DNA of 64,000 nucleotides. It comes from Anaerolineales bacterium. GTDB taxonomy: Bacteria > Chloroflexota > Anaerolineae > Anaerolineales > JABWBV01. The notes under the pieces are model-generated. The model made no database searches, was not told where the DNA came from, and was given only the letters and a program-made list of their open reading frames with translations. The translations under genes were made by a program, and so were the position numbers. The stretch covers positions 3,547 to 67,546 of the forward strand of contig DATKDL010000146.1 in assembly GCA_035512695.1 (NCBI GenBank), written 5' to 3'. This document shows positions 1 to 64,000 of the stretch, in pieces. How positions within the stretch are numbered: the first letter of the stretch is position 1; every line of letters begins with the position of its first letter.

Positions 1-120
1 GGCCAGGGCCTCCCGGATCGCATCCACGGTCAACCTGCGACCATATACAAGCACCAGGTCGGAGCAGCCGGGCTCGCTCAGCAGAAGATCCACGGAGGGC
101 AGGTCGCGCAGCGAGGTCAT
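1..120 (-). CDS. selA: L-seryl-tRNA(Sec) selenium transferase SelA, N-terminal fragment (gene runs off left edge)
   Basis: Reverse-strand ATG at 120..118 opens MTSLRDLPSVDLLLSEPGCSDLVLVYGRRLTVDAIREALA. This resembles the conserved SelA N-terminus (LP-[AS]-[IV]-D-x-LL ... YG-x-x-x-x-x-x-[IL]R). It is truncated by the window edge, so it is absent from the ORF track. Confidence 0.6.
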   Translation of the reverse strand, partial: MTSLRDLPSVDLLLSEPGCSDLVLVYGRRLTVDAIREALA

Positions 121-145
121 CGTCCAGCCCGGGGAGTCCGGTCCT

Positions 146-544
146 TCAGGGGCGCCAGCCCCCGATCTCGCGCAGGCGGAAGACCGTTTCGAGGATCAGC
201 AGCCCGACTCCGATCAGGGCAGCCGTCGCAAAAGTGACCAGCCTGCCGATCTGCAGCCAGGCGAGGGCGGCGGCGTACAACCCGACCCAGGCGGACTGGC
301 GGAGGACGACCGCCTGGGTCGCGGGGATGCGTCCCGGGAAACGCCGGTTCAGGAATGCGATCCCCGGCAGCGCGCTCCCGCTGACGGCCAGAAAAAAAGA
401 GAGGAAAAAAAGCCAGCGGACCCCGGCAGCATATGGGACCGCGTTCAGGAACAGCCAGACCACGGCAGTCCACCCCAGCCCCCCGAGCACGATCGCAGCG
501 GGGACGAACTTGATCACCGGCGGGGATTGGGGAGAGGTGGACAT
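146..544 (-). CDS. small polytopic membrane protein, unknown function
   Basis: Part of ORF 146..682. Internal ATG at 544 gives MSTSPQSPPVIKFVPAAIVLGG..., with about 4 hydrophobic helices. The longer N-terminal extension reads through a palindrome and is unlikely to be real. It lies 25 nt upstream of selA on the same strand. Confidence 0.6.
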   Translation of the reverse strand: MSTSPQSPPVIKFVPAAIVLGGLGWTAVVWLFLNAVPYAAGVRWLFFLSFFLAVSGSALPGIAFLNRRFPGRIPATQAVVLRQSAWVGLYAAALAWLQIGRLVTFATAALIGVGLLILETVFRLREIGGWRP

Positions 545-570
545 GGGGGGATTGTAACAATGAACGAGAG

Positions 571-633
571 AAAAGGCGAATGGGCGAATGGGCGAATCAT
601 GCAAAAGTTCGCCCATTCGCCCATTCGCCTTTT
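571..633. repeat. perfect 26-bp-stem inverted repeat (AAAAGGCGAATGGGCGAATGGGCGAA / 11-nt loop / complement) between divergent genes
   Basis: Read directly: arms 571..596 and 608..633 are exact reverse complements. The arm contains a tandem GGCGAATG repeat. It sits between the start codons at 544 (-) and 662 (+), so it is not in a terminator position. Confidence 0.9.
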
Positions 634-646
634 CGCTTTTTCCCCA

Positions 647-655
647 TGTTATACT
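647..655 (+). promoter_or_regulatory. extended -10 box TGtTATACT, 6 nt upstream of ATG 662 (candidate leaderless promoter)
   Basis: Sequence tgttatact at 647..655. The spacing to the ATG implies a transcription start at or next to the start codon. Confidence 0.4.
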
Positions 656-661
656 CCCCCC

Positions 662-910
662 ATGGTCGATATCGAACTCCACTACTGCGTCCCTTGAAAC
701 TACACAGCGCGGGCCGTCGGTCTGGCGGACGAACTGCTCAAGGATTATGCGAAAGATATTCGCGCATTCAAGCTGGTTCCTTCAGATGGAGGGCGGTTTG
801 AATTCTCGGTGAACGGGGAGCTGTTGTTTTCCAAGAAAGAACGCAAGCGGCACGCCGAACCGGGTGAGATTCTCAAGGTTTTTCAGCGATATCTCGAAGC
901 CCAGGTGTAA
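662..910 (+). CDS. SelW/SelT/SelH (Rdx) family selenoprotein with in-frame UGA (Sec) at 695..697
   Basis: Manual translation gives MVDIELHYCVP-U-NYTARAVGLADELLKDYAKDIRAFKLVPSDGGRFEFSVNGELLFSKKERKRHAEPGEILKVFQRYLEAQV, ending at TAA 908..910. It carries the CxxU redox motif and the GGxFE..NGeLlFSKK signature of the Rdx fold. A selA fragment lies nearby. The ORF track misses it because of the TGA. Confidence 0.8.
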
Positions 911-914
911 AAAC

Positions 915-970
915 GGAAAACAATCCATAGCGGAGCCGGGCTTTGCCCGGCTCCGCTATGGATTGTTTCC
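915..970 (+). terminator. long hairpin (24-bp perfect core, 3-nt loop) after the selenoprotein gene
   Basis: Bases 918..941 and 945..968 are exact reverse complements (AAACAATCCATAGCGGAGCCGGGC / TTT / complement). The stem includes A-run and T-run ends. Confidence 0.7.
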
Positions 971-981
971 ACATCTGAAAA

Positions 982-1419
982 ATGAAAGCCCTTCTCCAAC
1001 GCGTCTCGCGGGCGCAGGTCTCTGTCAACGGGGCGGCGATCGCTTCGATCGGCGAGGGCCTGCTGGTTCTGCTCGGCGTCGGCCATGCCGATACGGCCGA
1101 AGTCGCCCGGCGTTTGGCGGAGAAGGTCGCGACGCTGCGAGTCTTTGAGGACGAAGGGGGAAAAACGAATCTTTCCGTGATCGACACCGGCGGGGCGGTG
1201 CTGGTCGTCTCCCAATTCACGCTGTATGCGGACACAAGCCGGGGCCGCCGGCCTTCCTTCACGGGTGCGGCGCTTCCGGAGCAAGCCAGGCCGCTTGTGG
1301 AAAGCTTCGCCGGAGCGCTATCGACGCTCGGCGTCCCGGTTCAGTCCGGCGAATTCGGGGCGCGTATGGAGATCGCCCTGGTCAACGATGGACCGATGAC
1401 GATCCTGCTGGAAGTCTGA
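982..1419 (+). CDS. dtd: D-aminoacyl-tRNA deacylase
   Basis: 145 aa beginning [15 protein letters not shown]...; carries SQFTLYADT and NDGPMT motifs typical of Dtd. Confidence 0.9.
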
Positions 1420-2158
1420 CCCCACCCGCTTTCCACAGCGCGATATCGACCTGGACCCCGGCTGCGCCGAACGCCAGCGCCGTCTCGATATCCGCCTCGG
1501 TCCGGATCCCCCCGGAATAAAAAACCGGCAGGCCGGCATGGACCGCCTCCCGGAGGACCTCCAGCGCCGCCGGCCGCACCGCCGGTCCGTAGACCCGGCC
1601 GGAAACCGGGCGGCCGTGCGGTCCGGGCAGGCTGCCGCGCGGCGGGCCGATCACCAGCGCGGAGGCGCCGGCATCCGCCGCCTCCCCGGCCAGCCGCAAG
1701 ACGTCCTCCAACACCGGCCGTACCAGGACCGGCAGCTCGCCGACGGCGGACTGCACCAACGCTCGGGCGGTTTCGTCCGGCACACCGGCTTCGAGCCCGA
1801 TCTCCAGACCCGTCACGCCTTCGGTCTCTTCGCAGGCGCGCACCATCCCGAACAGTTCGTCCGGGTCACCCGAGTCCAGGTGGACGACGACCGGCAAGGT
1901 CGAACGCGCCCAGGCGTTGCCAATTGTTTTCAAAACCGCGGACAGCCCCGGATTGGGCAGGCCGCTGTGGACCAGGACGCCTCCCGGAAACGGGATCAGC
2001 TGGGCGCCCTCCGCTGCCTTTCGGACGTTCCGGCTGACCGGATTGGTGATGAAGCCGCCCAGAAAGGAGAAATCTGCGCCGCGCGGGACGGGGTTAAAAC
2101 CGAGGATCCCGGCTGCGTTGACGATCGGGGAGGTGAACGGCAGATCGATGACGGTCAT
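1382..2158 (-). CDS. dihydroorotate dehydrogenase-like TIM-barrel flavoprotein
   Basis: ORF 1382..2191 trimmed to ATG 2158 ([21 protein letters not shown]...). PyrD-like N-terminal and C-terminal ([17 protein letters not shown]) motifs. Its start overlaps the stop of the upstream methyltransferase (ATGA). Confidence 0.65.
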
Positions 2159-3042
2159 TTGAAGATGTAGATCCCGTCCTCGACCGGCCATCCCGCGCCG
2201 CAGGTCCGGCAGGCGAGTCCCTGGGCAGTGCGGTCGAAATCAGACCCTGAACAAGCTGGGCAGCGGAAAAATGTCCCTCCAGGTATCTGCGCTTTGGTGC
2301 GCTTTGCGAGGCTGAGCGTGAAGACGCTCGGGGTAACCTGCCACCAATCCCCGGTGAGGGACGCCAGGCTGTCCGCCGCGGCCAGCCAGCGGGCCGGTAT
2401 GATCTTTTTCAGGATCCCGATCCGGAAGTGCGAGACGGTCAGCTGGCGGCGCAGATCGAAACCGGTGGTTTCGAGCCAGCGGCGCATGGTCCGGGGATGG
2501 AAATTGAAGTTCAGTTCGACGAACTCGACCGGTTCCGGTGTGAACGGGCTCCAGTCCTGCAGGCGGAGGAGGTAGCGGGCGATCGCTTTGAGGTTGAGCT
2601 TGTTGGCGTATTCGAGGATGAACGCCCCACCCGAGCCCAGGGTCCGCTCGATCTCCGCCAGCGCGTTTTCCGGTTCGGCCAGGTGGTGGATCACCCGGAT
2701 CATCGTTGCGGCATCGAACAGGCCGGTGACGAACGGCAGGTTGTACACGTCGCCGGCAACGTAGACATAGCGCTCCGATCTTCCCAGCCGCTCCTGGGCC
2801 TGCTGGAGCTGGGTCACCGAGTAATCGAGCAAGACGACGCGGTCGTAACCCTTATAGCGCGGCGTATTACGCCCTGCGCCGGCGCCGGCCTCCAGCAGCA
2901 GCCGTCCCGACCCCGGCAGTAATCGCCGCAGCGCGATCGCTTCGGCAAGGTCTTCATAGGCCCGGCCTCCGGTTTCCCAGAACTCGGACTGGTAAGAAGA
3001 ACCTTCATAGTCGCAGATTTTCGGGTTTGTCTTCTCCGCCAT
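2155..3042 (-). CDS. class I SAM-dependent methyltransferase with C-terminal Trm112-like zinc ribbon
   Basis: ORF 2155..3222 trimmed to ATG 3042 (MAEKTNPKICDY...). SAM-binding motif LLEAGAGAGRNT. C-terminus has CPACSG...CRTCGAGWPVEDGIYIF. An extended -10 (TGgTATTAT) lies 8 nt upstream of this ATG. Confidence 0.75.
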   Translation of the reverse strand: MAEKTNPKICDYEGSSYQSEFWETGGRAYEDLAEAIALRRLLPGSGRLLLEAGAGAGRNTPRYKGYDRVVLLDYSVTQLQQAQERLGRSERYVYVAGDVYNLPFVTGLFDAATMIRVIHHLAEPENALAEIERTLGSGGAFILEYANKLNLKAIARYLLRLQDWSPFTPEPVEFVELNFNFHPRTMRRWLETTGFDLRRQLTVSHFRIGILKKIIPARWLAAADSLASLTGDWWQVTPSVFTLSLAKRTKAQIPGGTFFRCPACSGSDFDRTAQGLACRTCGAGWPVEDGIYIFK

Positions 3043-3072
3043 CAGCGGTGATAATACCATGCGGGAGGCTGT

Positions 3073-3125
3073 GGAAAAACGCTGTCTGCGCCGGTGCGAA
3101 GCACCGGCGCAGACAGCGTTTTTCC
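3073..3125. repeat. perfect 25-bp-stem inverted repeat (GGAAAAACGCTGTCTGCGCCGGTGC / GAA / complement) between divergent genes
   Basis: Arms 3073..3097 and 3101..3125 are exact reverse complements. It lies between start codons 3042 (-) and 3138 (+). Confidence 0.9.
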
Positions 3126-3137
3126 GGAACCCTGACG

Positions 3138-4340
3138 ATGAGAAATGATTCTCTCGATCCAGGCCGGGCGCGGGGCAAACCGCACACCGGTTTGCTGATC
3201 TTTTTCCTCCTGGTCCGGACATTGGTGAACACCGTTCACCGGATGGTCTACCCTTTTCTGCCGGTCCTGGCCAGGGCCTTTGGGGTCAGCCCGGCGGCGC
3301 TGTCGGCGGCGGCCTCGGTGCGCTCGCTTGCCGGGCTGGGGAGTATCTTTCTCTCACGCTATACGGACAGCCGGGGGCGGAAGTTCGGGATGCTGCTCGG
3401 GAACGCCCTCTTCTTGAGCGGGATGGCCGTCATCGTCCTGTGGCCTTCCTTCCCGAGCTTTATCCTCGGATTGGGCCTCTCCTCCCTTGGGAAATACGTG
3501 CTGGATGCGGCCATCTATGCCTTTGTCGGGGACGAGATCCCGGCGAACCGGCGCGGACGGGCTTTTGGGATCATCGAGCTCGGCTGGTCGTTGAGCTACC
3601 TGGCGGGAATTGCCGGCGTGCGGGTCCTCCTGGAGCGGTCCGGCTGGCTGGCGCCATTCCCGATCCTGGGTGTATTAGGAGTGGTGGCCTGGGCCGGTTT
3701 TGTCGTGCTGGTGCCGGCGGGACGGCGCACGGCGGCGCGGCCGGATCCGATCCGGGTCGGGGTGGGGGCGATCTTACGGAACCGGGCGGCCGTCCTGGTG
3801 CTGCTGGTCAGCGTGGTGATCAATGTGGCGAACGAACTGGTCACCCTTGTATTTGCGGTCTGGCTGGAGGACAACTTCGGGTTTGCCCTGGCGGGATTGG
3901 CCGGTGCGGCGCTTGTGATCGGGTTCGCCGAGCTGTCGGGGGAATCGCTGGTCGGTGTGCTGACCGACCGGCTCGGTTCGCTGCGGGCGGTGCGCTGGGG
4001 GCTGCTGTTGAACTGCCTGTTTGCCTTCCTTTTGCCCCTGGTAGGACGCACCCCCGCCGGGGCGTTTGTGGGACTGTTCTTGTTCTACCTGACCTTCGAG
4101 TTCACCATCGTCAGCGGAATCTCGCTGCTGACGGAGGTCCCCACCAAATCACGGGCGACGCTGATGTCGTTCAACGTCGTCTGCGTGTCGGTGGGGCGGA
4201 TCGTGTCCGCCTGGGCCGCGCTGCCGATCTATACGTTCGGTTTCGCCGCCGTCCTGGCCGTGGCGGTCCTGGTCAACCTGGCCGGCCTCGGAGCGCTGCG
4301 CGGCCTGGTGCGTGAATTAGATGCAAATAATACTGCATAA
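3138..4340 (+). CDS. MFS transporter
   Basis: ORF 3027..4340 trimmed to ATG 3138. About 12 hydrophobic helices with typical MFS loop motifs (YTDSRGRKFG, TDRLGS). Confidence 0.75.
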   Translation: MRNDSLDPGRARGKPHTGLLIFFLLVRTLVNTVHRMVYPFLPVLARAFGVSPAALSAAASVRSLAGLGSIFLSRYTDSRGRKFGMLLGNALFLSGMAVIVLWPSFPSFILGLGLSSLGKYVLDAAIYAFVGDEIPANRRGRAFGIIELGWSLSYLAGIAGVRVLLERSGWLAPFPILGVLGVVAWAGFVVLVPAGRRTAARPDPIRVGVGAILRNRAAVLVLLVSVVINVANELVTLVFAVWLEDNFGFALAGLAGAALVIGFAELSGESLVGVLTDRLGSLRAVRWGLLLNCLFAFLLPLVGRTPAGAFVGLFLFYLTFEFTIVSGISLLTEVPTKSRATLMSFNVVCVSVGRIVSAWAALPIYTFGFAAVLAVAVLVNLAGLGALRGLVRELDANNTA

Positions 4341-4434
4341 AACGTTAGTCTTGCAATAAGAATTGCGAAAAGATTGTCCAATCTCTATTAGCTGCCATTA
4401 ATCAGAACGTAATGCGCCATCTCCTTGATTTGGT

Positions 4435-4440
4435 TATAAT
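4435..4440 (+). promoter_or_regulatory. -10 box TATAAT, 7 nt upstream of ATG 4448
   Basis: tggttataat read at 4431..4440 in an AT-rich intergenic region. The ATG at 4448 opens a textbook signal peptide. Confidence 0.4.
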
Positions 4441-4447
4441 GCCGCTG

Positions 4448-5590
4448 ATGCGTAAACTTCTGCCCTTATTTTTCGCCCTCGCGGCGATTCTATTCGCCGG
4501 TTCCGTTTCCGAAGCACAGGCCCAGGAAGCGGAGCCTCACCAGGGGACGGTGATCTGTGCGCCGGGAGTCGTTGGGGATTGTGGGCCATACGGCCCGGCG
4601 GAGTATATCCGCCGCCTGGAGGCTGAAGGCGTCCGATTGCCATACGAGACCCTGTCCTACCGCGCCCCGGATATCAACCTCAACTACCTCCCATATCTTT
4701 ATGGACAGGTTGTAACCGGCAACGCGCCGGTTTACGGCAGCATGGATGACGCCGCCAGGGCTCGCAATCCGATCTACCGGATGAACGGCCAAACCCTGTA
4801 CATTTCGTACGAATACACCGACGTCGTCGACGGAATGCGAGTTTACATGATCGCACCTGGGGTCTGGATGAACGCCGTCGACGTGCACCGGATTGGGACG
4901 CCGACTTTTCAGGGACTGGAGTTCACCCGCACACCCAGGAATCCGTTCGGCTGGATCCTGACGCCAGTCGAAACGCGCACGCAGCCCGGGTATTTCTCGG
5001 GTGCCTATACCGGGCTCTGGCTGAACCGGCAGGAAATCGTCCAGGTCTACTCGATCGAATTCGTCGACGGAGTGGAATGGCTGCAGATCCGCCAGGGCGA
5101 GTGGGTCGAGAAGCGCTTCGTCGGGTTGGTGCGGCCGCGTATCCGGCCTCCGGCGGTCGAGATCGCAGACCGCTGGATCGAGATCGATCTTTACGAGCAG
5201 ACGATCGCGGCCTATGAAGGCGGCCGGCTGGTCTTTGCGACGATGATCTCGAGCGGGATCGAACCCTTCTGGACCCGACCGGGGTTGTTCCAGATCCAGG
5301 AAAAGCTCGAGACCACGCCGATGAGCGGCAGCTTTGAAGCCGATCGTTCGGATTATTACTACCTCGAAGATGTCCCGTGGACGATGTATTACGACGAGGC
5401 CCGCGCCCTACATGGAGCTTACTGGCATACCGGCTACGGCTATCCGCGCTCGCACGGCTGCGTGAACCTCTCCCCGGGCGACGCGCACTGGTTGTACGAA
5501 TGGGCCGAGGTGGGGGACTGGGTCTACGTCCACGATCCATCCGGGCAGACGCCGACGGATCCGTCTCTGTACGGGTCGGGCGGGGCATAG
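4448..5590 (+). CDS. secreted L,D-transpeptidase (YkuD domain)
   Basis: ORF 4412..5590; preferred start is 4448 (MRKLLPLFFALAAILFAGSVSEAQA signal peptide). Catalytic motif HGAYWHTGYGYPRSHGCVNLS. Confidence 0.85.
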   Translation: MRKLLPLFFALAAILFAGSVSEAQAQEAEPHQGTVICAPGVVGDCGPYGPAEYIRRLEAEGVRLPYETLSYRAPDINLNYLPYLYGQVVTGNAPVYGSMDDAARARNPIYRMNGQTLYISYEYTDVVDGMRVYMIAPGVWMNAVDVHRIGTPTFQGLEFTRTPRNPFGWILTPVETRTQPGYFSGAYTGLWLNRQEIVQVYSIEFVDGVEWLQIRQGEWVEKRFVGLVRPRIRPPAVEIADRWIEIDLYEQTIAAYEGGRLVFATMISSGIEPFWTRPGLFQIQEKLETTPMSGSFEADRSDYYYLEDVPWTMYYDEARALHGAYWHTGYGYPRSHGCVNLSPGDAHWLYEWAEVGDWVYVHDPSGQTPTDPSLYGSGGA

Positions 5591-5592
5591 GC

Positions 5593-5675
5593 GGAAAGGG
5601 AAAGCACACCGAAAACGAAGCGGGGCCGGGCGATTCGCCCGGCCCCGCTCTGTTTTTGGTGTGCCGTCCCTTTCC
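5593..5675 (+). terminator. long imperfect palindrome with GC-rich perfect core (5620..5648)
   Basis: Core GCGGGGCCGGGCGA / TCGCCCGGCCCCGC, with outer arms GGAAAGGG...CCCTTTCC. A TATAAT follows immediately at 5678..5683. Confidence 0.65.
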
Positions 5676-5677
5676 GC

Positions 5678-5683
5678 TATAAT
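5678..5683 (+). promoter_or_regulatory. -10 box TATAAT, 6 nt upstream of ATG 5690 (leaderless candidate)
   Basis: gctataatattttcATG read directly. Confidence 0.45.
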
Positions 5684-5689
5684 ATTTTC

Positions 5690-7708
5690 ATGCTGACAAC
5701 CCCCGAAAAAATCATTTTTGCCCTCGCCGTCCTGCTCACCCTCGCCGTCATTTACCGGGATTCAATCCGGTTGGTCAAGATCATCCGCCGCGGCCGCGGC
5801 TCGATCGACTGGGTCCTGGTCCGGAAGCGCCTGGCCGGCGTCCTGGCGAAGACCGCCGCACTAACCCCCACCTGGCGTTTGCGCCTTGGCCCGAGTTTCT
5901 TCCACGCCCTGGTGGCCTGGGCGTTCATGTATTATCTGCTGGTCAACGCCGGGGACGTTTATGAGGGCTATTTCGAAGGGAGATTCCTGGGCACGGGGCT
6001 GATTGGAAACATCTACAGGCTGCTGGCGGATCTGCTGAGCGCCGCTGCCCTGATCGGGATGGCGGTGCTTATGGTCCGGCGGTGGATGTTCCGGCCGGAT
6101 ACCCTGACCGCCCGCGAATCGACCCTGCTGCACCCCAGGGCGCGCGCCGGGATCCGGCGCGATTCGCTGATCGTCGGGGTCTTTATCCTGGTGCACGTCG
6201 GGTTCCGGTTGATCGGGCAGTCGTTCCACATCCGGCTCGAAGGCGCGGACGCCTGGCAGCCGGTCGCCACTGCGGTCAGCGGGCTGTGGGCGGGTTTTTC
6301 CGAGCCGGCTGCCGTCGTTGGGCAGCACATCGGGTTCTGGGTGGCGCTCGGCGCGATCCTGGCCTTTTTCCCGTACCTGCCGTATTCGAAGCACCTGCAC
6401 CTGGTCTTCACACCGATCAATTTCCTGGTCACACCGGAGCGCCGATCGATCGGGGAGCTGTCGCACGTGGATTTCGACGACCCAGCGCTGGAGTCGTTTG
6501 GGGCGACCCGGTTGGAGGACCTGGGTTTCGAGCAGATCGTCGATGCCTACGCCTGCATCATGTGCTACCGCTGCCAGGAGGTTTGCCCGGCTTATGAGAC
6601 CGGCAAGGTCCTCTCCCCCGCGGCCCTGGAGATCAACAAGCGCTACTTCCTGAACCAGGAAGGGGCGAAGCTCGCCGCCGGCGCCGATAGCAGCCAGACC
6701 CTGATCGAATTCGCCATCCCGACCGAGGCCGTCTGGGCCTGCACGGCCTGCGGCGCTTGCATCGACATCTGCCCGGTCGGGAACGAGCCGATGCGGGACA
6801 TCCTGGATATCCGCCGTGCCCTGGTCCTGATGGAAAATTCGTTTCCGGTTCAGCTTCAAACCGCGTATCGCGGGATGGAGCGCAACGCCAACCCGTGGAA
6901 CGTCCCGCCTGCCGAGCGGGTCAAGTGGGCTGAGGGGCTTGACGTACCGACGATCGAGCAGAACCCGGAGGCCGAGATTTTGTGGTGGGTCGGCTGCGCG
7001 GCGGCGACCGATGTGCGGGCCCAAAAGACAGCCCGCGCCTTCGCCGAGATCCTGAACAAGGCCGGGGTCAGCTTCGCCATCCTGGGGCAGGGGGAGGCCT
7101 GCACGGGCGACGCCGCCCGGCGCACCGGCGCCGAGCACATCTTCTTCGAGCTGGCGACGGCCAACGTCGAGGTGCTGAACGAAGTCACGGCGGATGGCGG
7201 TCCAAAGCGGATCGTCGCCGCTTGCCCGCACTGCCTGCATACCTTGATGAACGAATACCCGGCTTACGGGGGGCACTATGAAGTCATCCACCACACCCAG
7301 CTGATCAACGAGCTGGTCGGCGCCGGCCGGCTCAAGATCGATGCACAGAAGATGATCGACGGGGTCACTTTCCACGACCCCTGCTATCTCGGCCGCCAGA
7401 ACGGGATCGTGGATGCGCCGCGCATCGCCCTGGACGCGGTATCGACCGGCCAGGTTGAAATGGCGGCGTACGGGGAGAAGTCCTTCTGCTGTGGGGCCGG
7501 GGGCGGGCAAGCCTGGAAGGAGGAGGAGCACGGAGACGTTTCCGTCAACGCGACCCGCTTCAAACAGGCCCAGTCGACCGGAGCGGGGACCCTGGCCGTC
7601 GGCTGTCCGTTCTGCATGATGATGCTGACCGACGCGGCAAAGGACGCCGCGGGCGAGATGCAGGTGAAGGACGTGGCGGAGATCGTGGCCGAATCTCTCC
7701 TGTCATAA
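5690..7708 (+). CDS. membrane-bound (Fe-S)-binding oxidoreductase: NarI/DsrM-like N-terminal helices fused to a 2x[4Fe-4S] + two CCG-domain HdrD/DsrK-like module
   Basis: 672 aa. The N-terminal TM region has 4 conserved-looking His residues. Ferredoxin motifs CIMCYRCQEVCP and CTACGACIDICP. Cys-rich CCG-type motifs (WVGC..., CPHC, DPCY, FCCG, GCPFC). Confidence 0.75.
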   Translation: MLTTPEKIIFALAVLLTLAVIYRDSIRLVKIIRRGRGSIDWVLVRKRLAGVLAKTAALTPTWRLRLGPSFFHALVAWAFMYYLLVNAGDVYEGYFEGRFLGTGLIGNIYRLLADLLSAAALIGMAVLMVRRWMFRPDTLTARESTLLHPRARAGIRRDSLIVGVFILVHVGFRLIGQSFHIRLEGADAWQPVATAVSGLWAGFSEPAAVVGQHIGFWVALGAILAFFPYLPYSKHLHLVFTPINFLVTPERRSIGELSHVDFDDPALESFGATRLEDLGFEQIVDAYACIMCYRCQEVCPAYETGKVLSPAALEINKRYFLNQEGAKLAAGADSSQTLIEFAIPTEAVWACTACGACIDICPVGNEPMRDILDIRRALVLMENSFPVQLQTAYRGMERNANPWNVPPAERVKWAEGLDVPTIEQNPEAEILWWVGCAAATDVRAQKTARAFAEILNKAGVSFAILGQGEACTGDAARRTGAEHIFFELATANVEVLNEVTADGGPKRIVAACPHCLHTLMNEYPAYGGHYEVIHHTQLINELVGAGRLKIDAQKMIDGVTFHDPCYLGRQNGIVDAPRIALDAVSTGQVEMAAYGEKSFCCGAGGGQAWKEEEHGDVSVNATRFKQAQSTGAGTLAVGCPFCMMMLTDAAKDAAGEMQVKDVAEIVAESLLS

Positions 7709-7764
7709 TCCTGTAAGAACTGCCCGCTACACTGGGGAGAGACCAGAAAAAGGAGACCCTCTCG

Positions 7765-9417
7765 ATGCGTGGAAAAAATCTCGCAACCGGTCTTGGGGCC
7801 GGCGCGGCGCTGGCCGCCCCATTGGCGGCGCTCAATTATCTCGCCAACCAGGCCTTCGACCTGCCGTTCCTACCTTACACCTTCTTCAACTGGATGACCC
7901 CCCTGATCCCCGGCCCGCTGATCACCTTCGGGATCGATCTCATGATCGATACCATGCTGTTCCTTCGGCTAAACGTGGCGGATCTGGCCAAGACCGCCGA
8001 ACAGGCCATGGCCGTTGGCCTGTTCCTGGCGATCGCTGCGCTGGCCGGTGGCCTGGCGCTCGTCCTGTTTGCGGCTGCCGGCCGCGGCGCATCTCGGACC
8101 GGCTTGTTGCGGGCCGCCGGATGGCTGCCGCCGGGCGGCTTCGCCCTGTTCATGATCGCCGTCAGCGTGACGGAGACCACCCGTACGCCGGCCGTGATCG
8201 GGCTCGGAGCGCTAGTGGCGCTCTGGCTGGGGGCCTTGAACTGGGCTGCGGGGAAACTGCGGCCGGCGGACTCCCCGGCAGAAGGCAGGACCGAAGACCG
8301 GGGACAGGAGCCGGCGGAGCGCCCGGAACCCGGAATCGCCGCAGTCCAGCAGCTCAACCGGCGCCAGTTCCTGATCACCCTCGGGACCGCGGCGGCCACG
8401 ATCACCGTGGTCGGGTCCGGGCTGGGCGTGCTGCTGGCCGCGGACCGGCGCCGGCGGACGGAGGCTGTGAGCGGCGGCTCTGTGCCCAGCCACACCTTAC
8501 CGAACGCCGGCGATCCGGTCGTCCCCGCGCCGGGCACTCGCCCGGAATACACGCCGGTCGAGAACCATTACAAGGTCTTCCTCCAGCTCGAACCGACCGT
8601 GATCGAGGCGGCGGGCTACGTCCTCCCGGTCACGGGGATGGTGGCGAACGAGCTGATGCTCACCGTCGATGATCTGTACAACCGCTTCGAATCCTTCGAT
8701 CAGTACGTGACCCTGTCCTGTATCTCCGGCCGCATCGCGACCACCCTGATCAGTACCACTCGTTGGACGGGGATCCCGATACAGGACATCCTCGCCAAGG
8801 CCGGCGTCCGGCCCGAGGCGCGCTATCTCTATATTGAATCCGCTGACGGGTTTTACGAGACCGTCCCGCTCGAGCGGATATCGAATGACCGCCGGATCAT
8901 GCTCTGCCACACCTGGGATGGCCGTCCGCTCCCGACGGATCACGGATTCCCCTGCCGGATCTGGATCCCGGACCGTTTCGGGATGAAGCAGCCGAAGTGG
9001 ATCGTCAGCATGGAGCTGATCGACGACGACCGGCCCGGCTATTGGGTCGAAAGGGGTTGGGACAAGGACGCCCAGGTCCGGACGACCTCGGTGATCGACA
9101 CTGTCGCGGTGGACGAGATGGGGACCCGGGACGGGAATCGGATCATCCCGGTCGGCGGGATCGCCTGGGCCGGCGACCGGCAAATCTCTCGCGTGGAAGT
9201 CCAGGTGGACGGCGGCGCATGGGAAGCGGCCCAACTGCGCAGCCCGCTTTCCGAGACGACCTGGGTGATCTGGCGCTATGATTGGTCCTTCAGCGAGGGG
9301 GCTCACACCTTTAGGGTGCGATGCTTCGAAGGGGATGGGACGATGCAAATAACCGAGCAGAACGACGCCCGGCCGTCGGGTTCGACCGGGATCCACAGCG
9401 TGGAGGCGGAAGCTTAG
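7765..9417 (+). CDS. molybdopterin-dependent oxidoreductase (sulfite oxidase/YedY fold) with N-terminal polytopic membrane domain
   Basis: 550 aa. SD AAAGGAGA upstream. N-terminal hydrophobic helices followed by an internal Tat-like NRRQFLITLGTAAA segment. SUOX-fold motifs SCISGR...WTGIPIQDIL...HGFPCRIWIPDRFGMKQPKWI. Confidence 0.75.
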   Translation: MRGKNLATGLGAGAALAAPLAALNYLANQAFDLPFLPYTFFNWMTPLIPGPLITFGIDLMIDTMLFLRLNVADLAKTAEQAMAVGLFLAIAALAGGLALVLFAAAGRGASRTGLLRAAGWLPPGGFALFMIAVSVTETTRTPAVIGLGALVALWLGALNWAAGKLRPADSPAEGRTEDRGQEPAERPEPGIAAVQQLNRRQFLITLGTAAATITVVGSGLGVLLAADRRRRTEAVSGGSVPSHTLPNAGDPVVPAPGTRPEYTPVENHYKVFLQLEPTVIEAAGYVLPVTGMVANELMLTVDDLYNRFESFDQYVTLSCISGRIATTLISTTRWTGIPIQDILAKAGVRPEARYLYIESADGFYETVPLERISNDRRIMLCHTWDGRPLPTDHGFPCRIWIPDRFGMKQPKWIVSMELIDDDRPGYWVERGWDKDAQVRTTSVIDTVAVDEMGTRDGNRIIPVGGIAWAGDRQISRVEVQVDGGAWEAAQLRSPLSETTWVIWRYDWSFSEGAHTFRVRCFEGDGTMQITEQNDARPSGSTGIHSVEAEA

Positions 9418-9423
9418 AACTTT

Positions 9424-9502
9424 CCCGTAAACAAAACGATCGGGGAGGCGGTGGTCCAGGCATCTCCCGGACCACCGCCTCCCCGATCGTTTTGTTTACG
9501 GG
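9424..9502 (+). terminator. hairpin with 34-bp perfect stem and 11-nt loop
   Basis: Arms 9424..9457 and 9469..9502 are exact reverse complements (CCCGTAAACAAAACGATCGGGGAGGCGGTGGTCC...). Confidence 0.8.
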
Positions 9503-9573
9503 ACCACCCCTTCACCATCCGAAGGTACCCGTCGCGCTTTGGTGGGTTTGCTCAAAGCCGGAATCCCCTGGTT

Positions 9574-9582
9574 TGGTAAAAT
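9574..9582 (+). promoter_or_regulatory. extended -10 TGgTAAAAT, 6 nt upstream of ATG 9589 (leaderless candidate)
   Basis: tttggtaaaataaacacATG read directly. Confidence 0.4.
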
Positions 9583-9588
9583 AAACAC

Positions 9589-10866
9589 ATGGCTATCGCG
9601 GTGCGCATGCCCGAGCTGGGCGAATCGGTTGATGAAGCGACGATCACGCTGTGGTTAAAGAATGTCGGTGATGAAGTGGCGGAGTACGAACCGCTGCTCG
9701 AGGTCAACACCGACAAGGTCGATACGGAGATCCCGAGCCCCGCCGGCGGGGTATTGCTCAAGATTCTGGCTGAGCCGGAACAAACCGTCCAGGCCGGGAT
9801 GACGCTGGCCTGGATCGGTGCGCCGGGGGAGGCTCTCCCGGGCGAGGATGGGACCCCGGAGGGTTCCGTCCCGATACCGCCGCCGGCTCCGCCTGCCCGG
9901 TTGCGGGCGGAAACGTCAGCTTCCCAAACCACCCCCGAGCCTGCGCCGCGCGAACCGGATCGACGTCCCGGCCGCGATCCCGCATTGGGATTTATCTCGC
10001 CGGTCGTCGCCCGCATGGCGTCCGAGCATGGGCTTGATCTGAGCCGCATCAAGGGCACCGGACTGGAAGGCCGGATCACCAAGATGGACGTCCAGGCACA
10101 CCTGGAGGGCCGCGGGACCGCCCCGGAAGGGGTACCGCTTCGTTCGGTGGAGCCCGCTGCATCGGCGGGACCCGTTTCCGGACCCGTGCCCGGCGATCTG
10201 ATCCGCATGACCAGGATTCGCCGCACGATCGCTGACCACATGGTGGCCAGCAAGCGGACCTCGCCGCACGTCACCACCGTGATGGAAGCCGATATGAGCA
10301 AGGTGGCAGCCCACCGGGAGGCCCATAAACCGGTCTACGCTCGCGAGGGGGTCAACCTGACTTACACGGCCTATTTCATCGGCGCGATCGCTGCGGCCCT
10401 GAAGTTCCACCCCGAGGTCAATTCATCCTGGACCGACGACGGCATTCGCCTGCACAGCGAGATCAACATCGGCATGGCGACGGCCCTGGAGGGGGGAGAC
10501 GGCCTGATCGTCCCCGTGATCAAAGGCGCCGACGGCCTCTCGTTGCTCGGGCTGGCCCGCCAGGTCAATGACCTGGCCCACCGGGCCCGGAGCAAAAACC
10601 TGCAGCCGGACGATGTGCGCGGCGGGACGTTCACGCTGACGAACCACGGGATCTCCGGATCGTTGTTCGCAACCCCGATCATCAACCAGCCACAATGCGG
10701 GATCCTGGGTGTCGGCGCGCTGCAGAAACGGGCCGTCGTGATCGGCGATGCGATTGCCATCCGGCTGATGGTCTATATTTCACTTACTTTCGACCACCGT
10801 ATCCTGGACGGCGCGACGGCGGATCATTTCCTGGCGCGGGTTAAAAATAATCTTGAGAGTTGGTAA
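9589..10866 (+). CDS. 2-oxoacid dehydrogenase E2 (dihydrolipoamide acyltransferase)
   Basis: 425 aa. N-terminal lipoyl domain (LEVNTDKVDTEIPSP), peripheral subunit-binding domain, and catalytic SLTFDHRILDG motif. Confidence 0.9.
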   Translation: MAIAVRMPELGESVDEATITLWLKNVGDEVAEYEPLLEVNTDKVDTEIPSPAGGVLLKILAEPEQTVQAGMTLAWIGAPGEALPGEDGTPEGSVPIPPPAPPARLRAETSASQTTPEPAPREPDRRPGRDPALGFISPVVARMASEHGLDLSRIKGTGLEGRITKMDVQAHLEGRGTAPEGVPLRSVEPAASAGPVSGPVPGDLIRMTRIRRTIADHMVASKRTSPHVTTVMEADMSKVAAHREAHKPVYAREGVNLTYTAYFIGAIAAALKFHPEVNSSWTDDGIRLHSEINIGMATALEGGDGLIVPVIKGADGLSLLGLARQVNDLAHRARSKNLQPDDVRGGTFTLTNHGISGSLFATPIINQPQCGILGVGALQKRAVVIGDAIAIRLMVYISLTFDHRILDGATADHFLARVKNNLESW

Positions 10867-10886
10867 ACAGCGAATCGGGAGCGTAA

Positions 10887-12281
10887 ATGTCAAACTATGA
10901 CGTCATCGTGATGGGTGCGGGCCCGGGCGGCTACGTGGCCGCCATCCGGGCCGCCCAATTGGGGCTTAAAACAGCGATCGTGGATAAGCAGTGGCTGGGG
11001 GGAGTGTGTCTGAACGTCGGCTGTATTCCCTCAAAATCCCTGTTGCGGAACGCAGAGATCGCCCATACCTTGCGGGAACGAGGGAAGGAATTCGGCTTCC
11101 GGTTCGACAATCTCGAATTGGATTTTTCCGTGGCAGTGAAGCGGAGCCGGCAGGTATCCGAACGGTTGGTCAAGGGTGTCGGCTTTCTGATGCGGAAGAA
11201 CGAGATCGACGTCCACATGGGTGAAGCCCGGCTGGTCGCAAAAGATACCGTCGAGGTCACCGCGGACGGCGGGGTCCAGACCTTCAAGGCCGACAACGTC
11301 ATCATCGCCACCGGGGCGAGCGTCGCCGTGCCGCCGGTCTGGACGATCGATGGGGAAAAGGTCGTCACCTACCACGAAGCCATTCTCCAGGAAAAACGCC
11401 CGGAAAAAGTCGTCATCATCGGAGCCGGCGCGATCGGAGTTGAATTTGCGACGGTCTGGAACGGCTACGGAAGCGAGGTCACCCTCGTCGAAATGCTCGA
11501 CCGGATCGTCCCGAACGAAGACCCGGAAGTCAGCGGTGAGCTGCAGAAGGCGTTCGCAAAACGGGGGATCACCTGTCTGCCGGGCCACCGGGTCGAACTT
11601 CTGGAGACCACGGACGCGGGCGTTCGGGTGACGATCTCGAAGGGCGATGAGAACAAGGTCGTCGAGGCCGACCAGGTGCTGGTCGCGACCGGTTTCAGAC
11701 CGAACTCGGGGATGCTCGGGCTGGAAGAGATCGGAGTCGAGCTGGACGAGCGAGGGGCGGTCGTCATCGACGACCGGATGGCGACGAATGTGGACGGAAT
11801 CTGGGCCATCGGGGACGTGACCGGCAAAGTCATGCTGGCGCACGTCGCCTCTGCGCAAGGGATCATCTGCGCCGAAAACATCGCCGGGGTCGATACCCAC
11901 CGGTTGGATTACAAGATGCTTCCGCGCGCGACATACTCGCAACCCCAGGTGGCCTCATTTGGTTACACGGAGGCGGAAGCCGAGGAGATGGGCTACGAGG
12001 TCCGGGTTGGGCGTTTCCCGTTCCAGGCCAACGGCAAAGCGCTCGGTCTTGGGGACTACGCCGGCTGGGTCAAGCTGGTCACGGATGCAAAATACGGCGA
12101 GATCCTCGGAGCGCACATGATCGGCCCGGAGGTGACCGAGCTGCTGCCCGAACTGACGATCGCGCAAATGATGGAGCTCACCGCTGCCGAGATCGCCCGT
12201 AACGTTCACGCCCATCCGTCTCTCAGTGAAACGCTCATGGAAATGGCGCATGCCGCGGTCGGACATTCGATCCACATCTGA
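10887..12281 (+). CDS. lpdA: dihydrolipoyl dehydrogenase (E3)
   Basis: 464 aa. GAGPGGY FAD motif, redox disulfide GGVCLNVGCIPSK, C-terminal HAHPSLSE. Confidence 0.92.
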   Translation: MSNYDVIVMGAGPGGYVAAIRAAQLGLKTAIVDKQWLGGVCLNVGCIPSKSLLRNAEIAHTLRERGKEFGFRFDNLELDFSVAVKRSRQVSERLVKGVGFLMRKNEIDVHMGEARLVAKDTVEVTADGGVQTFKADNVIIATGASVAVPPVWTIDGEKVVTYHEAILQEKRPEKVVIIGAGAIGVEFATVWNGYGSEVTLVEMLDRIVPNEDPEVSGELQKAFAKRGITCLPGHRVELLETTDAGVRVTISKGDENKVVEADQVLVATGFRPNSGMLGLEEIGVELDERGAVVIDDRMATNVDGIWAIGDVTGKVMLAHVASAQGIICAENIAGVDTHRLDYKMLPRATYSQPQVASFGYTEAEAEEMGYEVRVGRFPFQANGKALGLGDYAGWVKLVTDAKYGEILGAHMIGPEVTELLPELTIAQMMELTAAEIARNVHAHPSLSETLMEMAHAAVGHSIHI

Positions 12282-12284
12282 ACG

Positions 12285-14132
12285 ATGAAGGTATCCAGGT
12301 CGGACCTGATCCTCGAGGCCCGCATGGCCTTCGATGCGGGGGACACCCGCAGGGGTAGTGCGATCCTGCACGGTATTTTCACAGAAGATATCACCTATCT
12401 TCCGGCCTGGGAGCTGCTGCACGCCGCGCTGAATCGCTCGGAACCGTTCGAGGAATTTCAGCTGGACTTTGTCAGGAGATATTATCCGGCTAAACTCGAT
12501 CGGTTCCGGTCGGGAGATGGGGATGGGCCGGAAAGGACGAGCACCGGCAGTCCATACCGCAGGGTCTCATTGAAATCATCGGGTTTGAGGGGAGGAGAAC
12601 GGAAGACCGCCACAGATTCCGATCGGCCGGAGGAAAGCCCCCGGACGCAGGAAGCCGGCTTTCCCGGGGATGAAAAACAGGCTGAGAAGCAAGGGCTTTT
12701 TGCGCGCTTGCGCGGTTTCTTCAGCCGGCTGGCGACTCGCCGGCGTTCCAAGCGCAAGCGTACCGACAGCGCGGCGGAGGCGGTGTCCGGCACCGGTCTG
12801 GACGCCGATGCGAAATTTGCGCCTATTTCACTCAAAGATTTGCCGGCCAGGGAGTCGAGTGCCCAACCGTCCGCCCGTGAACGAAAGCAGCGCCGGGTGG
12901 ATTCCGGTCCTATGCTGACAAAGCTCCATGAGGAGCATTTCGAGATCCGGGTCGTGATCGCCGACGACATCCAACAGACCCGCGAAAACATCCAGAAACT
13001 GCTCAAGTTCGAGCCGAGTGTGGAAGTCGTGGGTATCGCCGCGCACGGGGAGCAGGCAATCGAACTCGCCCTGGAGCACGCGCCGGATATCGTTCTGATG
13101 GATATCAACATGCCGGGGATGGATGGTCTCCAGGCGCTCAAGACGATACGCGAGAGACTGCCGCTGACCCAGGTGATCATGCTCACCGTCCAGGACGATC
13201 CCGGCTACTTGCGCGAGGCGTTGCAGTTCGGGGCGCGGGATTACCTGATCAAGCCCCCGACGATCGATGAGCTGCTCAACACGATTCACAAAACCTACGA
13301 AATCGGCAAACAGGAGCGCGAGCGTTTGACCCGGATGTTCACACCACCTTCCGAGACGACCGTCGAGGAAGCCGTCGACGCCAACGGCTTCGCCATCGCC
13401 GTTTACAGCCCGAAAGGTGGGGTCGGCTGCACGTTCCTGGCGACCAACCTGGCGGTCGCAGCGCAGGCGGACGATCGCTCGGTCGCGCTGGTCGATTGCG
13501 ATCTGCAGTATGGTGGGATTGGGCTCTTCTTCAACGAACAGGCGCGCAACTCGATCGTCGACCTGGCGCCCCGAGTGAAGGACCTCGACCCAAACATTTG
13601 GCGCGATGCCGTGGTCACGCATCAAGGCTCCGGCGTCCGGTTGATCCTGGCACCGAACCGGCCCGAGCTGGCGGAAGCCGTCCACGGAGAGCAGCTGGTC
13701 GAATTGGTCCGGGTGCTGCGCAAGCGCTTCCAGATCGTCATCTTCGACACGGGCAGCAGCCTGGACGGGAGGACGGCCGAACTCATGGCCGAATGCGACC
13801 AGGTTGTCGTCGTCCTGACACAGGATATTCCGGCGATCCACGAGGTGCGGCAGCTGCTGGATTTTGCGCCAAAGTTCGGTCTGGCAGAGGGGAAGATCTC
13901 GCTGGTGCTGAACCAATATCACCGGCGGATCAACATCACCCCGGAGCAGATCAGCAGGAGCCTCCGGCGAGACCTCGCCGCCGTGGTCCCGATGGACAAT
14001 CGCACGGCGATCCCTTCGGTCAATCGGGGGATCCCGTTCATGCTCGGCGCAGAAAACCGGGCGCTGCCGATCGGCCGAGCGGTACAGGCGTTGGCCGATC
14101 GGGTGATCGACCGGCAGATGGTCGCGGTTTAG
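12285..14132 (+). CDS. response-regulator receiver fused to a CpaE/TadZ-ParA/MinD-like ATPase, with long basic low-complexity N-terminal region
   Basis: 615 aa. REC motifs (VVIADD...VLMDINMPGMDG...YLIKP). Deviant Walker A YSPKGGVGCT. Starts 3 nt after the lpdA stop. Confidence 0.75.
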   Translation: MKVSRSDLILEARMAFDAGDTRRGSAILHGIFTEDITYLPAWELLHAALNRSEPFEEFQLDFVRRYYPAKLDRFRSGDGDGPERTSTGSPYRRVSLKSSGLRGGERKTATDSDRPEESPRTQEAGFPGDEKQAEKQGLFARLRGFFSRLATRRRSKRKRTDSAAEAVSGTGLDADAKFAPISLKDLPARESSAQPSARERKQRRVDSGPMLTKLHEEHFEIRVVIADDIQQTRENIQKLLKFEPSVEVVGIAAHGEQAIELALEHAPDIVLMDINMPGMDGLQALKTIRERLPLTQVIMLTVQDDPGYLREALQFGARDYLIKPPTIDELLNTIHKTYEIGKQERERLTRMFTPPSETTVEEAVDANGFAIAVYSPKGGVGCTFLATNLAVAAQADDRSVALVDCDLQYGGIGLFFNEQARNSIVDLAPRVKDLDPNIWRDAVVTHQGSGVRLILAPNRPELAEAVHGEQLVELVRVLRKRFQIVIFDTGSSLDGRTAELMAECDQVVVVLTQDIPAIHEVRQLLDFAPKFGLAEGKISLVLNQYHRRINITPEQISRSLRRDLAAVVPMDNRTAIPSVNRGIPFMLGAENRALPIGRAVQALADRVIDRQMVAV

Positions 14133-15316
14133 ACCAGGTTCTCGTAAAAGGCCCCGGCCCGGGGCATGACGTTCCCGTACAAAGCCCGTTCAGAGATCAT
14201 TTTCAAGTTGTGCAGCCGCGCGCGGCTTCGGATGACCGGATCTCCCAGGCATTCCAGGATCGCCGAGGCGATCGAAACCGGCGAGCGCGGGTCGACGAGC
14301 AAACCATTTAAGCCCGGCGTGATCCATTCCCGGATCGATTCGAGATCGCCGGCAATCGGGAAGCAGCCGCAGGCCAGGGCTTCGAGCAGGGAGTTTGGCG
14401 TGCCGTCGTGGGTGGTTGGGGAGAGGATGACGGCGGCGCGCCGGAAGAGGGCGGCCAGTTCGGTCTGCGGGAGCGCCGGGAGCAGGCGGATGGCGTGTTC
14501 GATCCCGAGTTTCCCGGCGAGGGCGGCGAGTCGCGGATCGCCGGCTAATCCCGGGCAGTCGAAGCGGACGTCGGGAGCGTGATCCAGGACGGCCGGGACG
14601 GCATGCAGGAAGGTTTCATTTTCGACGTAGGCCCGCAGCCCGCGCGGCTGGACGATCCGCCGGGGATCGACGCCATCGGGGTCGCCGGGGAAGAAGATTT
14701 TGGGGCGGACGCCGCCGCCGCCGGGGATAACGGCGGTGGGGGTGGGTCGTGGGAGGCCTATTTCATAAGCCAGGCGGATATCGCGCCGGCAGTCTGCCAG
14801 GAGGGCGTGAGTGGTGGTGAGGGCTTGTGCGGTGAGGGCGGCGATGGTCGGATCGGCGGCTGCGTGCAGGGTGAGGTCGTTGCCCCAGACGGACAGCACC
14901 AGCGGCGGCATGCGTATAGCCAGTTTTGCGGCGGCGGAATATGCGGCTGCGGCGAGCAGGCCTTCGAACGGGATCCGGAGCGCGTGAACCAGGTCAGGCT
15001 CCACTCCCACAATGCGCCGCTGCAGCGCTGCAGACCGGCGACCGAGCGTCCAGGCCCGGACCCTGCGCAGCACGACCGCACGGGAACCGGGCGCCGTCCA
15101 ACGCCGGAGCCAGTTCCCCGATCCACCGGTCGAGCCGGCCAGCCGGGCGAAAGCCGCCGGGATCTCTTCATAGGATGCCAGTCCGGGCAGCGGTGTGGCC
15201 GGGAAGGTGGAGACCAGGTGGACCTCATACCGGTCGTCCAGGAGAAAATATTCCATCCAACCGGCTGCGGTGGGTGAGCGCCCGTCGGCGATAAATAGGA
15301 GCTTCATCGCAGTCAC
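14129..15316 (-). CDS. glycosyltransferase family 4
   Basis: 395 aa. C-terminal GT4 signature (SPTTHDGTPNSLLEALACGCFPIAGD). GTG start at 15316 overlaps the upstream stop; alternative ATG at 15307. Confidence 0.8.
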   Translation of the reverse strand: MTAMKLLFIADGRSPTAAGWMEYFLLDDRYEVHLVSTFPATPLPGLASYEEIPAAFARLAGSTGGSGNWLRRWTAPGSRAVVLRRVRAWTLGRRSAALQRRIVGVEPDLVHALRIPFEGLLAAAAYSAAAKLAIRMPPLVLSVWGNDLTLHAAADPTIAALTAQALTTTHALLADCRRDIRLAYEIGLPRPTPTAVIPGGGGVRPKIFFPGDPDGVDPRRIVQPRGLRAYVENETFLHAVPAVLDHAPDVRFDCPGLAGDPRLAALAGKLGIEHAIRLLPALPQTELAALFRRAAVILSPTTHDGTPNSLLEALACGCFPIAGDLESIREWITPGLNGLLVDPRSPVSIASAILECLGDPVIRSRARLHNLKMISERALYGNVMPRAGAFYENLV

Positions 15317-16440
15317 GAAACGGCCAGCACCGCTTCGACAAACCGGTCAGCCATCCTCTCGATGTTGATCTCCTCGACGGTGATCCGCCGGCTCTCCGCG
15401 CCTTTTCGCCCCAAACCCGACGGGTCGGACAGCGCGGCTTCCAGGGCTGTTCGGAGGGCATGATTATCCAGTGCCGGGACGAGCCAACCGTTCTCCGGGC
15501 GGACGAGGTCCTCCTGGGTCCCATCCCCCTCGGCGACGATGACCGGCAGCCCATAGCTCATCGCCTCCTGGACGGCCAGCCCACCTGTGCCGGGCAGCAC
15601 GAAAAGATCGGCCCCGCGGAAGGCAGCGGCCAGGGCTTCGCCTTCCAGATGGCCCATGAACTCGATCTGGATGGATAGATCGGCGGCCTGTCTCTCCAAC
15701 CCGTCGCGAGCCGGCCCGTCCCCGACGATTCGGATCAACGGCTGCAGATTCTCCGGGAGTGCGGCACAAACCGAAAGCAGCACATTGACCCGTTTACGCG
15801 ACTGCAGCCTGCCGGCGAACAGGACGATCAACTTCCCTGGTCTCGACCCGGGCGCAGCGGGCGGATACCCCGGCGACGGTGCGACGGCATTGTACCCGGT
15901 GAAGATGCGGTCCTGCGGGAAGAAGCCGGTGGCCCGGTATTCCTCCGCCCCCCGGCTCGAATAGGCGATGATCCCGTCCAGGGCTTTCAGCAGCCTGGCA
16001 CGGGCGGCCTCCCGCAAGCCGGTTCTGAACCCATTGGACTTCTCCACCCCGAGCCCCCAGCCCAGCACCGGCCTACGCCGGGTCTGCATCCACGCGATTG
16101 CGCCAAAAGTCGTCCAATAACGCGGGTTGGCTTCGACGATCAGGACTTCGGGATCGATGCGTTTCAACCAGTCCATCAGCTGCGGTTGTCTGCAAAGGTA
16201 AAGCGGGTGACCCGGATGGAACAGGTGCATGTTCCTACCGGTAACGTGCGCCGCGATTTGCGGTACGGCGCCGGACGGGATCGTTTCTGCTTCGAGCGGG
16301 CTCCCTGAAAAAAGCGCCAGGCCTCCACGGCATCTCCGCGCAAGCTCGTCAAAGAACGCAACGCGGTAGCTCGGCAGGACCCGCTGCTGAATCGCCAATC
16401 GGCCCGGGTACTCGATCACGGATTTTCGCCGGGGAGGCAC
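15313..16440 (-). CDS. glycosyltransferase family 4
   Basis: 375 aa. GT4 motifs (LFAGRLQSRKRV..., LPGTGGLAVQEAMSYGLPVIVAEGDG). Confidence 0.8.
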   Translation of the reverse strand: MPPRRKSVIEYPGRLAIQQRVLPSYRVAFFDELARRCRGGLALFSGSPLEAETIPSGAVPQIAAHVTGRNMHLFHPGHPLYLCRQPQLMDWLKRIDPEVLIVEANPRYWTTFGAIAWMQTRRRPVLGWGLGVEKSNGFRTGLREAARARLLKALDGIIAYSSRGAEEYRATGFFPQDRIFTGYNAVAPSPGYPPAAPGSRPGKLIVLFAGRLQSRKRVNVLLSVCAALPENLQPLIRIVGDGPARDGLERQAADLSIQIEFMGHLEGEALAAAFRGADLFVLPGTGGLAVQEAMSYGLPVIVAEGDGTQEDLVRPENGWLVPALDNHALRTALEAALSDPSGLGRKGAESRRITVEEINIERMADRFVEAVLAVS

Positions 16441-17279
16441 ACCAGGTAGGCTTTCTGGGCGAGATCGCCGGGATTTTCCACGCGCGGATAAGCTGTTCGC
16501 ATAGCGTGTACTCGATATTGCAGGCGAGATAAAGTTTCCCAGGCCGCCGCAGCGGCGTCCGGGCCGTGGAGTTCGAGAAAAATGACGGGACAGGTCATTT
16601 CCAGCGTCCGAACCATCCCCGACAGCGCAAGTGCCTCGCCGCCTTCGATATCGATCTTGACCAGGTCAGGCGGGGGATGGCCGAGTTCGATCACGAAATG
16701 GTCGATCGAGATGCCCGGCACCGTGATCGTATCGCCGCGATCCTGGGGATCGGCGCCCGGCTCAATTACCCGACCGGTCGCATGGGATGCGCCACGAATA
16801 AAACGCACCTCCCGGTTTGCATCGATCACCGCTGCATGCGTGATTGTGACGGTGGATTCGAAGCCGTTCAGCCTGACATGTTCGTCCAGCCGCGCGGCAT
16901 TCTCCGGCAGGGCCTCGAAAGCGAACACCCGGCCGGTTTCCCCGGTCATCCTCGCCATCAGCAGCGTGATATAGCCGATATTCGCGCCGATGTCGTAAAG
17001 GGTCATCCCGGGTCCGGCGAAATCGGCCATAGCCTGGTGGAGCTGCGGTTCGTACGTGCCCAGCCAATAATCCTTTTCGCTTTGCAGGTCAAGGACCATT
17101 CTGGAGCCGGCCAACGGTCCGGCGGCGACGGCGATCTCGGCGTGGCCGGCCGGTGCGGCCCGGTTGAGGGCTTTGCGGATCAGGCGGGTGACCGGTCCGA
17201 GCCGGTACATTCCCTGCCGCAGCGGCCCGGGGAGCAGCCGGGCGATCCGAGCCGAAGTTTTGAGGAGGAAGCTGCCCAT
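16416..17279 (-). CDS. FkbM family methyltransferase
   Basis: 287 aa. YDIGANIGY SAM motif and FkbM-like C-terminal KIDIEGGE. Confidence 0.8.
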   Translation of the reverse strand: MGSFLLKTSARIARLLPGPLRQGMYRLGPVTRLIRKALNRAAPAGHAEIAVAAGPLAGSRMVLDLQSEKDYWLGTYEPQLHQAMADFAGPGMTLYDIGANIGYITLLMARMTGETGRVFAFEALPENAARLDEHVRLNGFESTVTITHAAVIDANREVRFIRGASHATGRVIEPGADPQDRGDTITVPGISIDHFVIELGHPPPDLVKIDIEGGEALALSGMVRTLEMTCPVIFLELHGPDAAAAAWETLSRLQYRVHAMRTAYPRVENPGDLAQKAYLVCLPGENP

Positions 17280-17287
17280 CGACTGCC

Positions 17288-18607
17288 TTAACGGACCTGC
17301 CAGCCCAGTTTCTCCATATAATCCTTGATCCGGACCACACCGATCATCCTTTCGTAGTAGAAGTTATTCACCACCCGGATCACCTCCGCCCGGGCGACCT
17401 CCGCTTCTTCGCTCAGGCCCTCACTGGGATCGTGCCGGCCCAGTTCGTCCCGAAGCCGAAGGAGCAGGCTCACGATCGCTTCCTCCTCGCCGCCTTCGAG
17501 GACCCGGATGACGAGCATGATCAGTTCCTGGGCCTGGGCCATCAACTGTTCCTTCGAAAAAGTCGATCCCGGGAAGAAGACATCGTCGATCGTCCGGATC
17601 AGGGCCCAGATCTGGTACAGGACGGTCGCGGGTTCGTCGAAAAGCTCGCGCAGATACAGGGCTTCCTCGTAGCGCCCGGTCAGCCGGAACACGTTGTACA
17701 TGCGCTTGGCGGCTTTGCCGTAATTCAAGTCATCGGTGATGTATTTGGCGATCTGCTCTTCCAGCGCGTCGACGTATTCATCTAATGCGTTCCCGGCGAC
17801 GTTCCGGGCCAGCTTGGAGAAGATCGGGATCGACTCGGCTTCGAGATAGACTTCCTGGAAGTACGGGTCCAGGTATCCGTCGAGCGCTACGATGCTTCCG
17901 TCCGGCGCTTCCCAGGTGACATCGAGCATGTTGCTGGCGTTGATCAGTTCCTTTCGAAGCGGATCGGCCACGACCCAATCCAATTTCGTCCATCCCGCAT
18001 TGTGCGCCATCGCCTCCCAGTCCAGGCGGACGGGTTCGCCTTCCGGGGATGTGCCTTCGACAAAGCCGCGCTCGATCTCTTCAGGCGACCAGGTCAGCGA
18101 ACCGCCGGCTTTGTTCAGCCGGCCGTCGCGAACGACATCGGAAGGATATGAGCCCATGCGGACCTCAATCAGCTGGTAGTGATCGCCTTTGCGCGTGTCG
18201 AGCGCCTTCCGCCGCAGGATCCGGCTGAGGATGCGGCAGGCCTCTTCCTGCGTCGGGGCTTTGATATTGACTCTTTCAAAGAAATCGGCGTCGCCGGGGT
18301 ACGTCTGGATTTTGGACTGGGCCGCCGAGCCGGAAAGCGCCAGCGCCGTCTCGACCACACCCGGTTCGTCGCCGAACTCGACCAGGTCCCCGATCTTGCG
18401 GAAGTGGGCCAGGTCGGCCGAGGAGAAATCCAGCATGACGGCTTTGTGCCCGAACACGCCGGTCCCGACATCGACGACGACGTCGCCCTCTGTCGGGTTG
18501 GCCGCCATCTGGGCCAGCCACTGGAGGGCATCGGCCTCATCGATAACGACTCCCAGGCGTTTCGCGGAGGCGATAATTTGCTTCAGATCGGTTGTTTGGT
18601 CGGACAT
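17288..18607 (-). CDS. uncharacterised protein with Pol-beta-superfamily nucleotidyltransferase-like core and C-terminal helical domain
   Basis: ORF 17288..18892 trimmed to ATG 18607 (MSDQTTDLKQ...), preceded by SD AAGGAGAG. Contains LSGSAAQSKIQTYPGDADFFERV, i.e. GS-x11-DxD spacing typical of minimal NTase folds. Later candidate third-carboxylate strands are KLDWVVAD and MLDVTWE. About 170 aa of helical C-terminus. Confidence 0.45.
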   Translation of the reverse strand: MSDQTTDLKQIIASAKRLGVVIDEADALQWLAQMAANPTEGDVVVDVGTGVFGHKAVMLDFSSADLAHFRKIGDLVEFGDEPGVVETALALSGSAAQSKIQTYPGDADFFERVNIKAPTQEEACRILSRILRRKALDTRKGDHYQLIEVRMGSYPSDVVRDGRLNKAGGSLTWSPEEIERGFVEGTSPEGEPVRLDWEAMAHNAGWTKLDWVVADPLRKELINASNMLDVTWEAPDGSIVALDGYLDPYFQEVYLEAESIPIFSKLARNVAGNALDEYVDALEEQIAKYITDDLNYGKAAKRMYNVFRLTGRYEEALYLRELFDEPATVLYQIWALIRTIDDVFFPGSTFSKEQLMAQAQELIMLVIRVLEGGEEEAIVSLLLRLRDELGRHDPSEGLSEEAEVARAEVIRVVNNFYYERMIGVVRIKDYMEKLGWQVR

Positions 18608-18635
18608 GGTCTCTCCTTTTGTACCGGATCGGTTT

Positions 18636-19196
18636 TTATGAACTTGCGTTGGAGTCGCGCAGATCGTCGAGGATCCGGGCGAACAGTTTTGCCTGGTCGA
18701 TCGCGTCTTCCAGGGCGTTGTGCCGAAAAGTGTGATCGAGTGGGTAATCTCGCTGGAGCGCAGCGCCGGCCTGTCCGAAATTGGTGAGCTGTTTGAAACC
18801 CATGTAAAAGGCCTTGATGTCCAGCGCGTTGTGCCCGAATGGATTGCGGGCGAGATACCGGTGGAAATAATCGTTGACAAACATCCAATCAAAAGCGGCG
18901 TTCAGCGCCACGAACACCGGGCGGGTATTCGCCGGCGTATGCCGCTCGATCCAGCCGGCGAAGGCCGCCATCGCTTCGGCCGGCGCAGTTCCACCGGATT
19001 CTAACCGCTCGCGGGAGAGTTTGTGGATCTGCATCGATTCAGGGTCGAACCGCTCACGGTCCGGCTTTAGTTCGCAGTAATAGGTCGTACCGGGATCGTC
19101 CAACAGGCAGGCGCCGATTGCGAGCAGCGCGCAATCAGATGGGTTCGGGCCGGCCGTTTCGATGTCGACGGAGAAGTGGATTTCGGCAGGTGTCAT
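18636..19196 (-). CDS. DEDDh (DnaQ-like) 3'-5' exonuclease
   Basis: 186 aa. Exo I FSVDIETAG, Exo II LNAAFDWMFV, Exo III HNALEDAIDQA. The start overlaps the stop of the upstream glycosyltransferase by 4 nt. Confidence 0.8.
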   Translation of the reverse strand: MTPAEIHFSVDIETAGPNPSDCALLAIGACLLDDPGTTYYCELKPDRERFDPESMQIHKLSRERLESGGTAPAEAMAAFAGWIERHTPANTRPVFVALNAAFDWMFVNDYFHRYLARNPFGHNALDIKAFYMGFKQLTNFGQAGAALQRDYPLDHTFRHNALEDAIDQAKLFARILDDLRDSNASS

Positions 19197-20236
19197 TTCT
19201 CGAGCAGCTCCTTAAGATAGGCCTGGACCATCCTGTCCAGCACGAACATCTTTTCAGCCCGCGCGCGCGCCGACCGGCGGTACACTGCCTGGTTTTCGAA
19301 AACCTGCGCTGCGGCGCGCGCCAGCCCCTCGGTATCCGGCGGTTCCAACTGCCACGGGTCGCCGCCGTAAGGAGCAATGCCCCCTGCATCGGTCCCGACC
19401 AGCTCGCGCAGCGCGCCGGTGTCGAAGGCGGTGACCGGCAGGCCGCAGGCGAGGGCTTCGATCACGGCGTTCGGGCAGGCGGGGTTCAGGTCGGCCGAGA
19501 ACAGGACATGCGCCGAGCGGTCCAGCGCCGGGATCTCGGCCGCCGGTACCCACCCCAGCCATTCGATCGCGTCGTCGTTGAACCGAGTCTGGATTTCGGC
19601 GGATACCCGGCCCGCCACGACCAGTTCGACCGGAAGCGGCAGGATCTCGCTCAATATGGCGCGCAGCCGGACGGCCGTGTCGAGCCCGGCTTCATACCCT
19701 CCCTGGAGGTTCCCTTCGACGAGCAGCAGCCTGAAATGATCGGTGGGTCTCTCTTCGGGACCTTCCGGCGTGTACCGGTCCAGATCGACGGCGTTGTGGA
19801 TCACGACGGCGGGCTGCCGGGCGGGTCCGTACGACCGTTCCCACCAGTCCTGTACGAACCGGCTCTGGTAGACGATCCGGTCAGCGTACCGGTCCCGGAT
19901 CGTCTGCAGCAGCAGGTTTCCGATTTCGGCGCGCAGGGTGTGGCGGATCCCGGTCCGGCGGTGGCGGTGGATCCAGTTGATCCCGTCCAGGCGCTGGACG
20001 ATCCGGATCCCGCGCCGCCGCGCCCGGCGCAGCCCCGCCAGGTCCCGCGTCCCGCCGATGACGAGCACCGCAGCGAGATCCGGGTCGTCGACGCCGGCCG
20101 CGATCCGGATTCCGCGGTTTGCCAGCCCGGTGGTAAGCTTGTCCCGGAAACTGACCATCCCGCCCACGCCGTGGACATGCGGGATAAGACCGATCGTTCT
20201 ATGATCCATGCTCGGAATTGTATCCGGCGGAGGCAA
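19193..20236 (-). CDS. glycosyltransferase (GT4/GT1-like)
   Basis: 347 aa. C-terminal NPACPNAVIEALACGLPVTAFDTGALRELV motif. Alternative start at 20209 (MDHRTIGL...). Confidence 0.75.
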   Translation of the reverse strand: MPPPDTIPSMDHRTIGLIPHVHGVGGMVSFRDKLTTGLANRGIRIAAGVDDPDLAAVLVIGGTRDLAGLRRARRRGIRIVQRLDGINWIHRHRRTGIRHTLRAEIGNLLLQTIRDRYADRIVYQSRFVQDWWERSYGPARQPAVVIHNAVDLDRYTPEGPEERPTDHFRLLLVEGNLQGGYEAGLDTAVRLRAILSEILPLPVELVVAGRVSAEIQTRFNDDAIEWLGWVPAAEIPALDRSAHVLFSADLNPACPNAVIEALACGLPVTAFDTGALRELVGTDAGGIAPYGGDPWQLEPPDTEGLARAAAQVFENQAVYRRSARARAEKMFVLDRMVQAYLKELLEK

Positions 20237-21017
20237 ATTCCAACGATCGTGCGTTGATCGCGGCTGCTTTGATCTCCAGCCACTGCGGCTCCGGACAGCC
20301 GTGAAGCCCGTACCGAAGCCGGCCCTCCGGAGTGAACGCGGCGAACTGGTTGTCGATCCAGATCACCAGCGCCAGCGGTGAGGCTGGGGATACCCGGGTC
20401 GTGTGCACCAGGTCGCCGTCGATCCGGAAGTCGACCGAATCCCGGCCCCATACCAACCGGTATTCGTGTTCGCCGGTGACATCGATCCCGGCGGGTGCGC
20501 TGCCCGATTCATGAATTACGCGCCGGCTGAGGTACGTGCGCAGCCTGCGGGCCACCGGGGTTATGGCGAACAGCGGCAGGCCGAACAGGACCGGCAGCAG
20601 CTTCCGGATAGGCTGGTCCGTGGATCGGAACGTCTGGGCGAGGAAACCCCGGCCCGGCAGGTCGTCCCGAAAAGTCAGATGGCTTGCGCGGGGGGCATAA
20701 AAGAACCAGGCCGCTTGCGGCAGCGCCGGCAGCGGATCGGTTCTGCCGAGACCGAGCGAGAACTTCCCCGGTGCATTCCAGAACCCGAACCCCCAGGTTC
20801 CCGGGACATCGGCAGAAACCGCACGGGCGCGCAGGGAGAGATCGACGGGCGGGGACCATGGATACGCCTTTCTTCGCAGACCTGCGTAATCATCGACCTG
20901 GGCCAGCCGCACGCGGCGGCTCGACCCGGAGGGGATATCCAGGCGCAGACCCCCGGTTTGAATCTCCTTGACCTGGGCGCCGGTCGAGTATCTTTTACGG
21001 ACGTAGAACGGTTCCAC
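20199..21017 (-). CDS. hypothetical protein, possible ConA-like/GH16-like beta-jelly-roll; first gene of the glycosyltransferase operon
   Basis: 272 aa. Motifs GTWGFGFWN and LVIWIDNQ resemble a beta-sandwich lectin/glucanase fold. No confident family assignment. Confidence 0.4.
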   Translation of the reverse strand: MEPFYVRKRYSTGAQVKEIQTGGLRLDIPSGSSRRVRLAQVDDYAGLRRKAYPWSPPVDLSLRARAVSADVPGTWGFGFWNAPGKFSLGLGRTDPLPALPQAAWFFYAPRASHLTFRDDLPGRGFLAQTFRSTDQPIRKLLPVLFGLPLFAITPVARRLRTYLSRRVIHESGSAPAGIDVTGEHEYRLVWGRDSVDFRIDGDLVHTTRVSPASPLALVIWIDNQFAAFTPEGRLRYGLHGCPEPQWLEIKAAAINARSLEFASAGYNSEHGS

Positions 21018-21100
21018 GCAGGATATTATAAGATCTAGATGGTAACTACTCAGCCAATTTTTCCCGGAATTTCAGCCGCAGCCTGAGTGATTACTCCAGA

Positions 21101-21109
21101 TGTTATAAT
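21101..21109 (+). promoter_or_regulatory. extended -10 TGtTATAAT in AT-rich divergent intergenic region
   Basis: gatgttataatt read at 21099..21110. It lies 42 nt upstream of ATG 21151, which has SD AGGAG. Confidence 0.45.
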
Positions 21110-21150
21110 TCCTCGTTCGAGTTCGAAATCACTTGCTCACAGGAGCCTTA

Positions 21151-21795
21151 ATGGAAATTGCCTGGTACGGTTTATCTTGCTTCCGTCTGACCGAGCGTGG
21201 GAAAGCGACCGTCGTCACTGACCCCTATGATCACACCCGGATCGGCTATGGGGCGCTCAAGTTGCGCGCCGATATCGTCTCCGTCAGCCACGATGCACCG
21301 GGTCACAACCACGTCAAGGCGGTCAAAGGTGTGGAGCACATCATCGACGGTCCGGGGGAATACGAGATCGGGGAAGTATTCATCACGGGCGTTCGCACCC
21401 AGACCGGAAAGCGGTCCAGGAACGGCTCGGGTTCGAATACCCTTTACGTCTTCGATTACGATGGGGTCACGATCGCTCATCTTGGAGATTTGGAGCGCAC
21501 CCTGACCCAGTCCGAGGTGGACGCCCTGGGCACCGTCAGCGTCGCGCTGGTGCCGGTCGGAGGCGGGAGCAGCATGTCGGCTTCGCAAGCCGCTGAAGTG
21601 ATCAGTATGCTGGACCCCGGAATCGTCATCCCGATGCATTACAAAACCAGCGAGACCTCTCTTAAGCTCGAGCCGCTGAGCAAATTCATTAAGGAAATGG
21701 GCCTGGGAACGGTGAAGCCTGTGGCTGCGCTCAAGGTGACCCCTTCATCGGTACCGGAAGAAACCCAGGTCGTCGTGCTCGACCCGGTAAGTTAG
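21151..21795 (+). CDS. MBL-fold metallo-hydrolase (UPF0173-like)
   Basis: ORF 21133..21795 trimmed to the ATG after SD AGGAG. Begins MEIAWYGLSCFRL...; contains VSHDAPGHNH. Confidence 0.75.
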   Translation: MEIAWYGLSCFRLTERGKATVVTDPYDHTRIGYGALKLRADIVSVSHDAPGHNHVKAVKGVEHIIDGPGEYEIGEVFITGVRTQTGKRSRNGSGSNTLYVFDYDGVTIAHLGDLERTLTQSEVDALGTVSVALVPVGGGSSMSASQAAEVISMLDPGIVIPMHYKTSETSLKLEPLSKFIKEMGLGTVKPVAALKVTPSSVPEETQVVVLDPVS

Positions 21796-21803
21796 CGCGC
21801 GGG

Positions 21804-21860
21804 GAGGATGGCGGTGCCCGGCTTCCGGACCTCGCCCGGCAGCCGGGCACCGCCATCCTC
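21804..21860 (+). terminator. hairpin, 20-bp perfect stem
   Basis: GAGGATGGCGGTGCCCGGCT at 21804..21823 is the exact reverse complement of 21841..21860. Confidence 0.75.
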
Positions 21861-21896
21861 TTGAATTTCGGAAATGCAAACCCGAAGGAGTATCGC

Positions 21897-22199
21897 TTGG
21901 CTGTAAAAATTCTGATGACCTGGGATCTACTGCCCGGGAAGGAACAGGATTACTTTGAATTCGTGGTTCGGGATTTCATCCCCGGCATGCAGGAGATCGG
22001 TCTGCAGCCGAGCGATGCCTGGTATACCTACTATGGGGACCATCCGCAGATCATGGCCGGCGCGGTCGTCAATTCGATGGATGAGATGGACCGGCTGATC
22101 AACTCGGATGACTGGCATGAATTGACCCGGCAGTTGATGGAATACGTCCAGGATTTCGAGTACAAGATCGTCCCGGCCCGCGGGGGTTTTCAGCTTTAG
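21897..22199 (+). CDS. small alpha+beta protein, unknown function
   Basis: ORF 21861..22199. Preferred TTG start at 21897, 7 nt after SD GAAGGAG. Sequence (M)AVKILMTWDLLPGKEQDYFEFV... Confidence 0.5.
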   Translation: MAVKILMTWDLLPGKEQDYFEFVVRDFIPGMQEIGLQPSDAWYTYYGDHPQIMAGAVVNSMDEMDRLINSDDWHELTRQLMEYVQDFEYKIVPARGGFQL

Positions 22200-23020
22200 T
22201 GCGTTTCCAGGATCCCGACCATCTCAGAAAGGTCCAGTACGGCGATCCCGCCCGGCTTGACGCCCGTATTCGCTTGCACGCGCTGTACGGGACCAACCCC
22301 CTCGATTTTCACCGCTGGATTTTCGAAGAAACCGTCCGCGAACTACCTCCGGACGCCCGGCTGCTCGAGGTGGGCGGCGGGCACGGCCGGCTGTGGTCCG
22401 TCAATGCAGACCGCATTCCTCCGGGCTGGACCATCGCACTTTCTGACTTTTCGCCCGGCATGATTGGGGGTGCGGCCCGGGACGAGGCGCTTCGGTCCCA
22501 TGGCCGGATCACGTTTGCCTGTCTGGATGCGCAGCGGCTCCCGTATGCGCGGGCCGCGTTCGACGCCGTCTGCGCCCATTTCATGCTTTACCACGTACCG
22601 GATCGAGAGCGGGCGTTTCGGGAAATCCGCCGGGTGCTCAAACCCGGGGGGCGTTTCTATGCAACCACGCTCGGGCGCGGCCACCTGCGGGAGATCTACG
22701 AGCTGGCGGAGCGGGTGGATGCGGATGTGGCGGAGCGAGCCCGAGAGGATTGGGAGCTCTCTTTCCGCCTGGACAACGGCCCGGAGGAGTTAGCGGCGCA
22801 TTTCCCGGAAGTCGAACTGCGGCGCTACGAAGATGCACTCGAGATCACAGCGGCCGAACCGCTCAGCGATTACGTCCGTTCCCTGGCCAGCGCCGAGAAG
22901 TGGGGGCCTCGCGAGGTTGAGCGGCTGCGCGAGGAGATCGACCGCTGGTTGGAGCGGGAAGGCGTCATCCGCGTCCGGAAGGAAGTCGGAATGTTTTCCT
23001 GCCGCCGGTCAGACCGCTGA
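22199..23020 (+). CDS. class I SAM-dependent methyltransferase
   Basis: 273 aa. LLEVGGGHGRLW SAM motif. GTG start overlaps the upstream TAG. Confidence 0.75.
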   Translation: MRFQDPDHLRKVQYGDPARLDARIRLHALYGTNPLDFHRWIFEETVRELPPDARLLEVGGGHGRLWSVNADRIPPGWTIALSDFSPGMIGGAARDEALRSHGRITFACLDAQRLPYARAAFDAVCAHFMLYHVPDRERAFREIRRVLKPGGRFYATTLGRGHLREIYELAERVDADVAERAREDWELSFRLDNGPEELAAHFPEVELRRYEDALEITAAEPLSDYVRSLASAEKWGPREVERLREEIDRWLEREGVIRVRKEVGMFSCRRSDR

Positions 23021-23296
23021 TCCCGGTTCCTCCTCCAGGTGTCCTCCGGTCTCGGCCCGGTCGAGCACATCCAGGATGCCTGCGACCAGCGCGCGGGCGG
23101 ACTGCTCGCTGAGCTCCACCGCGACACGAGCCCCGGTTCCCAGGCTTTCATTGACGAAGTCGATATTCAGGGCGTGTTCGAAAGGGGCGTCGAAAGGGTG
23201 GTCGAAGGACAGGTTGGCTTCCCCCAACCGGAACCAGCCGTCCCGTCCCTTCCCGCTGCCGCTGATTTTGATTCGTTCGGTGATCATCGTGCACAT
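23009..23296 (-). CDS. small conserved hypothetical protein (resembles DUF6295-type proteins)
   Basis: ORF 23009..23374 trimmed to ATG 23296 after SD GGAG. Sequence MCTMITERIKISGSGKGRDGWFRLGEANLSFDHPFDAPFEHALNIDFVNE... The family name is from memory only. Confidence 0.45.
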   Translation of the reverse strand: MCTMITERIKISGSGKGRDGWFRLGEANLSFDHPFDAPFEHALNIDFVNESLGTGARVAVELSEQSARALVAGILDVLDRAETGGHLEEEPGSAV

Positions 23297-23319
23297 GCAA
23301 GACTCCTTGGAATGGTTTA

Positions 23320-23387
23320 CGAAAAACGAACGGTGCGGGAGCAGGCGGGGGCGCGCCCCCGCCTGCTCCCGCACCGTTCGTTTTTCG
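23320..23387 (-). terminator. 68-nt perfect palindrome (34-bp stem)
   Basis: CGAAAAACGAACGGTGCGGGAGCAGGCGGGGGCG followed by its exact complement. Lies downstream of the dienelactone hydrolase stop. Confidence 0.8.
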
Positions 23388-23392
23388 AACCT

Positions 23393-24147
23393 TTACGACA
23401 GGGTGCGCTGCAAAAATTCCCAGATTTTATTCCATCCGTCGATCGTCTGGCTCTGGCGGTAGTTTGGGCGGTGGTAGTAGAAGAAGCCGTGTCCGGCGTC
23501 CGGGTAGATGTGGAATTCGTGATCTTTGCCGTGTTTTTTTAGTTCAGCCTCGTGTTCGGCCACCTGTGCCGGGGTGGGGCTCTGGTCTTCCTCCCCGAAA
23601 ATCCCCAGGATCGGGCACGGCAGGTCTTTCGTATAGTCAATCGGGGCGACCGGTCTGGCGGGGGTGAGCGAATCGGGCGCCATGACGACACCGCCGCCCC
23701 AGCAATCGACGACGGCTTCGAAGCCGGGGGTCCGGCAGGCAGTCAGGAATGCGTGCCGGCCGCCCGAACAGGTCCCGAAAATGCCGGCCTTTCCGTTCGA
23801 GTTGGGCAGCGACTTCAAAAAGCCAAGCGCCCCTGCCAGGTCCCCGACCGCCTGGTCGTCCGGGATGCCGCCCTCCGCCCGGACTTTGGCCGCGACGTCT
23901 TCGGGCGTCCCGTGCCCGGATCGAAAGTACAGGTTTGGTGAAATCGCGGCGTAGCCGTGATTGGCAAAGCGTAGAGTCGCTTCCCGGTACCACTCATCCC
24001 AACCGGGCATGTGGTGCACCAGTACCATCCCGGGATACGGGCCCGGCCCCAACGGCCGGGCGTAATAAGCATTGATCGTTTCACCGCCTGCGCCGATCAT
24101 CGTGACCGTTTCGGCGAGGATCCCTTCGTACATTTCTGTTGTATACA
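23393..24147 (-). CDS. dienelactone hydrolase family protein
   Basis: C-terminal 251 aa of track ORF 23393..25270, starting at ATG 24147 (MYTTEMYEG...). Cys nucleophile motif GTCSGGRH. SD AGGAG and TGTATAAT upstream. Confidence 0.8.
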
Positions 24148-24199
24148 TGGTTAGCGCTCCTGGGCAGTTACGATTTCCGGTATTATACAGGCAGGCAAG

Positions 24200-25276
24200 A
24201 TGAACAGAATGGTCAAGCTCCTTCCCTGGTACCGGGCGAACCGGCGAAGCCTGCCGTGGCGGGAAACGCCGGCGCCGTACCGGGTCTGGGTTTCCGAGAT
24301 CATGCTGCAGCAAACGCGGGTGGAGACCGTGTTGCCGTATTTCGCGCGCTGGATCGAGCGGTTTCCGGACGTCCACGCGCTCGCGGATGCGGATCTGCAG
24401 GATGTCCTGGCCTGTTGGGAAGGGCTTGGATATTATGCCCGGGCGCGCAACCTGCACAAAGCGGCCCGGATCATCCGGGACGATCACGAGGGGCGGCTTC
24501 CCAATACAGCCGCTGGGCTGCGCAAGCTTCCCGGGATCGGGGAATATACCGCCGGTGCGATTGCCTCGATCGCATTCGGGCGGGACGAACCGGTGGTGGA
24601 CGGCAACGTCCGCAGAGTGCTCGCCCGCGTCTACAATATCGCGATTCCGGCAGACGGTCCCGCAGGTCGCCGGCGGCTCTGGGAAATTGCCGGCGAGATC
24701 CTCCCCGGCGGACAGGCCGGCGATCACAACCAGGCCCTGATGGATCTGGGCGCCCTGATCTGCACGCCACGTGACCCGAATTGTCCGGGCTGTCCTGTGC
24801 GGACCGGCTGCGAGGCCAATCGGTTGGGCGTCGTGTCCGAACGCCCGTTGATGCGGACCCGGCCTGAAACGCCCCACCACACGGTGACCGCAGCGGTGAT
24901 CCGGGAAGGTGATACGGTTCTGATCACCCGCAGGCCGGATGACGGGCTGCTCGGTGGGTTGTGGGAGTTTCCGGGAGGCAAACTCGAACCGGGTGAAGAC
25001 CTGGCTGCCTGTCTGCACCGCGAGATCGACGAGGAACTGGGTCTGCAAATCGAAATTCTCGGCCAGATCGGCGTCTATCGTCACGCTTTCACGCATTTCA
25101 AGGTCACGCTGCATGCGTTCGATTGCCGGCTGGGCGGAAATGGCGCTGCTGTGCAGGAGCGGGAAGTCGCTGCGCACCGTTGGGTCACTCCCGACAAGTT
25201 GGGAACGTTCCCGATGGGCAAAATCGACCGGTCGATCTCGAAAACGCTGCAGGCCGGACCGGCAACCCATGAGTGA
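24200..25276 (+). CDS. mutY: A/G-specific adenine DNA glycosylase
   Basis: 358 aa. PYRVWVSEIMLQQTRV, GLGYYARARNL, Fe-S loop CTPRDPNCPGCPVRTGC, and a C-terminal NUDIX-like domain. Confidence 0.9.
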   Translation: MNRMVKLLPWYRANRRSLPWRETPAPYRVWVSEIMLQQTRVETVLPYFARWIERFPDVHALADADLQDVLACWEGLGYYARARNLHKAARIIRDDHEGRLPNTAAGLRKLPGIGEYTAGAIASIAFGRDEPVVDGNVRRVLARVYNIAIPADGPAGRRRLWEIAGEILPGGQAGDHNQALMDLGALICTPRDPNCPGCPVRTGCEANRLGVVSERPLMRTRPETPHHTVTAAVIREGDTVLITRRPDDGLLGGLWEFPGGKLEPGEDLAACLHREIDEELGLQIEILGQIGVYRHAFTHFKVTLHAFDCRLGGNGAAVQEREVAAHRWVTPDKLGTFPMGKIDRSISKTLQAGPATHE

Positions 25277-25934
25277 AACCCGGGATTTCGACGCTGCCAG
25301 AGCGGAAATGGTGCAGCGCCAGCTGATCGAGCGCGGGATTCGATCGCCCCGCGTCCTCGCGGCGATGCGAGTTGTGCCGCGACATCTCTTCGTGCCGGAG
25401 CGTTTACAGCACCTTGCGTACAGCGATGGACCGCTGGCGATCGGAGAAGACCAGACGATCTCCCAGCCGTATGTGGTTGGCCTTATGACCGAACTCCTCG
25501 AGCTGGAGCCGGATGATAAAGTCCTCGAGATCGGGACCGGGTCCGGTTATCAAGCGGCCATCCTGGCGAAGTTGGCCGGAGAGGTCTATTCGGTAGAACG
25601 CTTTGAAAGCCTGGGGAAAGCGGCCCGCGTCGCGCTGCGGAATGCGGGGGCGGACAACGTGCGGGTTTTTATCGAGGACGGATCGCAAGGGCTGCAAGAA
25701 CACGCGCCTTATGACGCCGTGGTGGTCACTGCGGCCGCGCCGGCGGCGCCGCGCGCACTGCTCGAGCAGATGGCCGATGGGGGCCGGCTGGTCTTGCCCA
25801 TCGGCGATCGGCGTGGGCAGCGGCTGCAGCGGATCCGGCGGAAGGGGGATCGGTTCACCCGCAGCCGCCTGGTCCCCGTCGCTTTCGTTCCGCTGCGGGG
25901 CCGCTACGGCTGGTCGGAAGACCGCTGGTCCTGA
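25269..25934 (+). CDS. pcm: protein-L-isoaspartate O-methyltransferase
   Basis: Track ORF 24939..25934 trimmed to ATG 25269 (MSETRDF...). Motifs TISQPYVVG and LEIGTGSGYQAA. Overlaps the mutY stop. Confidence 0.9.
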   Translation: MSETRDFDAARAEMVQRQLIERGIRSPRVLAAMRVVPRHLFVPERLQHLAYSDGPLAIGEDQTISQPYVVGLMTELLELEPDDKVLEIGTGSGYQAAILAKLAGEVYSVERFESLGKAARVALRNAGADNVRVFIEDGSQGLQEHAPYDAVVVTAAAPAAPRALLEQMADGGRLVLPIGDRRGQRLQRIRRKGDRFTRSRLVPVAFVPLRGRYGWSEDRWS

Positions 25935-27082
25935 GCACCGGATCCTTCAAGACGGGATTGCGCGGCATTGATTTCCGCCATAACGGCCGGGTCCATCTCA
26001 TTGCGCGCCGCCGTCTTCAGCGCGGCCGCTGCCGGCGGCCCCCCGATCCGGCCGAGCGCCCAGGCGGCGTGGCCGCGCACAAGCGGTTCGGGGTCTTCGA
26101 GGAGGGCTTTGCCCAGCGCAGGGACGGCGTCCGGGGACCGGGTATTCCCGAGCGCAATGGCGACGCTGCGGAGATAGCCGCGGCGTTTCGCCCGCTTGAC
26201 CGGGCGGCCCTTGAACTTGCGGTTGAACGCCCCCGCGTCCAGCGCCAGCGCATCGATCAGCGCCGGCTGACCGAAGCTGGGATCGGACTCGAGACCCGGT
26301 TCCCCCCGTTCGGGGGCGAACCGGATGTTCCACGGGCAGACCTGCTGGCAGATATCACAGCCGAAGACCCACTCGCCGATTTGGGCGCGCAGGGGCTCGG
26401 GAACCGGTCCTTTCAGTTCGATCGTCAGGTAGGAGATACAGCGCGCGGCATCGAGCGTCCGGTCCGGGAGGATGCAGTCCGTCGGGCAGGCGTCGATGCA
26501 GCGCGTGCAGGTTCCACAATGATCGGTCCGGAATGCCGGGTCCGGAACCAGCTTGCAGCCGAGCAGGATTTCGGCCAGAAAGAAATAGGATCCCTGCCCG
26601 GGGTTGATCAGGCAGGTGTTTTTCCCGATCCATCCGAGACCGGCGCGCTGGGCGAAATCGCGCTCCAGGACCGGCCCGGTATCCGTGTAATAGCGGTTCG
26701 GGACCGGTGCGCCGATTTCGGTTTCGATGAATCCGACCAGCGCCTCAAGCCTGGACCGGATAATTTCATGATAGTCAAGCCCCCAGGCGTACGATGCGAT
26801 CTTCCCGCGCGGCGTTCCGGGTGGCGAGTTCTCGAAAATCGCGGCGTCATACGGGAATGCCAGGACCAGGATACTTTCACAATCCGGAAGGATCCTGCGC
26901 GGGTCGGACCGGCGGGTCCGGGCAGCCTCGGAGGCGAGATAACCCATCTCGCCGTGAAAGCCGCGCGCCAGCCAGTCGAGGTAGAAGCCGAAATGCTCCG
27001 GGGGATCGGGCGTCGTGATCCCGGCGAGAGAAAAACCCAGTCGTTTGGCCTCGCTTTTGATCCGCTCGGATAGGGCCGGCAC
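25904..27082 (-). CDS. queG: tRNA epoxyqueuosine(34) reductase
   Basis: 392 aa. CGTCTRCIDACPT and CDICQQVCPWN clusters, with C-terminal HEAT-like repeats. GTG start lies 1 nt after the upstream stop. Confidence 0.88.
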   Translation of the reverse strand: MPALSERIKSEAKRLGFSLAGITTPDPPEHFGFYLDWLARGFHGEMGYLASEAARTRRSDPRRILPDCESILVLAFPYDAAIFENSPPGTPRGKIASYAWGLDYHEIIRSRLEALVGFIETEIGAPVPNRYYTDTGPVLERDFAQRAGLGWIGKNTCLINPGQGSYFFLAEILLGCKLVPDPAFRTDHCGTCTRCIDACPTDCILPDRTLDAARCISYLTIELKGPVPEPLRAQIGEWVFGCDICQQVCPWNIRFAPERGEPGLESDPSFGQPALIDALALDAGAFNRKFKGRPVKRAKRRGYLRSVAIALGNTRSPDAVPALGKALLEDPEPLVRGHAAWALGRIGGPPAAAALKTAARNEMDPAVMAEINAAQSRLEGSGAQDQRSSDQP

Positions 27083-27083
27083 G

Positions 27084-27770
27084 TCAAGGCGCCGGGGTGT
27101 TGGTCGGCGCTGGGGTGTTGGTCGGCGTGTTGGTTGGGACCGCGGTGGGTTCGATCACGACGATCGAGACCAGGACCGCCTGGTTTGCCAATTCACCGAT
27201 CCCGAAGATCAGGCCGTCCGCGTTGGCGAGCATCCAGTATCCCTCGTAAGTTCCTCCGGTGAGCGGGGCGATCATCGTGATGCTGATATCGACGCTGCCT
27301 CCTGGGGGCACTTCCTCTTCCAGTAAGATCGGAAAACCATCCATCAGTTCGCCGGCGACAAACACGAACGAATAATCGGTGGTCCAGGTATTCAAGCCGA
27401 TATTCTGGATCCGCCAGGTTTTGGTGAACGGCTCGCCTCCGATGATCTCAGATCCGTCCGGGATGGTGATATCGGCGACAAACAGGGCCTGGTCGTCGAG
27501 GGCCAGGGCTGAGATCGTCGGCGAAGGTTCGGCGCTGGCTGTCGGCGTCGGTTCCGGGGTATCCGTAGAGGGTTCCGGTGTCGGGGACGGGTTTTCGACT
27601 GCGATCCGTGTGAGCTCCGCGGAAACGGTCGCTTCGACCGCTTGCGATACGGCTTCCATGTCCATGGTCGGCGCTTCCGCGGGGGGCTCGGTCGATTCAG
27701 GCGTTGAGGACGGCGAACAGGCTGCCAGGACGAAGATCAAAAGGATTGTCAGATAAGCTTTGGTTTTCAT
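27084..27770 (-). CDS. lipoprotein with NBR1-like Ig domain and C-terminal PT-repeat tail
   Basis: SD AGGAGG. Lipobox MKTKAYLTILLIFVLAAC. Domain FTKTWRIQNIGLNTW...GGTYEGYWMLANADG. Tail PTNTPTNTPAPTNTPAP. Confidence 0.75.
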   Translation of the reverse strand: MKTKAYLTILLIFVLAACSPSSTPESTEPPAEAPTMDMEAVSQAVEATVSAELTRIAVENPSPTPEPSTDTPEPTPTASAEPSPTISALALDDQALFVADITIPDGSEIIGGEPFTKTWRIQNIGLNTWTTDYSFVFVAGELMDGFPILLEEEVPPGGSVDISITMIAPLTGGTYEGYWMLANADGLIFGIGELANQAVLVSIVVIEPTAVPTNTPTNTPAPTNTPAP

Positions 27771-28554
27771 GTATTCCTCCTGAAACGGTCAGGAAATGAC
27801 GAATTCGACGGTCGCACTGCGTATCCCCGACATTTTCAAGCCGGAAAACGGCCGCCGGCTCACCGCCGCAGGCGTGAATGTTCGAGAATGTAAAGCCGGC
27901 ATCAGGCGTTCCACCAACATCGATCACCACCCAGAACGATGCGGTCCCCTGGCTACCCAAACCGAAGATCTGCCCGGCCGGATTGCGGAGTTTCCAGTCG
28001 CCCCGATAGCTGCCCGGCTCATCGGGCGCGGTGAGGTTGATCGAGATATCCACCTCGGCGCCTGGAAGGACCGAGCCCGGGGTCACCGGGAAAGAGGCCG
28101 GCCCCCCCATGGCGTCCCCGGAATCGAAAACGACGTCGTACTCGGCGGTCCAGGTGCACGAGCCGTTGTTCCGGATTCGCCATGTTTTGACGAAGGTTTC
28201 CCCGGGTTCAAAGGTCGTACCGTCCGGGATCGTGACGTCTTCCACGAATGCACCCAGATCGCATGTGGAGCCCGGTTCAACGGTCACGACCGGGCCGCCG
28301 TCCCCGGCCTGGGTTGGGGTGATGACGGGGATCTCGGTGCCCACCTGGCTGGAGAGCGGGGTAACGGTCGGGAAGGCTCCATCCGCCGCCAACGTCAGTT
28401 GAGCATCCAGAGTCTGGGCGGCCTGGGTGAAGTTGTCGCTGCGGTCGAGGTCCGGGGCGCTGCCGGCGCCTAGCGTGCAGCCGGCGGTGATCGTCAGGAA
28501 ACAGACTGCGACCGCGCTCCCGAGCGTGAATTTTCCGAGGTTCATCGGGTGCAT
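27697..28554 (-). CDS. secreted/lipoprotein with NBR1-like Ig domain; 3' end probably affected by a frameshift
   Basis: Lipobox-like LTITAGC. Domain FVKTWRIRNNGSCTW...PGSYRGDWKLRNPAG. The last 74 nt overlap the next gene. An alternative frame ends ...RSATVEFVIS at TGA 27791..27789, just before the next SD. Confidence 0.65.
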   Translation of the reverse strand: MHPMNLGKFTLGSAVAVCFLTITAGCTLGAGSAPDLDRSDNFTQAAQTLDAQLTLAADGAFPTVTPLSSQVGTEIPVITPTQAGDGGPVVTVEPGSTCDLGAFVEDVTIPDGTTFEPGETFVKTWRIRNNGSCTWTAEYDVVFDSGDAMGGPASFPVTPGSVLPGAEVDISINLTAPDEPGSYRGDWKLRNPAGQIFGLGSQGTASFWVVIDVGGTPDAGFTFSNIHACGGEPAAVFRLENVGDTQCDRRIRHFLTVSGGIHENQSLSDNPFDLRPGSLFAVLNA

Positions 28555-28592
28555 TCTATCAGGCTTTCGGAGATGGCGTTAGTCCCCGTGGG

Positions 28593-29546
28593 TCACCAGC
28601 CTGAGCTGTACCAGACCAGATAATCCCAGGTGTGGCGCTCCCAGTAGGCCGGCTCATGCCGGCCGGTATTCAGATGCCACTGGTGTGGGATATTCAGCTC
28701 GGCGAGCAGGTCGCCGAACCAGGCCGCCTGGTTGAGCAGGTGGTCATCTTCGCCGATATCGATGTAGAACCTTGGGAGCATCTCCGGGGGGATCAGATCC
28801 AGCCAGCCTGGGATCAGGGGCGGATCCGACAGGAACAAAGGCAGGCTGTGCGCCCCGATCGCCGAGAATTCCTGCCAGTGATTCAATCCCAGGTGAACGG
28901 CCCATGAAGCGCCCCTGGATAGGCCGCCGATCGCCCGATGTTCCCGATCCGCGATGGTGCGGTAGTGCAGATCGACCCACGGCAGGATTCGAGACATCAG
29001 CGCTTCTCCGAACGGGTCGCGGATCGGAGCCACGAAGAGGCGGTCTCGGGGCATCAGGATTAAAAATGGGGGCGCCAACCCGGATGCGATCAATTCGTCA
29101 GCGGTTTCGTCGGCGCCAAGGTCGTCCCATTGGGAATCGGTATCGTTGGCGCCGTGGATCAGGATCAGCAGCGGATAGGTGCGTTCCGGATGGCGGTCGT
29201 AGCACGGGGGCGTGTAGACGCGGAAGTCCCAGGGATCCGGGGAGAGATCGGTCGAGAGCGAGTGCCGGGTCACGCGTCCGCCTGCCTGCCAGCAGAGGTC
29301 GGCAGTCGGAACATCGGTGGGGGCGGTGACCGGCGCAAGGGACGGTGGGGTGGTTGCGGTGGGCAGCGGTGTACGGGTCGGTATCCGGGTGGGGGTTTCC
29401 ACCGGGGGACCGGCGGTCGCCGGAAGAGAGGTGGGCGGTGCGACGGGAGCGGGGTAATGGGCAGGTCCGGGCTCAGCCGCCTGGCAACCCGCCAGCAGCA
29501 GACCGGCGATGATCGAGGCGACCGTCAGCGAAAACGTCTTTTCCAT
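28593..29546 (-). CDS. putative esterase (esterase D/enterochelin-esterase-like alpha/beta hydrolase) lipoprotein
   Basis: 317 aa. Lipobox LLLAGC, P/T-rich linker, ILIHGAND, and nucleophile elbow GGLSRGA. Confidence 0.7.
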   Translation of the reverse strand: MEKTFSLTVASIIAGLLLAGCQAAEPGPAHYPAPVAPPTSLPATAGPPVETPTRIPTRTPLPTATTPPSLAPVTAPTDVPTADLCWQAGGRVTRHSLSTDLSPDPWDFRVYTPPCYDRHPERTYPLLILIHGANDTDSQWDDLGADETADELIASGLAPPFLILMPRDRLFVAPIRDPFGEALMSRILPWVDLHYRTIADREHRAIGGLSRGASWAVHLGLNHWQEFSAIGAHSLPLFLSDPPLIPGWLDLIPPEMLPRFYIDIGEDDHLLNQAAWFGDLLAELNIPHQWHLNTGRHEPAYWERHTWDYLVWYSSGW

Positions 29547-30313
29547 TCATCTTTCAACCGCAGGTTGGCGGGCGATTCACCCGATCCGAGCCCGAGAAAA
29601 TCGAGGGCCAGCCTGCTGAAAACCCCGGGCTCGCGCAGCATCGGGTGATGACCGCCTGTCTCGAGCGCGACCTGGTGCAGCAGCGTGGGATCGTCGGGGT
29701 TCGGGTGCGTGAAACTTCCTTCGATCACAGGATCGTTCTCGCAGCGCACCAACAGGCATGCGATCTGCCGGCCGCCGGAGATCTCGGACGGCTCACCGGC
29801 CTCGAGGGCTTCCAGGGAAGCCTTGATCGCCTCCCCCTCCGCTTTTTCGGCCTCACGGCGGTACGGGTCGCTGCCCTGCAAACCGGTGTAGACCCAAAGG
29901 CTCAAATCGGCGGGACCGGCCGTTCTCAACCGAGAATTGATCGTGGCCGGGGCGACCGGTGTGTTCACCAGCATCAGCCGATCGACCGCCTTCGGATGGG
30001 CCAGGGCAAACCGGACCGCCACGACCCCCCCAAGACCGGCCCCGACTAAAGCCACTTTGCGGATTCCGAGCCGGTCGATAAATTCTTCGACGAGCCGGGT
30101 TTGTTCATCCTGACCGTAACGGCCGCGCACCCTGGCCGTGTCCCCGAACCCCCACAGGTCGAGCGCGTAGCAGCGATATCTTGATGAGGCGGGCTGCATG
30201 GTCAGGATCCAATCGCGCCAGGATCCGACCCAGCTGTGTAGAAAGATGACCGGACGGCCGCGGCCGAGGACCTCGTAGTGGACGATCTCGTTCCGCACGA
30301 TCAATGCGCTCAT
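29525..30313 (-). CDS. alpha/beta-hydrolase-fold protein lacking the nucleophile serine (pseudo-hydrolase candidate)
   Basis: 262 aa. Paralog of 39309..40124 (shared I-HYEV-GRG-PVI-LH-W-GSW, YALD-WGFG). The nucleophile elbow reads VGAGLGG where the paralog has VGHSMGG. Confidence 0.7.
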   Translation of the reverse strand: MSALIVRNEIVHYEVLGRGRPVIFLHSWVGSWRDWILTMQPASSRYRCYALDLWGFGDTARVRGRYGQDEQTRLVEEFIDRLGIRKVALVGAGLGGVVAVRFALAHPKAVDRLMLVNTPVAPATINSRLRTAGPADLSLWVYTGLQGSDPYRREAEKAEGEAIKASLEALEAGEPSEISGGRQIACLLVRCENDPVIEGSFTHPNPDDPTLLHQVALETGGHHPMLREPGVFSRLALDFLGLGSGESPANLRLKDEWKRRFR

Positions 30314-30331
30314 CGATTCGGACGCAGCGGC

Positions 30332-30703
30332 TCAGCCGGCCTCACCCAGGATCGACCGGATCTTCTCGGCCAACTGTTCCGGGGCGAATGGTTTCAGGAT
30401 GTACTCGGACGCGCCGGCCTCAAGCCCGGTTCGAATTTCCGCTTCCTGTCCCTTCGCCGAAAGAAATACAACGGGGATGTGGGCCAGCTCCGGGTCGGCC
30501 TTGATAATCTCACAGGCCTCGTAGCCGGTCATTTTCGGCATTCGGACATCCAACAGAACCAGGTCGGGCTTTTCCCGGTAGGCGGCCTCCACGGCCTCCG
30601 CTCCGTCGGCAGTTGCAACGACCTCATAACCGGCGTAGCGCAGCGTGAAGGCGATCAGGTCGCGGATATCGCGCTCATCCTCAGCGATCAGTATTTTAGC
30701 CAT
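30332..30703 (-). CDS. single-domain response regulator (REC only)
   Basis: ORF 30332..30802 trimmed to ATG 30703 (MAKILIAEDERD...). Motifs LVLLDVRMPKMTG, FLSAKG, YILKPF. Confidence 0.85.
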   Translation of the reverse strand: MAKILIAEDERDIRDLIAFTLRYAGYEVVATADGAEAVEAAYREKPDLVLLDVRMPKMTGYEACEIIKADPELAHIPVVFLSAKGQEAEIRTGLEAGASEYILKPFAPEQLAEKIRSILGEAG

Positions 30704-30746
30704 AGGCGTTGCAGCAGGTCCTTCAATTCCCGCTCGGCTCCTCCTT

Positions 30747-33700
30747 CTAGGATTTCGGTACGGTGAAATAGAACGTGCTCCCTTCGCCCGGGACCCCGGC
30801 ACTTTCGATCCGGATCGTCCCGCCGTGGAGTTCGACCAGGTAGCGGACGATGGACAGGCCCAGGCCGGTCCCGGCGGTGGATGTCACCAGTGGGGCATCC
30901 CCCCGATAGAACCGGTCGAAAATCTGGGGCTGGTCTTTCGGGGCCACGCCGACGCCGGTGTCGCGGACAACGACTTCGATAAATTCGACGGAGGGGCGGA
31001 ACAGGATCTCGATCTCGCCGTCCGCTTCGGTGTAGTTATAGGCGTTCCCGACCAGGTTGTCGAGGATCTGCCGCAGCCGGGCCGGGTCGGCGTGAGCCGC
31101 GGGCGGCGTCCAATCCGATGAGACCCAGATCCGCATCGGTTTTTTCTCTTCCTGCGACCGCAGCCGGTAGTCGGTGACCACTTCTCCTGCCAGTTCGACA
31201 AGGTCGACAGACCCTCGTTCAAGGAAGACCTTGCCGGCCTCGATGCGGGAGACTTCGAGTAGATCGCTGACCAGGATGTTGAGCCGCTCCGTATTTTCCT
31301 GCACGACCCGAAGAAATTCGTGTTGCTGCGGGTTAACGATGCCGGCCGCGCCCATCAGCAGGATGTCGACATAGCCTTTGATCGAGGTCAATGGGGTCCT
31401 CAGCTCATGCGAAACGGTGGCGACAAATTCCGATTTCATCCTGTCGACTTCGATCAAGTGGGTGATGTCGCGGAAGATCGAGACGGTGCCGAGGAATTCG
31501 TGCGGTAGGGCGACCGGTGCCAGGTTAACGGCGGCGACGCGGACCTCATCCAGGGCGATTTCCTCCGAAAACGAATCGCCGGTTTCGATCGAATTCGGAT
31601 TGGCGGACCAGGCCTGGATCGTATCTAACCACGACCGGCAGGGCGGACCGAGCAGTTCGGAGAAATCATCCAACGACCGCCCAACGACTGCCTTGCTCGC
31701 CAGGTCCAGGATCTGCTCTGCGGCGTGGTTGAACACGGTGACCTGGCCGCGCGAATCGGTGACGATGACACCGTCGACGACCGATTCGAGAATGGCAAGC
31801 AGCCGGCTGGATTCGATCTGCTGGGACCGCAGCATTCCGCCGAGTCTTTCCGCCTGGTCGCGGATCAGCAAGTATAGATGCGCGTTATTAACCGCTACCG
31901 CGACCTGCTTGGATGCAGCCTGGATCAGCTCCAGGTGGTGCTGGGTGAATACCCCGCTTTCCCGGTGGAAGAGCATCAGGGCGCCGAGCGCTTCGGCGCC
32001 CAGCATCAGCGGGATCGCGATGACGCTGCGGTGCTGTGCTTCCCACAGCGGATCCGCCCGCGCATCGTCGATCAAAGCCGGCTCTCGGGTGCGGATAACC
32101 CGGTCCGCCAGGCGCCGGTCGAAATCGTGCGGGAGGGTCTCACCGGTTTCCGGGAGCGTCGCGTCGTGGCCGTACGAAGCCCTACGAACGAGCGATTCAT
32201 CGGCAGGGTTGGCGATGATGAGGGTGCTCTGTTCTGCACCGGTGATGCGGTTGATCAGTGCCAGCGTGCGGTTCAAGACGATGTCCATATCCAGGCTGGC
32301 GGAAAGCTCGGTAATGATCCCGAGCAGGGTCTCGGTTCGCTCGTGTTCGATGGCCAGCTCGTGTGTGCGAGCCTCGACCCGGCGCTCGAGGTCTTCAGCC
32401 AGCTTACGCGACCGATCGAAAAGTTGGGCATTTTGGACGGCGACGGCGACCTGGTTGGCGATCGTCCGAGCCAGGTCAATCTCGCTCGAGCCGAGCCGCT
32501 GGTCGGTATGCAAGATCAACAACCCATGCAGATCATCCCCGGTCACCAGGGAAAGGGCGAGCGCAGCCCCCTGGCCGGACGGCTCCCAGACCTCGGGCAG
32601 CGATGCCAGGCCCGGGTTCGAAGAGAGGTCCTCGACGATCAACACGCCAAGCGATTCTCGCAGCTGCCGGAACGGGAGGTCGTCGAAAGGTTTGGGATAT
32701 GCGCCGTCGCGCGCGGGAGACTGTGCCGCCAGCCAGGCTTGCCCGGCCGGGTCGATCAAGACGGCGCTGACGATCCGGCAGGCGAAGGTCTCACGGATCT
32801 GCCTGGTTGTGAACCGGAGAATGTGCGCGGTATCCAATGAGGAACTGAACTCGCTGGACAACCGGTTGAGCAGATCGAGACGCTGGCTGCGTTCGTCCAG
32901 TTCGGCGGTCCGCTGCTGGCTGTCCTCGAATAGCCGGGCGTTCTCGAGTGCGACCGCGGCCTGGCCGGCGAACGTCGTCGCGATCTGGATATGCTCCGAA
33001 TCGTAAAAGTTCGCCTCGGTTTTTTCCAGTGCAATCACCCCGACCACATCACCCTTGGCGATGAGCGGAATGCCAAGCCACGATAGCCGCTCGAATTCAG
33101 GCAGCGCGGGGAAGCGCGGGTCTGAACGGATATCCGGGACGTGCAGCGCCCGGCCTTGGGCGACCATGTCGCTCAACAGCCGGCTGTCCTCCACCGGAAC
33201 CGAAAGACCGACTCGCTCCTCGTCGTCCTCAAAGCCTTGCGCGGCCCGGACCGTAAGCTGGTCCTCTTTCAAGAACCAGAAAGTACCGGTGTCGAAGGGA
33301 ATGACCTCGGAGAGATGGTCGAGCAGGGAAGCCGAGATACGGTAGACCTGGAGATCGGAGGTGATGGTGGTGGCGACATCGGTCAGCGCGGCGAGTTGGA
33401 CCGCCCGGCGGTTCGCCTCGACGAGCAGCTGTGCATTTTCCAGGATCAGACCGGTTTGCCGGGCGAGTGAACCAACCAGGGCCTCGTCTTCTGCTGTGAA
33501 GGCCTCAGGTTCTGTGAAACTGTCCAGGATCAAGACACCGATGGTCGCCGAACTGGATGGGATCGGCGCGGCAAGACTGGCGATCGGGACCCGGCCCTGG
33601 GTGGCCTCCTGGTATTTCATCAGCTCGTCATAAGGGAGCTTGTAATCGACAGCGATATTGACCTCGCCCACGCGCCGGATCCGGCCATCCGAGAATACCT

Positions 33701-36700
33701 TGCCGGGCAGCGTTTCCCCAGCCGCAAAACGGACTGCCCGCATGGCTTCGTCGTCCCGGTATCCGGAAACAAATGCCGGGACCAGGCAGCTCCGATTTTC
33801 GTCCCACAGCGCCACCAGAACAGCCTGGGTGGTCCTGGCGACCTGCCGCGCGTTCTCCGCCAGCGCGCGGATAATTTCGCCGGTGTCCAGGCTGCCAAGC
33901 CGCCGGCTGAAATCGAGCAGCACGTCGACCTCGCGGAGACGCTCTTCCGTGCGATTGAGGAGTTCCAGGTTCCGCAGCGTTGACGCGATCTGGCGGCCGA
34001 GCAGTCCGAACACCGCCAGGTCGTTCTCCGTGAACTCGGGCTGCGGCTCGGAAAAGATACCCATGAACGCCGCCCGGATCGCCTCACCGGATTCACCGAC
34101 CGGGATGCAGATAAAAGATCCGGCGTTCAGCTGCTCCAACAACGGCGAGGTGCGCCAGGTTTCCACTCCCCCGGCATCCAGGTCCGCCGCCAGGAAAATT
34201 TCTCCTGTGCGGAGGGTCTGGCGCAGCGGGTTGCGCTGACCGAGCAGAACTGCGGGGTTGATGTGAAGGGGGATCTTTCCGGCGGACGACACGAGAACGG
34301 CGCCTTGTTCGGTCGGAATGGCGACGAATCCCAGTTCAAACCCCATTCCGGAAACCAGCTTCGAGCCGATCTGTTCGTAGACGGCTTCAACCGATGTCTG
34401 CTGATTGATCGTGTGGATGAGTTCCAGGGCTGCCCGAACACGCCCGGCGCGGACCTCCATGTCCTTCAGATCGGCGCGCTGGGTTGGTACGCTCTGGTCA
34501 GCCGTTTCAGCTTCCCGGCGCCTGATCCCGGCGATTGCGCTGCCGGCTTGGATCCCCAGCGACCGGCAGCGTTCGATCGCTGCCGGATCAAACCGGTCCG
34601 CGGTTCTTGCATGCAGGTGGATGAGCCCGACCGGCGCTGATTCGAACTCGATCGGCACCAACAGGGCTGAACGGACTTCCGGATGGGGAGGCGCGCCACC
34701 GGCGTCGAAATCGGCCAGGATGTGCGGCTCCCCGCCGGCGATCAGGCTTTGTTCGAGCTTAGAAAGCGTTCCTCCGGATGCCGGATCGTCTCCGGTGAAA
34801 AGGTCGACCTGTAAAATATCCGCCTTCGGATCGAACAGGATAACGGTCCCGCAATCGGCGTGAGCGGCCGTCAGGGCTTCAAGGTAGATACGGTCGAGGG
34901 CGGCGGCCAGGTCATCCGCCGTGTTCAGCTCCCTGCTGATCCGCGTCAGCGTCGTCAGGTCGTCGACGCGCCGCCGGAGCGCCTCGCCGGTGCGATCCTG
35001 GTCGAGGGTCCGTTCGATCGCACCGGCAATCTGACCCGCGGCGGTTGCGGCGATTTCGATTTCGGCGGGCTCAAACAGATTCTCGCCGCCGGTTGCGAAC
35101 AACAGCTCCCCAACCGACCGATCGCGAATGATCAACGGCACGGAAATGACCGATCCGGCCTCGAGCCGCCCGACAACAAGCTTGTACACCATTTCGGTTT
35201 CGAGTTCCGGGGAGTTTCGCCGGAAGATCCGGGCCCGTTGGGATGCGGTGGCGGTGCGGGCGAAAACCGGGTCATCGGTTTTGATTTCCAAGAGACCGGC
35301 GAAGTCTGCTGAGGATGCACCGAACACCGATGGGAGATGGAAAAAGAGCGCGGACTGGTCTTCGTTGAGCAAGAATACGGCGGCCTTCTCCGCGCCGACC
35401 AGCCGGGCGATTTCAGTCAGCGAGTATGTCAGGATCTCATCCAGGGTCGCCACCGAACTGGCCAGCGCGGCAATCCGCCGCAGCGCTTCCGCCTGGCGCG
35501 TCCGCCGGCGGGATTCTTCGAGCAAGCGGGCGTTATCGATGATCGCTGCGCTCTGTCCTGCGACGATGGATAGAAGCCGCAGTTCTTCGGCGCTGTGAGC
35601 CGACCGGTCTGATTTGTTCGCCGCCTGCAGATATCCAAGCGACCGGCCACCGGCAGTTAAAGGGACCAGGACCGAATCCTGCAAGCCGGCTGCCTGGGCG
35701 AGGTGAGCCAGGTCGAGGGCGATCAACTGCGGGTCTTCGGCTGCGTTTTGCGAAAGTACCGGCTGGCCGGAGGCGAATATCGTTTCCGCATCGCTTCCGG
35801 GCTCCAGCGAGGTTGCGTAAAGCCGGGCGAAATCGTCCGGAATGCCGGTGAACGGGAGGGCTGCCTGGAGACGCCGGGAGTTCTCATCGTATATGAGGAA
35901 ACCGAGCACCTCGACATCGAAGAGCGGCAAAATTCCGGCCACCAGTTGGGCGAACAATTCGCCGGTGTCGCGCAGGTTGCCGGCCACCTGCGCCAGGTTC
36001 GCAAGACCGGTCAGTTCCGCGACCCGACGATTCTCATCCTCGCGCGTCAGGGCATGCTGCAGCGCAACGGAAGCCTGGTTGGCAAGCAACTGGAGCGTTT
36101 CGAGGTCCCGATCGGTGTAGACCCGGCCGGTGAGGGAGGCCAGTTCGATGGTACCGATCGGGTCGTCCCCGATCAAGAGGGGTACCCCGAGGTACGACCG
36201 AAAAGGGAATGGCTTTTCGAGGCCTGGGCCGTTGCCGGGTTCCGGCCCATTCGGGTTCAAAAGGATGGCGCTGCGCCCCCGCAGGAGACGGCCGCTCGGG
36301 CCGTCGTCAACCGGATATCGATCGGGCGGGGTCTCGATCCGCCGGCCGATCTCCGGAGGCCCGATCAGCCGGAACGGGATCAGCACGTTCTCGCTGCGGT
36401 TCCAGATCGTGATCTCGGCGATATCCGCCGGAACGACTTGTTCGATGCTTTCCAGGATTGCGGTGACCGTTTTGGTCAGGTCAGGACTGGACGTCATGGC
36501 GAGACTCAACTCGGACAGCACGCGCAGGGCCGGGTGCTCCCCTGATCCGGCGTCCACCAAACCGGTGAGATCTGGCCTGGCCAACGCGACAGCGGTGACG
36601 GTCTGGCCAGGATAAGGGATCCGGAACGAAGCTGCATCCACCAGCAGCCCATTGAGAGAGAGGCGTTTTTGTCCTGGGGTCGAGCAGAGATCGAGCAATG

Positions 36701-36995
36701 ACTCGGATGGCCGGGAACGGCCGGCGACGTATTCCAGGGATGGTACGGCACCTCCCGGCAGATCGAGCCAATTCCGGAGAAGGTCGTTGACAAAAACGAG
36801 CCGGCCGCCCTCTGCGACCAGCAGAACCGCCAGATCGCCACCGGGGTCATCAAGATCGGAGGCGACCTTAAACTGGCCGAGCGGGTTTGTGACGGCTGCC
36901 CGGCGAGTGCGCAGAACGAGCAGCAAACCCCCTGAGAGAAGGAGGCCGAGGCCGATCAGGAGGGCGGCAGCGGCCTCGGGAGTGAGACCCAGCAT
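30747..36995 (-). CDS. giant sensor histidine kinase: N-terminal TM helix, about 9 tandem GAF domains, PAS, HisKA, HATPase_c
   Basis: 2082 aa. The recurring GAF core motif (S-h-h-h-h-P-h...G-h-h) appears at least 9 times. PAS segment LLAILESVVDGVIVTD. H-box FVATVSHELRTPLTSI. G-boxes DTGVGV and GTGLGLSIV. Confidence 0.85.
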   Translation of the reverse strand: MLGLTPEAAAALLIGLGLLLSGGLLLVLRTRRAAVTNPLGQFKVASDLDDPGGDLAVLLVAEGGRLVFVNDLLRNWLDLPGGAVPSLEYVAGRSRPSESLLDLCSTPGQKRLSLNGLLVDAASFRIPYPGQTVTAVALARPDLTGLVDAGSGEHPALRVLSELSLAMTSSPDLTKTVTAILESIEQVVPADIAEITIWNRSENVLIPFRLIGPPEIGRRIETPPDRYPVDDGPSGRLLRGRSAILLNPNGPEPGNGPGLEKPFPFRSYLGVPLLIGDDPIGTIELASLTGRVYTDRDLETLQLLANQASVALQHALTREDENRRVAELTGLANLAQVAGNLRDTGELFAQLVAGILPLFDVEVLGFLIYDENSRRLQAALPFTGIPDDFARLYATSLEPGSDAETIFASGQPVLSQNAAEDPQLIALDLAHLAQAAGLQDSVLVPLTAGGRSLGYLQAANKSDRSAHSAEELRLLSIVAGQSAAIIDNARLLEESRRRTRQAEALRRIAALASSVATLDEILTYSLTEIARLVGAEKAAVFLLNEDQSALFFHLPSVFGASSADFAGLLEIKTDDPVFARTATASQRARIFRRNSPELETEMVYKLVVGRLEAGSVISVPLIIRDRSVGELLFATGGENLFEPAEIEIAATAAGQIAGAIERTLDQDRTGEALRRRVDDLTTLTRISRELNTADDLAAALDRIYLEALTAAHADCGTVILFDPKADILQVDLFTGDDPASGGTLSKLEQSLIAGGEPHILADFDAGGAPPHPEVRSALLVPIEFESAPVGLIHLHARTADRFDPAAIERCRSLGIQAGSAIAGIRRREAETADQSVPTQRADLKDMEVRAGRVRAALELIHTINQQTSVEAVYEQIGSKLVSGMGFELGFVAIPTEQGAVLVSSAGKIPLHINPAVLLGQRNPLRQTLRTGEIFLAADLDAGGVETWRTSPLLEQLNAGSFICIPVGESGEAIRAAFMGIFSEPQPEFTENDLAVFGLLGRQIASTLRNLELLNRTEERLREVDVLLDFSRRLGSLDTGEIIRALAENARQVARTTQAVLVALWDENRSCLVPAFVSGYRDDEAMRAVRFAAGETLPGKVFSDGRIRRVGEVNIAVDYKLPYDELMKYQEATQGRVPIASLAAPIPSSSATIGVLILDSFTEPEAFTAEDEALVGSLARQTGLILENAQLLVEANRRAVQLAALTDVATTITSDLQVYRISASLLDHLSEVIPFDTGTFWFLKEDQLTVRAAQGFEDDEERVGLSVPVEDSRLLSDMVAQGRALHVPDIRSDPRFPALPEFERLSWLGIPLIAKGDVVGVIALEKTEANFYDSEHIQIATTFAGQAAVALENARLFEDSQQRTAELDERSQRLDLLNRLSSEFSSSLDTAHILRFTTRQIRETFACRIVSAVLIDPAGQAWLAAQSPARDGAYPKPFDDLPFRQLRESLGVLIVEDLSSNPGLASLPEVWEPSGQGAALALSLVTGDDLHGLLILHTDQRLGSSEIDLARTIANQVAVAVQNAQLFDRSRKLAEDLERRVEARTHELAIEHERTETLLGIITELSASLDMDIVLNRTLALINRITGAEQSTLIIANPADESLVRRASYGHDATLPETGETLPHDFDRRLADRVIRTREPALIDDARADPLWEAQHRSVIAIPLMLGAEALGALMLFHRESGVFTQHHLELIQAASKQVAVAVNNAHLYLLIRDQAERLGGMLRSQQIESSRLLAILESVVDGVIVTDSRGQVTVFNHAAEQILDLASKAVVGRSLDDFSELLGPPCRSWLDTIQAWSANPNSIETGDSFSEEIALDEVRVAAVNLAPVALPHEFLGTVSIFRDITHLIEVDRMKSEFVATVSHELRTPLTSIKGYVDILLMGAAGIVNPQQHEFLRVVQENTERLNILVSDLLEVSRIEAGKVFLERGSVDLVELAGEVVTDYRLRSQEEKKPMRIWVSSDWTPPAAHADPARLRQILDNLVGNAYNYTEADGEIEILFRPSVEFIEVVVRDTGVGVAPKDQPQIFDRFYRGDAPLVTSTAGTGLGLSIVRYLVELHGGTIRIESAGVPGEGSTFYFTVPKS

Positions 36996-37005
36996 TCCCG
37001 GCGCG

Positions 37006-37905
37006 TCAGCCGTCTCCCTGCCGGTTGAGGCGGCGTGCTTCCGCAGCCAGTTCGGTGATTTCCCGGATATCCGCGAATTCGTGATCGGCTGGGCTCACGC
37101 TGCCGATTCTGATCGACATCAAGGCGACACGCTCTTCACCGCCCTGTCCACTCCCGGTGGAGATGTACCCTTGCTCGCGGTCGATAAAGCTGTAATGGGT
37201 CAGCACCTGCTCGGCGAACCGCTCTCGGATCAGGTCCCGGAGAGCCGCGGCGTCCGCGTGCCTGGTGATGACGATGAAATTGTCGCCGCCGGGGTGACCG
37301 ATGAAATCCTCCTGCGTACCCGCCTCGTCGATGACTTCGCCGATCAACATGGCCGTGAACCGCAGGACGTCATCGCCGGCCACAAAGCCGTACACCTCCT
37401 TGAAGGGCTCGAAATGCTCGATCCGCAGGTCCATCAATGTCCAGCCATCGTTCCCGATCATGCGGCGGAGCTGGTCTTCGATCAGGCGTCCGGAAGGGAG
37501 CCCGGATCGCGGGTCGGTGAGACTTTCGCGGGCAGCGCGGGCGATCGCGTTCTGGACGCGCAGCTTGAGCTCCTCGATGTCGAAAGGCTTGGTAATGTAA
37601 TCGTCCGCGCCGAGTTCCAGGCCCTGCAGCTTGTCGCTGCGTTCGTCTCGCTGGGTCAGAAAGATGATCGGAATATGGCTTGTGCGGGTCTGGGTCCGCA
37701 GGATCCGGCAAACTTCATACCCGTCGATGCCCGGCAGCATGATGTCCAGGACGATCAGGTGCGGCAGACCGGCGCGTGTTTTCTCCAGCGCTTCGGGACC
37801 ACCGAGCGCCGTGTCGACATCGTAGCCCTGGCCCCTGAAATAGATGTCGAGCATGTTCGAAATGTCGGCGTCGTCTTCGACGATTAAGATGCGGGATTTT
37901 CCCAT
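37006..37905 (-). CDS. response regulator with degenerate GGDEF domain (GGDNF)
   Basis: 299 aa. SD GGGAGG. REC motifs (ILIVEDD, LIVLDIMLPGIDG, YITKPF). GGDEF-fold region LTDPRSGLP...FIGHPGGDNFIVI. Confidence 0.8.
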   Translation of the reverse strand: MGKSRILIVEDDADISNMLDIYFRGQGYDVDTALGGPEALEKTRAGLPHLIVLDIMLPGIDGYEVCRILRTQTRTSHIPIIFLTQRDERSDKLQGLELGADDYITKPFDIEELKLRVQNAIARAARESLTDPRSGLPSGRLIEDQLRRMIGNDGWTLMDLRIEHFEPFKEVYGFVAGDDVLRFTAMLIGEVIDEAGTQEDFIGHPGGDNFIVITRHADAAALRDLIRERFAEQVLTHYSFIDREQGYISTGSGQGGEERVALMSIRIGSVSPADHEFADIREITELAAEARRLNRQGDG

Positions 37906-38028
37906 CGGTGCCTCCCAAATCGTTTTGGCTGAGAAATTGATGGAAGCGGCGGGTTCTCCCCGCCCGTAGTTTCTATTTCAATGTGAATTGTAACTGCTCC
38001 GCGACCGCCTGAGCAGCCACCCTCATTT

Positions 38029-39306
38029 TCACCAGGTCTCGGGGGCGTCCTTCCCCGGGGGAGGATATCGCCGGTTGTGCAATTTTCCCAGTGCGAGCCG
38101 GTGATGGTCGCTGTCTTTGTAGCGGATATCGGTTTCGACGATTCTGCGTTCGTTCGAACCGATCAGGACGACATCGGATTCGATCGTCCGGGCGGGCATG
38201 ATGACGAGGCCGGAGCCGAGTCTGCAGTTGTGGCCGACGCAGCCGCCAAGGACGGAGCGGCCGGAAGGGGAGAGCCGGTCACCCCCGTCCAGCGCGCGCA
38301 ATGGTTTGGGGATCAGGTTGAAATCGGTGAACGTCGTCCCCGCACCGATAAAGGTGTTCCGCCCAATGACGCACATCTGCAGGCACGTGTTCTGGGCGAC
38401 CATGCTGTTTTCCATCAGGGTGGTCATGAACAGGGCTGCGCGGAAAGGCAGGAAGCTGCCGTCGCCGATCACAGAGAGCATCACCTGGCAGCCCTGCGAG
38501 ATGTTGACATCGCTGCCGATGATTGCGTTTTCGATGACAACCCCGGCGCCGATCGTGACGTTGTCCCCAATCGTGGTCGGCCCGTGGATGACGGCAGTCG
38601 GATCGATCTGGCAGCCGCGCCCGATCCGGACCAGGCGGCTGGTTTCCAGGACTTGCTTCCCCTCCAGCATGCCGCGGAACAGGACGCCCAACTTGAGGAA
38701 AGGCTCCCGGGCGATGCGGTGCTCGAACCGCGCCCCGCGTGCGAAAACTCCGAAGACGACATCGGCGATAAAGATATGGACCCAGGAATCGATCGCCAGG
38801 AGTCCCTGCAGCGGGACCTGGAAAATCAATTCCCCTTTTTCGCTGGCCATGTAGCTCGGGATGCGGTAGTAGCCGATCTCGGTGGTCCGGGTATCGACGA
38901 TGACCGGGTCGGTTTCGGCCGTTGGGCCTTCCGGGTAATACCACAGATCGGCAAGGTAGAGTTCGCCGGTGTGGGTGAAAGAGGTGGAAAGCGGCAGGAC
39001 GTGCTCGCGAAAAGTGGCGTTTTCGATCGTAAAGGCCGCCCGGCAGGGCCGGCCGCGACGGACCGCTTCATCGAGGAATGCGGCGATGTAAGCCTCATCG
39101 AAGTAAAGGTTGTCGCGGTAGACGATGCAGGCACTGCGGGTTGCGGGGAGCGTCTCGTCCACGCCGAGTTCCAATTCGCGCGTGATATACGAGGCCAACG
39201 CATCGCGCTGGATAAGCCAGAGGGGTTTGTTCTGGATCCTCAGGTCGCGGGCGCGCTCGTTGAACGGCCTGACGACGCGGTCGGAGTTGAGGACGATCTT
39301 CAGCAT
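38029..39306 (-). CDS. left-handed beta-helix (hexapeptide-repeat) protein with degenerate nucleotidyltransferase-like N-terminal domain
   Basis: 425 aa. Multiple hexapeptide turns (IGDNVTIGAGVVIENAIIGSDVNISQGCQV..., VGHNCRLGSGLVI). The N-terminal about 220 aa lacks a G-rich NTP loop. Confidence 0.6.
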   Translation of the reverse strand: MLKIVLNSDRVVRPFNERARDLRIQNKPLWLIQRDALASYITRELELGVDETLPATRSACIVYRDNLYFDEAYIAAFLDEAVRRGRPCRAAFTIENATFREHVLPLSTSFTHTGELYLADLWYYPEGPTAETDPVIVDTRTTEIGYYRIPSYMASEKGELIFQVPLQGLLAIDSWVHIFIADVVFGVFARGARFEHRIAREPFLKLGVLFRGMLEGKQVLETSRLVRIGRGCQIDPTAVIHGPTTIGDNVTIGAGVVIENAIIGSDVNISQGCQVMLSVIGDGSFLPFRAALFMTTLMENSMVAQNTCLQMCVIGRNTFIGAGTTFTDFNLIPKPLRALDGGDRLSPSGRSVLGGCVGHNCRLGSGLVIMPARTIESDVVLIGSNERRIVETDIRYKDSDHHRLALGKLHNRRYPPPGKDAPETW

Positions 39307-39308
39307 GA

Positions 39309-40124
39309 CTACCTGCGGGTCGCTTCGCCGTTCGGGCCGCCGTCCGAGCGCAGGAATTCACGCAGGGTATGCTGGAATCGCTCGGCCTGGTCGAGCATCG
39401 GGAAATGACCGGCGTTTTTGAAGCGTTCAATGCGGGGGTGCCGGGCGTGCTCCTGGATCGGCTTCCATTGGTTCGGGTTGACCAACACATCCAGGGCCCC
39501 ATAGATCCCCATGATCGGGACGTCGATGGATTCGATCTCGTCCGTCAGGTTCGTTCGCCGGAGCGACGCGATACTGGTGAGAAAAGACTCAACCGTGGTC
39601 TTTGAGAGATCCTTGTCGATCATTCCGTACCAGCGGCGGTCGCGGGTCACGATCGGCGCCCCGATCCGGATCCCCAGTTTGAGCGCCCACATCGTGTTGT
39701 GGACCAGGCGCGCGATCGGGCGGTAGCCGGCCAGCTTGAGCAGGAACAGGAGCGATCGGCCGTCGATCGGCGAGCCGATCACGGTCACATTCCTGGCGCG
39801 GTGCGGGTGTTTGCGGGCCAGGGCGAGGCTCACGGTGCCGCCCATGCTGTGCCCGACGATCGGCGCCGAAGCGATCCCGAGGGACTCCATAAACTCGTCC
39901 ACCAAACCCACGAAATCTTCGATCTCATATGAGTTCAACTTCTTGCCGGATTCTCCGAACCCCCAGAAATCGAGGGCGTAGGTGCGGAACTCGTCGCCGA
40001 GGAAGGCCATCGTCTCCTGCCAGAGACCCCAGGAGCCCAGCCAGCCGTGCAGCAAAATGACCGGCTTGCCGCGACCGAAGACTTCGTAATGGATGATGCC
40101 CTTTTGCGTGGTGAGGCAGGACAC
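39309..40124 (-). CDS. alpha/beta hydrolase (intact Ser-Asp-His candidates)
   Basis: 271 aa. GHSMGG nucleophile elbow; GALDVLV and AGHFPML as Asp/His candidates. Confidence 0.75.
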   Translation of the reverse strand: MSCLTTQKGIIHYEVFGRGKPVILLHGWLGSWGLWQETMAFLGDEFRTYALDFWGFGESGKKLNSYEIEDFVGLVDEFMESLGIASAPIVGHSMGGTVSLALARKHPHRARNVTVIGSPIDGRSLLFLLKLAGYRPIARLVHNTMWALKLGIRIGAPIVTRDRRWYGMIDKDLSKTTVESFLTSIASLRRTNLTDEIESIDVPIMGIYGALDVLVNPNQWKPIQEHARHPRIERFKNAGHFPMLDQAERFQHTLREFLRSDGGPNGEATRR

Positions 40125-40130
40125 GGTACC

Positions 40131-40661
40131 CTAGGTTTCCATTCCCGCCAAAATGGAATACAGCAGCTCAAGCAGGACAGTTTTGACCGATTCTTTATCC
40201 ACAGCGACGCATGGGAGCAGTTTGATCCCCTCTTCGAGACGCAAAGCGATGCGCATATCATCGAGCGCCCACGCGTCTTCCTGGTCTTGCTTGTTGGCGG
40301 CTACGACGTAAGGCGTGGGTGCATAAGCTCGAAAAGTCTCCAGAATGCTGCGGGCCTCGCGGAAAGTTTCGGGCCGCGAACTGTCGATCATGACGATAAA
40401 GCCCAACATGCCTTCCGAGAGGATCTCCCACATGAAATCGAACCGTTTCTGCCCAGGCGTGCCGAAAAGATACAGTACCAGGCTCTCATCGACCGTGATG
40501 CGGCCGAAGTCCATCGCGACCGTCGTCGATTCCTTGATGCGTTCGGCTTCCGAAGTGATTTTCTTCTCAGTCGAGACGACGTCGATCTCGCTGACAGTCT
40601 GGATGAATTCGGTTTTGCCGGCGCTGAATGGTCCGGTGACGACCATTTTGACGGTTTCCAT
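40131..40661 (-). CDS. small Ras-like GTPase of the MglA/CvnD (conservon ATP/GTP-binding protein) type
   Basis: 176 aa. P-loop GPFSAGKT, switch II LFGTPGQKRF, NKQD box. Confidence 0.8.
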   Translation of the reverse strand: METVKMVVTGPFSAGKTEFIQTVSEIDVVSTEKKITSEAERIKESTTVAMDFGRITVDESLVLYLFGTPGQKRFDFMWEILSEGMLGFIVMIDSSRPETFREARSILETFRAYAPTPYVVAANKQDQEDAWALDDMRIALRLEEGIKLLPCVAVDKESVKTVLLELLYSILAGMET

Positions 40662-41479
40662 TAGAGCGATCGGATCCTCCCGATGATGCGATTGATCAAC
40701 GATTTCTGTTCGTCTTGCGATGCGTTTGCGTACGCCCCGGTCGGCTTGAGCGGATGCGGGGCATTTTCAGGGCGGACCAGGTCCACCAGGCCGGCCTGGA
40801 GCAGACCGTACACGATCCGCCGGATCTCGATGTCGTTCATTTGGGTCGCGCGTGAAATCTGGCGGATCGAATTCTTGGGGTTGATGTACGAAACGACCTT
40901 CCACTCCTGGATGCTGAGATTCACCTTGCTCAGGTTGGTTCCGGGCCGATCGGTGAAACGCAAGGCCATATCGAGGTTTGGGATTTCGTCCTGAAGCTGT
41001 TCCCATTCCCGCAGACGCCGGGAGCCTTCGATGATGATGTTCTCCAGGTCGATGCGGGTCGTGATCCTGTCATCCGGTGGAAGGGCGTCGTTTTGGAACT
41101 GGAAAAACCCTTCCACCCATGTGAACAAACGGTTGACGACGGCGACAAAGTGGTTCCGCAGGGTCTGGACGACTTCCTCGCGAGTGAGGTAGCCGGCGTT
41201 GATCAACAGCAGACCCAGTTCCTTGTCCCCCATGTTGGCCGCGCGAGTTTTAAGGGTACGGTACTGCGCCAGTGAGAAACGGTTGGCCTTGTAGAGGAGC
41301 GTCGCCAGGCTGTTGTCCTCCTGGCGCATCTCGGCGAAGGCCAGTTTCCCATCACGAAAGCTGACAAGGGCAGTCTCGTTGGCCCCTTCCACCACGAGGG
41401 TGCCGGTCTTTTTGGCGAGATTGATCAGGTTGAGGAGCTGCGTGATGGTGAAGTCACGCAAATTTCCTTTGAGTGCCAT
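40661..41479 (-). CDS. DUF4388 (PATAN) domain protein with C-terminal DUF742/CvnC-like winged-helix region
   Basis: 272 aa. N-terminus MALKGNLRDFTITQLLNLINLAKKTGTLVV is typical of DUF4388. C-terminus reads LSIQEWKVVSYINPKNSIRQISRATQMNDIEIRRIVYGLLQAGLVDLV. The stop overlaps the GTPase ATG by 1 nt. Confidence 0.7.
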   Translation of the reverse strand: MALKGNLRDFTITQLLNLINLAKKTGTLVVEGANETALVSFRDGKLAFAEMRQEDNSLATLLYKANRFSLAQYRTLKTRAANMGDKELGLLLINAGYLTREEVVQTLRNHFVAVVNRLFTWVEGFFQFQNDALPPDDRITTRIDLENIIIEGSRRLREWEQLQDEIPNLDMALRFTDRPGTNLSKVNLSIQEWKVVSYINPKNSIRQISRATQMNDIEIRRIVYGLLQAGLVDLVRPENAPHPLKPTGAYANASQDEQKSLINRIIGRIRSL

Positions 41480-41532
41480 GCTGAGGGATTATACAATTAT
41501 TCTAAGAACCTATCTGCAAATTGGGGCGGCGG

Positions 41533-41573
41533 TTTTCGGGCCGGCTGCGGTTCTGCCGCAGCCGGCCCGAAAA
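41533..41573 (-). terminator. hairpin, 18-bp perfect stem
   Basis: TTTTCGGGCCGGCTGCGG / TTCTG / CCGCAGCCGGCCCGAAAA, downstream of the 41604 stop. TATAAT (41493..41488, minus) then lies 8 nt before ATG 41479. Confidence 0.75.
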
Positions 41574-41603
41574 CACCCGTTCACCGAATTTTTGGATCGG
41601 GTA

Positions 41604-42137
41604 TTACTTCAACGGGCAAAGCCCCGATCCTTGCACGAAAGCCGTCACATTCGGCATCGCACCGTAGTGCAGCGATCCGCCGGTGCCAAATCCATTGGAG
41701 CGGCCAAAGATCGCATTGACATTGGAATGTCTTCCTACGAGCGGGATGACGATTGAATCGAGATTGGAGAAGAAAGTGTAGAACGAGTGGATCCGGACCT
41801 TGTTGGTGTAAATGACCTCCAGCACGACGACGTCCGGATTGGTCCGGTAGTATTCATAGGTCGAATCCGACATTGTGAGCGGATCGAAGTTCTTGCGGGT
41901 CGAGAGCGTTTCGTTCAGGATTGTGACCAGGGCGTCGAAGTGCGGATCCTCGGGGCGCAGGGTCGTCACGCTGCCATAGCAGTACAGATCGATCCCCTCG
42001 GGATACTCATCAAAATTCGAAGTGAACCAGAGTGGATCCTGCGTACTCATTGCGATGATCGCATACACCAGGGTCGCGACGAGGACCAAGGCCGTGATCG
42101 CGAGGTTAATCAAGGAAGGTGGTCTGCTCTTGTCCAT
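41604..42137 (-). CDS. single-pass membrane protein, paralog B (unknown family)
   Basis: 177 aa with an N-terminal TM helix. Shares MST(Q/E)DPLWF, LTMSDxTYxYY, VIPLxGRHSNxNAxFG and a C-terminal GLC with 42275..42805. Confidence 0.65.
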   Translation of the reverse strand: MDKSRPPSLINLAITALVLVATLVYAIIAMSTQDPLWFTSNFDEYPEGIDLYCYGSVTTLRPEDPHFDALVTILNETLSTRKNFDPLTMSDSTYEYYRTNPDVVVLEVIYTNKVRIHSFYTFFSNLDSIVIPLVGRHSNVNAIFGRSNGFGTGGSLHYGAMPNVTAFVQGSGLCPLK

Positions 42138-42176
42138 AGGCTTATTTTAACCGGATCGTCCCTACAGGATGAAACC

Positions 42177-42263
42177 AAAAATCGGAGCGTGAGCGAAATG
42201 GGGGAGGGATGGCCGGGCGATGTCCGGACACCCCTCCCCCATTTCGCTCACGCTCCGATTTTT
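42177..42263 (-). terminator. hairpin, 32-bp perfect stem with 23-nt loop
   Basis: Arms 42177..42208 and 42232..42263 are exact reverse complements. Confidence 0.8.
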
Positions 42264-42274
42264 CGGACAGGATC

Positions 42275-42805
42275 TCAGCCGGAACAGAGGCCGTTGGCCG
42301 TGATGTAGTCCAGCATCGAAGCGGTTGATTCGATGTGCAGCGCGCCCGCCGTTGCCTGGCCGTCGATCAGCCCAAACACGGCATTGAGATTGGAATGCCG
42401 GCCTAACAGGGGGATCACGAGCGCCTCAACCCCCGAGAAATATTTGTAGATCGAGTGCACCCGAACCGGCCGGTTGTACCGGATCTCCAACGCGACGACC
42501 GCATCACTTTCTTGATAGTAGCGATAGGTATCGTCCGACATTGTCAGAGAATCCCAGTTTTTCCTGCCGGACAGGGCCTGGTTTACAAATCCGTTCAAGG
42601 CTTCAAGATGGGGAGAATTCTGCCCGATCGGCTCCCGGCTGCCCCGGCAGTAGATGGTGGCTTCCGCCGCAGCTTCGGAAAATGTCGGGATGAACCACAG
42701 CGGGTCTTCCGTGCTCATGGAGATGATCCCGTAACCCGCTGCAACGACGAATACGACGACTGTACCCAGCAGCCCCATCAGCGAGGGCTGGTTCTGCTCG
42801 TACAT
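42275..42805 (-). CDS. single-pass membrane protein, paralog A (unknown family)
   Basis: ORF 42275..42853 trimmed to ATG 42805 (MYEQNQPSLMGLLG...) after SD AAGGAGG. Confidence 0.65.
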   Translation of the reverse strand: MYEQNQPSLMGLLGTVVVFVVAAGYGIISMSTEDPLWFIPTFSEAAAEATIYCRGSREPIGQNSPHLEALNGFVNQALSGRKNWDSLTMSDDTYRYYQESDAVVALEIRYNRPVRVHSIYKYFSGVEALVIPLLGRHSNLNAVFGLIDGQATAGALHIESTASMLDYITANGLCSG

Positions 42806-42919
42806 AACGACCTCCTTGTGTATGGATCCTCGTGTTCTCCAACTCCGCTTCACTTTCCGGGAACACTGCAGGTGGCCTAAGCCTGCAGGAAAGTGAAATG
42901 AATGTTGAATATTTATTGA

Positions 42920-42948
42920 ATTATCGCATGAAAGAAGGGAAAAGTCAA
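42920..42948 (-). promoter_or_regulatory. sigma70-like promoter TTGACT-17 nt-GATAAT (minus strand)
   Basis: Minus-strand reading ...TTGACTtttcccttctttcatgcGATAAT... in the AT-rich gap. It predicts a 5' UTR of about 100 nt containing a two-helix hairpin (42851..42895) ahead of paralog A. Confidence 0.5.
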
Positions 42949-42991
42949 ATACTTATTTGAAAATATTAATTTTTCTTATCGCGGGCATGCT

Positions 42992-44470
42992 TCATTGCCC
43001 GGAAACGACCCGGCTTTCCAAATTCGAGCACTCGCACGCCCGGATGATCTGGTTGCCGCGTACGAGCAGCCCCAGGTACGCGGTTGCGCCGTCCTGGGCA
43101 ACCCAGCCTTCCAGGTTGAAGGGGAGTACACCGGAACCGGCGAGGATCCATTCCCCGTTGTATTTGCGGGCGATGTGGATGTGCGTGCCGGTCGATGTGC
43201 CGCCTTCGCAGGAGGGATGGCCGACCGGATCCCCGCGCTGAAGATGATCCCCGACGCGGACGCGGTCCTCGGTTGCAATATGCAGAAAAAAGATCGCCCA
43301 GCCGGTGCGCTCGTCGCCATCGAGGTCCAGATCGAGCACGGCGATCCCGGGCTGCGAACGGACGATCAACCCCTCCGCCGGGGCGGTGACCCAATCGCTC
43401 GACTCGAAACAGCCCTGGGTCGTGCTCGGCGGAGCGAAATCCAGCCCGGCAAACGGGGCGCCCTTTCCCCATCCGGTGTGGGGTCCGCCTGTGTAGGTCC
43501 AGGGTTTACGCGGTTCGAAAGGCAGGAAAAGCTCGGGCTGCGTCAGGCTGCCGGGGATATGCGGCTCATCCGACTCCCAGGGGTCGCCGAAATATGCCTG
43601 GTACACGGCGGCCAGGCCATCGGGGCCGATCGCCCGGTGATATGGATCCGGTAGGTGCAGCCGGGAGAAATAGTGCTGCAGTGAAACGGTCGCGGCGTTC
43701 TGCCATGGGTCCGGTCGTTCGAGCGCTCCTCCGATCAAATCGAAGGAGAGCAGCTTGCCGATCCGCCAGCTATAGTAGCCGTTGTTCAGGAGGTTGGCTG
43801 CCCAGACGAGCTGTAGATAAAGCCCCTGGTTGGATGTACCGCGATATCCGAGCAGGTCCGAGTCCACGTTTACAGGCGGTACCGGATCGCTCAGCGCCCG
43901 GGTTTGATACTCGAGCAGGGCCAGGAGCAGCCGCGGGTCGACGCTGAAATTGATCGCCACCTGGTCGACGATTTCGCCGCCGAAACGGTTTTGTCCCCCG
44001 ATGAAAGCGACCTGCCCTTTCAGCCAACCCGGCTGCTGCAGGACGAATGTCCCGGTGTCGAACCTGCTGGCGGACGGCCCGTTGACGAACCGCCAATCCG
44101 GCAGGATCCGATAGGGTGAGCCCCACAGCGGCAGATAATAGATCGGGATCTGCATCGGCATTCCCGGGGGCATCGTGGTCGCATCGAGCGGGATGACCGG
44201 GTTCGCTTCCCGGATCTCGGCGACCGAGGTGTTGAACCGGGCTGCCAGCGCATCCAAAGTGTCTCCGGGTTGGGCGGTATATTCGACCAGTTCCCCCGGG
44301 GCATAGCGCGGCCGGGTCGGGAATGGAGAAGGCTCCGGAAACGGGGTCGTCGTCTCGGTCGGCGCCGGCTCAGGTGATTCTTCGTCCGGAGCCGGCATTT
44401 CCGCGGCAGGTGTGCAGCCGCCGATAAGGACGGCTGCCAGCCAAATATACAGCGATAATCTTCTATTCAT
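42992..44470 (-). CDS. LysM domain + M23-family peptidase-like lipoprotein, tandem paralog 4 of 4 (transcription order)
   Basis: 492 aa. Lipobox LIGGC, LysM YTAQPGDTLDALAARFNTSVAEIREANP, C-terminal GHPSCEGGTSTGTHIHIARKYNGEW. Confidence 0.8.
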   Translation of the reverse strand: MNRRLSLYIWLAAVLIGGCTPAAEMPAPDEESPEPAPTETTTPFPEPSPFPTRPRYAPGELVEYTAQPGDTLDALAARFNTSVAEIREANPVIPLDATTMPPGMPMQIPIYYLPLWGSPYRILPDWRFVNGPSASRFDTGTFVLQQPGWLKGQVAFIGGQNRFGGEIVDQVAINFSVDPRLLLALLEYQTRALSDPVPPVNVDSDLLGYRGTSNQGLYLQLVWAANLLNNGYYSWRIGKLLSFDLIGGALERPDPWQNAATVSLQHYFSRLHLPDPYHRAIGPDGLAAVYQAYFGDPWESDEPHIPGSLTQPELFLPFEPRKPWTYTGGPHTGWGKGAPFAGLDFAPPSTTQGCFESSDWVTAPAEGLIVRSQPGIAVLDLDLDGDERTGWAIFFLHIATEDRVRVGDHLQRGDPVGHPSCEGGTSTGTHIHIARKYNGEWILAGSGVLPFNLEGWVAQDGATAYLGLLVRGNQIIRACECSNLESRVVSGQ

Positions 44471-46040
44471 TCGTGATCCAACTCACACGCCAACTGCAGA
44501 CACAGGCGATAAGGACGGTACCGTCGCGTGTCAGCGTGCCCTCGTATGGCGCCGGCCCGTCGACGGCGATCCAGCCGCCCAAATTGAACGGCAGCGGCCC
44601 CGTTCCGGCCGCGATCCATTCGCCGTTCAGCTTGCGAACGATATGCAGGTGCGTCCCGAGCGCCCGTCCCCCCTCGCAAGACGGCTGCCCGAGCCGCTCT
44701 CCGGTCTGCAGATAGCGGCCCACTTCCGCCCTTCCTTCAGCGCCGACGTGCAGGTACATGATCACCCAGCCGGTGGTCTCGTCCCCGTCCCCATCCAGGT
44801 CCTGGATCAGCAGCCCGTACTCGGACCGGACGACCAACCCGTCCGCGGCGGCGACGACCCAGGCCGGGGTCGGCTGGCAGCCGGGTTCGGCGCTGGCCGG
44901 TGCGAAATCCAGCGCTGCCGCTGGTCCGTTCTTTTCGTACGCCGCATGCGGCCCGCCGGTGTAGCTCCAGACCAAGCCCGGCTCGAACGGCAGCGTCATG
45001 GGCGGTTGGACCGCCCCGTCGGGGATCGTAACCCGCGCGCGGCCCCACGGATCGCCGAACATCGCCTCGAAGGTGGCCGGAAACCCGGTCTCCGGATTGA
45101 GCGCCGTCCGAAAACCGTCCGCATCATAAAGCAATGCGAACAAACGGTACAGGGCCGCCGTGCCGGCGTTCAGACGGGGGTTCAGCCGGACAACGGACCC
45201 GTCTTGCAGTGTGACCTCTGTCAGTGTCCCGAGACGCCAACCGTAATACCCGACCGAAAGTTCATGCACGCCCCAAATCAGCTGTCCGTAAAGATCGAAC
45301 CGCAGGGTGAAATCCGCCCCGAGATAGGGCTCCGGGTTTTCGGCCGGGCCCAGGACGCAGCGGCATTGGTATTCGAGCAGCGCGAGCAGCAAGCGCGGGT
45401 TGGCGCTGTTCTCGATCGACACGAGATCGACGATATCGGCTGCCGTATTCCAGGCATTAAGCATCAAATATTGCCGGTGACCGGCCAGAAATCCACCGGC
45501 CTCTTCTAGATAGGCGGTGACGTTGAAATCACGAGCGGCGGCGGAGAAGATGATCTCACTGTCGGGGAGTAGCCGGACGGCCGGACCATGGACATCCAAC
45601 CCGGGTGGGATCCACAACGCCGTTCCGGTAGGCAGCAGCCGGTTCGGGTCGAAACCGATACCCGCTTCCGCACCGGCATCCGCCGGCGGACAAAAGGTTT
45701 CGACCGGCTCGTAACATCGCAGATCCAGCGGTTTTCCGCCGAAGCGGGCCGCAACGACCTGGAAGGTATCCCCCGGCTGGCTGAGATACAAGTTGGCCGG
45801 CGGCGTGCGGGTGGCCTGTGGAGCGGCCGGATGGTCTTCGGGTTGTGTCGGAGCCGGCACGGTCTCGAGCGGAATGACGGGTGTCGGGCTTGCAACCGGC
45901 GCAGCCGGCGTGAACGGATCGACAGGAGAGACCAGAGCCGCTGTAGGCGGAGCGCAGCCGTTCAGGATCGCCCCTAGAAAGGCGCAGCCCGCCGCCAGCC
46001 GCATACGGCGATCTTTCCCCCGGGACTTTGATGCCATCAA
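44463..46040 (-). CDS. LysM + M23-family peptidase-like lipoprotein, paralog 3 of 4
   Basis: 525 aa. Lipobox ILNGC, LysM-like YLSQPGDTFQVVAARFG, GQPSCEGGRALGTHLHIVRKLNGEW. 8-nt overlap with the next gene. Confidence 0.8.
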   Translation of the reverse strand: MMASKSRGKDRRMRLAAGCAFLGAILNGCAPPTAALVSPVDPFTPAAPVASPTPVIPLETVPAPTQPEDHPAAPQATRTPPANLYLSQPGDTFQVVAARFGGKPLDLRCYEPVETFCPPADAGAEAGIGFDPNRLLPTGTALWIPPGLDVHGPAVRLLPDSEIIFSAAARDFNVTAYLEEAGGFLAGHRQYLMLNAWNTAADIVDLVSIENSANPRLLLALLEYQCRCVLGPAENPEPYLGADFTLRFDLYGQLIWGVHELSVGYYGWRLGTLTEVTLQDGSVVRLNPRLNAGTAALYRLFALLYDADGFRTALNPETGFPATFEAMFGDPWGRARVTIPDGAVQPPMTLPFEPGLVWSYTGGPHAAYEKNGPAAALDFAPASAEPGCQPTPAWVVAAADGLVVRSEYGLLIQDLDGDGDETTGWVIMYLHVGAEGRAEVGRYLQTGERLGQPSCEGGRALGTHLHIVRKLNGEWIAAGTGPLPFNLGGWIAVDGPAPYEGTLTRDGTVLIACVCSWRVSWITNE

Positions 46041-47629
46041 TTATCCCGCGTGACCAGCGTGCTGGCGGTTCCGAGCTGGTTTGCCTTGATCACGACATCG
46101 CCGCGCGTCAACGTGCCTTCGTACGGCGCCGATCCCGCACCGACAACCCATCCGCTCAGATTGAACGGGATCGAGCCCCCAGCTAACATCCACTCCCCGT
46201 TGTATTTGCGGGCGATGTGAATATGAGTCCCGGTCGAAAAGCCGCCTTCGCAGGACGGACGGCCCAGGAACTGCCCGGTCGAGACCCACGTTCCGGTCTC
46301 AAGCTTGTTTTCGGATGCCAGATGCAGGTATACCAGCACCCAGCCGGTGCTTTCGTTTCCGTCCCCGTCCAGGTCGAGCACCAGGACGCCCTCCGCTGTA
46401 CGCACGACGACACCCGGTGCGGCGGCCGTCACCCATTCATCGGATGGAACGCAGCCGGGTTCCGTCGCTGAAGGGGCAAAATCGATCGCAGCCATGGCGC
46501 CGGTACGACCCCAGGCGCCGTGCGGACCGCCGGAAAAGCTCCAGGTCGATCCCATTTCAAATGGCAGGATCATTTCAGGCTGGTCGAGGGTGTTTGGAAA
46601 CATTGGTTCGAAGACGGCAGCCCGATCCCAGGGGTTGCCGAACATCCCGGCGTGCAGTGCGGCGAAACCGGTATCGGGATGGGTGGCTGCCAACCAGTCC
46701 GTGGAACTGAGCACCTGGGCGAAAAAGTACATGATGGCCACGCTGCCGGCGTTGAGATCCGGCGCCAGCCGGGCGAGCGCCCCGTCCGTAAAAATGACGT
46801 CGGTCAGCAAACCTTCCCGCCAGCCGTAATAACCGACCGACAGATGACCGACCGCCCAGTTGAGCTGTGCGTAGAGTCCATCGCGGTTCGGATCGATCAG
46901 CCCCATCGGGTATTTTTCCTGCGTATCGTTGACCGGCTGGCCGTAAACCCAGCCCGCCCGGTACTGCAGCAGCGCCAGCAGGACTCGCGGGCTGATGCTG
47001 TTCGCGAGGGCGACCCGGTCAACGATTTCCGCCCCGTCCGTCCACCCGGTTCCCAGGTACTGCCGGTAGGTCGCGAGATAACCGCCGGAGGCGGCGACGA
47101 AGCCGTGGGTGTCGAACAGCGCCGCCGACGGCGAATGGACCAGGTCGCTGTCCGGGACGAGCCGGGTGGCCGAGGTCGTGTTCGCTAACCTGCGCGGGAT
47201 GATCAGCAGCTGGCCGGGACGGATGAGCCCGATCTCTGAAAAAGGGTCCGGAGAGGTGATCTCAGCCGGCAGAACCGAAAACCGCACGGCGAGCGGGTAG
47301 ATCGAATCTCCGGCCTGAGCGTTGTACAAATACGGCGTGTTGTCGATGATGACGGCGTCCGGCGGCGGTGTGGCGGTCGGTGGCAGGGTCGGCGAAGGCA
47401 GCGCTACGACATCGCCTGATGGCGCCGGAGACTCGAGAACCCCCTCATCGGGACCGGGAGTATTGGTCAGCCAGGTGATCGGCGCAGGGGTTGGCAGGTC
47501 GCCCGGCGGCGCCGTCAGCGGCAGGTTGCAGGCCAGCAGAGCAAGCAGAAGGGCAAACAACGCCCACCGGATCGCCCACTTTCCACCCGCGCGGTTATCG
47601 TGAAATCTCGTTCTCTTCAAAGCGTCCAT
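46037..47629 (-). CDS. LysM + M23-family peptidase-like lipoprotein, paralog 2 of 4
   Basis: 530 aa. Lipobox LLAC, YNAQAGDSIYPLAVRF, GRPSCEGGFSTGTHIHIARKYNGEW. 4-nt overlap with the next gene. Confidence 0.8.
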   Translation of the reverse strand: MDALKRTRFHDNRAGGKWAIRWALFALLLALLACNLPLTAPPGDLPTPAPITWLTNTPGPDEGVLESPAPSGDVVALPSPTLPPTATPPPDAVIIDNTPYLYNAQAGDSIYPLAVRFSVLPAEITSPDPFSEIGLIRPGQLLIIPRRLANTTSATRLVPDSDLVHSPSAALFDTHGFVAASGGYLATYRQYLGTGWTDGAEIVDRVALANSISPRVLLALLQYRAGWVYGQPVNDTQEKYPMGLIDPNRDGLYAQLNWAVGHLSVGYYGWREGLLTDVIFTDGALARLAPDLNAGSVAIMYFFAQVLSSTDWLAATHPDTGFAALHAGMFGNPWDRAAVFEPMFPNTLDQPEMILPFEMGSTWSFSGGPHGAWGRTGAMAAIDFAPSATEPGCVPSDEWVTAAAPGVVVRTAEGVLVLDLDGDGNESTGWVLVYLHLASENKLETGTWVSTGQFLGRPSCEGGFSTGTHIHIARKYNGEWMLAGGSIPFNLSGWVVGAGSAPYEGTLTRGDVVIKANQLGTASTLVTRDN

Positions 47630-49130
47630 TCTCGGCGACCACCGATCGTTCCCCTTTGATCAGCCAGCCGTTGTAATAAAAACCAACCCCGGTGGATGTC
47701 CAACCGTCCATGACAAAGGGGGTCTCCGGGCCGTCGGCGCTGATCCACTCGCCGTTGTATTTACGGGCGATGTGCAGATGGGTTCCGGTGGAAAACCCGC
47801 CCTCACAGGACGGATGCCCGATCCGGTCTCCGGTGGTCAGCATCTCGCCGGAGTCCACCCGCCCGCGCGTTTCAATGTGCATATATAAGATGACCCAGCC
47901 GGTCTGTTCGTTTCCGTCGCCATCCAGATCCTGGACAACGCGCCCTTTCCCCGAGCGGACGATCAGGCCGTCCGCGATAGCGGTGACCCAGGCGTTGCTC
48001 TGGACGCATCCCAGCGCTTCCCCGGGAGGTGCAAAATCGAGCGCGGCCCAGGCCGACCCGTCGCCCCAACCGCCGTGCGGGCCGCCTGTGAAGAACCAGC
48101 TCACATTGCGTTCGAACGGCAGCTGAAAATCCGGTTGGGCGAGCCCGTCCGGGATCAGCGGCTCGACGGGGAATATAAAAGGATAACCGAAAAACGACCG
48201 GTATGTGGCGAACAGCCCCCCTTCGCTGATCGCTTCCGTCCAGGCGGCATGACCGTGCAGCCGAGAAAAGAAATACTGGACCCCGACCGTCCCGGCGTTG
48301 ATCGTCGGATCGACCGGGACCAGGGATCCGTCGGTCAGGATGTAGGCCGAAAGAGACCCGACCCGCCAGAGATAGTATCCCCGGTTCAGGTTGTCGGCCG
48401 CCCAGGCGAGCTGTCGGTAGAGGCCCTGGCGGAAACCGTCGACCAGCCCCATCGGGTAAGTGCGTTCGGAAGGGTTCGACCGCGTCACCCAGCCGGATTG
48501 ATATTCGATCAACGCCAGCAGCAGGCGGGGATTGACCGAGAAATCGCGGGCGATCTCCGCGACGATTTCAGACCCGCTCATCGGAGCGCCGTCGACCTCC
48601 TCCATGTAACCTGCCAAAAACCCCCCTGCAGATTCGATGAAGGCTGTAGAGTCGAACCCGATCGCAGATGGACCGTTGACCAGCTCCGAATCCGGAACGA
48701 TCTTGAATCCCGGACCGGTCGCAAGCGGGGCCGGAGCCGGGATGACGAGGACCTGCCCGACCTCGAGAAGATCCGGGTTCTCCAGATCGTTTTGAGCGAT
48801 GATCTGTTCGATGGTGACCCCGTAGCGTTGAGCGATCCGGAGCAACGTATCTCCCGGTTGGACCGTGTATAAATCACTTTCTTCCCGTAGCGGGGGCAGC
48901 TCCGCCGGGGGATTGGGAGTCGGCGTGTCGTACACGACCTCCGTGTCCTGGGCGCCCGGCATAAAGGGGGTGGCAGAAATCGAATAGTCGGGTGTGTCCG
49001 TGGACGAAATGGAAGGCCCAAGCGCCCACGGGGCAGAACTGTCCGGTGCGGGTTGAATGCAGCCGGCCAGGGCCAGGATGAACAGCGCGGGCAGTGCGCG
49101 CCGCGGCGGGCCTGGAATGCGAATCGACAT
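47595..49130 (-). CDS. LysM + M23-family peptidase-like lipoprotein, paralog 1 of 4
   Basis: 511 aa. Lipobox LALAGC, LysM YTVQPGDTLLRIAQRYGVTIEQIIAQNDL, GHPSCEGGFSTGTHLHIARKYNGEW. Confidence 0.8.
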   Translation of the reverse strand: MSIRIPGPPRRALPALFILALAGCIQPAPDSSAPWALGPSISSTDTPDYSISATPFMPGAQDTEVVYDTPTPNPPAELPPLREESDLYTVQPGDTLLRIAQRYGVTIEQIIAQNDLENPDLLEVGQVLVIPAPAPLATGPGFKIVPDSELVNGPSAIGFDSTAFIESAGGFLAGYMEEVDGAPMSGSEIVAEIARDFSVNPRLLLALIEYQSGWVTRSNPSERTYPMGLVDGFRQGLYRQLAWAADNLNRGYYLWRVGSLSAYILTDGSLVPVDPTINAGTVGVQYFFSRLHGHAAWTEAISEGGLFATYRSFFGYPFIFPVEPLIPDGLAQPDFQLPFERNVSWFFTGGPHGGWGDGSAWAALDFAPPGEALGCVQSNAWVTAIADGLIVRSGKGRVVQDLDGDGNEQTGWVILYMHIETRGRVDSGEMLTTGDRIGHPSCEGGFSTGTHLHIARKYNGEWISADGPETPFVMDGWTSTGVGFYYNGWLIKGERSVVAENGRFEENEISR

Positions 49131-49142
49131 GGCGGTAGAATT

Positions 49143-49499
49143 CTATCGCAGCGAGATCACCACGCGCGTGCTTTCAAGATCGATGGCCGTGTACGCCGAA
49201 ATCTCCAGGTGCAGGCTGTCGCGGCTGTGGACGAGGAAGACCCCCCCGACTCCTTCGCCGAGGCCCAGGTATGTCCAGCCGGCCTCCTCCAGTTGCTCCA
49301 CGTAGAAGCGGTGGATTTCAGGCAGTGGCGCGCCGATCTCGTATTCGTAGAAACCGGTTTCTGAGGCGATCTCGACGGCGCCCGGCATGATCGGAATGTC
49401 CTGCCAGACCGCCGGTTCCGCCGGTGAAGTGGTACAGCCGGACGAGAGCATCAGCGACGGGAGAAGGATCGATACCAGGGTTAAACGGATGACGGACAT
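49143..49499 (-). CDS. small lipoprotein, unknown function
   Basis: ORF 49143..49550 trimmed to ATG 49499 (MSVIRLTLVSILLPSLMLSSGC lipobox). GATAAT lies 6 nt upstream. Confidence 0.55.
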   Translation of the reverse strand: MSVIRLTLVSILLPSLMLSSGCTTSPAEPAVWQDIPIMPGAVEIASETGFYEYEIGAPLPEIHRFYVEQLEEAGWTYLGLGEGVGGVFLVHSRDSLHLEISAYTAIDLESTRVVISLR

Positions 49500-50472
49500 G
49501 CTCACATTATCAACCAGAACGACAATTCGCGTACCGGCAACGACGGCCAATTTGGGTCCCGGTTTCGACTGCCTGGGGCTGGCCCTCGATCTTCACAACG
49601 AATTCGCCTTCGAAATACTATCTGAGAATGAGGGGCAATTCGTCGAGTCCGAAGGCTTCGGCGCCGGGGTGCTCCCGGCGGACCGGACCAACCTCGTCGT
49701 CCGCGCGTTTAACGCCGTCTTCGAACGCCTGGAGGCTCCGGCTCCTGGATTGCGCCTGCGCGCCCGGAACAGGTTCCCGATCGGTTCCGGATTAGGCTCT
49801 TCCGGTTCGGCGATCGCTGCCGGTGTGCTCGCTGCGCTGCGTTTCGCCGGCGCAGGTCCGGATCGCCTTGACCCGGTTGCGATCGCCGTCGAAATCGAAG
49901 GGCACCCGGACAACGTCTCGGCAGCCTTTCTCGGCGGCTTGACGGTCAGCATCGTGGCGGGCGGACGGACCCGCTCGGTGAAAGCGCCGGTCGCGCCCGG
50001 GTGGCGGGTGGGGGTCGTGGTCCCGGAAATCGAGATCACGACGGCGGCGATGCGCGCCGCCTTACCGGACCGGGTGGCATTCACGGACGCCGTCTTCAAC
50101 CTCGGCCGGACGGCCCTGGTCACCCTGGCGTTCTCCAAGGGGGAAACCGGGCTGCTCCGGGATGCAATGGAAGACCGGCTGCACCAGCCGGTCCGGCTAC
50201 CGCTGATTCCGGGAGCGGTCGAAGCATTGGATGCGGCCCGTGGGACCGGTGCGGCGGCGTCGCTTTCGGGCGCCGGCCCGGGCTTGATCGCGTTTTCGAC
50301 CGACGAGGATGCAGTTCGAGAGGCTGTCCGGAAAATGGAGGCGGTGTTTGCGGGCAGATCGATGAAAAGCTGGATGTGGGTGGGGAACATTTCGGAGCGG
50401 GGATGCGAGGAGGTGACAGTCACTGGGGGGAGTGAAAGTCATCGGGGGGGTGACAGTCACCTGGGGGAGTGA
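49498..50472 (+). CDS. thrB: homoserine kinase
   Basis: ORF 49387..50472; preferred start 49498 or 49489. Motifs VPATTANLGPGFD and GHMP motif PIGSGLGSSGSAIAAG. The C-terminal about 20 aa are encoded by a repeat/hairpin element. Confidence 0.85.
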   Translation: MLTLSTRTTIRVPATTANLGPGFDCLGLALDLHNEFAFEILSENEGQFVESEGFGAGVLPADRTNLVVRAFNAVFERLEAPAPGLRLRARNRFPIGSGLGSSGSAIAAGVLAALRFAGAGPDRLDPVAIAVEIEGHPDNVSAAFLGGLTVSIVAGGRTRSVKAPVAPGWRVGVVVPEIEITTAAMRAALPDRVAFTDAVFNLGRTALVTLAFSKGETGLLRDAMEDRLHQPVRLPLIPGAVEALDAARGTGAAASLSGAGPGLIAFSTDEDAVREAVRKMEAVFAGRSMKSWMWVGNISERGCEEVTVTGGSESHRGGDSHLGE

Positions 50473-50483
50473 CTGTCACCTCC
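50409..50483. terminator. composite repeat/hairpin at convergent gene ends: three copies of near-palindrome GTGAC(A/T)GTCAC
   Basis: GTGACAGTCAC at 50413..50423 and 50450..50460; GTGACTGTCAC at 50469..50479. A direct repeat of about 24 nt (GGTGACAGTCAC(C)TGGGGG(G)AGTGA) occurs twice. The outer arms GGAGGTGACAGTCAC / GTGACTGTCACCTCC are complementary. Confidence 0.7.
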
Positions 50484-51246
50484 CGAGTATCCCCTGAACC
50501 ACCGGCAGCGCAGCCTGCGCCCACAGTGCGTACTGCGCGGCCGAAGGATGCAGCCCATCCCCGGCGATCAGAGTGGGGTCGTCATAGGCCAGTTCCGAGA
50601 TCGGGAAGATATCGACGTATGCGACCCCGATCCGTTCCGACTCCTCGCGGTTTATGCGATTGAATTCGGCGATCTCCTCGGTGATCACCGCGGGGGAGCG
50701 GGCATCGCGTTCGGCGAACGACGTCATGCCCCAATCCGGAATGCTCAAAACGATCACCCGTCCCGGATCCCCGCCGGCGAGGTCGATCGCCTGCTCGACC
50801 AGCGCCGCAAACTCTCCCCGGTAATCCTCCAGCGCATAACCGCGAAACTGGTTATTTGCCCCGATCAGCAGGCTGACAAGCTCGTATTCAGTATCGAAAT
50901 CGGACGCAGCGATCGCTGCCGCCAGCTCCCCGGTCGTCCAGCCGGTCCGGGCGAGGATGTCCGGATCCTCCACCTTCACGCCGGCCTCCCGAAGCATTGC
51001 GGCCAGCTGTACGGGCCAGCGGCCGGCTTCGGGGACCGCTTCCCCGATGGTGAAGGAATCGCCCAGCGCAAGGTAACGGATCTCGGTCAACGAATCCTCC
51101 AGGGTCGGGACCGCCGTCGACAGGTTTTCCGCCTGTCCGGCTGGTCCGGTGTCGCGCGCGGAAACGCACGCGGTCGCCATAACCACGGTGATCGCGAGCG
51201 CACAACCGCCGCGACGAAATTTCGTAATATGCAATGTGAATGACAA
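50476..51246 (-). CDS. SGNH/GDSL hydrolase
   Basis: 256 aa. Block I YLALGDSFTIG, with a C-terminal DGLHPS block. Confidence 0.8.
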   Translation of the reverse strand: MSFTLHITKFRRGGCALAITVVMATACVSARDTGPAGQAENLSTAVPTLEDSLTEIRYLALGDSFTIGEAVPEAGRWPVQLAAMLREAGVKVEDPDILARTGWTTGELAAAIAASDFDTEYELVSLLIGANNQFRGYALEDYRGEFAALVEQAIDLAGGDPGRVIVLSIPDWGMTSFAERDARSPAVITEEIAEFNRINREESERIGVAYVDIFPISELAYDDPTLIAGDGLHPSAAQYALWAQAALPVVQGILGR

Positions 51247-51276
51247 GATCGGCTCGAATTATACTCACCTCAAACG

Positions 51277-51285
51277 TGCTATAAT
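51277..51285 (+). promoter_or_regulatory. extended -10 TGcTATAAT upstream of 51319 (SD AAGGAGGAAG)
   Basis: gtgctataatcggg read at 51276..51289. Confidence 0.45.
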
Positions 51286-51318
51286 CGGGCGAACAGGTCC
51301 ACCCCCAAGGAGGAAGTT

Positions 51319-51846
51319 ATGAGCAATCTCGGCGATCAGATCCTGTCCAAGATAACGGACAGCAAGGATTTGCTGACAAAAATCGGGAGCAAGATCCCCG
51401 GATTCAGCGGTTACATCGACCGGCAGGAACGCCGGAACTCTGACAAGCTGTTGCGCGATACCATCTACGATCGCACGATGACCCAGCACAAGCGCGTCTC
51501 CGAACTTCAAACCGAGCTGATCAGCGAAGGCGCCATCGCCTGGCTGGACGACATGGAAAAAGCCTCCATCCGTTTGCAGACCTTCGCCGACCGGATCCGC
51601 ACCGCGACGCGCGGGTATTCCAGCGTCTTCGAAGCGGTAAAGATCGATGAAGATGCCTTAAACAAGCTCCTGCAGTACGACAACGCACTGCTCGAGATGA
51701 CGGAATCGGTCAGCACAGCGATCGATCATGTACATGCCTCCCTCGGGACCGACGGATTGAAAGCAGCGATCAGGAACCTGCAGACCGTTTCCCAGGATTG
51801 CATCGATGCGTACAACAAACGGGACGAAATCGTCCTGACAGAGTAA
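51319..51846 (+). CDS. helical hypothetical protein, co-oriented with the SPFH gene
   Basis: 175 aa. Strong SD. Predicted all-helical, charged (MSNLGDQILSKITDSKDLLTKIGSKIPGFSGYIDRQERR...). No family recognised. Confidence 0.55.
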   Translation: MSNLGDQILSKITDSKDLLTKIGSKIPGFSGYIDRQERRNSDKLLRDTIYDRTMTQHKRVSELQTELISEGAIAWLDDMEKASIRLQTFADRIRTATRGYSSVFEAVKIDEDALNKLLQYDNALLEMTESVSTAIDHVHASLGTDGLKAAIRNLQTVSQDCIDAYNKRDEIVLTE

Positions 51847-51862
51847 GGGAAGGAGCGAGAAG

Positions 51863-52930
51863 ATGGCCCGAATTTTCGATATCGTCGAGTACCCGAATGA
51901 GATGCGCGATGAGATCGTGCATCGCTTCCCCGAGAGTGGTCCCGGAGATTTCCGAATCGGCTCCCAGGTGATCGTGCGCGAATCCCAGGCCGCCGTGTTT
52001 TTCCGTGACGGCCTTGCGCTGGACGTTTTCGGCCCCGGCCGGCACACGATCGCAACCGCCAATATCCCGCTGCTGATTGACAAGATCGGCGAGAAGCTCT
52101 TCAGCGACAAGACACCTTTCCCTGCCGAAGTCTATTTCGTTGCGATGCGGGAATTCCCCGACCGGAAATGGGGCACGCCACAGCCGATCATCGTCCGCAA
52201 TCCAGGGATGGGCCTCGGCGTTGCGCTCCTGCAAGGTTTCGGTACCTACAGTTTCCAGGTCACCGATCCGCAGCAGTTCGTCACGCAGGTGGTCGGGGCG
52301 CAGGGCGTCTACCGCACCAGCGACATCGAAAACCGCCTGAAGACGATCCTGCTCTCGAAACTGCAGGACTTGCTTGGCGAGACCGCCGCCAGCAACAGCG
52401 TCGTCGAGCTGATCGGCCTGACCGAAGAGCTCGGCGCCGGCGTGCGGGCGAAATCCCAGGACGATTTCCTGGCGGTCGGTCTGACCCTCAAAACCTTCTA
52501 CATCGGCAATCTCAAGCCCTCCGACAAATCGGCCGAGGAATTGCGCGCGATGGGGATGCTCGATATGACAACCTATACTCAATTGCAAGCCGCCGACGCG
52601 CTGCGCGACGCGGCACAGAACGAAAGCGGCGGCGCCGGACTGACGGCAGGCATCGGCGCCGGTGTCGGGATCGGCAGTATCATGGGCCAGGCGCTCAGTG
52701 GGATGACCGGGGCGGGACAGACCGCTGCCGGGGGCGCCGCGGCCGGTGCTGCATCCGGTGGGGGCGGCGGCACGCCGGATGTGATGACCCCGGCCGAAGC
52801 CGCGGCCGTCCTGCGAGTATCCGAGGAGGACGTGATCGCCGCCATCGAAGCTGGCGACCTGCGGGCCCGTAAACTCGGGAATGCATACCGGATCAGCAAG
52901 ACCGCACTGGACGAGTTCCTGGGCGGCTGA
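51863..52930 (+). CDS. SPFH-domain protein (YdjI/COG4260-like) with Gly/Ala-rich linker and C-terminal excisionase-type HTH
   Basis: 355 aa. N-terminus MARIFDIVEYPNEMRDEIVHRFPE...QVIVRESQAAVFFRDG is typical of this SPFH clade. C-terminus reads MTPAEAAAVLRVSEEDVIAAIEAGDLRARKLGNAYRISKTALDEFL. Confidence 0.7.
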   Translation: MARIFDIVEYPNEMRDEIVHRFPESGPGDFRIGSQVIVRESQAAVFFRDGLALDVFGPGRHTIATANIPLLIDKIGEKLFSDKTPFPAEVYFVAMREFPDRKWGTPQPIIVRNPGMGLGVALLQGFGTYSFQVTDPQQFVTQVVGAQGVYRTSDIENRLKTILLSKLQDLLGETAASNSVVELIGLTEELGAGVRAKSQDDFLAVGLTLKTFYIGNLKPSDKSAEELRAMGMLDMTTYTQLQAADALRDAAQNESGGAGLTAGIGAGVGIGSIMGQALSGMTGAGQTAAGGAAAGAASGGGGGTPDVMTPAEAAAVLRVSEEDVIAAIEAGDLRARKLGNAYRISKTALDEFLGG

Positions 52931-52951
52931 AATACCCCCCGATCGATAGAG

Positions 52952-52987
52952 AAAAAAGCCCCCGGCGAACCGCCGGGGGCTTTTTTT
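52952..52987. terminator. bidirectional intrinsic terminator (A6-GCCCCCGGCG-AAC-CGCCGGGGGC-T7)
   Basis: Read directly between convergent genes. Confidence 0.85.
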
Positions 52988-53693
52988 ATTCCGAGATGCC
53001 AGCCTCCAGGATGCCGGTCAGCGCCGCGAGCTGCTCGGGAGACAGCTTCCCTCCGCGCTGCTTGGCCTGGTCGCGGACCGCGTGCTTCAGGACGCTGATC
53101 GGCACGGTCGGCACAGGCGCATCGTCTGCGGCGATCTCAGCGCGTGGGTTCGTGAACACGAGTACGGGATTTGGATCGGGGAACTCGAGCTCGGGAAGCT
53201 CCTTCTTGAGGAACTTTTTCAAGGTGTCGATCTCCGCCCCGATTTCCAGGTCCGGCCGGCCGATGCCCTCCTGGGCGAAGATCCGCAGGTAGGAGAGGAA
53301 CACTCCGCCGCGCTGGCGCCAGCGCCTTTTTTCGTAGGTGATCCGGCCGCGCTGCGGCTTGGGGATCAGGATCCACATACCGGTCGGGCCTGCCAGGAAA
53401 TGCGGCGTCGGCGCGATGTAATGATAGAGGGTGTGCTGCCTGTCGACGCCTTTCAGGGCAGCGTTCAGCGCCTGATCCGCCCTCGGTGACCGGGCATAGC
53501 GGTTGCCGAGAAAAATGCCGACCTGGGAAAGCGCAAATCCGAGCAGGAGCGCCGCCAGCGAAAGCGGGACCTGCTCAGGGCGGACGAAGCTGATCACGAG
53601 CCCCGCAACCAGCAGGAGCAGGCCTGCCAGACTGGTGATCTGTCCCGCCCGTGCGTATTTCCGAATGTGCGTTTCGTTGGTTACGATCCGCAT
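52986..53693 (-). CDS. membrane protein (2 TM helices) with possible degenerate NERD-like domain
   Basis: Track ORF 52986..53918 trimmed to ATG 53693 (MRIVTNETHIRKY...), 1 nt after the fabF stop. The segment HFLAGPTGMWILIPKPQRG loosely resembles the NERD core. Confidence 0.45.
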   Translation of the reverse strand: MRIVTNETHIRKYARAGQITSLAGLLLLVAGLVISFVRPEQVPLSLAALLLGFALSQVGIFLGNRYARSPRADQALNAALKGVDRQHTLYHYIAPTPHFLAGPTGMWILIPKPQRGRITYEKRRWRQRGGVFLSYLRIFAQEGIGRPDLEIGAEIDTLKKFLKKELPELEFPDPNPVLVFTNPRAEIAADDAPVPTVPISVLKHAVRDQAKQRGGKLSPEQLAALTGILEAGISE

Positions 53694-53694
53694 G

Positions 53695-54957
53695 TCACAT
53701 CTCCCCGCGCAGATATTCTCCGACCACCAGGCACGCGTTCTGCCCGCCGAGCCCGAAGGAGTTGGAAAGAAAATTGCGCACCCTGTGCGCCCGAGCCGTA
53801 TTGGGAACATAGTCCAGGTCGCATTCCGGGTCCGGGGTCTCGTAGTTGATCGTCGGGGGCAGACACCGGTGCCTGATTGCCAGGATTCCGGCGATCGCCT
53901 CGAGGGCGCCGGCGGCACCGAGCGGGTGGCCGATCATCGACTTGGTGGAGCTCACCGGGATCGTATAGGCCAGTTCGCCGAATATGGCCTTGATCGCCCG
54001 GGTCTCGGTTGGATCGTTCACCGGGGTGGATGAGCCGTGGGCATTGATGTAATCGACCTCGTCCAGACCGACATTGGAGACCTGCAGCGCCCAGCGCATC
54101 GCCCGGATGGCCCCGGCGGCATCCGGGTCCAGGGCGGCGAAATGAAACCCATCGGCCGAGGATGCGTATCCCTTCACCTCGGCGTAGATCTCGGCGCCGC
54201 GGGCCAGGGCGTGATCTTCGCTCTCGAGCACGACCGCGCCGGCGCCCTCAGACAGGATGAAGCCCTCCCGGTTTGCATCGAAGGGCCGGGAAGCTTTCTC
54301 CGGACAATCGTTGAACGAAGTCGGCAGCGCCCGCATCTGCGAGAAGCCGGCCAGGGCGAAATCCCGGATGGCGGCTTCCGTCCCTCCAGCGATGATGACG
54401 TCTGCCAGGCCGCGCTCGATCTGGATCGCCGCCTCCCCAATGGTCTGGGTGCTCGTCGCGCAGGCGGTCGAGATCGTCGAGGTCACACCCAGGCACTGAA
54501 ACTCGCGGGCGATCACAAAAGAGGGCGCGTTCGGCAGCGAAGTCGCCGCCGAGAACGGGTCGACCCGGTTGAAGCCGCGCGTTTTCATCACTTCGATCTC
54601 ATCGACGATGCGTTCGATCCCGCCGATCGCGGTCCCGAAGACGACCCCCGCCCGCTCCGGGTCCGGCATGGTCCCCGGCAGCCCAGCGTCGCCGACCGCT
54701 TCCTGTGCCGCTGCCAGGGCCAGCAGGGATGACCGGGCCAGCCGGCGTGCTTCTTTGTGGGCGATGTAGTCCTCCGGGTTGAAATCGAGGACCTCACCGG
54801 CGATCCTGCAGGGGTAATCGTATTTGTCCAGGTCGACCTGGGTGATCCGCCGGATCCCGGAACGGCCGGCCGTGAGACCGGCCCAGTATTCGGCCACGGA
54901 TTTTCCGAGCGGTGTGACCGCGCCCAGACCGGTGATGACAGCTTTTGTTTTCGACAT
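53695..54957 (-). CDS. fabF: beta-ketoacyl-ACP synthase II
   Basis: 420 aa. Active-site ISTACATS, plus HGSSTPVND and GHPLGAAG. Confidence 0.92.
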   Translation of the reverse strand: MSKTKAVITGLGAVTPLGKSVAEYWAGLTAGRSGIRRITQVDLDKYDYPCRIAGEVLDFNPEDYIAHKEARRLARSSLLALAAAQEAVGDAGLPGTMPDPERAGVVFGTAIGGIERIVDEIEVMKTRGFNRVDPFSAATSLPNAPSFVIAREFQCLGVTSTISTACATSTQTIGEAAIQIERGLADVIIAGGTEAAIRDFALAGFSQMRALPTSFNDCPEKASRPFDANREGFILSEGAGAVVLESEDHALARGAEIYAEVKGYASSADGFHFAALDPDAAGAIRAMRWALQVSNVGLDEVDYINAHGSSTPVNDPTETRAIKAIFGELAYTIPVSSTKSMIGHPLGAAGALEAIAGILAIRHRCLPPTINYETPDPECDLDYVPNTARAHRVRNFLSNSFGLGGQNACLVVGEYLRGEM

Positions 54958-54967
54958 TGAAATCCGG

Positions 54968-55960
54968 TTATCCGAGTCCTTTTTCGATTTCTTCCTTCAA
55001 AGAGCGGAGCAACCCGACACGAACCGACTGCTCCGCCAGCCGCAGGGCGCTGACGATGGCTCTCGCCTCCGACCGCCCATGTCCGACGAATACCAGGCCG
55101 TCGATCCCGAGCAGCGGGACCGCCCCGACTTCGGCCGGGTCGAGCATCCGGCGGACCTCCCCGAAGGCCGGCCGCACCAGGAGCCCGCCGATCTTTGTCC
55201 GGGTCGATTTCATCATGCTCTCCCGAATATTTTCGACCAGCAATTTGGCAACTGCCTCGACGCTTTTGAGGAGGACGTTACCGGTAAAACCATCCATCAC
55301 GACGACATCGGCCTCTCCGGCGAACAGCTCCTTCCCTTCCACGTTTCCGATGAAGTTCAGGCCGCTCCTTTCGAGCAGCGGGTAAGCTTCCTTGACCAGG
55401 GTATTGCCCTTGCCGGCCTCCTCTCCATTCGAAAGTAATCCCACCCGGGGCCGGTCGATGCCCAGGACCGAGTTTGCGTAGACCGATCCCATCCGGCCGA
55501 ACTGCTCCAGGAATTCGGGCTTGCACTCGGCGTTGGCTCCGATGTCCAGCACCACGCAGCGGCCGGTTTTGACCGGGAAAAGGGCCGTCAGGGCCGGCCT
55601 TTTGACCCCGCGGATCCGTCCCAACTTGAACAGGGCATTCGCCATCGCTCCGCCGGTGTTGCCCATTGTGACGAAAGCGCCGGCCTCGCCGGATTTTACC
55701 ATTTCAAGACCGACCGCCATGGATGTCCTGCCGCGACGTAGATCGTCGCTGGAGATGTGATCCGTCATCGTGAACACATCCGGGGCGTGGGCGATCCGGA
55801 CGGTCCCGGCGCCGGCTGCTTCCAGCCGCGGACCGAGAACATCCTCCGGACCCGCGAGGATCAATTCACAATCGAGGGTGCGAGCCGCCAGGGCCACCGC
55901 CTCGATCTCAGGATCGGGGTGGCGGTCGCTGCCCATGGCGTCGAGTACGATTCGATTCAA
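54968..55960 (-). CDS. plsX: phosphate acyltransferase
   Basis: 330 aa. Begins MNRIVLDAMGSDRHP. PlsX-like throughout. SD GGAGG. Confidence 0.9.
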   Translation of the reverse strand: MNRIVLDAMGSDRHPDPEIEAVALAARTLDCELILAGPEDVLGPRLEAAGAGTVRIAHAPDVFTMTDHISSDDLRRGRTSMAVGLEMVKSGEAGAFVTMGNTGGAMANALFKLGRIRGVKRPALTALFPVKTGRCVVLDIGANAECKPEFLEQFGRMGSVYANSVLGIDRPRVGLLSNGEEAGKGNTLVKEAYPLLERSGLNFIGNVEGKELFAGEADVVVMDGFTGNVLLKSVEAVAKLLVENIRESMMKSTRTKIGGLLVRPAFGEVRRMLDPAEVGAVPLLGIDGLVFVGHGRSEARAIVSALRLAEQSVRVGLLRSLKEEIEKGLG

Positions 55961-55979
55961 TCAACCTCCGTTGTTGTCA

Positions 55980-56046
55980 GGAAAAATTGGAAATCGAGCG
56001 CCCTGCCCGGCTCCACCGGGCAGGGCGCTCGATTTCCAATTTTTCC
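55980..56046. repeat. perfect 31-bp-stem inverted repeat between divergent plsX and tRNA-Leu
   Basis: Arms 55980..56010 and 56016..56046 are exact reverse complements (GGAAAAATTGGAAATCGAGCGCCCTGCCCGG / CTCCA / complement). Confidence 0.9.
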
Positions 56047-56086
56047 AACTCACGACCTTTCAGTTCTCCCAGTCCGCTGTCCCATG

Positions 56087-56114
56087 TTGACAACAGCCTT
56101 ACCAAGATTATAAT
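56087..56114 (+). promoter_or_regulatory. consensus sigma70 promoter TTGACA-16 nt-TATAAT for tRNA-Leu
   Basis: TTGACA at 56087..56092 and TATAAT at 56109..56114. The tRNA 5' end lies 11 nt downstream. Confidence 0.65.
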
Positions 56115-56125
56115 ACGCATCCCCT

Positions 56126-56211
56126 GCGCTTGTGCTGGAACTGGCAGACAGGCATGGTTGAGGGCCATGTGCCCCTAGGGCGTGTGGGTTCGATTCCCAC
56201 CAAGCGCACCA
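56126..56211 (+). tRNA. tRNA-Leu (anticodon GAG), class II long variable arm, encoded CCA
   Basis: Acceptor stem GCGCTTG/CAAGCGC. D stem CTG/CAG. Anticodon stem CATGG/CCATG with loop TTGAGGG. Variable arm TGCCCCTAGGGC. T arm GTGGG-TTCGATT-CCCAC. 3' end ACCA. Confidence 0.9.
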
Positions 56212-56221
56212 GGTGAAATGA

Positions 56222-56272
56222 AAAAAAGAGAGTGGGTGTGCGGTCCAGGCCCGCACACCCACTCTCTTTTTT
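56222..56272 (+). terminator. hairpin, 22-bp perfect stem (A-run/T-run included) after the tRNA
   Basis: AAAAAAGAGAGTGGGTGTGCGG / TCCAGGC / CCGCACACCCACTCTCTTTTTT. Confidence 0.85.
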
Positions 56273-56293
56273 CCTCGCTCCCGGCTTAAGCGT

Positions 56294-56299
56294 TACAAT
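56294..56299 (+). promoter_or_regulatory. -10-like TACAAT, 7 nt upstream of ATG 56307 (leaderless candidate)
   Basis: cgttacaataaacgagATG read directly. Confidence 0.35.
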
Positions 56300-56306
56300 A
56301 AACGAG

Positions 56307-56711
56307 ATGACGTCGATATTCCCCTCCCCAGAATGGCTCAACGACCTGCACAACAATCTCAATTCGGACTCCAAATATGGGGAGGTGGCGCGTAAATGGG
56401 AGGGAGATATCAGCCTGATCATCGAAAGCGATGTGCGCTTTCGGGACACGGTGATCCTGTATCTGGACCTCTGGCACGGCCGTTCGCGGGCCGTCGAGTA
56501 CGTCGTCCACCCGGACCAAAAACCGGCCGCGTTTGTGATCTCTGCCCCGTTCTCGAATTGGCTCCGAATCCTACAGGGCGACCTCAACCCGGTCCAGGCC
56601 ATGGCGACGATGAAGCTTAAGGTGCGCGGGAACATGGCTTACATCATGCGGAACGTCCCGACGGTCCTCGACTTCACCCGGGTCGCCCAGGAAACCCCTC
56701 ACCACCTCTGA
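56307..56711 (+). CDS. SCP2 sterol-binding-domain protein
   Basis: Track ORF 56232..56711 trimmed to ATG 56307. Sequence MTSIFPSPEWLNDLHNNLNSD...WLRILQGDLNPVQAMATMKLKVRGNM. Confidence 0.7.
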   Translation: MTSIFPSPEWLNDLHNNLNSDSKYGEVARKWEGDISLIIESDVRFRDTVILYLDLWHGRSRAVEYVVHPDQKPAAFVISAPFSNWLRILQGDLNPVQAMATMKLKVRGNMAYIMRNVPTVLDFTRVAQETPHHL

Positions 56712-58532
56712 ATGCTTCAGCCGATCCTGAAGGTCGACCTGACGACCCGTACGATCCGTGAAGGACCGGTTCCGCGGGATTGGGTGCGAGACTATTTCGG
56801 CGCCGCCTCGCTGGCCGCCCGGATGCTCTACGAGCACCTTACCCTCGATCTCGATCCCCTTTCTCCCGAAGCCCCGCTGCTCTTCCTGAATGGCCCACTG
56901 ACCGGGACCGCCGGTCCGGCCGTCGGGCGTTTTGTGATCTGCGCCAAATCACCTGCGACCGGACTGTGGGGCGAGGCAAATATCGGCGGGTTCTGGGGCC
57001 CCGAGCTCCGCCGGGCCGGGTTTGACGGGCTTTGGATCACCGGTGCGGCCGAGGCGCCGGTCTACCTTTGGATCCGGGATGGGCGTGCCGGGCTTCACCC
57101 GGCAGACCACCTCTGGGGCGCGACCACGTACGGGGCACAATCGGTGATCCAGCAAGAACTTGGCGAAACCGGGACTCGGGTCGCATCGATCGGTCCGGCC
57201 GGTGAGAACCGGGTCCCATTTGCCCTGATCCTCTGCGACCACGGCCGGGTAGCCGGACGGACCGGGATGGGGGCGGTGATGGGGTCGAAAAACCTCAAAG
57301 CCGTCGCCGTGAAAGGCTCCGGGGAGGTCCCGCTGGTCGATTGGGCAGCGTATAAGCCGGCCCGGTCCGCCGCCAACCGGGCGCTTCGCGATCACAACCA
57401 ATCGGTCGTACTCAGAGACCTCGGGACGGCCAGCGGCGCCGAGTATTTCGATTACCTGGGCGAACTGCCCAAGAAATACTTTCAAAGCGGGGTGATGGGG
57501 CCGGGCTACCACGCCTCCGGCTGCACCGTTTCGGAGACGATCCTGGTCGGTGTCAGCGCCTGCCATGGCTGTGTCATCGCCTGCGGTCGCGTCGTCGACC
57601 TCGGCGACGGCCGCGGCCGCCGCAAGGGCGCCGAATACGAGACGATGGCCGGGTTCGGTCCGAACCTGATGATCGAAGATATCGCCGCAGTTACCCGGCT
57701 CGGGGAGCGCTGCGATGAATTGGGTTTGGACTCGATTTCGGCGAGCAACGTGATCGGCCTGGCGTTCAAATTCTACGAAGAGGGGCGCATCACCCCGGCC
57801 GACACCGGGGGGCTCCCACTCAAATGGGGAGATCCCGAGGCGGCGGCGGCCTGCGTTGAGGCCGCGGCAGTCCGAAAGGGTTTTGGCCGGTTCCTGGCGC
57901 TCGGCGCTCGCGGGTTCGGCAGGTATTTTGGCGCCGAGGAGGCTGCCGTCCAGGTCAACGGCTTGGAAGCTGCCTACCACGACCCGCGCGGCGCATCCGG
58001 GATGGCGCTCAGCTATGCCACCTCGCCGCGCGGCGCCTGCCACAACCAGTCGGATTTCTTTTTCGTCGATGTCCTCGGCCAGACGGTCGATGGGCTGGGA
58101 CTGACCTTTCACTCCCGCCACGCCGGCGCCGAGAAGGCGCGCGACGTCGCCATTCATCAGAACTGGCGATCGGTGAACAACGCGCTGGTGCTGTGCATCC
58201 TCGCCGAAGTCCCGCCGGACAGTATCCTCCGGCTTCTCAACGCCGCATTGGGGATCGATGAGACCCTTCCAGGCCTGCTTCTGGCCGGGGAGCGCGCCTG
58301 GAACATCAAGCGCGTCATCAACCATCGCCTCGGTCTGACTGGGATGAACGACCGCCTGCCCCAAGCTTTCCTCGAACCCATGCCGGACGGGGGATCGGCC
58401 GGTTTCACCCCGGACTTCACGGGCATGCTCAGCGCATATTACCAGGCCCGCGGCTGGGACCCCACCAACGGTCGCCCTGCCCCGGAAAAGCTCGCTTCAC
58501 TGGGTCTGGAATGGGCCCTCCCCGATCCGTGA
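56712..58532 (+). CDS. aldehyde:ferredoxin oxidoreductase family (tungsto/molybdopterin) enzyme
   Basis: 606 aa. The AOR N-terminal domain pattern (ILKVDLTTRTI..., GPLTGT) and length are consistent with the family. The ATG directly abuts the upstream TGA. Confidence 0.8.
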   Translation: MLQPILKVDLTTRTIREGPVPRDWVRDYFGAASLAARMLYEHLTLDLDPLSPEAPLLFLNGPLTGTAGPAVGRFVICAKSPATGLWGEANIGGFWGPELRRAGFDGLWITGAAEAPVYLWIRDGRAGLHPADHLWGATTYGAQSVIQQELGETGTRVASIGPAGENRVPFALILCDHGRVAGRTGMGAVMGSKNLKAVAVKGSGEVPLVDWAAYKPARSAANRALRDHNQSVVLRDLGTASGAEYFDYLGELPKKYFQSGVMGPGYHASGCTVSETILVGVSACHGCVIACGRVVDLGDGRGRRKGAEYETMAGFGPNLMIEDIAAVTRLGERCDELGLDSISASNVIGLAFKFYEEGRITPADTGGLPLKWGDPEAAAACVEAAAVRKGFGRFLALGARGFGRYFGAEEAAVQVNGLEAAYHDPRGASGMALSYATSPRGACHNQSDFFFVDVLGQTVDGLGLTFHSRHAGAEKARDVAIHQNWRSVNNALVLCILAEVPPDSILRLLNAALGIDETLPGLLLAGERAWNIKRVINHRLGLTGMNDRLPQAFLEPMPDGGSAGFTPDFTGMLSAYYQARGWDPTNGRPAPEKLASLGLEWALPDP

Positions 58533-58547
58533 TCTCGAAGGCAGCCA

Positions 58548-60191
58548 ATGAAAATCGTGACCCTTTCGGAAATGCTCGCGATTGAACGCGCGGCCGATGC
58601 GGCAGGTCATTCGTATGCGGCGATGATCGAGGAAGCCGGGCGGAGCCTGGCCGAGATCCTCGAGGCGCGGTTCGGCGAACACGCTGAACGGCGCCTCCTG
58701 GCTTTGGTCGGGAAAGGGAACAACGGCGGCGATACCCTGGTGGCGCTTGAACATCTCGCGCGGAACGGCTGGAGCGGATCGTTCATCACCGCCGGCAGGC
58801 CTGTGGACGACCTGGTACTGCGCGCCCGTGCGGCCGGTTGGGAAGGGATCGAATGGCCGGCGGAAGACCTGGTCGAGAAAATTGCCGGGGTCGACATGAT
58901 CCTGGACGGACTCCTGGGGACCGGGATCCGGCTTCCGCTGCGTTCGCCGGCTGCCGATTTGCTGCGAGCAATCCATGACGCCCTGGTGGGCCCTCCCCGC
59001 CGCGCTCATCCGGGGTCCCGGCAAGGTGGTCTCGCACGAAACCTCCTGATCGTCGCCGTGGATACCCCCTCCGGCATAGACTGCGACACCGGCGAAGCCG
59101 CTCCCGAGACGATACCGGCCGCGGTAACGATCACGATGGCGGCCGCCAAGACCGGTTTCTTCAAATTCCCCGCGGCGGACCTGATTGGTGAACTCAGCGT
59201 AGCTGGGATCGGTCTGCCGCCGGACCTGCCTGAATGGGAGGCTGTCCGGCTTACGGCACTCTCGCGCGGACTCGTCCGGGAGTGGCTTCCGGAGCGGCCG
59301 CGAGACGCACACAAAGGCACCTTCGGCACGGCATGGATCGCAGCCGGATCGGTGCGCTACCCCGGGGCGGTATTGCTGGCCTCCCGGGCGGCTTTCCGGA
59401 TCGGCGCGGGCCTGGTGTCCACCGCCTGCCCCGATCCTGTCTACAGGCTGCTGGCGGGCCATTTTCCCGAATCGACATGGCTGCCGCTTCCGGATCAGGA
59501 CGGCGCACACACGGCCGCGGGCGCCGAGATGCTGCTCGACGGGATGGACCGGGCTGATGCGCTGCTGTTCGGACCGGGGTTCGGTCGGGCTGAAACAACC
59601 CTGGCGTTCGTCAACCGGCTGCTTGCGGATCCGGCCCGTCTCCCACCGCTGGTCGTCGATGCGGACGGCTTGTTTTTGCTGACCGAACTGGCGGATTGGC
59701 CCGCTCGGCTTCCGGCGAACACGGTCCTGACACCGCATCCGGGTGAGATGGCCGGTCTGACCGGAATGTCTGTTGAGGCGATCCAGGCGACCCGGGTCCA
59801 GACCGCCGGGAAGTACGCAGAGGAATGGGGGCAGATCGTGGTCCTGAAAGGCGCTTTCACCGTTGTTGCAGCTCCTGACGGGAGGGTGAGCATCGTCCCG
59901 GTGGCCTCTCCAGCGCTGGCTCGCGCGGGGACGGGGGATGTCCTGGCCGGGATGATCACCGGTTTTCGGGCGCAAGGTCTACCGGCTTATGAAGCCGCCG
60001 CCGCCGGCGCCTACGTGCATGCCCTGGCAGGGGAGCGGGCGGGATACGCCCTGGGTGACTCCGCCGGGGTGCTCGCTTCCGATATCATCTCCGAGATCTC
60101 GTTTATCCTGGCAAGCATCCGGCCGGCGCGGCGCAAGGCCGCCCGGTCGAATGGAAGGTTATTTCGGCGCAAGATCTCACCGCCGGCGTGA
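58548..60191 (+). CDS. nnr: bifunctional NAD(P)H-hydrate repair enzyme (epimerase + ADP-dependent dehydratase)
   Basis: 547 aa. YjeF-N (GKGNNGGD) and YjeF-C (HKGTFG, GTGDVLAG) motifs. Confidence 0.88.
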   Translation: MKIVTLSEMLAIERAADAAGHSYAAMIEEAGRSLAEILEARFGEHAERRLLALVGKGNNGGDTLVALEHLARNGWSGSFITAGRPVDDLVLRARAAGWEGIEWPAEDLVEKIAGVDMILDGLLGTGIRLPLRSPAADLLRAIHDALVGPPRRAHPGSRQGGLARNLLIVAVDTPSGIDCDTGEAAPETIPAAVTITMAAAKTGFFKFPAADLIGELSVAGIGLPPDLPEWEAVRLTALSRGLVREWLPERPRDAHKGTFGTAWIAAGSVRYPGAVLLASRAAFRIGAGLVSTACPDPVYRLLAGHFPESTWLPLPDQDGAHTAAGAEMLLDGMDRADALLFGPGFGRAETTLAFVNRLLADPARLPPLVVDADGLFLLTELADWPARLPANTVLTPHPGEMAGLTGMSVEAIQATRVQTAGKYAEEWGQIVVLKGAFTVVAAPDGRVSIVPVASPALARAGTGDVLAGMITGFRAQGLPAYEAAAAGAYVHALAGERAGYALGDSAGVLASDIISEISFILASIRPARRKAARSNGRLFRRKISPPA

Positions 60192-60290
60192 GCTACGTTC
60201 CTGGATACGGGTTCGAACGCTATATGTCGCGAAGCCCGCGCCGGCCGTTGGCCGGAAAACAGGACCCGCAATTCCTCCCCCCAAGCGATT

Positions 60291-60650
60291 TCAGGCTTCT
60301 GCCGATTCCTCTTCGCCTTCGTCCGACGATCCGCCGCGCCCAACGGCCTTTTTACCGGCTTCCAGCGCGGAAGACAGCTTCTCTTTCTGCTCTTCCAGGA
60401 CGACCTGGCCGCGCTTTTGGAGATCGGCTGCTTTGCTCTTGGCCGAATCGGCGACCTCGCCGGCCATGGTCCGGACTTCTTCGGCCTTTTCCGCGGCCAT
60501 ATCGCGCAGTTCGATACCTTTTTCCTTGATCACCGTGCGGGTCTCTTCACCGGACTGCGGGGCCATCAGCAATGCGACCGCCGCGCCGACCAGACCCCCA
60601 ACGACAAAGCCGCTTAAAAACGCCCCGAAATCGCTGTCTCGATCTGACAT
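60291..60650 (-). CDS. YtxH domain protein
   Basis: ORF 60291..60692 trimmed to ATG 60650 after SD AAAGGAGA. Sequence FLSGFVVGGLVGAAVALLMAPQSGEETR. Confidence 0.8.
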   Translation of the reverse strand: MSDRDSDFGAFLSGFVVGGLVGAAVALLMAPQSGEETRTVIKEKGIELRDMAAEKAEEVRTMAGEVADSAKSKAADLQKRGQVVLEEQKEKLSSALEAGKKAVGRGGSSDEGEEESAEA

Positions 60651-60717
60651 GGTCCATCTCCTTTGATTACCGGGCTGACGATCGTCGTTCACCCGGGATC
60701 CTTCTCTCTTTTAGAGC

Positions 60718-61245
60718 CTATTTTCCTCGAAAGATTTTAAAGAACTTCCGAACCTCGCCGAATGCCGCAAGGGTTTCGCTTAATTTTACTACCGGTTCCG
60801 CCAGATTGTCACTGAGAAATGTGATGGTGCCGCGCATTGTGCTGACGGTCTCGTTCGTCGAGTCCAGAATGGGTTTTATCTCGTTTTGCAGCAGATTGAT
60901 CAGCCGGGCGAGCTGGACGATCAGGATGACGAGGGTCAATCCGATCAGCATCGTCTCAAGCGCCATGAAGATGATGAAGATATCGCGGACGACGGCGGCC
61001 TGCGTCGGGTTTGTAAACAGTGCCCAGGTTCCGACTCCCATGAGCACCAGCAGCACGACGACGACCAGGACGGCGATGATGACTGTTCGCCGCTTGCCCC
61101 GGATCACCTCCGGGCTGGCGTCCGGTTTGTCCGTTTCGCCGCCCGAAGCGGATTGAGCCTGTTCCAGGTGAAAATCCTTATCGGTCAACATTTTTCCGTT
61201 CGTCATAGCTGATCTAATTATATCACCACAGTCCAAACTGATCAC
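60718..61245 (-). CDS. DUF948-like membrane protein
   Basis: 175 aa (alternative start 61206). TM helices followed by a helical region LINLLQNEIKPILDSTNETVSTMRG, typical of YtxH partner proteins. Confidence 0.55.
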   Translation of the reverse strand: MISLDCGDIIRSAMTNGKMLTDKDFHLEQAQSASGGETDKPDASPEVIRGKRRTVIIAVLVVVVLLVLMGVGTWALFTNPTQAAVVRDIFIIFMALETMLIGLTLVILIVQLARLINLLQNEIKPILDSTNETVSTMRGTITFLSDNLAEPVVKLSETLAAFGEVRKFFKIFRGK

Positions 61246-63719
61246 GGCCCTGGGAGCCAGCCGGCGAACCAGGCGGCGATTAATTCACCGGATGGTTTAC
61301 CGTGCACTGATTCGGATGGATCGCGCGCCTCGACCATCGGATAATACCCGGCCGAGATCACCCCCGCGATCCAATCGCGCTCGTTTACGGCGCGCAGAAC
61401 CGCCTCGTACATCAGGAGCTGTTCTTCCAGGTCCAGCGCATCGAGCGGCTGGCAGCCGCCGCCTTCAGTCGGGACGCAGCCGAGAGCAGCGCCGTCGGCC
61501 GCCGGGAAAGAAAGCACCAGCACGATCGGCCGGTTGTGCTCCAGGTAGAAAGGCAGCAGCCGGTTTTCCAACGCGCTGCCGGCGGCCGCCAGCATATCCT
61601 CGAGATCGGCATCCGGGCTCTCCGCGAGCGGGACGTCCCAGACGACGTGGACCTCGTCGAACGCATCGATCACGGCCGGTGGAGCGTCCAGATCGCCGCT
61701 CATCGAGAGCGACAGGGCCAGCCTGCCGCCGTACATTTCGCGCACCGATGCCAGGATGTCCCGCCACCAGGTCTCGGCTTCGGCGGGGACACCGGAGGTG
61801 AACCCGTCCGGCATCAATCCTTCGGGATAGGCCGGGTCCAGCCAGCTGCCCCCCAGGACGAGGGTGCGCGCGCCGGTCTGGTCCGCCAGGGCGGCGTGAT
61901 GGCGGATAAAGATCTCATATTGTTCAAACCAGTTCACCCACCAGCCGTAATCGCGCGGAACGCCAAGCCACCATTGGTCCGTGGAGACCGGGAGGCGATG
62001 TTGTGGAAAGAGAACGACCTCCAATCCGGCAGCCCGGGCTGCCTGGGCCAATGCAACGGCCTCCAACCAGGGCGAATCCGAGCCGGGTATGGCATCGAAG
62101 ACCGGTGGAACGCTGCGTGTAGCCGACCAGGTGGGCGCGATCACGGCGGAGTTCGCTCCGGAGGATTTGATCCTGGAAAAAATCTCCGCTGCGTCGGTCA
62201 ACCAGGAAGTATGGTAGACCGGTGGGAAGGCGTAACCCGCCGTGAACCCGGCCTCTCGCACGACGATCTCCGCCGATGGGACGGGTGGGCGCCCCGCGAA
62301 ATCCGCCATATGGACCCAGCGATCGATCGCACCTTCAAAAGCCTGGAAGGAATCCGCCGAGCTGAACGTCCGGACAGCCTCCGCAGTCGCTTCGCGCCCC
62401 AGGTTGCAATCCCCGTTCCGACAAAAACGGAATTCGACCTGTCCGACGACGCTCAGCGGGGAGGACAGCAGGTAAACCCACTCGTTTGGACCGGTCCGCC
62501 ACATCGGCAGCGGTTCAGTCCAGCCCCACGGGTTGAGCTGCAACCAGACGGTGTCTTCGGGGGGAGTGTTTCCGGGGACGATGACCGAGAACCACACCGG
62601 CGCGTTCCCGTCCGGAGACCGCCAACCGGCGATTGTGTCGTTGATGATCGTGTCCATCTCAGGGACGATAAACTCGCGCAGGACCAGACCGCCGTTCGGA
62701 TCGGTCTCCATATTCCAGAAACCGTCCCCCAGCGTGTATTTGTAGCGGACATATGCCCCGGCAGGCAACTGCATGGTCACGAGGTAATAGCCATCCGGAT
62801 CGTATTTCAGCCGGGGAAGCCGGGATGCCGGTGTGCTGATCCCGCCGGACAGATCGGCAAAGACGTTGCCGAGCTGGAACAAGTTGCCGGCGATCCGGAT
62901 CGGGACGGCCGGGATGGCATCCTCCGGGACGTCGACGACGAAGGTGACCGTCGTCAGCGCGGCAGCCGCCAGGGCGATATCGGCCGGAGTGGCCGCTTGC
63001 GTCGCAACCACCGCGCCTTGCTGGAAAATCGACATGCCTCCGTCGAGCGCATAAGCGACCAGGTTGTGTGTGCCGGGCGGAAGCCCCTCGATCAGATATG
63101 TGCCGTCCCAGTGGGTGAAGGTCGTCTGACCGCCGGCGGTGACCATAATATTGGGAAGCGGCCGGCCTGTCTCGGCGTCCGTGACCGTGCCGGTGATCCG
63201 GCCCGTCGGCCCCGAATATCCGGTGTCGTTCCAGCGCGTCACGATGTCGTGGACGGATCCGGAGGCGGTCGTGTGGATCAGCCGGTACCGAACCGGGCGG
63301 CCGTCGGAGGTGTGCTCGGCGGCCAGCAGTTCGGCGCCGCGCGTGTAGCGGTACGTGATCATTGCATGGGCGGGCAGCCGGAGCGTGACCGCATAGATGT
63401 TCGGTGATTCCGCCTGCATCTCATAGTGAGCCTGGTTCAGCGCCAGTCCGGTGACCTCATCCAGCAGGCTGACCTGGATCGGACCATCGGAAGGGGTATC
63501 CCCGGGGATCGTGACGCGGAAGGTCACTTCGGCGACCTCGATCGGCGGTGGAGGCAGCGGTGTTTCGGCCGGAGGGATGTCCGGCACAACGGTTGCGGCC
63601 GGCGTGGCGATCCAGGGGAGATTAACCGGGAGCTGCGAGCAACCCGACAGCATGGCGGCCAGGGCGACAAAAAGTGGGGTGATGAGAGCACGGGCGAGGT
63701 TGGTCAGGTTGCGGTTCAT
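61242..63719 (-). CDS. large lipoprotein: CBM20-like beta-sandwich modules, CarboxypepD_reg-like domain, C-terminal glycoside-hydrolase-like TIM-barrel region
   Basis: 825 aa. Lipobox AAMLSGC. GRITGTVTDAETGRPLPNIMVTAGG (Cna-B/CarboxypepD_reg-like). Two V-F-V...YKY starch-binding-like segments. Domain calls are by eye. Confidence 0.55.
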   Translation of the reverse strand: MNRNLTNLARALITPLFVALAAMLSGCSQLPVNLPWIATPAATVVPDIPPAETPLPPPPIEVAEVTFRVTIPGDTPSDGPIQVSLLDEVTGLALNQAHYEMQAESPNIYAVTLRLPAHAMITYRYTRGAELLAAEHTSDGRPVRYRLIHTTASGSVHDIVTRWNDTGYSGPTGRITGTVTDAETGRPLPNIMVTAGGQTTFTHWDGTYLIEGLPPGTHNLVAYALDGGMSIFQQGAVVATQAATPADIALAAAALTTVTFVVDVPEDAIPAVPIRIAGNLFQLGNVFADLSGGISTPASRLPRLKYDPDGYYLVTMQLPAGAYVRYKYTLGDGFWNMETDPNGGLVLREFIVPEMDTIINDTIAGWRSPDGNAPVWFSVIVPGNTPPEDTVWLQLNPWGWTEPLPMWRTGPNEWVYLLSSPLSVVGQVEFRFCRNGDCNLGREATAEAVRTFSSADSFQAFEGAIDRWVHMADFAGRPPVPSAEIVVREAGFTAGYAFPPVYHTSWLTDAAEIFSRIKSSGANSAVIAPTWSATRSVPPVFDAIPGSDSPWLEAVALAQAARAAGLEVVLFPQHRLPVSTDQWWLGVPRDYGWWVNWFEQYEIFIRHHAALADQTGARTLVLGGSWLDPAYPEGLMPDGFTSGVPAEAETWWRDILASVREMYGGRLALSLSMSGDLDAPPAVIDAFDEVHVVWDVPLAESPDADLEDMLAAAGSALENRLLPFYLEHNRPIVLVLSFPAADGAALGCVPTEGGGCQPLDALDLEEQLLMYEAVLRAVNERDWIAGVISAGYYPMVEARDPSESVHGKPSGELIAAWFAGWLPGP

Positions 63720-64000
63720 AGGTTTCCGGGACCCGATCCGAAACGGGCCGCAAGGTCGAGCAAGAGGGTTGTGTTGGGGATCTCTGACGCCGGGATCGCA
63801 ACCCGGCTGCCGCCCGATTCTATCATCAAGGATCCGTTCGCTATCCGGATGGCGTCGACGTCGTCCCAGGTCCAGTTACGCCGCCCGGTGCGCAAGCCCG
63901 CCGTAGTGATCGCAACCGGGCCGAAATCAACTGCCTCGCCGCGATCGATCTTCGCCATGATCCCGGATCGGAGGCGCGCTTCGATCCGCAGGCGGATCGT
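63716..64000 (-). CDS. hypothetical protein; reading frame stays open to the right window edge (partial)
   Basis: The track gives 63716..63958, but the frame upstream of the ATG has no stop up to position 64000 (...TIRLRIEARLRSGIMAKIDRGEAVDF...). 4-nt overlap with the downstream lipoprotein gene. Confidence 0.45.
   Translation of the reverse strand, partial: TIRLRIEARLRSGIMAKIDRGEAVDFGPVAITTAGLRTGRRNWTWDDVDAIRIANGSLMIESGGSRVAIPASEIPNTTLLLDLAARFGSGPGNL

Follow-up and report, generated by a model that had tools for sequence, protein, structure and literature searches.

A predicted SelW-like selenoprotein gene with an in-frame TGA beside selA in an Anaerolineales bacterium

Introduction

Does the TGA at positions 695..697 of this Anaerolineales DNA terminate a peptide of 11 residues, or is it read as selenocysteine (Sec) within a small redox protein? 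Bacterial SelW-like selenoproteins have been reported since 2005, first from the Sargasso Sea and from genome surveys (PMC1088965, PMC1794560), and SELENOW-like proteins with a CxxU motif are listed as "predicted with high confidence" (PMC13188914). A full-text literature search found no paper on the selenoproteomes of Anaerolineae. The window, i.e. the whole stretch of 64 kb that was analysed, had before been interpreted from its letters alone, and this sequence-only reading proposed a SelW/Rdx-like gene hidden by the TGA next to a fragment of selA. Here, we describe the gene, its relatives, the hairpin that follows the UGA and the genes around it.

Reading frame and protein family

The gene (662..910, + strand) comprises 82 codons and ends with a TAA stop at 908-910. 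Its translation, MVDIELHYCVP*NYTARAVGLADELLKDYAKDIRAFKLVPSDGGRFEFSVNGELLFSKKERKRHAEPGEILKVFQRYLEAQV*, has a single internal stop, the TGA at 695-697, which is located at the second redox position of the motif C9-V-P-U12; frame and motif lie exactly where the sequence-only reading had placed them. In its U-to-C form, the protein reached 64 bits (cutoff 22.6) with the profile HMM of the Rdx family (Pfam PF10262), as had been expected from its family hallmarks. Residues 4-72 were aligned to 69 of the 74 model positions (2-70). The same U-to-C protein scored 51.1 bits with NCBIfam TIGR02174 (CXXU_selWTH, cutoff 34.2), and 78.3 bits with the equivalog NF041051 (SelTWH_Campy), which is below the cutoff of 88 bits. 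Judged by these profiles, the SelW of the window is related to the NF041051 group, yet outside its membership. Taken with the results below, 662-910 very probably encodes an 82-residue SelW-like (Rdx) selenoprotein in which UGA is read as Sec.

Conservation of the TGA codon

The 80 closest genomic relatives were collected as tblastn loci, one per species, from Anaerolineales/Chloroflexota. All 80 have a TGA at the corresponding codon, the matches cover residues 1-80 and the protein is conserved on either side of the TGA, including the upstream segment M-x-x-I-E-x-x-Y-C-x-x. Homologs that end at the TGA, or that lose conservation beyond it, had been named as evidence against Sec; instead, all 80 relatives keep the codon and the downstream protein. 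The Cys-containing orthologs that the sequence-only reading had asked for exist as well: full-length, more distant metagenomic relatives carry CVPC, CAPC, CRQC and similar motifs with Cys at the U position, and the CxxC of the PDB proteins 2FA8 and 2P0G aligns with the CVPU of the window protein. Cys forms are scarce among the close relatives, which has likewise been remarked for the SelW-like family (PMC1794560).

In databases, the relatives appear as entries of 56-63 aa or with W or G at the TGA, in line with the earlier expectation that gene callers miss the gene. The TGA codon is translated as W or G in P0001 (CVPW), P0043 (CAAW) and P0141 (CSVG), and in the NCBI-sourced P0027 (62 aa, from locus L057) the downstream part alone was called. 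Within the window, TGA is the commonest stop and ends 24 of the 43 long open reading frames, including that of dtd; therefore, the genetic code is standard.

Predicted fold

An AF2 model of P0001, a homolog with 68% identity that served as stand-in for the window protein, had a mean pLDDT of 73 and the order strand 1-helix 1-strand 2-strand 3-strand 4-helix 2, which is thioredoxin-like. Strand 1 comprises residues 3-6 and helix 1 residues 12-29, and the motif is located at their junction. The best 22 PDB matches of this model in Foldseek were all SelW-related, mouse SelW among them, with a TM score of ~0.65. Solved Rdx proteins of the Cys-form set are Atu0228 of Agrobacterium (2FA8), proteins of Vibrio cholerae (2P0G) and Pseudomonas (2OBK/2OKA), SAV_2001 of Streptomyces (3DEX) and mouse SelW (2NPB). 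The window protein shares with them the fold, as compared through the model of P0001, and the site of the redox motif, with E-values in the sequence comparison down to 2.8e-11 and YCTQCNW paired with HYCVPUNY. It differs in being a Sec form of 82 aa, whereas the solved bacterial proteins are CxxC proteins of ~100-108 residues, and in a distinctive conserved C-terminal motif, K-R-H-A-E-P-G-E. None of the PDB descriptions of the solved bacterial Rdx proteins assigns a function.

By homology, the product would be a small thioredoxin-fold protein with Cys9 and Sec12 where strand 1 meets helix 1. In analogy to CxxC/CxxU oxidoreductases, we infer that Cys9 and Sec12 would alternate between selenol/thiol and selenenylsulfide, and that reduced SelW would reduce a disulfide or a sulfenic-acid substrate.

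Hairpin downstream of the UGA

A candidate bacterial SECIS core was found at 714..728 (+ strand), in which CCGUC (714-718) pairs with GGCGG (724-728) around the loop GGUCU (719-723); in the MFE fold, the core is lengthened by the flanking pairs 705-707/734-736 and 710-711/730-731. The apical loop is separated from the UGA by 21 nt (698-718), or by 17 nt in an alternative register; the core lies within the ~40 nt that had earlier been set as the range for a stem-loop. Bacterial SECIS elements are described to have a loop of 3-9 nt, a stem of 4-16 bp, a G in the first two loop positions, a spacing of 16-37 nt and an MFE of at most -7.5 kcal/mol (PMC13188914). The window hairpin, with its 5-nt loop that begins with GG, its 5-bp stem and its 21-nt spacing, lies within the loop, stem and spacing ranges of bSECISearch; the MFE limit is reached by the extended fold 701-736 (-11.6 kcal/mol) only, the 5-bp core having -6.8 kcal/mol. 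As a single sequence, the fold around the UGA was unremarkable against shuffles (z -1.4 and -0.5). A second 5-bp register, 710-714/720-724, is possible in the window (-4.2 kcal/mol).

Register A (714-718/724-728) was paired in 80.8% of cells over 80 distinct sequences, which none of 500 shuffles matched, a control that related sequences without structure can also exceed, and all slid controls were lower; the slid controls of register B were all lower, too. In sequences of the GUC class, the pairs of register A were retained in 29-31 of 31, with exchanges among CG, UA, UG and GC at synonymous sites. Column pair 24-36 of class A, for example, was paired in 31 of 31 (CG 9, UA 16, UG 3, GC 3), and column pair 18-34 of class B had CG in 28, UA in 10 and UG in 3 sequences. 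The synonymous codon of Val19 tracks the register: GUC goes with register A in 27 of 31 and GUG with register B in 44 of 45 sequences, and the apical loops of the two overlapping ortholog registers are RGUYU and CGUGR. Since the register shifts together with the synonymous Val codon, some hairpin is always kept. RNAalifold gave no consensus structure for the 81-sequence alignment, because the two overlapping registers compete. In the window, the candidate SelB-binding hairpin may be register A or the overlapping 710-714/720-724.

The sequence-only reading had been right in placing a hairpin at this spot after the UGA, which is conserved and co-varies, but its pairing register was wrong: 708-715/720-727 was paired in only 46% of cells in the relatives and did not exceed shuffles. 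The register of the single-sequence MFE fold, 715-718/728-731, was no better than shuffles either. The sole Rfam match at gathering thresholds was a tRNA-Leu; relaxing the E-value added nothing but generic matches of long hairpins to miRNA models, far under their cutoffs.

The hairpin resembles the SECIS of the E. coli fdhF type and the bSECISearch model in lying, as a stem-loop, inside the coding region shortly 3' of the UGA and in combining a 5-bp upper stem with a 5-nt apical loop that starts G-G-U. The apical loop of fdhF is likewise GGUC(U), and the loop G-U is ~3 nt more distant from the UGA in the window hairpin than in fdhF. Unlike in fdhF, a bulged U is not evident, and the orthologs switch between two overlapping registers by a synonymous Val codon.

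The window was also scanned by pattern alone for further selenoprotein genes (a TGA with open frames on both sides and a hairpin with a G-U loop). None of the 11 further matches had the context of a redox motif; the TGA of one of them, at 47662, is located inside the frame of another gene.

Selenocysteine machinery and gene neighbourhood

The left edge of the window encodes, on the - strand, the first 40 codons of selA (1..120), the gene of L-seryl-tRNA(Sec) selenium transferase, which continues past the edge. The translation, MTSLRDLPSVDLLLSEPG..., was matched by Pfam Se-cys_synth_N (PF12390, E=1e-10). An identical Logan contig, L082, lengthens selA to 145 aa, the gene still being partial, and this fragment scored 138 bits with TIGR00474 at model positions 1-144 of 455. 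The N-terminus of SelA on the opposite strand, suggested before from the letters alone, is confirmed by both results; the gap to selW amounts to 541 nt. We found selA beside selW only in the window and in locus L001, and in none of 80 metagenomic selA loci is selW next to selA; the adjacency is lineage-specific. Neither was selB next to selA in the metagenomic selA loci; beside selA, these carry an M24 peptidase, tsaD and a dynamin-like GTPase. Genes for SelB, SelD and tRNA-Sec are absent from the 64-kb window, and no tRNA-Sec was found near selW in the 60 of 80 selW loci scanned; in L130 and L158, both related loci, ARAGORN found a tRNA-Sec near selA.

Between selA and selW, a gene was found that is absent from the sequence-only reading (146..544, - strand). 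This open reading frame encodes a protein of 132 aa with ~4 hydrophobic, predicted transmembrane segments and directly precedes selA, in the same orientation and with a gap of 25 nt. The protein is 100% identical to "hypothetical protein VMN57_10180 [Anaerolineales bacterium]" at NCBI and belongs to no Pfam or NCBIfam family. The order of a membrane-protein gene followed by selA was seen in 44 of the 71 metagenomic selA loci with enough upstream DNA; the pair is a testable lead.

Downstream of selW, dtd (982..1419, + strand; Pfam PF02580, E=1.3e-53) encodes a D-aminoacyl-tRNA deacylase; of the 80 related loci, 70 have dtd after selW in the same orientation. Where the window has a hairpin (915-970, see below), relatives carry trpS, a gene not found in the 64-kb window; their gene order is selW-trpS(Fe-S)-dtd.

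Alternatives to selenocysteine insertion

Could the hairpin be a mere by-product of the conserved residues R-A-V-G/S-L-A, with recoding directed by another element? G716, U717 and several stem bases do occupy the first or the second place in codons for conserved residues, and the hairpin, of which two registers occur, is small with an ordinary stability. However, the compensatory exchanges are found at third, synonymous codon positions, the register changes exactly with the Val codon, so that a hairpin is kept throughout, and every slid control was lower; we consider this explanation unlikely. A functional hairpin is preferred, and we infer that 714-718/724-728, which also codes for A18-V19-G20-L21-A22-D23, would recruit SelB with GTP and Sec-tRNA(Sec) while the UGA sits in the ribosomal A site, so that Sec would be inserted instead of chain termination. 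SelA, encoded on the opposite strand by a gene that begins at a distance of 541 nt, would supply the Sec-tRNA(Sec).

If the TGA were a true stop, selW would be a pseudogene or the gene of an 11-residue peptide, and the part downstream either a remnant in decay or a product of 33-62 aa with a start of its own. TGA being the commonest stop here would fit, as would the calling of the downstream part alone by NCBI annotation and gene callers in relatives (P0027 and many entries of 56-63 aa). Such a shortened product would, however, miss both the redox motif and the first strand of the Rdx fold, the codon is identical in 80 of 80 species between a conserved N-terminal segment and a conserved downstream protein, CxxC homologs align across the site and selA is present, all of which makes a true stop very improbable. 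Reading of the UGA as Trp, Cys or Gly, by near-cognate or suppressor decoding or in an alternative code, we regard as just as improbable: the entries P0001, P0043 and P0141 show that calling with an alternative code opens the frame, but Trp or Gly at the catalytic Cys/Sec position would abolish the CxxC/CxxU redox motif, TGA closes 24 of 43 long frames, dtd among them, as in the standard code, and a SECIS-like hairpin and selA are both present. On these grounds, the TGA at 695-697 almost certainly encodes selenocysteine (U12), as read from the codon alignment with relatives and with the Cys of CxxC.

Predicted divergent promoter region

An extended -10-like element, TGTTATACT (647..655, + strand), ends 6 nt (CCCCCC) before ATG 662 and no Shine-Dalgarno sequence is present, which implies a leaderless selW mRNA; both features used to recognise leaderless genes, a -10 element 5-9 nt from the start codon and the lack of a Shine-Dalgarno sequence, were found at selW. 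The relatives share a TGTTATAAT/TGATATAAT -10 motif, but theirs lies ~20-30 nt upstream, with GGAGG after it, so that the comparison of a leader with GGAGG there and none here supports the leaderless start that had been proposed. Transcription of selW would, accordingly placed by this element, proceed from TGTTATACT, and the mRNA would begin at or beside the AUG. The divergent gene carries a mirror-image module: the - strand element TGTTACAAT (551..559) is separated from the start codon of the membrane-protein gene by 6 nt (CCCCCC), and 542-559 forms an inverted repeat (I7) with 647-664.

The two long flanking hairpins described in the sequence-only reading are real. Midway between the divergent start codons is a long palindrome (562..642) with 35-nt arms of 91% complementarity and GGCGAAT(G) repeats; the arms 562-596/608-642 fold with a dG of -58.3 (z -10.4). 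It occurs once in the window and might serve as an operator or have arisen as an inserted element. The divergent promoter region is, hence, both mirrored and palindromic. A very stable, perfect hairpin (915..970, + strand) separates the stop codon of selW from the start of dtd; its 24-bp core, 918-941/945-968, has a dG of -51.1 (z -10.6), and no U-tract comes after the hairpin on the + strand.

Discussion

The gene is a genuine but ordinary addition to the known SELENOW-like CxxU selenoproteins. Like the known bacterial members, it has an N-terminal CxxU motif, a length in the range of ~80-100 residues, scores beyond both curated cutoffs and an in-frame UGA followed by a hairpin within the coding region. 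It differs in being a member of an Anaerolineales (Chloroflexota) clade, and the window gene is furthermore apparently leaderless, divergent beside selA and without the trpS neighbour that is usual in its clade.

A wider reading, in which all parts of the 1-kb region jointly form a lineage-specific selenium module and not a chance neighbourhood, is rather doubtful. If it were true, selenium uptake or delivery would have a new component in the 4-TM protein, its gene being co-transcribed with selA, and the divergent selW, with its mirror-image leaderless promoter and the shared palindrome, would be regulated jointly with the synthesis of Sec; the SECIS toggling between two registers via a synonymous Val codon also belongs to this reading. 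As a further part of it, the order selW-trpS([4Fe-4S] type)-dtd in the clade might point to a redox role in the upkeep of enzymes for translation or aminoacylation. The conserved selW-trpS(Fe-S)-dtd context is a testable lead on the function of bacterial SelW-like proteins.

The set of 81 sequences is a clean natural case of a coding-region SECIS that keeps its hairpin while the register moves with a synonymous codon, and such an example can help to improve models of the bacterial SECIS. The main value of the finding is for annotation: a whole clade of Anaerolineales SelW-like selenoproteins is represented in public databases by truncated entries of ~60 aa or is mistranslated with W or G at the Sec codon, and surveys of the Chloroflexota selenoproteome or of selenium utilisation that use called proteins therefore undercount this clade.

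The selW reading frame is interrupted only by TGA

Translation of the plus strand from 662 to 910 gave an 82-codon frame, MVDIELHYCVP*NYTARAVGLADELLKDYAKDIRAFKLVPSDGGRFEFSVNGELLFSKKERKRHAEPGEILKVFQRYLEAQV, which ends with TAA and carries a single interruption, a TGA at 695-697. As the sequence-only reading had claimed, this codon sits at the second redox position, the fourth position of a C-V-P-U motif (U12). In the standard ORF listing selW appears as two pieces, one of 56 aa upstream and one of 33 aa that starts at GTG, and because the frame is split at the TGA, a gene caller would miss the gene, as had also been stated.

Among 5.8 billion proteins, a word-indexed search picked out 42 relatives. 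Almost all of them are 56-63 aa long and begin past the TGA position; the only one of full length carries W at this position, which is a code-4-style call. When 1.84 billion cluster representatives were searched exhaustively with HMMER, most matches were again truncated, about a dozen full-length ones had CxxW or CxxG, that is, a mistranslated TGA, and about twenty more distant ones had a genuine CxxC, including the tetrapeptide CVPC. At the DNA level, scanning a single genome from each species yielded at least 549 selW loci, of which the best 80 were kept. Their labels read Anaerolineales, Anaerolineae, Chloroflexota or one of the genera in these groups, with the exception of one Bacteroidota locus (L062). 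In these best 80 of at least 549 loci the codon aligned with U12 is TGA in 80 of 80, the start methionine lies eight residues before the cysteine, and conservation of the protein extends to both sides of the TGA.

These data bear on three other readings of the locus. Were it a pseudogene, or were the TGA a termination codon, the invariant TGA, the conservation of the protein on both sides of it and the genuine CxxC of the distant relatives would be hard to account for. A reassigned code would make the TGA an ordinary sense codon, but TGA terminates 24 of the 43 long ORFs in the window, dtd (982-1419, +) included, and the genetic code is therefore standard. All three are thus very unlikely, and we read the TGA as most probably a Sec codon.

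In public protein sets the selW clade appears as N-terminally truncated products of 55-70 aa, or at full length but with the Sec codon translated as W or G. The NCBI-sourced relative P0027, which corresponds to the RefSeq-accession contig of locus L057 (NZ_CALIMF010000012.1), is truncated too. Four very large proteins of 689-4729 aa (P0056, P0100, P0129 and P0185) contain 4-6 repeated stretches that resemble residues ~16-47 of the C-terminal query, a segment belonging to the K-L-V-P-S-D-G-G-R-F-E-F-S-V-N-G region. They could be repeat proteins that have a comparable strand motif, or composition could account for the match.

Profile and structure matches

For profile scoring U was replaced by C. 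The selW protein reached 64 bits on Pfam Rdx (cutoff 22.6; 69 of 74 model positions covered) and 51.1 bits on NCBIfam TIGR02174 'CXXU_selWTH' (cutoff 34.2); on the Campylobacter-type equivalog NF041051 it scored 78.3 bits, below the cutoff of 88. A PDB sequence search matched the SelW-related structural-genomics proteins 2FA8, 2P0G, 2OJL, 3DEX, 2OBK and 2OKA, whose CxxC aligned with the CVPU of selW. The AlphaFold model used was that of the homolog P0001, which is 68% identical to the window protein (mean pLDDT 73); its elements run strand1-helix1-strand2-strand3-strand4-helix2, and the motif sits where strand 1 meets helix 1. With this model, the best 22 Foldseek matches in the PDB were all SelW-related, mouse SelW included (TM ~0.65). 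From motif and fold, we infer a selenol/thiol oxidoreductase mechanism for the selW product.

A SECIS-like hairpin in two registers

The 60 nt around the TGA of the window and the 80 loci were aligned without gaps (column = window coordinate minus 691). The SECIS pairing proposed in the sequence-only reading, 708-715/720-727, did not hold up: 46% of the cells were paired and 156 of 500 shuffles reached this value. The window's own MFE register (715-718/728-731 plus an inner 2-bp helix, 720-721/725-726) was paired in 74.6%, yet 187 of 500 shuffles reached it, and it was rejected. None of 500 shuffles reached register A (714-718/724-728; 80.8% paired) or register B (708-714/720-726; 84.6%), and slid controls for both were all much lower. 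RNAalifold returned no consensus structure for this alignment because registers A and B overlap.

The conflict was resolved when the sequences were divided according to the third base of the Val19 codon, a synonymous position. With GUC, register A is more stable in 27 of 31 sequences, the window included; the loops are GGUCU, AGUCU or AGUUU (RGUYU), the pairs are kept in 29-31 of the 31 sequences, and column pair 24-36, both third-codon positions, is CG 9, UA 16, UG 3 and GC 3 times. With GUG, register B is more stable in 44 of 45, with the loop CGUGA (CGUGR), 5-7 contiguous pairs and, at pair 18-34, CG 28, UA 10 and UG 3 times. The two registers, chosen by the Val19 third base, are mutually exclusive (columns 17-38, window 708-729, L001-L080) and are offset by 6 nt at the start of the 5' arm and by 4 nt at the loop; loop positions 2-3 are G-U in both.

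In the candidate hairpin of the window a stem of 5 bp closes the loop GGUCU, and 21 nt separate this loop from the UGA. These values fit what the published bacterial SECIS model, as quoted in PMC13188914, requires of loop, stem and spacing; the energy cutoff of that model is reached only with flanking pairs (extended fold -11.6 versus core -6.8 kcal/mol). Since the single-sequence stability around the UGA is unexceptional (z -1.4 and -0.5), the case for the hairpin rests on the comparison of relatives.

Start and flanking hairpins

In the relatives, a Shine-Dalgarno sequence of the GGAG(G) type comes after TGTTATAAT, TGATATAAT or TGATATACT, which lies ~20-30 nt before the ATG, whereas in the window TGTTATACT ends 6 nt before the selW ATG, just as the sequence-only reading had it, with CCCCCC between and no Shine-Dalgarno sequence. 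The divergent membrane-protein gene has the mirror-image module TGTTACAAT-CCCCCC-ATG, and in the closest relative, L001, the -10-like TGATACAAT can be read 7 nt before the ATG of this gene. Together, these arrangements reasonably suggest that the selW mRNA is leaderless.

The two long hairpins reported to flank selW are indeed present. The whole divergent intergenic region (528-664) is near-palindromic, with TGTTAnAnT-CCCCCC-ATG modules mirrored at both genes; the hairpin between these modules has 35-nt arms, 562-596/608-642, that consist of tandem GGCGAAT(G) units (dG -58) and are unique in the window, and the palindrome is absent from L001. Upstream in-frame ATGs at ~560 and ~599 lie within the palindrome and have no homolog support. 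The second hairpin (915-970), which separates the selW stop codon from the start of dtd, has a perfect 24-bp stem (918-941/945-968; dG -51 kcal/mol) with no U-tract after it on the plus strand. Because only the minus-strand side has a T-run, the hairpin was flagged as a terminator of that strand, although no gene on the minus strand ends there. The hairpin occupies the site of trpS in relatives and may be a scar or an element at that site.

Sec machinery and gene order

The minus strand of 1-120 encodes MTSLRDLPSVDLLLSEPG... (Pfam Se-cys_synth_N, E=1e-10). An identical 952-nt Logan contig (L082, run SRR8556377) extended it to 145 aa, which scored 138 bits on TIGR00474 (model positions 1-144 of 455), so that the SelA N-terminus suspected at the left edge is confirmed. 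No selB, selD or tRNA-Sec was found within the 64-kb window. Among the window and the best 80 selW loci, selA adjoins selW only in the window and L001, and in none of 80 metagenomic selA loci was selW adjacent. In two related metagenomic loci, genes for tRNA-Sec (anticodon TCA) were seen within ~6 kb upstream of selA (L130, 1849-1946) or within ~2.7 kb downstream of it (L158, 7661-7755), which shows that the Sec machinery is sometimes clustered in the related group.

Directly upstream of selA and on the same strand, 146-544 (-) encodes a 132-aa protein with about four predicted TM segments, for which Pfam and NCBIfam gave no family. The pair is present in 44 of 71 related metagenomic selA loci (L083-L162) with enough upstream DNA; the protein could be a membrane component with a link to selenium, or the pairing may reflect no more than a gene order conserved within Anaerolineae.

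Downstream, the order selW-trpS-dtd on one strand was seen in 60 of the 80 selW loci (best 80 of at least 549; among L003-L080, for example L040, 6200-7204, and L057, 6216-7205, just 3' of selW), with a median selW-trpS gap of 31 nt. TrpRS of 58 of these 60 loci contains a C-x(21-24)-C-x6-C-x2-C motif, by sequence the same as in Thermotoga TrpRS, where it binds a [4Fe-4S] cluster. After selW, trpS is missing in the window, L001 and L018, and it was not found elsewhere in the window.

Further genes of the window encode a sensor histidine kinase of 2082 aa (30747-36995, -), in which PAS, HisKA and HATPase_c domains accompany about eight GAF domains, and two anaerobe-type redox proteins (5690-7708, +, and 56712-58532, +). 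One of the latter is a CCG and 4Fe-4S dicluster protein, HdrD/GlpC-like, of a family with Sec forms elsewhere, the other an aldehyde:ferredoxin oxidoreductase; no in-frame TGA was seen in either gene.

Bacterial SelW-like CxxU selenoproteins with a SECIS in the coding region were already described in the Sargasso Sea and comparative-genome surveys (PMC1088965, PMC1794560), and a 2026 review counts SelW-like proteins, placed in PF10262, among the prokaryotic selenoprotein families of high confidence (PMC13188914). Given its family matches, the selW protein is therefore a further member of this known family, and the membrane-protein/selA pair and the selW-trpS-dtd order would be modestly interesting leads.

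Follow-up and report, generated by a model that had tools for sequence, protein, structure and literature searches.

A Cap18-family exonuclease and a predicted nucleotidyltransferase form a conserved gene pair in Anaerolineae whose glycosyltransferase setting here is incidental

The window discussed here, by which we mean the whole stretch of DNA that was analysed, covers 64,000 nucleotides of a contig from an Anaerolineales bacterium. A run of minus-strand genes within it holds a small exonuclease followed by a 439-aa protein, here called X. The features needed below are as follows.

20199-21017, minus strand: 272-aa open reading frame, fold unassigned (its only match, to GH16, is weak)
19193-20236, minus strand: GT4 glycosyltransferase upstream of the exonuclease (Pfam and NCBIfam)
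19193-21017, minus strand: upstream context of the exonuclease, made up of the GT4 gene and the 272-aa frame (Pfam, NCBIfam)
19193-19196, minus strand: ATGA, a 4-nt overlap of the GT4 stop codon and the exonuclease start codon (sequence)
18636-19196, minus strand: DEDDh exonuclease, 186 aa, of the Cap18 or CBASS-associated Exo family (PADLOC, PDB, Pfam)
18611-18618, minus strand: Shine-Dalgarno-like AAGGAGAG before the X start codon (sequence)
17288-18607, minus strand: protein X, 439 aa, unannotated family, predicted Pol-beta-type nucleotidyltransferase (NTase) (AF2 and Foldseek)
18269-18337, minus strand: NTase signature of X, L91-S-G93-S94-x11-D106-A-D108-FFERV (sequence and family conservation)
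17921-17923, minus strand: D229 of X in the motif NMLDVTWE, candidate third catalytic carboxylate (conservation and model)
16416-17279, minus strand: FkbM methyltransferase (Pfam and NCBIfam)
15313-16440, minus strand: GT4 glycosyltransferase (Pfam and NCBIfam)
14129-15316, minus strand: GT4 glycosyltransferase (Pfam and NCBIfam)
14129-17279, minus strand: downstream context of X, made up of the FkbM gene and two GT4 genes (Pfam, NCBIfam)

An earlier note on this DNA had placed the exonuclease and X between GT4 and FkbM genes on the minus strand. The coordinates agree with this, and Pfam and NCBIfam recognise the three GT4 glycosyltransferases, the FkbM methyltransferase and the DEDDh exonuclease under the names given there. 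The label “ConA-like” for the 272-aa frame did not hold up: its sole match in a Pfam and NCBIfam search is to 27 residues of GH16 (E 0.048), and its single-sequence AF2 model (pLDDT 34) is too poor for a fold search. The 4-nt overlap between the glycosyltransferase stop and the exonuclease start is present as described, and so is the ribosome-binding site of X, an AGGAG lying 5 nt upstream of its start codon (18607). The gap from the exonuclease stop to the X start is 28 nt, and that from the X stop to the FkbM start is 8 nt. A promoter and terminator scan of positions 14000-21300 returned counts no higher than those of shuffles and so gives no ground for dividing the operon. Neither a riboswitch nor any other RNA came up near the pair when the window and 11 loci were scanned with Rfam.

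By sequence, the exonuclease is a clear homologue of Cap18, the CBASS-associated Exo. The PADLOC model PDLC00753 (“Effector; Exonuclease”) matches its full length with E 2.6e-59 and 198 bits, as against E 1.2e-17 and 63 bits for the generic DEDDh model of that collection. Among PDB sequences it matches 7T2S, which is E. coli Cap18 (PMC11981726), at E 1.4e-37 and RNase T at 4e-5, and it is 41% identical to E. coli Cap18 WP_001258365.1 over its full length. Pfam assigns it to PF16473 (7e-13) and PF00929 (2.5e-11); its NCBIfam equivalog scores all fall far under the cut-offs, with RNase T models matching weakly. The motifs DIETAG, NAAFD and HNALEDA, to which the earlier note had drawn attention, are all present, and the catalytic residues are D11, E13, D103, H159 and D164.

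It is worthwhile to compare these residues with the experimental literature on the family. In VcExo, the residues reported to contact the substrate are P15, D49, E51 and N97, together with F120 from the partner protomer (bioRxiv 10.1101/2025.03.04.641389). A constant offset of +2 from VcExo D9, E11, P15, D49, E51, N97, D101, H157 and D162 finds all equivalents present in our protein, the contacts becoming P17, D51, E53 and N99 when matched by this offset rather than by alignment; the counterpart of F120 is ambiguous, being either F120 or H122. According to the same preprint, the Cap18/Exo family selectively cleaves 2'-5'-linked cGAS intermediates, and its homologues, the E. coli protein among them, are active on 2'-5' dinucleotides and 2-5A and leave ordinary DNA and RNA uncut; SmExo had no activity on single- or double-stranded DNA or RNA (10.1101/2025.03.04.641389). 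A review, on the other hand, describes Cap18 as a 3'-5' exonuclease that degrades ssDNA and ssRNA (PMC10419184).

Protein X is another matter. It has no match in Pfam, NCBIfam, PADLOC (0 families at E up to 1) or PHROG models. Searching 29 members of its family against Pfam at E up to 10 brought up no NTase model (NTP_transf_2, Polbeta, SMODS, Mab-21, OAS1_C or PAP), and searches of PDB sequences with the single sequence and with a 29-member profile gave no link to a characterised NTase family. An hhalign comparison of X with E. coli CdnC returned a probability of 0.2.

What X does carry is the NTase signature that the earlier note had pointed out. Its sequence LSGSAAQSKIQTYPGDADFFERV reads as G93-S94, 11 residues, and then D106-x-D108. 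The residues S92, G93, S94, D106 and D108 do not vary among 38 orthologues, and their conservation is still at least 90% across 29 family members whose identity falls as low as 26%. A regular expression for GS-x11-DxD finds the motif in 119 of 120 close homologues (the single miss is an artefact of the expression itself) and in 54 of the 60 distant representatives that cover the region. The match is not due to chance. A later conserved acidic residue had also been called for, and D229 is one of only 10 columns invariant over the 29 members, down to 26% identity, and among the candidates for a third catalytic carboxylate it ranks first. E148 is mostly acidic in the family and falls on a predicted strand of the AF2 model. 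The family alignment further shows a conserved basic patch, G-K298-x-A-K-R302-x-Y-N, in the helical lobe, and the N-terminal 60 residues, W30 among them, are conserved in the 38 orthologues. Separately, one distant member is fused to AbfB, FBA and C-type lectin domains and carries a signal peptide.

The fold is assigned from a single AF2 model whose confidence is moderate (pLDDT 75.7), with TM scores of 0.45-0.56. In this model an NTase domain spans approximately residues 60-255 and a C-terminal helical domain approximately residues 259-438, in keeping with the architecture proposed earlier. Within the motif, strand 85-92 ends and both helix 93-100 and strand 106-116 begin, which fits the strand-helix-strand signature hG[GS]-x9-13-Dh[DE]h of the superfamily; D229 is on the long strand 220-233, and a beta-rich insert occupies residues 155-205. 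Foldseek against the PDB places Megavirus Mg662 first (4AMS, 4XUL and 4AMQ; E 5e-7 to 2e-5, probability 1.0), followed by OAS1 at E 0.02, with Pol mu and the CD-NTase DwCdnB also weak. In BFVD the matches of the model are to proteins of virophages and giant viruses (E 8e-14 to 7e-6). The Mg662 and virophage matches have TM scores of 0.45-0.64 and 9-16% identity, and both lobes are covered. PAP or CCA enzymes were absent from the significant Foldseek matches. X is thus predicted to be a Pol-beta-superfamily NTase with the layout of OAS, cGAS and Mg662, in which a helical lobe comes after the NTase lobe.

The NTase fold suggested for X is seen in the model. Beyond that, “CD-NTase-like” remains an analogy, since X has no sequence match to CD-NTase/SMODS, OAS or MNT families and its best structural relatives belong to the uncharacterised Mg662/virophage family. 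The idea of a nucleotide synthase beside its degrader is strengthened, unexpectedly, by the exonuclease, a homologue of the CBASS Exo, whose family is reported to cleave 2'-5'-linked cGAS intermediates (10.1101/2025.03.04.641389).

A motif of the form G[GS]-x9-13-DxD and a fold of this kind are generic to enzymes that transfer nucleotides onto other acceptors. X might nucleotidylylate a protein or small molecule, by AMPylation as in GlnE or DrrA or in the manner of MenT and KNTase enzymes, the exonuclease being an unrelated, syntenic housekeeping nano-RNase; the conserved N-terminal 60 residues with W30 and the beta-rich insert could then bind a partner. We regard this as unlikely. The whole-length structural match is to two-lobe enzymes of the Mg662/OAS type, not to minimal NTases, and the two genes show correlated evolution and frequent translational coupling in two phyla, which argue for a functional link between them.

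The pairing is visible in the gene neighbourhoods. The earlier note had asked whether the pair occurs in other genomes, and it does so widely. In 62 of 83 loci the gene immediately upstream of X, on the same strand, is the exonuclease. Gene calls put gaps of -11 to +117 nt between the two, and neighbour clustering of the 83 loci shows it to be the only recurrent neighbour of X. Approximately a quarter of the loci lack an exonuclease adjoining X. A clade of Cyanobacteriota has the pair too, with a 4-nt overlap and with 38% identity for X and 45% for the exonuclease. In more distant X clades the partners are PQQ beta-propeller and PrsW-protease genes instead.

The tight coupling to polysaccharide genes described earlier is real in the window, and only close relatives keep it. 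GT or FkbM genes adjoin X in none of the 80 GTDB species loci. In an 80%-identical relative the FkbM and GT orthologues are still downstream of X, but a 4HBT gene has been inserted between; in a 71%-identical relative a gene for a 2018-aa peptidase separates the GT4 orthologue from the pair. The pair itself is intact in both. The GT/FkbM setting is local synteny of close relatives and incidental to the pair, and on the evidence of the neighbourhoods (80 and 83 loci) these genes were rejected as its functional partners.

This bears directly on a glycan role, in which X would be an NTase-fold phosphotransferase like LicD or fukutin, or an NTase that activates or decorates sugars, working with GT4 and FkbM. 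The packing in the window, kept in the 80%-identical relative, would fit, as would the carbohydrate-binding domains and signal peptide of the distant fused member. Against these stand the 0 of 80 count, the insertions that leave the pair whole, and a constant partner, the exonuclease, that has no part in glycan synthesis; the LicD Pfam model matches neither X nor the 29 family members. We consider this role highly improbable. It is important to remember that the function of the pair should not be inferred from the glycosyltransferase operon around it.

X was found in at least 558 GTDB species genomes, of which 80 loci were used for neighbourhoods and taxonomy. Nearly all of these carry a Chloroflexota/Anaerolineae label, and two older MAG records are filed under Armatimonadetes. 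Across the same genome pairs identity is 70% for X, 58% for the exonuclease, 62% for GlyRS and 60% for DnaG, a comparison made between related loci, as neither GlyRS nor DnaG is encoded in the window. Identities of X and of the exonuclease are correlated (r = 0.71). Because X lies above GlyRS in conservation and diverges in step with the exonuclease, the sequences suggest that the pair has been inherited vertically in Anaerolineae, unlike defence genes.

Exonucleases of the Cap18 family are otherwise known from CBASS operons, and an anti-phage role must be weighed: a minimal CBASS- or OAS-like system with X as a divergent cyclase, the exonuclease as regulator and the effector encoded elsewhere. 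In the Cyanobacteriota clade the pair is surrounded by Uma2, HepT/MNT and integrase genes, and distant X homologues adjoin trypsin-like proteases, PQQ propellers and a STAND-like AAA_16 protein, all of which would suit such a system. However, the 83 loci show no recurrent effector-like gene next to the pair, and no HORMA/TRIP13, E1/E2 or CapW gene. PADLOC cyclase models do not match X, and IMG/VR viral contigs hold no copy of it. Profile search and neighbour clustering likewise found no CBASS cyclase, effector or regulator in the window operon or related loci. The pair is not a CBASS system, and with the signs of vertical descent given above we judge any minimal anti-phage system very unlikely.

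Housekeeping-level conservation, above that of GlyRS and DnaG, would also suit a role in RNA metabolism. X could extend the 3' ends of stable RNAs (tRNA, rRNA or sRNA), on the model of class I CCA-adding enzymes, poly(A) or poly(U) polymerases, or terminal uridylyltransferases, and the exonuclease could trim them as RNase T does. An NTase with a helical domain is an architecture common to PAP and CCA enzymes (at fold level only), glyQS and dnaG are among the genes flanking the pair in some genomes, and both the weak RNase T matches and the ssRNA activity given to Cap18 in the review (PMC10419184) point the same way. Yet the exonuclease is far nearer Cap18 (E 1e-37) than RNase T (4e-5), SmExo was inactive on DNA and RNA (10.1101/2025.03.04.641389), the significant structural matches of X do not include PAP or CCA enzymes, and the Rfam scans show no RNA element near the pair in the window and 11 loci. 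On balance, tailing and trimming of RNA appears doubtful.

The reading we tentatively prefer, with rather less than even confidence, is that the pair is a self-contained module, a vertically inherited synthase and degrader for a short, possibly 2'-5'-linked nucleotide, unrelated to the flanking GT/FkbM genes. The gene pair with its conservation, the NTase fold and motif, the place of the exonuclease in the Cap18 family and the incidental GT setting are results of computation; NTP polymerisation, 2'-5' chemistry and the synthase/degrader relationship are what we infer. X would most likely hold two metal ions through D106, D108 and D229 (or E148) and would link NTPs into a short oligonucleotide, either linear or cyclic, in which a 2'-5' bond is plausible. 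The exonuclease would hydrolyse the linear 2'-5'-linked product or intermediate, and this hydrolysis would set the level or threshold of the nucleotide, as CBASS-associated Exo does for bacterial cGAS. The product probably serves as a housekeeping signal or metabolite rather than triggering abortive infection, given that the pair is accompanied by no recurring effector gene and that the evolution of X is slower than that of GlyRS and DnaG. Since the unit is kept across hundreds of Anaerolineae species, the pair is probably a nucleotide-based housekeeping system of a new kind and not part of the sugar-chain operon found here.

A more specific version, which we hold as somewhat doubtful, is that X makes an undescribed, probably 2'-5' messenger for ordinary physiology in Anaerolineae and some Cyanobacteriota, with the exonuclease as its dedicated turnover enzyme. 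On that reading the pair would be a non-defence cousin, or even the source, of the CBASS cyclase/Exo pair, and X would be a bacterial counterpart of the Mg662 enzymes of giant viruses and virophages, illuminating their function.

If the preferred reading is true, a conserved family of nucleotide-making enzymes that lacks database annotation is present throughout a bacterial class abundant in sediments, digesters and hot springs, and its constant partner belongs to a family of exonucleases met until now only in CBASS operons against phages. Nucleotide chemistry of the 2'-5'/cGAS type would then reach from immunity into core physiology, CBASS Exo would have a testable origin, and work on the function of the Mg662/virophage nucleotidyltransferases would have its first starting point.

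Several known systems invite comparison. The exonuclease has its DEDDh catalytic core in common with RNase T, oligoribonuclease and DnaQ, which are much farther from it than Cap18 (E 4e-5 against 1e-37). The CBASS operons of E. coli upec-117 and Serratia marcescens also set an NTase-fold gene, a cyclase like cGAS or DncV, beside a DEDDh exonuclease of approximately 185 aa. Here the exonuclease belongs to that family, sharing 41% identity with E. coli Cap18, and its catalytic residues are kept, as are P17, D51, E53 and N99 among the substrate contacts when matched by offset, whereas X is unrecognisable as a CD-NTase by sequence. The pair comes without effector, HORMA/TRIP13, E1/E2 or CapW genes, and it is class-wide, vertical and conserved at housekeeping level, whereas CBASS is patchy and found in defence islands.

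The best whole-length structural match to the X model is Mg662 of Megavirus chilensis, a “new nucleotidyl transferase” (4AMS, 4AMQ and 4XUL) of which one PDB entry is a GTP complex; our search of the literature on Mg662, 4AMS and 4XUL found no published function. Virophage and giant-virus proteins resembling it (Zamilon, Sputnik V21-like and the Pithovirus NTase) match the model likewise. X differs in being bacterial, chromosomal and paired with an exonuclease. It is only 9-16% identical to Mg662 and has no sequence-profile link to it, the 29-member profile searched against all PDB sequences leaving Mg662 unmatched at E up to 10.

After Mg662, OAS1 comes next among the PDB matches, weakly (E 0.02); X has no OAS1_C Pfam match, and there are no signs of an RNA activator or an RNase L-like receptor. 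The logic of OAS1 and the 2'-5' phosphodiesterases is nevertheless that proposed for our pair, a 2'-5' synthase of NTase fold with a dedicated hydrolase, and Cap18-type Exo is itself reported to degrade 2-5A (preprint 10.1101/2025.03.04.641389).

We tentatively read the DEDDh exonuclease (186 aa) and its 439-aa neighbour, here called X, as a two-gene synthase/degrader module for a housekeeping signal, which we rank as the best supported account. X, as an NTase resembling Mg662 and OAS, would condense NTPs into a short linear or cyclic product, plausibly 2'-5'-linked, and the Cap18-like exonuclease would hydrolyse the linear species of that product; for this chemistry we draw on family resemblance and on a preprint (10.1101/2025.03.04.641389). 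Both genes lie among seven closely spaced ORFs on the minus strand, 21017-14129.

ORFs of the operon, in order of transcription (window positions)
20199-21017, minus: first operon ORF, 272 aa; sole match a 27-residue GH16 fragment (E 0.048)
19193-20236, minus: GT4 glycosyltransferase (Pfam and NCBIfam)
18636-19196, minus: DEDDh exonuclease (PF16473 at 7e-13, PF00929 at 2.5e-11)
17288-18607, minus: X, 439 aa from the preferred ATG at 18607 (mechanical ORF 17288-18892, 534 aa)
16416-17279, minus: FkbM methyltransferase (Pfam and NCBIfam)
15313-16440, minus: GT4 glycosyltransferase (Pfam and NCBIfam)
14129-15316, minus: GT4 glycosyltransferase (Pfam and NCBIfam)

The preferred start of X has AGGAG 5 nt upstream. 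The exonuclease start shares ATGA with the stop of the upstream GT4 gene, and gaps of 28 nt and 8 nt separate exonuclease from X and X from FkbM. Every motif quoted in the earlier note was found in the window sequence. The note's “ConA-like” label for the 272-aa ORF is unverified because the GH16 fragment is the only match and the single-sequence AF2 model is unusable (pLDDT 34). The start of that ORF has no upstream overlap, and a divergent plus-strand gene stands opposite at 21133. Scanning the operon region for consensus promoters and terminators gave nothing exceeding shuffled expectation. A plus-strand gene (12285-14132) converges on the operon end; it encodes a ParA/CpaE-like ATPase with a fused response-regulator receiver (615 aa) and shares 4 nt at its stop with the last GT4.

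An NTase fold for X is supported, but only by a predicted structure. G93-S94-x11-D106-x-D108 is invariant among close orthologues, at least 90% conserved among 29 members down to 26% identity, and found in 54 of the 60 distant representatives that span the region; most exceptions resemble frameshifted fragments. The 29-member alignment leaves just ten invariant columns, among them D229 (LDxTW), D243, R302, Y304, and R308, with K298 and N305 nearly so. D229 is the likely third carboxylate, with the mostly acidic E148 as the alternative. The GKxAKRxYN patch maps to the helical lobe of X and may parallel the site at which the triphosphate is held in that lobe of OAS/cGAS-type enzymes.

In the AF2 model from 38 orthologues (pLDDT 75.7; core residues 60-250 mostly >85, N-terminus 1-58 disordered or uncertain), the motif falls in a strand-helix-strand arrangement like that of Pol-beta NTases. 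Foldseek against the PDB returned three significant matches, all to Megavirus chilensis Mg662, “a new nucleotidyl transferase” (4AMS, 4XUL with GTP, and 4AMQ; E 5e-7 to 2e-5, probability 1.0, ∼430 aligned columns), with OAS1 next (E 0.02) and both Pol mu and a CD-NTase behind it (E 0.2-0.3). A literature search for Mg662 found no paper. In BFVD, fifteen virophage and giant-virus proteins matched (E 8e-14 to 7e-6), among them Zamilon, a “V21 virophage-like protein,” a Pithovirus “nucleotidyl transferase,” and proteins of Yellowstone Lake, Qinghai Lake, and Mavirus virophages, Klosneuvirus, and Tupanvirus. Sequence tests for the CD-NTase/SMODS, OAS, and MNT families placed X in none of them; the proposed CD-NTase likeness thus stands as an analogy, but not as family membership by sequence.

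The exonuclease is a homologue of Cap18, the CBASS-associated Exo. It matches PADLOC PDLC00753 (“Effector; Exonuclease”) over its full length at E 2.6e-59 (generic DEDDh model, 1.2e-17), and its sole close relative in the PDB is 7T2S (E 1.4e-37; RNase T, 4e-5), which is E. coli Cap18 (PMC11981726). Identity to E. coli Cap18 WP_001258365.1 is 41%, full length. D11, E13, P17, D51, E53, N99, D103, H159, and D164 are present at a constant +2 offset from VcExo D9, E11, P15, D49, E51, N97, D101, H157, and D162 (10.1101/2025.03.04.641389); the counterpart of the VcExo stacking residue F120 is ambiguous in position. Cap18 was named in PMC9122588, where its catalytic-dead mutant left phage protection unaffected. 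According to the preprint, CBASS Exo proteins, the E. coli one included, leave ordinary DNA and RNA undegraded and selectively cleave 2'-5' dinucleotides and 2-5A, which sets an activation threshold; an earlier review, in contrast, gives Cap18 ssDNA/ssRNA exonuclease activity (PMC10419184). That the two proteins tail and trim RNA 3' ends would sit with the review and poorly with the preprint, and we consider it unlikely.

Across 83 non-redundant loci, the exonuclease is the only widely recurring neighbour family of X, lying directly upstream on the same strand in 62. Where genes were called, −11 to +117 nt separate the two. Next commonest are glyQS (21 loci), dnaG (12), and, immediately after X, a gene for DUF3786 (9), adjacencies that reflect synteny inside subclades. 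The DUF3786 gene (∼225 aa, same strand, little or no gap, Pfam E 4e-43) occurs in nine related loci, among them L010 (3117-3794), L015, L019, L025, L026, L027, L042, and L062, and makes up an exonuclease-X-DUF3786 trio within one subclade. In one Anaerolineales MAG (locus L033), the pair has a T-box leader (3238-3460, minus; Rfam RF00230, 110 bits) ∼2.5 kb upstream, probably with no relation to it. That X nucleotidylylates a protein or small molecule, the exonuclease being unrelated, would suit the NTase fold but leave the recurrent pairing aside, and we consider it more doubtful still.

An 80%-identical relative (locus L092) has the order exonuclease-X-4HBT-FkbM-GT4-GT4, followed on the opposite strand by the same response-regulator/ParA-like gene as the window. 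Its 161-aa 4HBT thioesterase gene (1922-2407) is an insertion that close relatives carry between the X and FkbM genes and that the window lacks. In a 71%-identical relative, a 2018-aa S8 peptidase gene separates the upstream GT4 orthologue from the pair. Such insertions and absences indicate that the flanks change while the pair persists. Homologues of the window's GT4, FkbM, and 272-aa genes occur near X in 0 of 80 GTDB loci, and so the coupling to polysaccharide genes is real in the window but incidental; a role for X in the local polysaccharide pathway, suggested by this embedding, is very improbable.

The pair also occurs in a Cyanobacteriota clade (X 38% and exonuclease 45% identical, 4-nt overlap). 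On one MAG contig of that clade (L097, 5813-10662), it is flanked by two Uma2 endonuclease genes on one side and a HepT/MNT toxin-antitoxin pair on the other, with an integrase near; these neighbours suggest horizontal transfer. The earlier note had staked its interpretation on an NTase fold, which the predicted structure supports by its match to Mg662; on GS/DxD conservation, which holds in close and distant homologues; and on co-occurrence outside the source genome, seen in these loci and the Cyanobacteriota clade. It survives all three, with CD-NTase membership and polysaccharide context corrected.

X has no match in Pfam, NCBIfam, PADLOC, or PHROGs, nor in the PDB by sequence search, and a scan of IMG/VR viral contigs did not find it. 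Clustered at 90% identity, its family gives >6000 groups, every one of them unnamed or “hypothetical”; wherever an organism is named, it is an Anaerolineae/Chloroflexota MAG or Bellilinea caldifistulae. X occurs in at least 558 GTDB species genomes; of the 80 loci listed, nearly all carry the label Chloroflexota/Anaerolineae, and two older MAG records that of Armatimonadetes. Exhaustive searching of representatives at 50% identity gave only 526 matches, making the family narrow but deep. Mean column identity over 38 orthologues is 73%, with long invariant blocks including PGVVETALALSGSAAQSKIQ, NASNMLDVTWEAPDG, LDGYLDPYFQEVY, NYGKAAKRMYN, and RELFDEP. Over the same genome pairs, median identity is 70% for X, 62% for glycyl-tRNA synthetase, 60% for DnaG primase, and 58% for the exonuclease; pairwise identities of X and exonuclease correlate (r = 0.71). 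These values look like the signature of vertical inheritance under strong functional constraint, that of a fast-evolving defence gene being absent. A minimal defence system whose effector is encoded elsewhere would accommodate the Cap18 homology, yet we judge it improbable: the missing effector, vertical inheritance, and very low evolutionary rate favour a housekeeping signal over abortive infection.

More distant homologues may place the same NTase family in a different, conflict-system-like context. In Deinococcus peraridilitoris (L096, CP003382.1, 4798-14025), an X homologue (40% identity) without adjacent exonuclease overlaps a following 962-aa PQQ-type beta-propeller gene by 4 nt, with PrsW-protease and trypsin-like genes upstream and an AAA_16 STAND-like gene nearby; a Thermomicrobiales homologue is preceded by PrsW-protease and zinc-ribbon genes. 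In L096 and another related locus, L089 (4943-8976), the homologues (35-40% identical, no exonuclease) follow PrsW-protease, zinc-ribbon (DZR), and trypsin-like genes. Two metagenomic fusions, P0171 (1067 aa) and P0255 (1291 aa), carry X C-terminally, one behind a PQQ_2 propeller and the other behind a signal peptide and AbfB, FBA, C-type lectin, and PLAT domains; both retain SGS...DxD and GKVAKRLYN. Signal-peptide-like segments also begin the metagenomic proteins P0220 and P0263, hinting at secretion of some members, an odd trait for an enzyme that uses NTPs. These propeller, protease, and fusion branches fit no single simple account.

Compared with known systems, the pair is an NTase with a Cap18-type exonuclease outside CBASS, built on an unannotated protein family, and as such it merits biochemical follow-up.

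Follow-up and report, generated by a model that had tools for sequence, protein, structure and literature searches.

A tightly packed operon of four co-oriented genes lies on the minus strand of the window (the whole stretch of 64,000 nucleotides analysed here, from an Anaerolineales MAG) and encodes a PATAN and winged-helix protein, a predicted MglA-family GTPase, a predicted alpha/beta hydrolase and a beta-helix protein. The cluster to which it belongs, probably vertically inherited and specific to Anaerolineae, is present in hundreds of species of filamentous Chloroflexi. With a little less than an even chance of being right, the best explanation is a GTPase switch coupled to both a two-component system and acyl- or envelope-type enzymes.

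The genes follow one another with a 1-nt overlap and gaps of 6 nt and 2 nt (Table 1, ORF coordinates); the overlap joins the start codon of the GTPase gene to the stop codon of the PATAN gene, and these two genes are translationally coupled in the window. In all four ORFs GC3 (0.69–0.85) is well above GC2 (0.37–0.44), the pattern expected in a 63% GC genome, indicating real genes. Between the operon and the upstream gene (stop at 41604) sits a terminator-like or regulatory hairpin, which marks the 5' boundary of the operon. The TATAAT box close to the PATAN ATG and the lack of a Shine-Dalgarno sequence at this start suggest a possible leaderless transcript start; no full sigma-70 promoter was called by a consensus scan on the minus strand near the box. 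On the other side, the regulator and kinase genes lie beyond a 123-nt spacer that contains a weak hairpin, and their co-transcription with the four genes is uncertain.

Table 1. Features of the operon and its surroundings (positions in the window).
Feature	Position	Strand	Details
Hairpin	41532–41574	minus	Perfect 19-bp, GC-rich, no U tract; read from sequence
TATAAT box	41488–41493	minus	9 nt upstream of PATAN ATG
PATAN + winged-helix gene	40661–41479	minus	272 aa
PATAN core	41000–41470	minus	Residues 4–160; Pfam PF14332
Alpha-clip helical insertion in PATAN	41126–41308	minus	About residues 58–118
Winged helix	40772–40927	minus	About residues 185–236; AF2 model
Basic amphipathic C-terminal helix	40667–40717	minus	Residues 255–271; conserved
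MglA-family GTPase gene (predicted)	40131–40661	minus	176 aa
Alpha/beta hydrolase gene (predicted)	39309–40124	minus	271 aa; GTG start
Beta-helix protein gene	38029–39306	minus	425 aa
N-domain, nucleotidyltransferase-like	38662–39306	minus	Residues 1–215
C-domain, left-handed beta-helix	38152–38637	minus	Residues 224–385
REC + degenerate GGDEF response regulator	37006–37905	minus	299 aa; Pfam
Cytoplasmic histidine kinase	30747–36995	minus	2082 aa; 9 GAF, PAS, HisKA, HATPase_c (Pfam)
Stand-alone REC regulator	30332–30802	minus	Response_reg 1e-30, residues 37–149; tblastn 30347–30700
Second alpha/beta hydrolase	29525–30313	minus	tblastn, Pfam

The first protein opens with a PATAN domain (Pfam, E 2.7e-25), a documented protein–protein output domain linked to MglA/MglB genes (bioRxiv 10.1101/2021.06.11.447907, PMC4316618), and its alpha-clip insertion matches the PilF/PilB N-terminal repeat (E 0.18). 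Its C-terminal winged helix (three helices and a strand in an AF2 model of moderate confidence, pLDDT 73) has a weak MarR match (E 0.097) and Foldseek winged-helix matches (probability 0.99–1.0). The protein has 6575 full-length homologues, the best 120 of which are 67–100% identical. The translated GTPase carries the boxes GPFSAGKT (G1), TT46–47 (G2), GTPGQ (G3) and NKQD (G4), and lacks an arginine finger, having TT rather than RT in G2. It matches ATP_bind_1 (PF03029, 3e-18), Ras and Arf in Pfam, and its PDB relatives are Arf, Rab and MglA. Judged by published family criteria (PMC4316618), TT in G2, GTPGQ in G3 and the 30 residues from the P-loop end to the G2 Thr, as in bacterial MglA, assign it to the MglA/CvnD type and set it apart from Era-type and translation GTPases, and its sequence places it among the MglA-family (group-5-type) Ras-like small GTPases. 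The switch regions are invariant in a conservation map of homologues, and an identity of 76–96% across all cluster-bearing loci, against 40–85% for the neighbours, suits a hub that binds several partners.

The operon hydrolase (Abhydrolase_1, Pfam E 1e-27) is predicted to be a catalytically intact serine hydrolase of the alpha/beta fold: the oxyanion motif HGWLGSW, the nucleophile Ser in GHSMGG, the Asp and the His are conserved, each member of the triad is kept in at least 95% of 100 homologues, and the PDB relatives are esterases, arylesterases and enol-lactonases. The beta-helix protein has a Hexapep/LbH match at residues 224–325 (Hexapep E 6e-17, Pfam), and its best domain-specific Pfam match, LbH_EIF2B, is below the cutoff. 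Its N-domain lacks the GxGTR Gly loop, carries the invariant PFNE-ARDLR-NKPL motifs and has no Pfam match (NTP_transferase included) or PDB sequence match; Foldseek on a poor model (pLDDT 52) returns mainly nucleotidyltransferases (RmlA, IspD, KdsB, CobY). In the C-domain the motifs AQNTCLQMC, GHNCR and SDHH are invariant. The protein is co-linear with ST0452 (5z09), whose catalytic His308 aligns with an invariant Gln305, and this absence of the GlmU/ST0452-type catalytic His had escaped the first-pass annotation. Since nucleotide-binding loop and catalytic His are both absent, the protein may not be an enzyme at all. Its family is very small, with just 158 clusters at 50% identity among 1.84 billion proteins, and distant paralogues adjoin B12-radical-SAM, SDR and cyclase-like biosynthetic genes without any GTPase. 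Apart from this omission and from the CvnC label discussed below, the description of the four genes given by the first-pass annotation holds: ORF coordinates and spacing matched exactly, and the PATAN N-terminus, the C-terminal winged helix, the GPFSAGKT, GTPGQ and NKQD boxes, the MglA/CvnD type, the intact hydrolase and the missing NTP-binding loop were all recovered.

In the downstream response regulator, the REC domain has an acidic pocket with Asp54, a phospho-acceptor conserved among homologues, and the GGDEF domain is degenerate (GGDNF, no RxxD). The kinase is soluble and ends at HATPase_c without a C-terminal LPxR extension; 52 loci have a gene for an orthologous giant GAF protein after the regulator. 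The true start of the stand-alone REC regulator probably lies downstream of the listed one, since, as listed, the ORF and the end of the kinase gene overlap. The second hydrolase is a paralogue of the operon hydrolase (29% identity) and occupies the same relative position, after the kinase, in about 20 loci.

At least 592 species genomes carry a relative of the beta-helix gene. PATAN, GTPase and hydrolase genes lie directly upstream of it in 59 of the 63 species loci with enough upstream DNA to judge the order, a recurrence far beyond chance, and the REC and degenerate-GGDEF regulator follows it, or follows a reductase-like gene, in 65/69, usually together with the 9xGAF-PAS histidine kinase; the comparison bears out the tight operon read from the window and shows it to be syntenic. 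This order persists both in the closest relatives and in divergent lineages with just 40–45% identity in PATAN. PATAN and GTPase genes are always adjacent, the PATAN and winged-helix gene being an obligate neighbour. The window holds a reduced form of a larger cluster, which the first reading missed: a V4R protein gene (44/63 relative loci) and an acyl-ACP-reductase-like gene (42/69) are absent from it. These accessory genes point to acyl chemistry, since the matches of the reductase-like protein include acyl-ACP reductase (1e-24) and the N-domain of PigE (2e-33), and V4R/TRAPPC3 folds bind palmitate or phenols (PMC10933270). A Roadblock-V4R-REC-GT2 set stands upstream of the cluster in a few relatives (marine clade). 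The suggestion that the architecture is undescribed stands for the whole, no published description of the operon as a system having been found in the literature, but not for the PATAN–MglA gene linkage, which is already published (PMC4316618) and is credited there to Makarova 2006 as well.

Under the tentative GTPase-switch reading, the core of the cluster would be the MglA-family GTPase with its obligate PATAN and winged-helix partner. The cytoplasmic GAF/PAS kinase would sense small-molecule cues and phosphorylate the REC proteins, which, with the PATAN and winged-helix protein, may control where the GTPase sits or which nucleotide it carries, by analogy with RomR, a REC protein that acts with RomX as exchange factor for MglA. 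The GTP-bound switch would recruit or activate the hydrolase and beta-helix protein and, in most relatives, would also act on the V4R hydrophobic-ligand-binding protein and an acyl-thioester reductase; these enzymes might make or remodel an acyl- or lipid-type envelope compound at defined filament sites. The usual Roadblock (MglB) regulator would have its gene at another place in the genome or have been replaced in function. Support comes from the synteny across divergent and closest relatives (59/63, 65/69, 52 kinase loci), the motifs and family of the GTPase, PATAN as a protein-binding output domain, the conserved hydrolase triad and phospho-acceptor Asp, the beta-helix paralogues among biosynthetic genes, the acyl-type accessory genes and the lack of defence-system matches. 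Against it weigh the loss of both loop and catalytic His in the beta-helix protein, the rarity of a nearby Roadblock gene (4/80 species loci, and none found in the window), the spacer before the regulator and the moderate and poor quality of the AF2 models.

The first-pass annotation had likened the locus to the Streptomyces conservons (CvnA-D). Kinase, PATAN (as Roadblock surrogate), winged helix (as CvnC) and CvnD-like GTPase would then form a membrane-associated, GPCR-like complex with the GTPase as output and the enzymes as passengers, which seems improbable. TT and GTPGQ are group 2–5 signatures shared with CvnD (PMC4316618), a sensor kinase is a conserved neighbour, a small helix-turn-helix-like protein is also encoded alongside, and the adaptor combines an alpha/beta domain with a winged helix (AF2 model), its top Foldseek matches being the longin and winged-helix GTPase regulators NPRL2/NPRL3 (weak, E ~1e-2, probability 0.66–0.89). 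However, the supposed DUF742/CvnC-like winged helix does not match DUF742/CvnC in Pfam, even with the threshold relaxed to E ≤ 10, hhalign of PATAN against Roadblock returned nothing, and G4 is NKQD, not the CvnD-type NxFD. The giant GAF kinase, proposed as the kinase component, is indeed a conserved neighbour (52 loci) but not of CvnA type, being a soluble 9xGAF-PAS protein without the LPxR extension and with cognate REC proteins, whereas conservons have no REC (PMC4316618). Additionally, the locus has extra hydrolase and beta-helix genes, whose positions are as conserved as those of the signalling genes, and belongs to Chloroflexota rather than Actinobacteria. The 64-kb window yielded no Roadblock, either to tblastn (query, the Roadblock protein of a related cluster) or to Pfam in the cluster genes, every small predicted gene and, listed at E ≤ 1e-5, the larger genes other than 1382–2191, 3027–4340, 4412–5590 and 5690–7708; one lies within 10 kb in just 4/80 species loci. 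The statement that no Roadblock/MglB partner is visible is therefore upheld for the genes covered, and the conservon label falls, as three of four defining parts fail (CvnA-type kinase, CvnB Roadblock, CvnC DUF742) and G4 is not CvnD type.

A polarity or type IV pilus motility module, modelled on Myxococcus and cyanobacteria, in which GTPase and PATAN protein position or gate the PilB/PilC motor beside unrelated enzymes, is quite unlikely. In Synechocystis, both PilC and the N-domain of PilB1 are bound by PATAN domains, the alpha-clip shares homology with the N1 repeat of PilB (bioRxiv 10.1101/2021.06.11.447907), the insertion in the window's own protein gives the PilF/PilB match noted above, and pilus ATPases are reported to be sorted by MglA in Myxococcus. 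Yet no pil gene occurs among the scanned window genes (those other than the four at 1382–7708) or the conserved neighbours in 82 loci, and the linked genes are enzymes and a two-component system. Furthermore, cultured Anaerolineae are described as non-motile filaments. Doubtful, too, is a biosynthetic or lipid-remodelling operon in which hydrolase, acyltransferase-like beta-helix protein, reductase and V4R carrier do the chemistry, GTPase and PATAN protein are merely assembly or chaperone factors and the two-component system regulates transcription. Synteny is as strong for the enzyme genes as for the GTPase, the reductase-like gene is of the acyl-ACP reductase family, and the biosynthetic clusters that contain the distant beta-helix paralogues have no GTPase; but the GTPase is Ras/MglA-like and not a G3E metallochaperone GTPase, the regulator output is a degenerate GGDEF rather than DNA-binding, the beta-helix protein lacks canonical catalytic residues, and many lineages, the window's included, do without the reductase and V4R genes.

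The MglA/MglB switch (Myxococcus xanthus, Thermus thermophilus; group 5, Wuichet and Sogaard-Andersen, 2014) shares with the locus a single-domain Ras-like GTPase, the bacterial G1–G2 insertion, the catalytic Gln after G3, the canonical NKxD and a link to REC proteins (RomR). Group 5 includes Chloroflexi and 'occasionally' adjoins PATAN genes (PMC4316618). Unlike MglA, the locus GTPase has TT instead of RT (no intrinsic Arg finger) and GTPGQ instead of TVPGQ, without MglB/Roadblock within four genes, and is tightly linked to enzymes and a GAF kinase besides its obligate PATAN neighbour. The PATAN proteins PatA, PixE, PixG and SgnC have PF14332 with the alpha-clip insertion and are often near MglA/MglB homologues, whereas here the C-terminus is a winged helix with an amphipathic tail rather than REC, and no chemotaxis or pilus genes are near. 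GATOR1 NPRL2/NPRL3 (Npr2/Npr3, Rag GTPase regulators) likewise join an alpha/beta N-domain to a winged helix and have a small-GTPase partner; these top PDB matches (TM ~0.25, no sequence similarity) superpose well just in the winged helix (73 columns, rmsd 2.2), a resemblance and not membership. GlmU, Sulfolobus ST0452, GMPPA/B and eIF2B gamma/epsilon share domain order and length with the beta-helix protein, which differs from them in lacking GxGTR, in the Gln at the catalytic His position and in its own invariant motifs. In layout, group 3 MglA systems of beta/gamma-proteobacteria are similar, pairing an MglA gene with a protein of receiver-like alpha/beta N-domain and C-terminal winged helix, but they have one or two MglB genes and a deviant G4 box (PMC4316618).

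The four minus-strand genes for the PATAN-winged-helix protein (PATAN-wHTH, protein 1), the MglA-family GTPase (protein 2), the alpha/beta hydrolase (protein 3) and the NT-like/beta-helix protein (protein 4) very probably belong to a conserved MglA-family GTPase/PATAN cluster that is coupled to a two-component system. The ORF coordinates and the junctions between the genes (in order, a 1-nt overlap, a 6-nt gap and a 2-nt gap) agree exactly with the first-pass annotation, and all four ORFs display the codon-position GC pattern of genuine genes in a sequence of 63% GC. Between the fourth gene and its downstream neighbour lie 123 nt that contain a weak hairpin. At the other end, since a TATAAT box closely precedes the first ATG and no Shine-Dalgarno sequence is found, a leaderless mRNA is possible for the operon.

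Features of the operon, its surroundings and homologous loci (window positions unless a locus handle, denoting a homologous locus from another genome, is given)
Feature	Position	Strand	Remark
PATAN + winged-helix gene	40661-41479	-	272 aa
Small GTPase gene	40131-40661	-	176 aa
Alpha/beta hydrolase gene	39309-40124	-	271 aa, GTG start
NT-like/beta-helix gene	38029-39306	-	425 aa
TATAAT box	41488-41493	-	9 nt 5' of the first ATG (PATAN gene); no Shine-Dalgarno
Perfect 19-bp hairpin, no U tract	41532-41574	-	3' of the gene upstream of the operon
C-terminal helix of PATAN protein	40667-40717	-	residues 255-271
177-aa protein	41604-42137	-	no Pfam match
192-aa small protein	42275-42853	-	no Pfam match
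Run of four large paralogous genes	42992-49130	-	directly upstream of the operon
Lipid-related genes	53695-58532
N_BRCA1_IG Ig-like domain protein	27697-28554	-	downstream of the cluster
REC-ParA/MinD-type ATPase fusion	12285-14132	+	615 aa
Roadblock-V4R-REC-GT2 block	L005 4162-6939		marine clade
N_BRCA1_IG-M23 peptidase fusion	L002 2171-4381		adjoins the cluster
Distant protein 4 paralogues	L090 2447-13672; L091 1461-5178		30-34% identity

In a one-genome-per-species scan with the beta-helix protein as query, matches were obtained in at least 592 genomes, and the best 80, which were annotated, all come from Anaerolineae, among them the cultured Ornatilinea apprima and Thermanaerothrix solaris and a MAG assigned to Anaerolinea thermophila. 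The PATAN-GTPase-hydrolase genes stand directly upstream of the beta-helix gene in 59 of 63 informative loci, so the gene combination picked out in the first-pass annotation recurs in the same order, and a REC + GGDEF-like regulator lies downstream in 65 of 69. The same order appears, uncommented, in an appendix gene table for Anaerolinea thermolimosa (PMC8756737). It is also kept in more divergent lineages, found in a metagenome scan with search patterns from a narrower subfamily alignment, where the PATAN protein is 40-45% and the beta-helix protein 44-56% identical to the reference; the GTPase is 76-96% identical across all loci, these lineages included, far above its neighbours. Unsupervised ORF clustering of 82 loci added as conserved neighbours only a GAF protein of roughly 2300 aa (52 loci) and a second hydrolase, past which the flanks are variable. 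The giant protein of the window combines nine GAF domains with PAS, HisKA and HATPase_c; the genes after it encode a REC protein and then the second hydrolase. The GGDEF motif of the regulator reads GGDNF (conserved in at least 70% of 91 homologues) instead of GG[DE]EF, and the RxxD inhibitory site is absent. The loci show an obligate PATAN-wHTH/GTPase pair, often translationally coupled, which is constantly linked to two enzyme-like proteins, to a cytoplasmic multi-GAF kinase and to a REC protein that can be phosphorylated and whose GGDEF domain is dead. Additionally, a V4R gene occupies the hydrolase-to-beta-helix interval in 44 of 63 informative loci and an acyl-ACP-reductase-like gene lies 3' of the beta-helix gene in 42 of 69, the reductase-like protein of the relatives matching 6jzq (E 1e-24) and the PigE N-domain (2e-33). 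No V4R, acyl-ACP-reductase-like or GT2 gene was found in the window by tblastn; its four-gene form, with neither V4R nor reductase, is one of several variants (7/56 complete loci) and is stable in the closest relatives, which share the upstream LysM/M23-type four-gene run.

The GTPase translation contains the P-loop GPFSAGKT, the G2 region ..ESTTVAMDFG.., the G3 motif GTPGQ and the G4 box NKQD (residues 123-126), the first three being invariant in 92 homologues. Groups 2-5 of the MglA family are defined by GxxxxGK[ST], a G2 Thr preceded by Thr and not Arg, and GTPGQ; the G4 box is the canonical [NT]KxD in group 5, which includes Chloroflexi, and deviates in groups 2 and 3, group 4 being found in methanogens (Wuichet and Sogaard-Andersen, PMC4316618). 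The window protein has the P-loop, the TT in G2 and the GTPGQ of groups 2-5 and is placed there because the arginine finger is absent; since its G4 box is canonical, it is, judged by its motifs, a group-5-like MglA-family member. Its matches are to Ras, Arf, Rab and MglA, and Era or translation factors are not among them, which, with the TT and GTPGQ, agrees with its earlier description as MglA/CvnD type rather than Era/translation type. Eukaryote-style lipidation was discarded for this GTPase, which has neither Gly2 nor a C-terminal CaaX.

An MglB/Roadblock gene lies within four genes of 390 of the 449 MglA-family members (PMC4316618). The first-pass annotation had seen no such partner, and none was detected: Robl_LC7 gave no Pfam match in the four operon ORFs or the scanned window genes (all predicted genes except four between 1382 and 7708, the larger ones listed at E <= 1e-5 only), and tblastn with the Roadblock protein of a related cluster gave no match in the 64-kb window. 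As no Roadblock gene was found in the window, its GTPase is an 'orphan' in the sense of PMC4316618. A Roadblock-V4R-REC(GGDEF-like)-GT2 block is found directly upstream of the PATAN gene in one marine clade only (loci L005-L008, L033, L035, L063 and L077), with Roadblock five genes upstream of the GTPase; therefore the cluster can associate with Roadblock, though usually not at the locus. Together with the GTPase, the block places Roadblock and V4R (TRAPPC3-fold) genes side by side in bacteria, namely in these marine Anaerolineae.

The N-terminus of protein 1 is, as annotated in the first pass, a PATAN/DUF4388 domain: PF14332 matches residues 4-160 (E 2.7e-25, 89.2 bits against a gathering cutoff of 25), and the AF2 model (pLDDT 73) has a beta-rich alpha/beta core broken by helices at 58-118, the alpha-helical insertion that together with an above-cutoff score marks the family. 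The insertion is the known 'alpha-clip' of PATAN, itself a proven protein-binding output domain (bioRxiv 10.1101/2021.06.11.447907), and is similar to the repeat at the N-terminus of the pilus ATPases PilF/PilB. In the same model residues 185-236 consist of three helices and one strand, and a winged helix in this region is supported by a MarR match (E 0.097), by weak Pfam matches to TFIIE_alpha and HTH_9 (E about 0.02) and by Foldseek matches to the RPC39 and Npr2/3 winged helices (prob 0.99-1.0). The DUF742 (CvnC)-like character earlier given to it was not upheld: in the C-terminal 108 residues Pfam matched those two families alone, and DUF742 was missing even at E <= 10. The top Foldseek matches of the whole protein are NPRL2/NPRL3 (GATOR1/SEACIT), although weak (E about 1e-2, TM about 0.25). 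Homology of the PATAN core to Roadblock was rejected at an hhalign probability of 0.05, a weak negative because the profiles are thin. At the C-terminus, the final 17 residues make up a conserved amphipathic helix of basic character, EQKSLINRIIGRIRSL, which looks like a putative membrane-targeting tail resembling those of FtsA and MinD.

Protein 3 has a Pfam Abhydrolase match of 97.8 bits, and its GHSMGG nucleophile, Asp and His are each conserved in at least 95% of 100 homologues; by these features it is an alpha/beta-fold serine hydrolase, predicted to be catalytically intact as the first-pass annotation had it. Protein 4 carries Hexapep repeats from residue 224, preceded by an N-terminus, MLKIVLNSDRVVRPFNERARDL, in which the G-x-G-[TS]-R nucleotide-binding loop and an NTP_transferase Pfam match are absent, consistent with the earlier reading of a domain devoid of its NTP-binding loop. 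The N-terminal 225 residues gave no Pfam or PDB-sequence match, even in the most distant family members, and a profile search of the domain against PDB sequences returned noise alone (transketolase and cyanide dihydratase, E > 0.2). In Foldseek, protein 4 matched mostly nucleotidyltransferases (RmlA, IspD, KdsB and CobY; prob 0.9-0.99, E 0.03-0.1) and a few beta-helix pectate lyases, a hint only because the AF2 model is poor (pLDDT 52). The beta-helix is co-linear with the Sulfolobus nucleotidyltransferase/acetyltransferase ST0452, in an alignment of only E 0.003, which sets His308, presumably the catalytic His of the acetyltransferase, against the invariant Gln305 in AQNTCLQMC and Tyr311 against Cys308. 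The catalytic His of the GlmU/ST0452-type motif H-[LF]-[ST]-Y-x-G-D is accordingly absent, the Hexapep repeats being present. Since the Gly-rich loop is missing and the catalytic His position holds Gln, both halves look like diverged GlmU-type versions, possibly non-catalytic, with invariant motifs of their own. It is a tiny family, numbering 158 clusters (50% identity) among 1.84 billion representatives. Its most distant paralogues, at loci L090 and L091, have no GTPase adjoining; they are surrounded by three B12-binding radical-SAM enzymes, an SDR/ketoreductase, a squalene-hopene-cyclase-like protein and an aldehyde ferredoxin oxidoreductase.

Proteins of the V4R/TRAPPC3 fold have palmitate or phenols as ligands (PMC10933270). 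The thioester reductase and V4R of the relatives, with the radical-SAM, SDR and cyclase-like neighbours of the distant paralogues, point to acyl or lipid-type envelope chemistry for the cluster. The kinase and REC proteins would pass signals into the GTPase cycle, the PATAN-wHTH protein would act as adaptor or regulator of the GTPase, and the GTP-bound switch would govern the hydrolase and the beta-helix protein. The REC protein RomR, together with RomX, reportedly serves as exchange factor for MglA in Myxococcus. For this picture as a whole, from two-component input to envelope chemistry, we estimate somewhat less than an even chance. A purely biosynthetic operon, in which the GTPase would be an accessory, fits poorly with the presence of a Ras-type switch, the degeneracy of the beta-helix protein and the fact that the reductase and V4R genes are dispensable. 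The known roles of PATAN and MglA in other systems suggest, by analogy, a module for pilus or motility polarity, but no pil gene was found among the scanned window genes or the conserved neighbours. A defence or conflict system was dismissed, as the four proteins have no PADLOC match and vertical class-wide conservation is also contrary; against the PADLOC models the regulator showed generic REC similarity only.

A true conservon (CvnA-D), from which the first-pass label of a conservon-like operon derived, fails on three of its four components. CvnA is a histidine-kinase-like membrane protein with HAMP that carries an LPxR extension at its C-terminus and lacks a cognate response regulator, whereas the window kinase is a 9xGAF-PAS-HisKA-HATPase_c protein that ends at residue 2081 of 2082 and is flanked by two REC proteins; CvnB is absent from the scanned window genes and CvnC lacks a match at the threshold used for DUF742. 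As for the fourth, the group 2 GTPase CvnD has NxFD as its G4 box and DAR as its G5 motif, and the G4 box of the window GTPase is NKQD. The first-pass account thus stands in its observations and in part of its interpretation, the conservon and CvnC labels excepted.

A bolder reading makes the PATAN-wHTH and/or the NT-like/beta-helix protein, with V4R and Roadblock in relatives, the GAP/GEF of the GTPase. It draws on the NPRL2/3-like Foldseek matches and the eIF2B-like beta-helix architecture: PATAN-wHTH and the Rag GTPase regulators NPRL2/NPRL3 (longin + winged helix) both join an alpha/beta domain to a winged helix, and protein 4 has its architecture in common with eIF2B gamma/epsilon and GMPPA pseudo-enzymes. 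Other candidate regulator folds occur in relatives, V4R (TRAPPC3/Bet3 fold) in most and Roadblock sometimes. We consider this reading improbable; if true, the operon would encode a bacterial equivalent of TRAPP, GATOR and eIF2B, composite complexes of GTPase regulators whose assembly has hitherto been attributed to archaea and eukaryotes.

Publications already cover the GTPase family and the PATAN domain, as well as the occasional linkage of their genes. We could not find a description of the linkage to hydrolase, NT-like/beta-helix protein, REC-GGDNF regulator and 9xGAF kinase, with V4R, reductase and Roadblock as add-ons; the searchable literature held none beyond the A. thermolimosa gene list, and no account combining the strict PATAN-wHTH partnership of the GTPase, this class-wide linkage and the variable add-ons, in line with the first-pass remark that the architecture was not recognised as a described system. 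Across a whole class of filamentous bacteria, abundant and for the most part uncultured, a near-invariant GTPase is tied into an operon together with a PATAN adaptor, proteins resembling enzymes and a large sensor kinase. Bacterial Ras-like GTPases are well understood in few cases, the Myxococcus motility polarity switch and the Streptomyces conservon. The cluster offers a concrete and genetically compact case for three questions. What is the role of a small GTPase in filaments for which motility has not been described? By what means are 'orphan' MglA-type GTPases switched on and off without MglB? Do eukaryotic GTPase-regulator folds (V4R/TRAPP, Roadblock, NT + beta-helix pseudo-enzymes, longin/winged-helix) already act jointly with bacterial GTPases? 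Anaerolinea, Ornatilinea apprima and Thermanaerothrix solaris carry the cluster and are in culture, which makes these questions testable.

Several genes around the cluster deserve mention. Three of the four consecutive paralogous genes upstream of the operon have LysM and/or Peptidase_M23 domains, of kinds usual in cell-wall remodelling; the run is kept in the closest relatives (L136 and L137) and not class-wide. The same two loci have a 177-aa protein at the position equivalent to that of the window's 177-aa protein, which has an apparent N-terminal transmembrane helix. The lipid-related genes, at a distance of some 12-17 kb from the operon and with no conserved linkage to the cluster seen, encode a FabF-like ketoacyl synthase, PlsX, an SCP2 sterol-carrier-like protein and an aldehyde ferredoxin oxidoreductase. 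The fusion of a REC receiver to a ParA/MinD-type ATPase is unusual, and the N_BRCA1_IG domain, found downstream of the cluster in the window, is fused to an M23 peptidase beside the cluster of L002.
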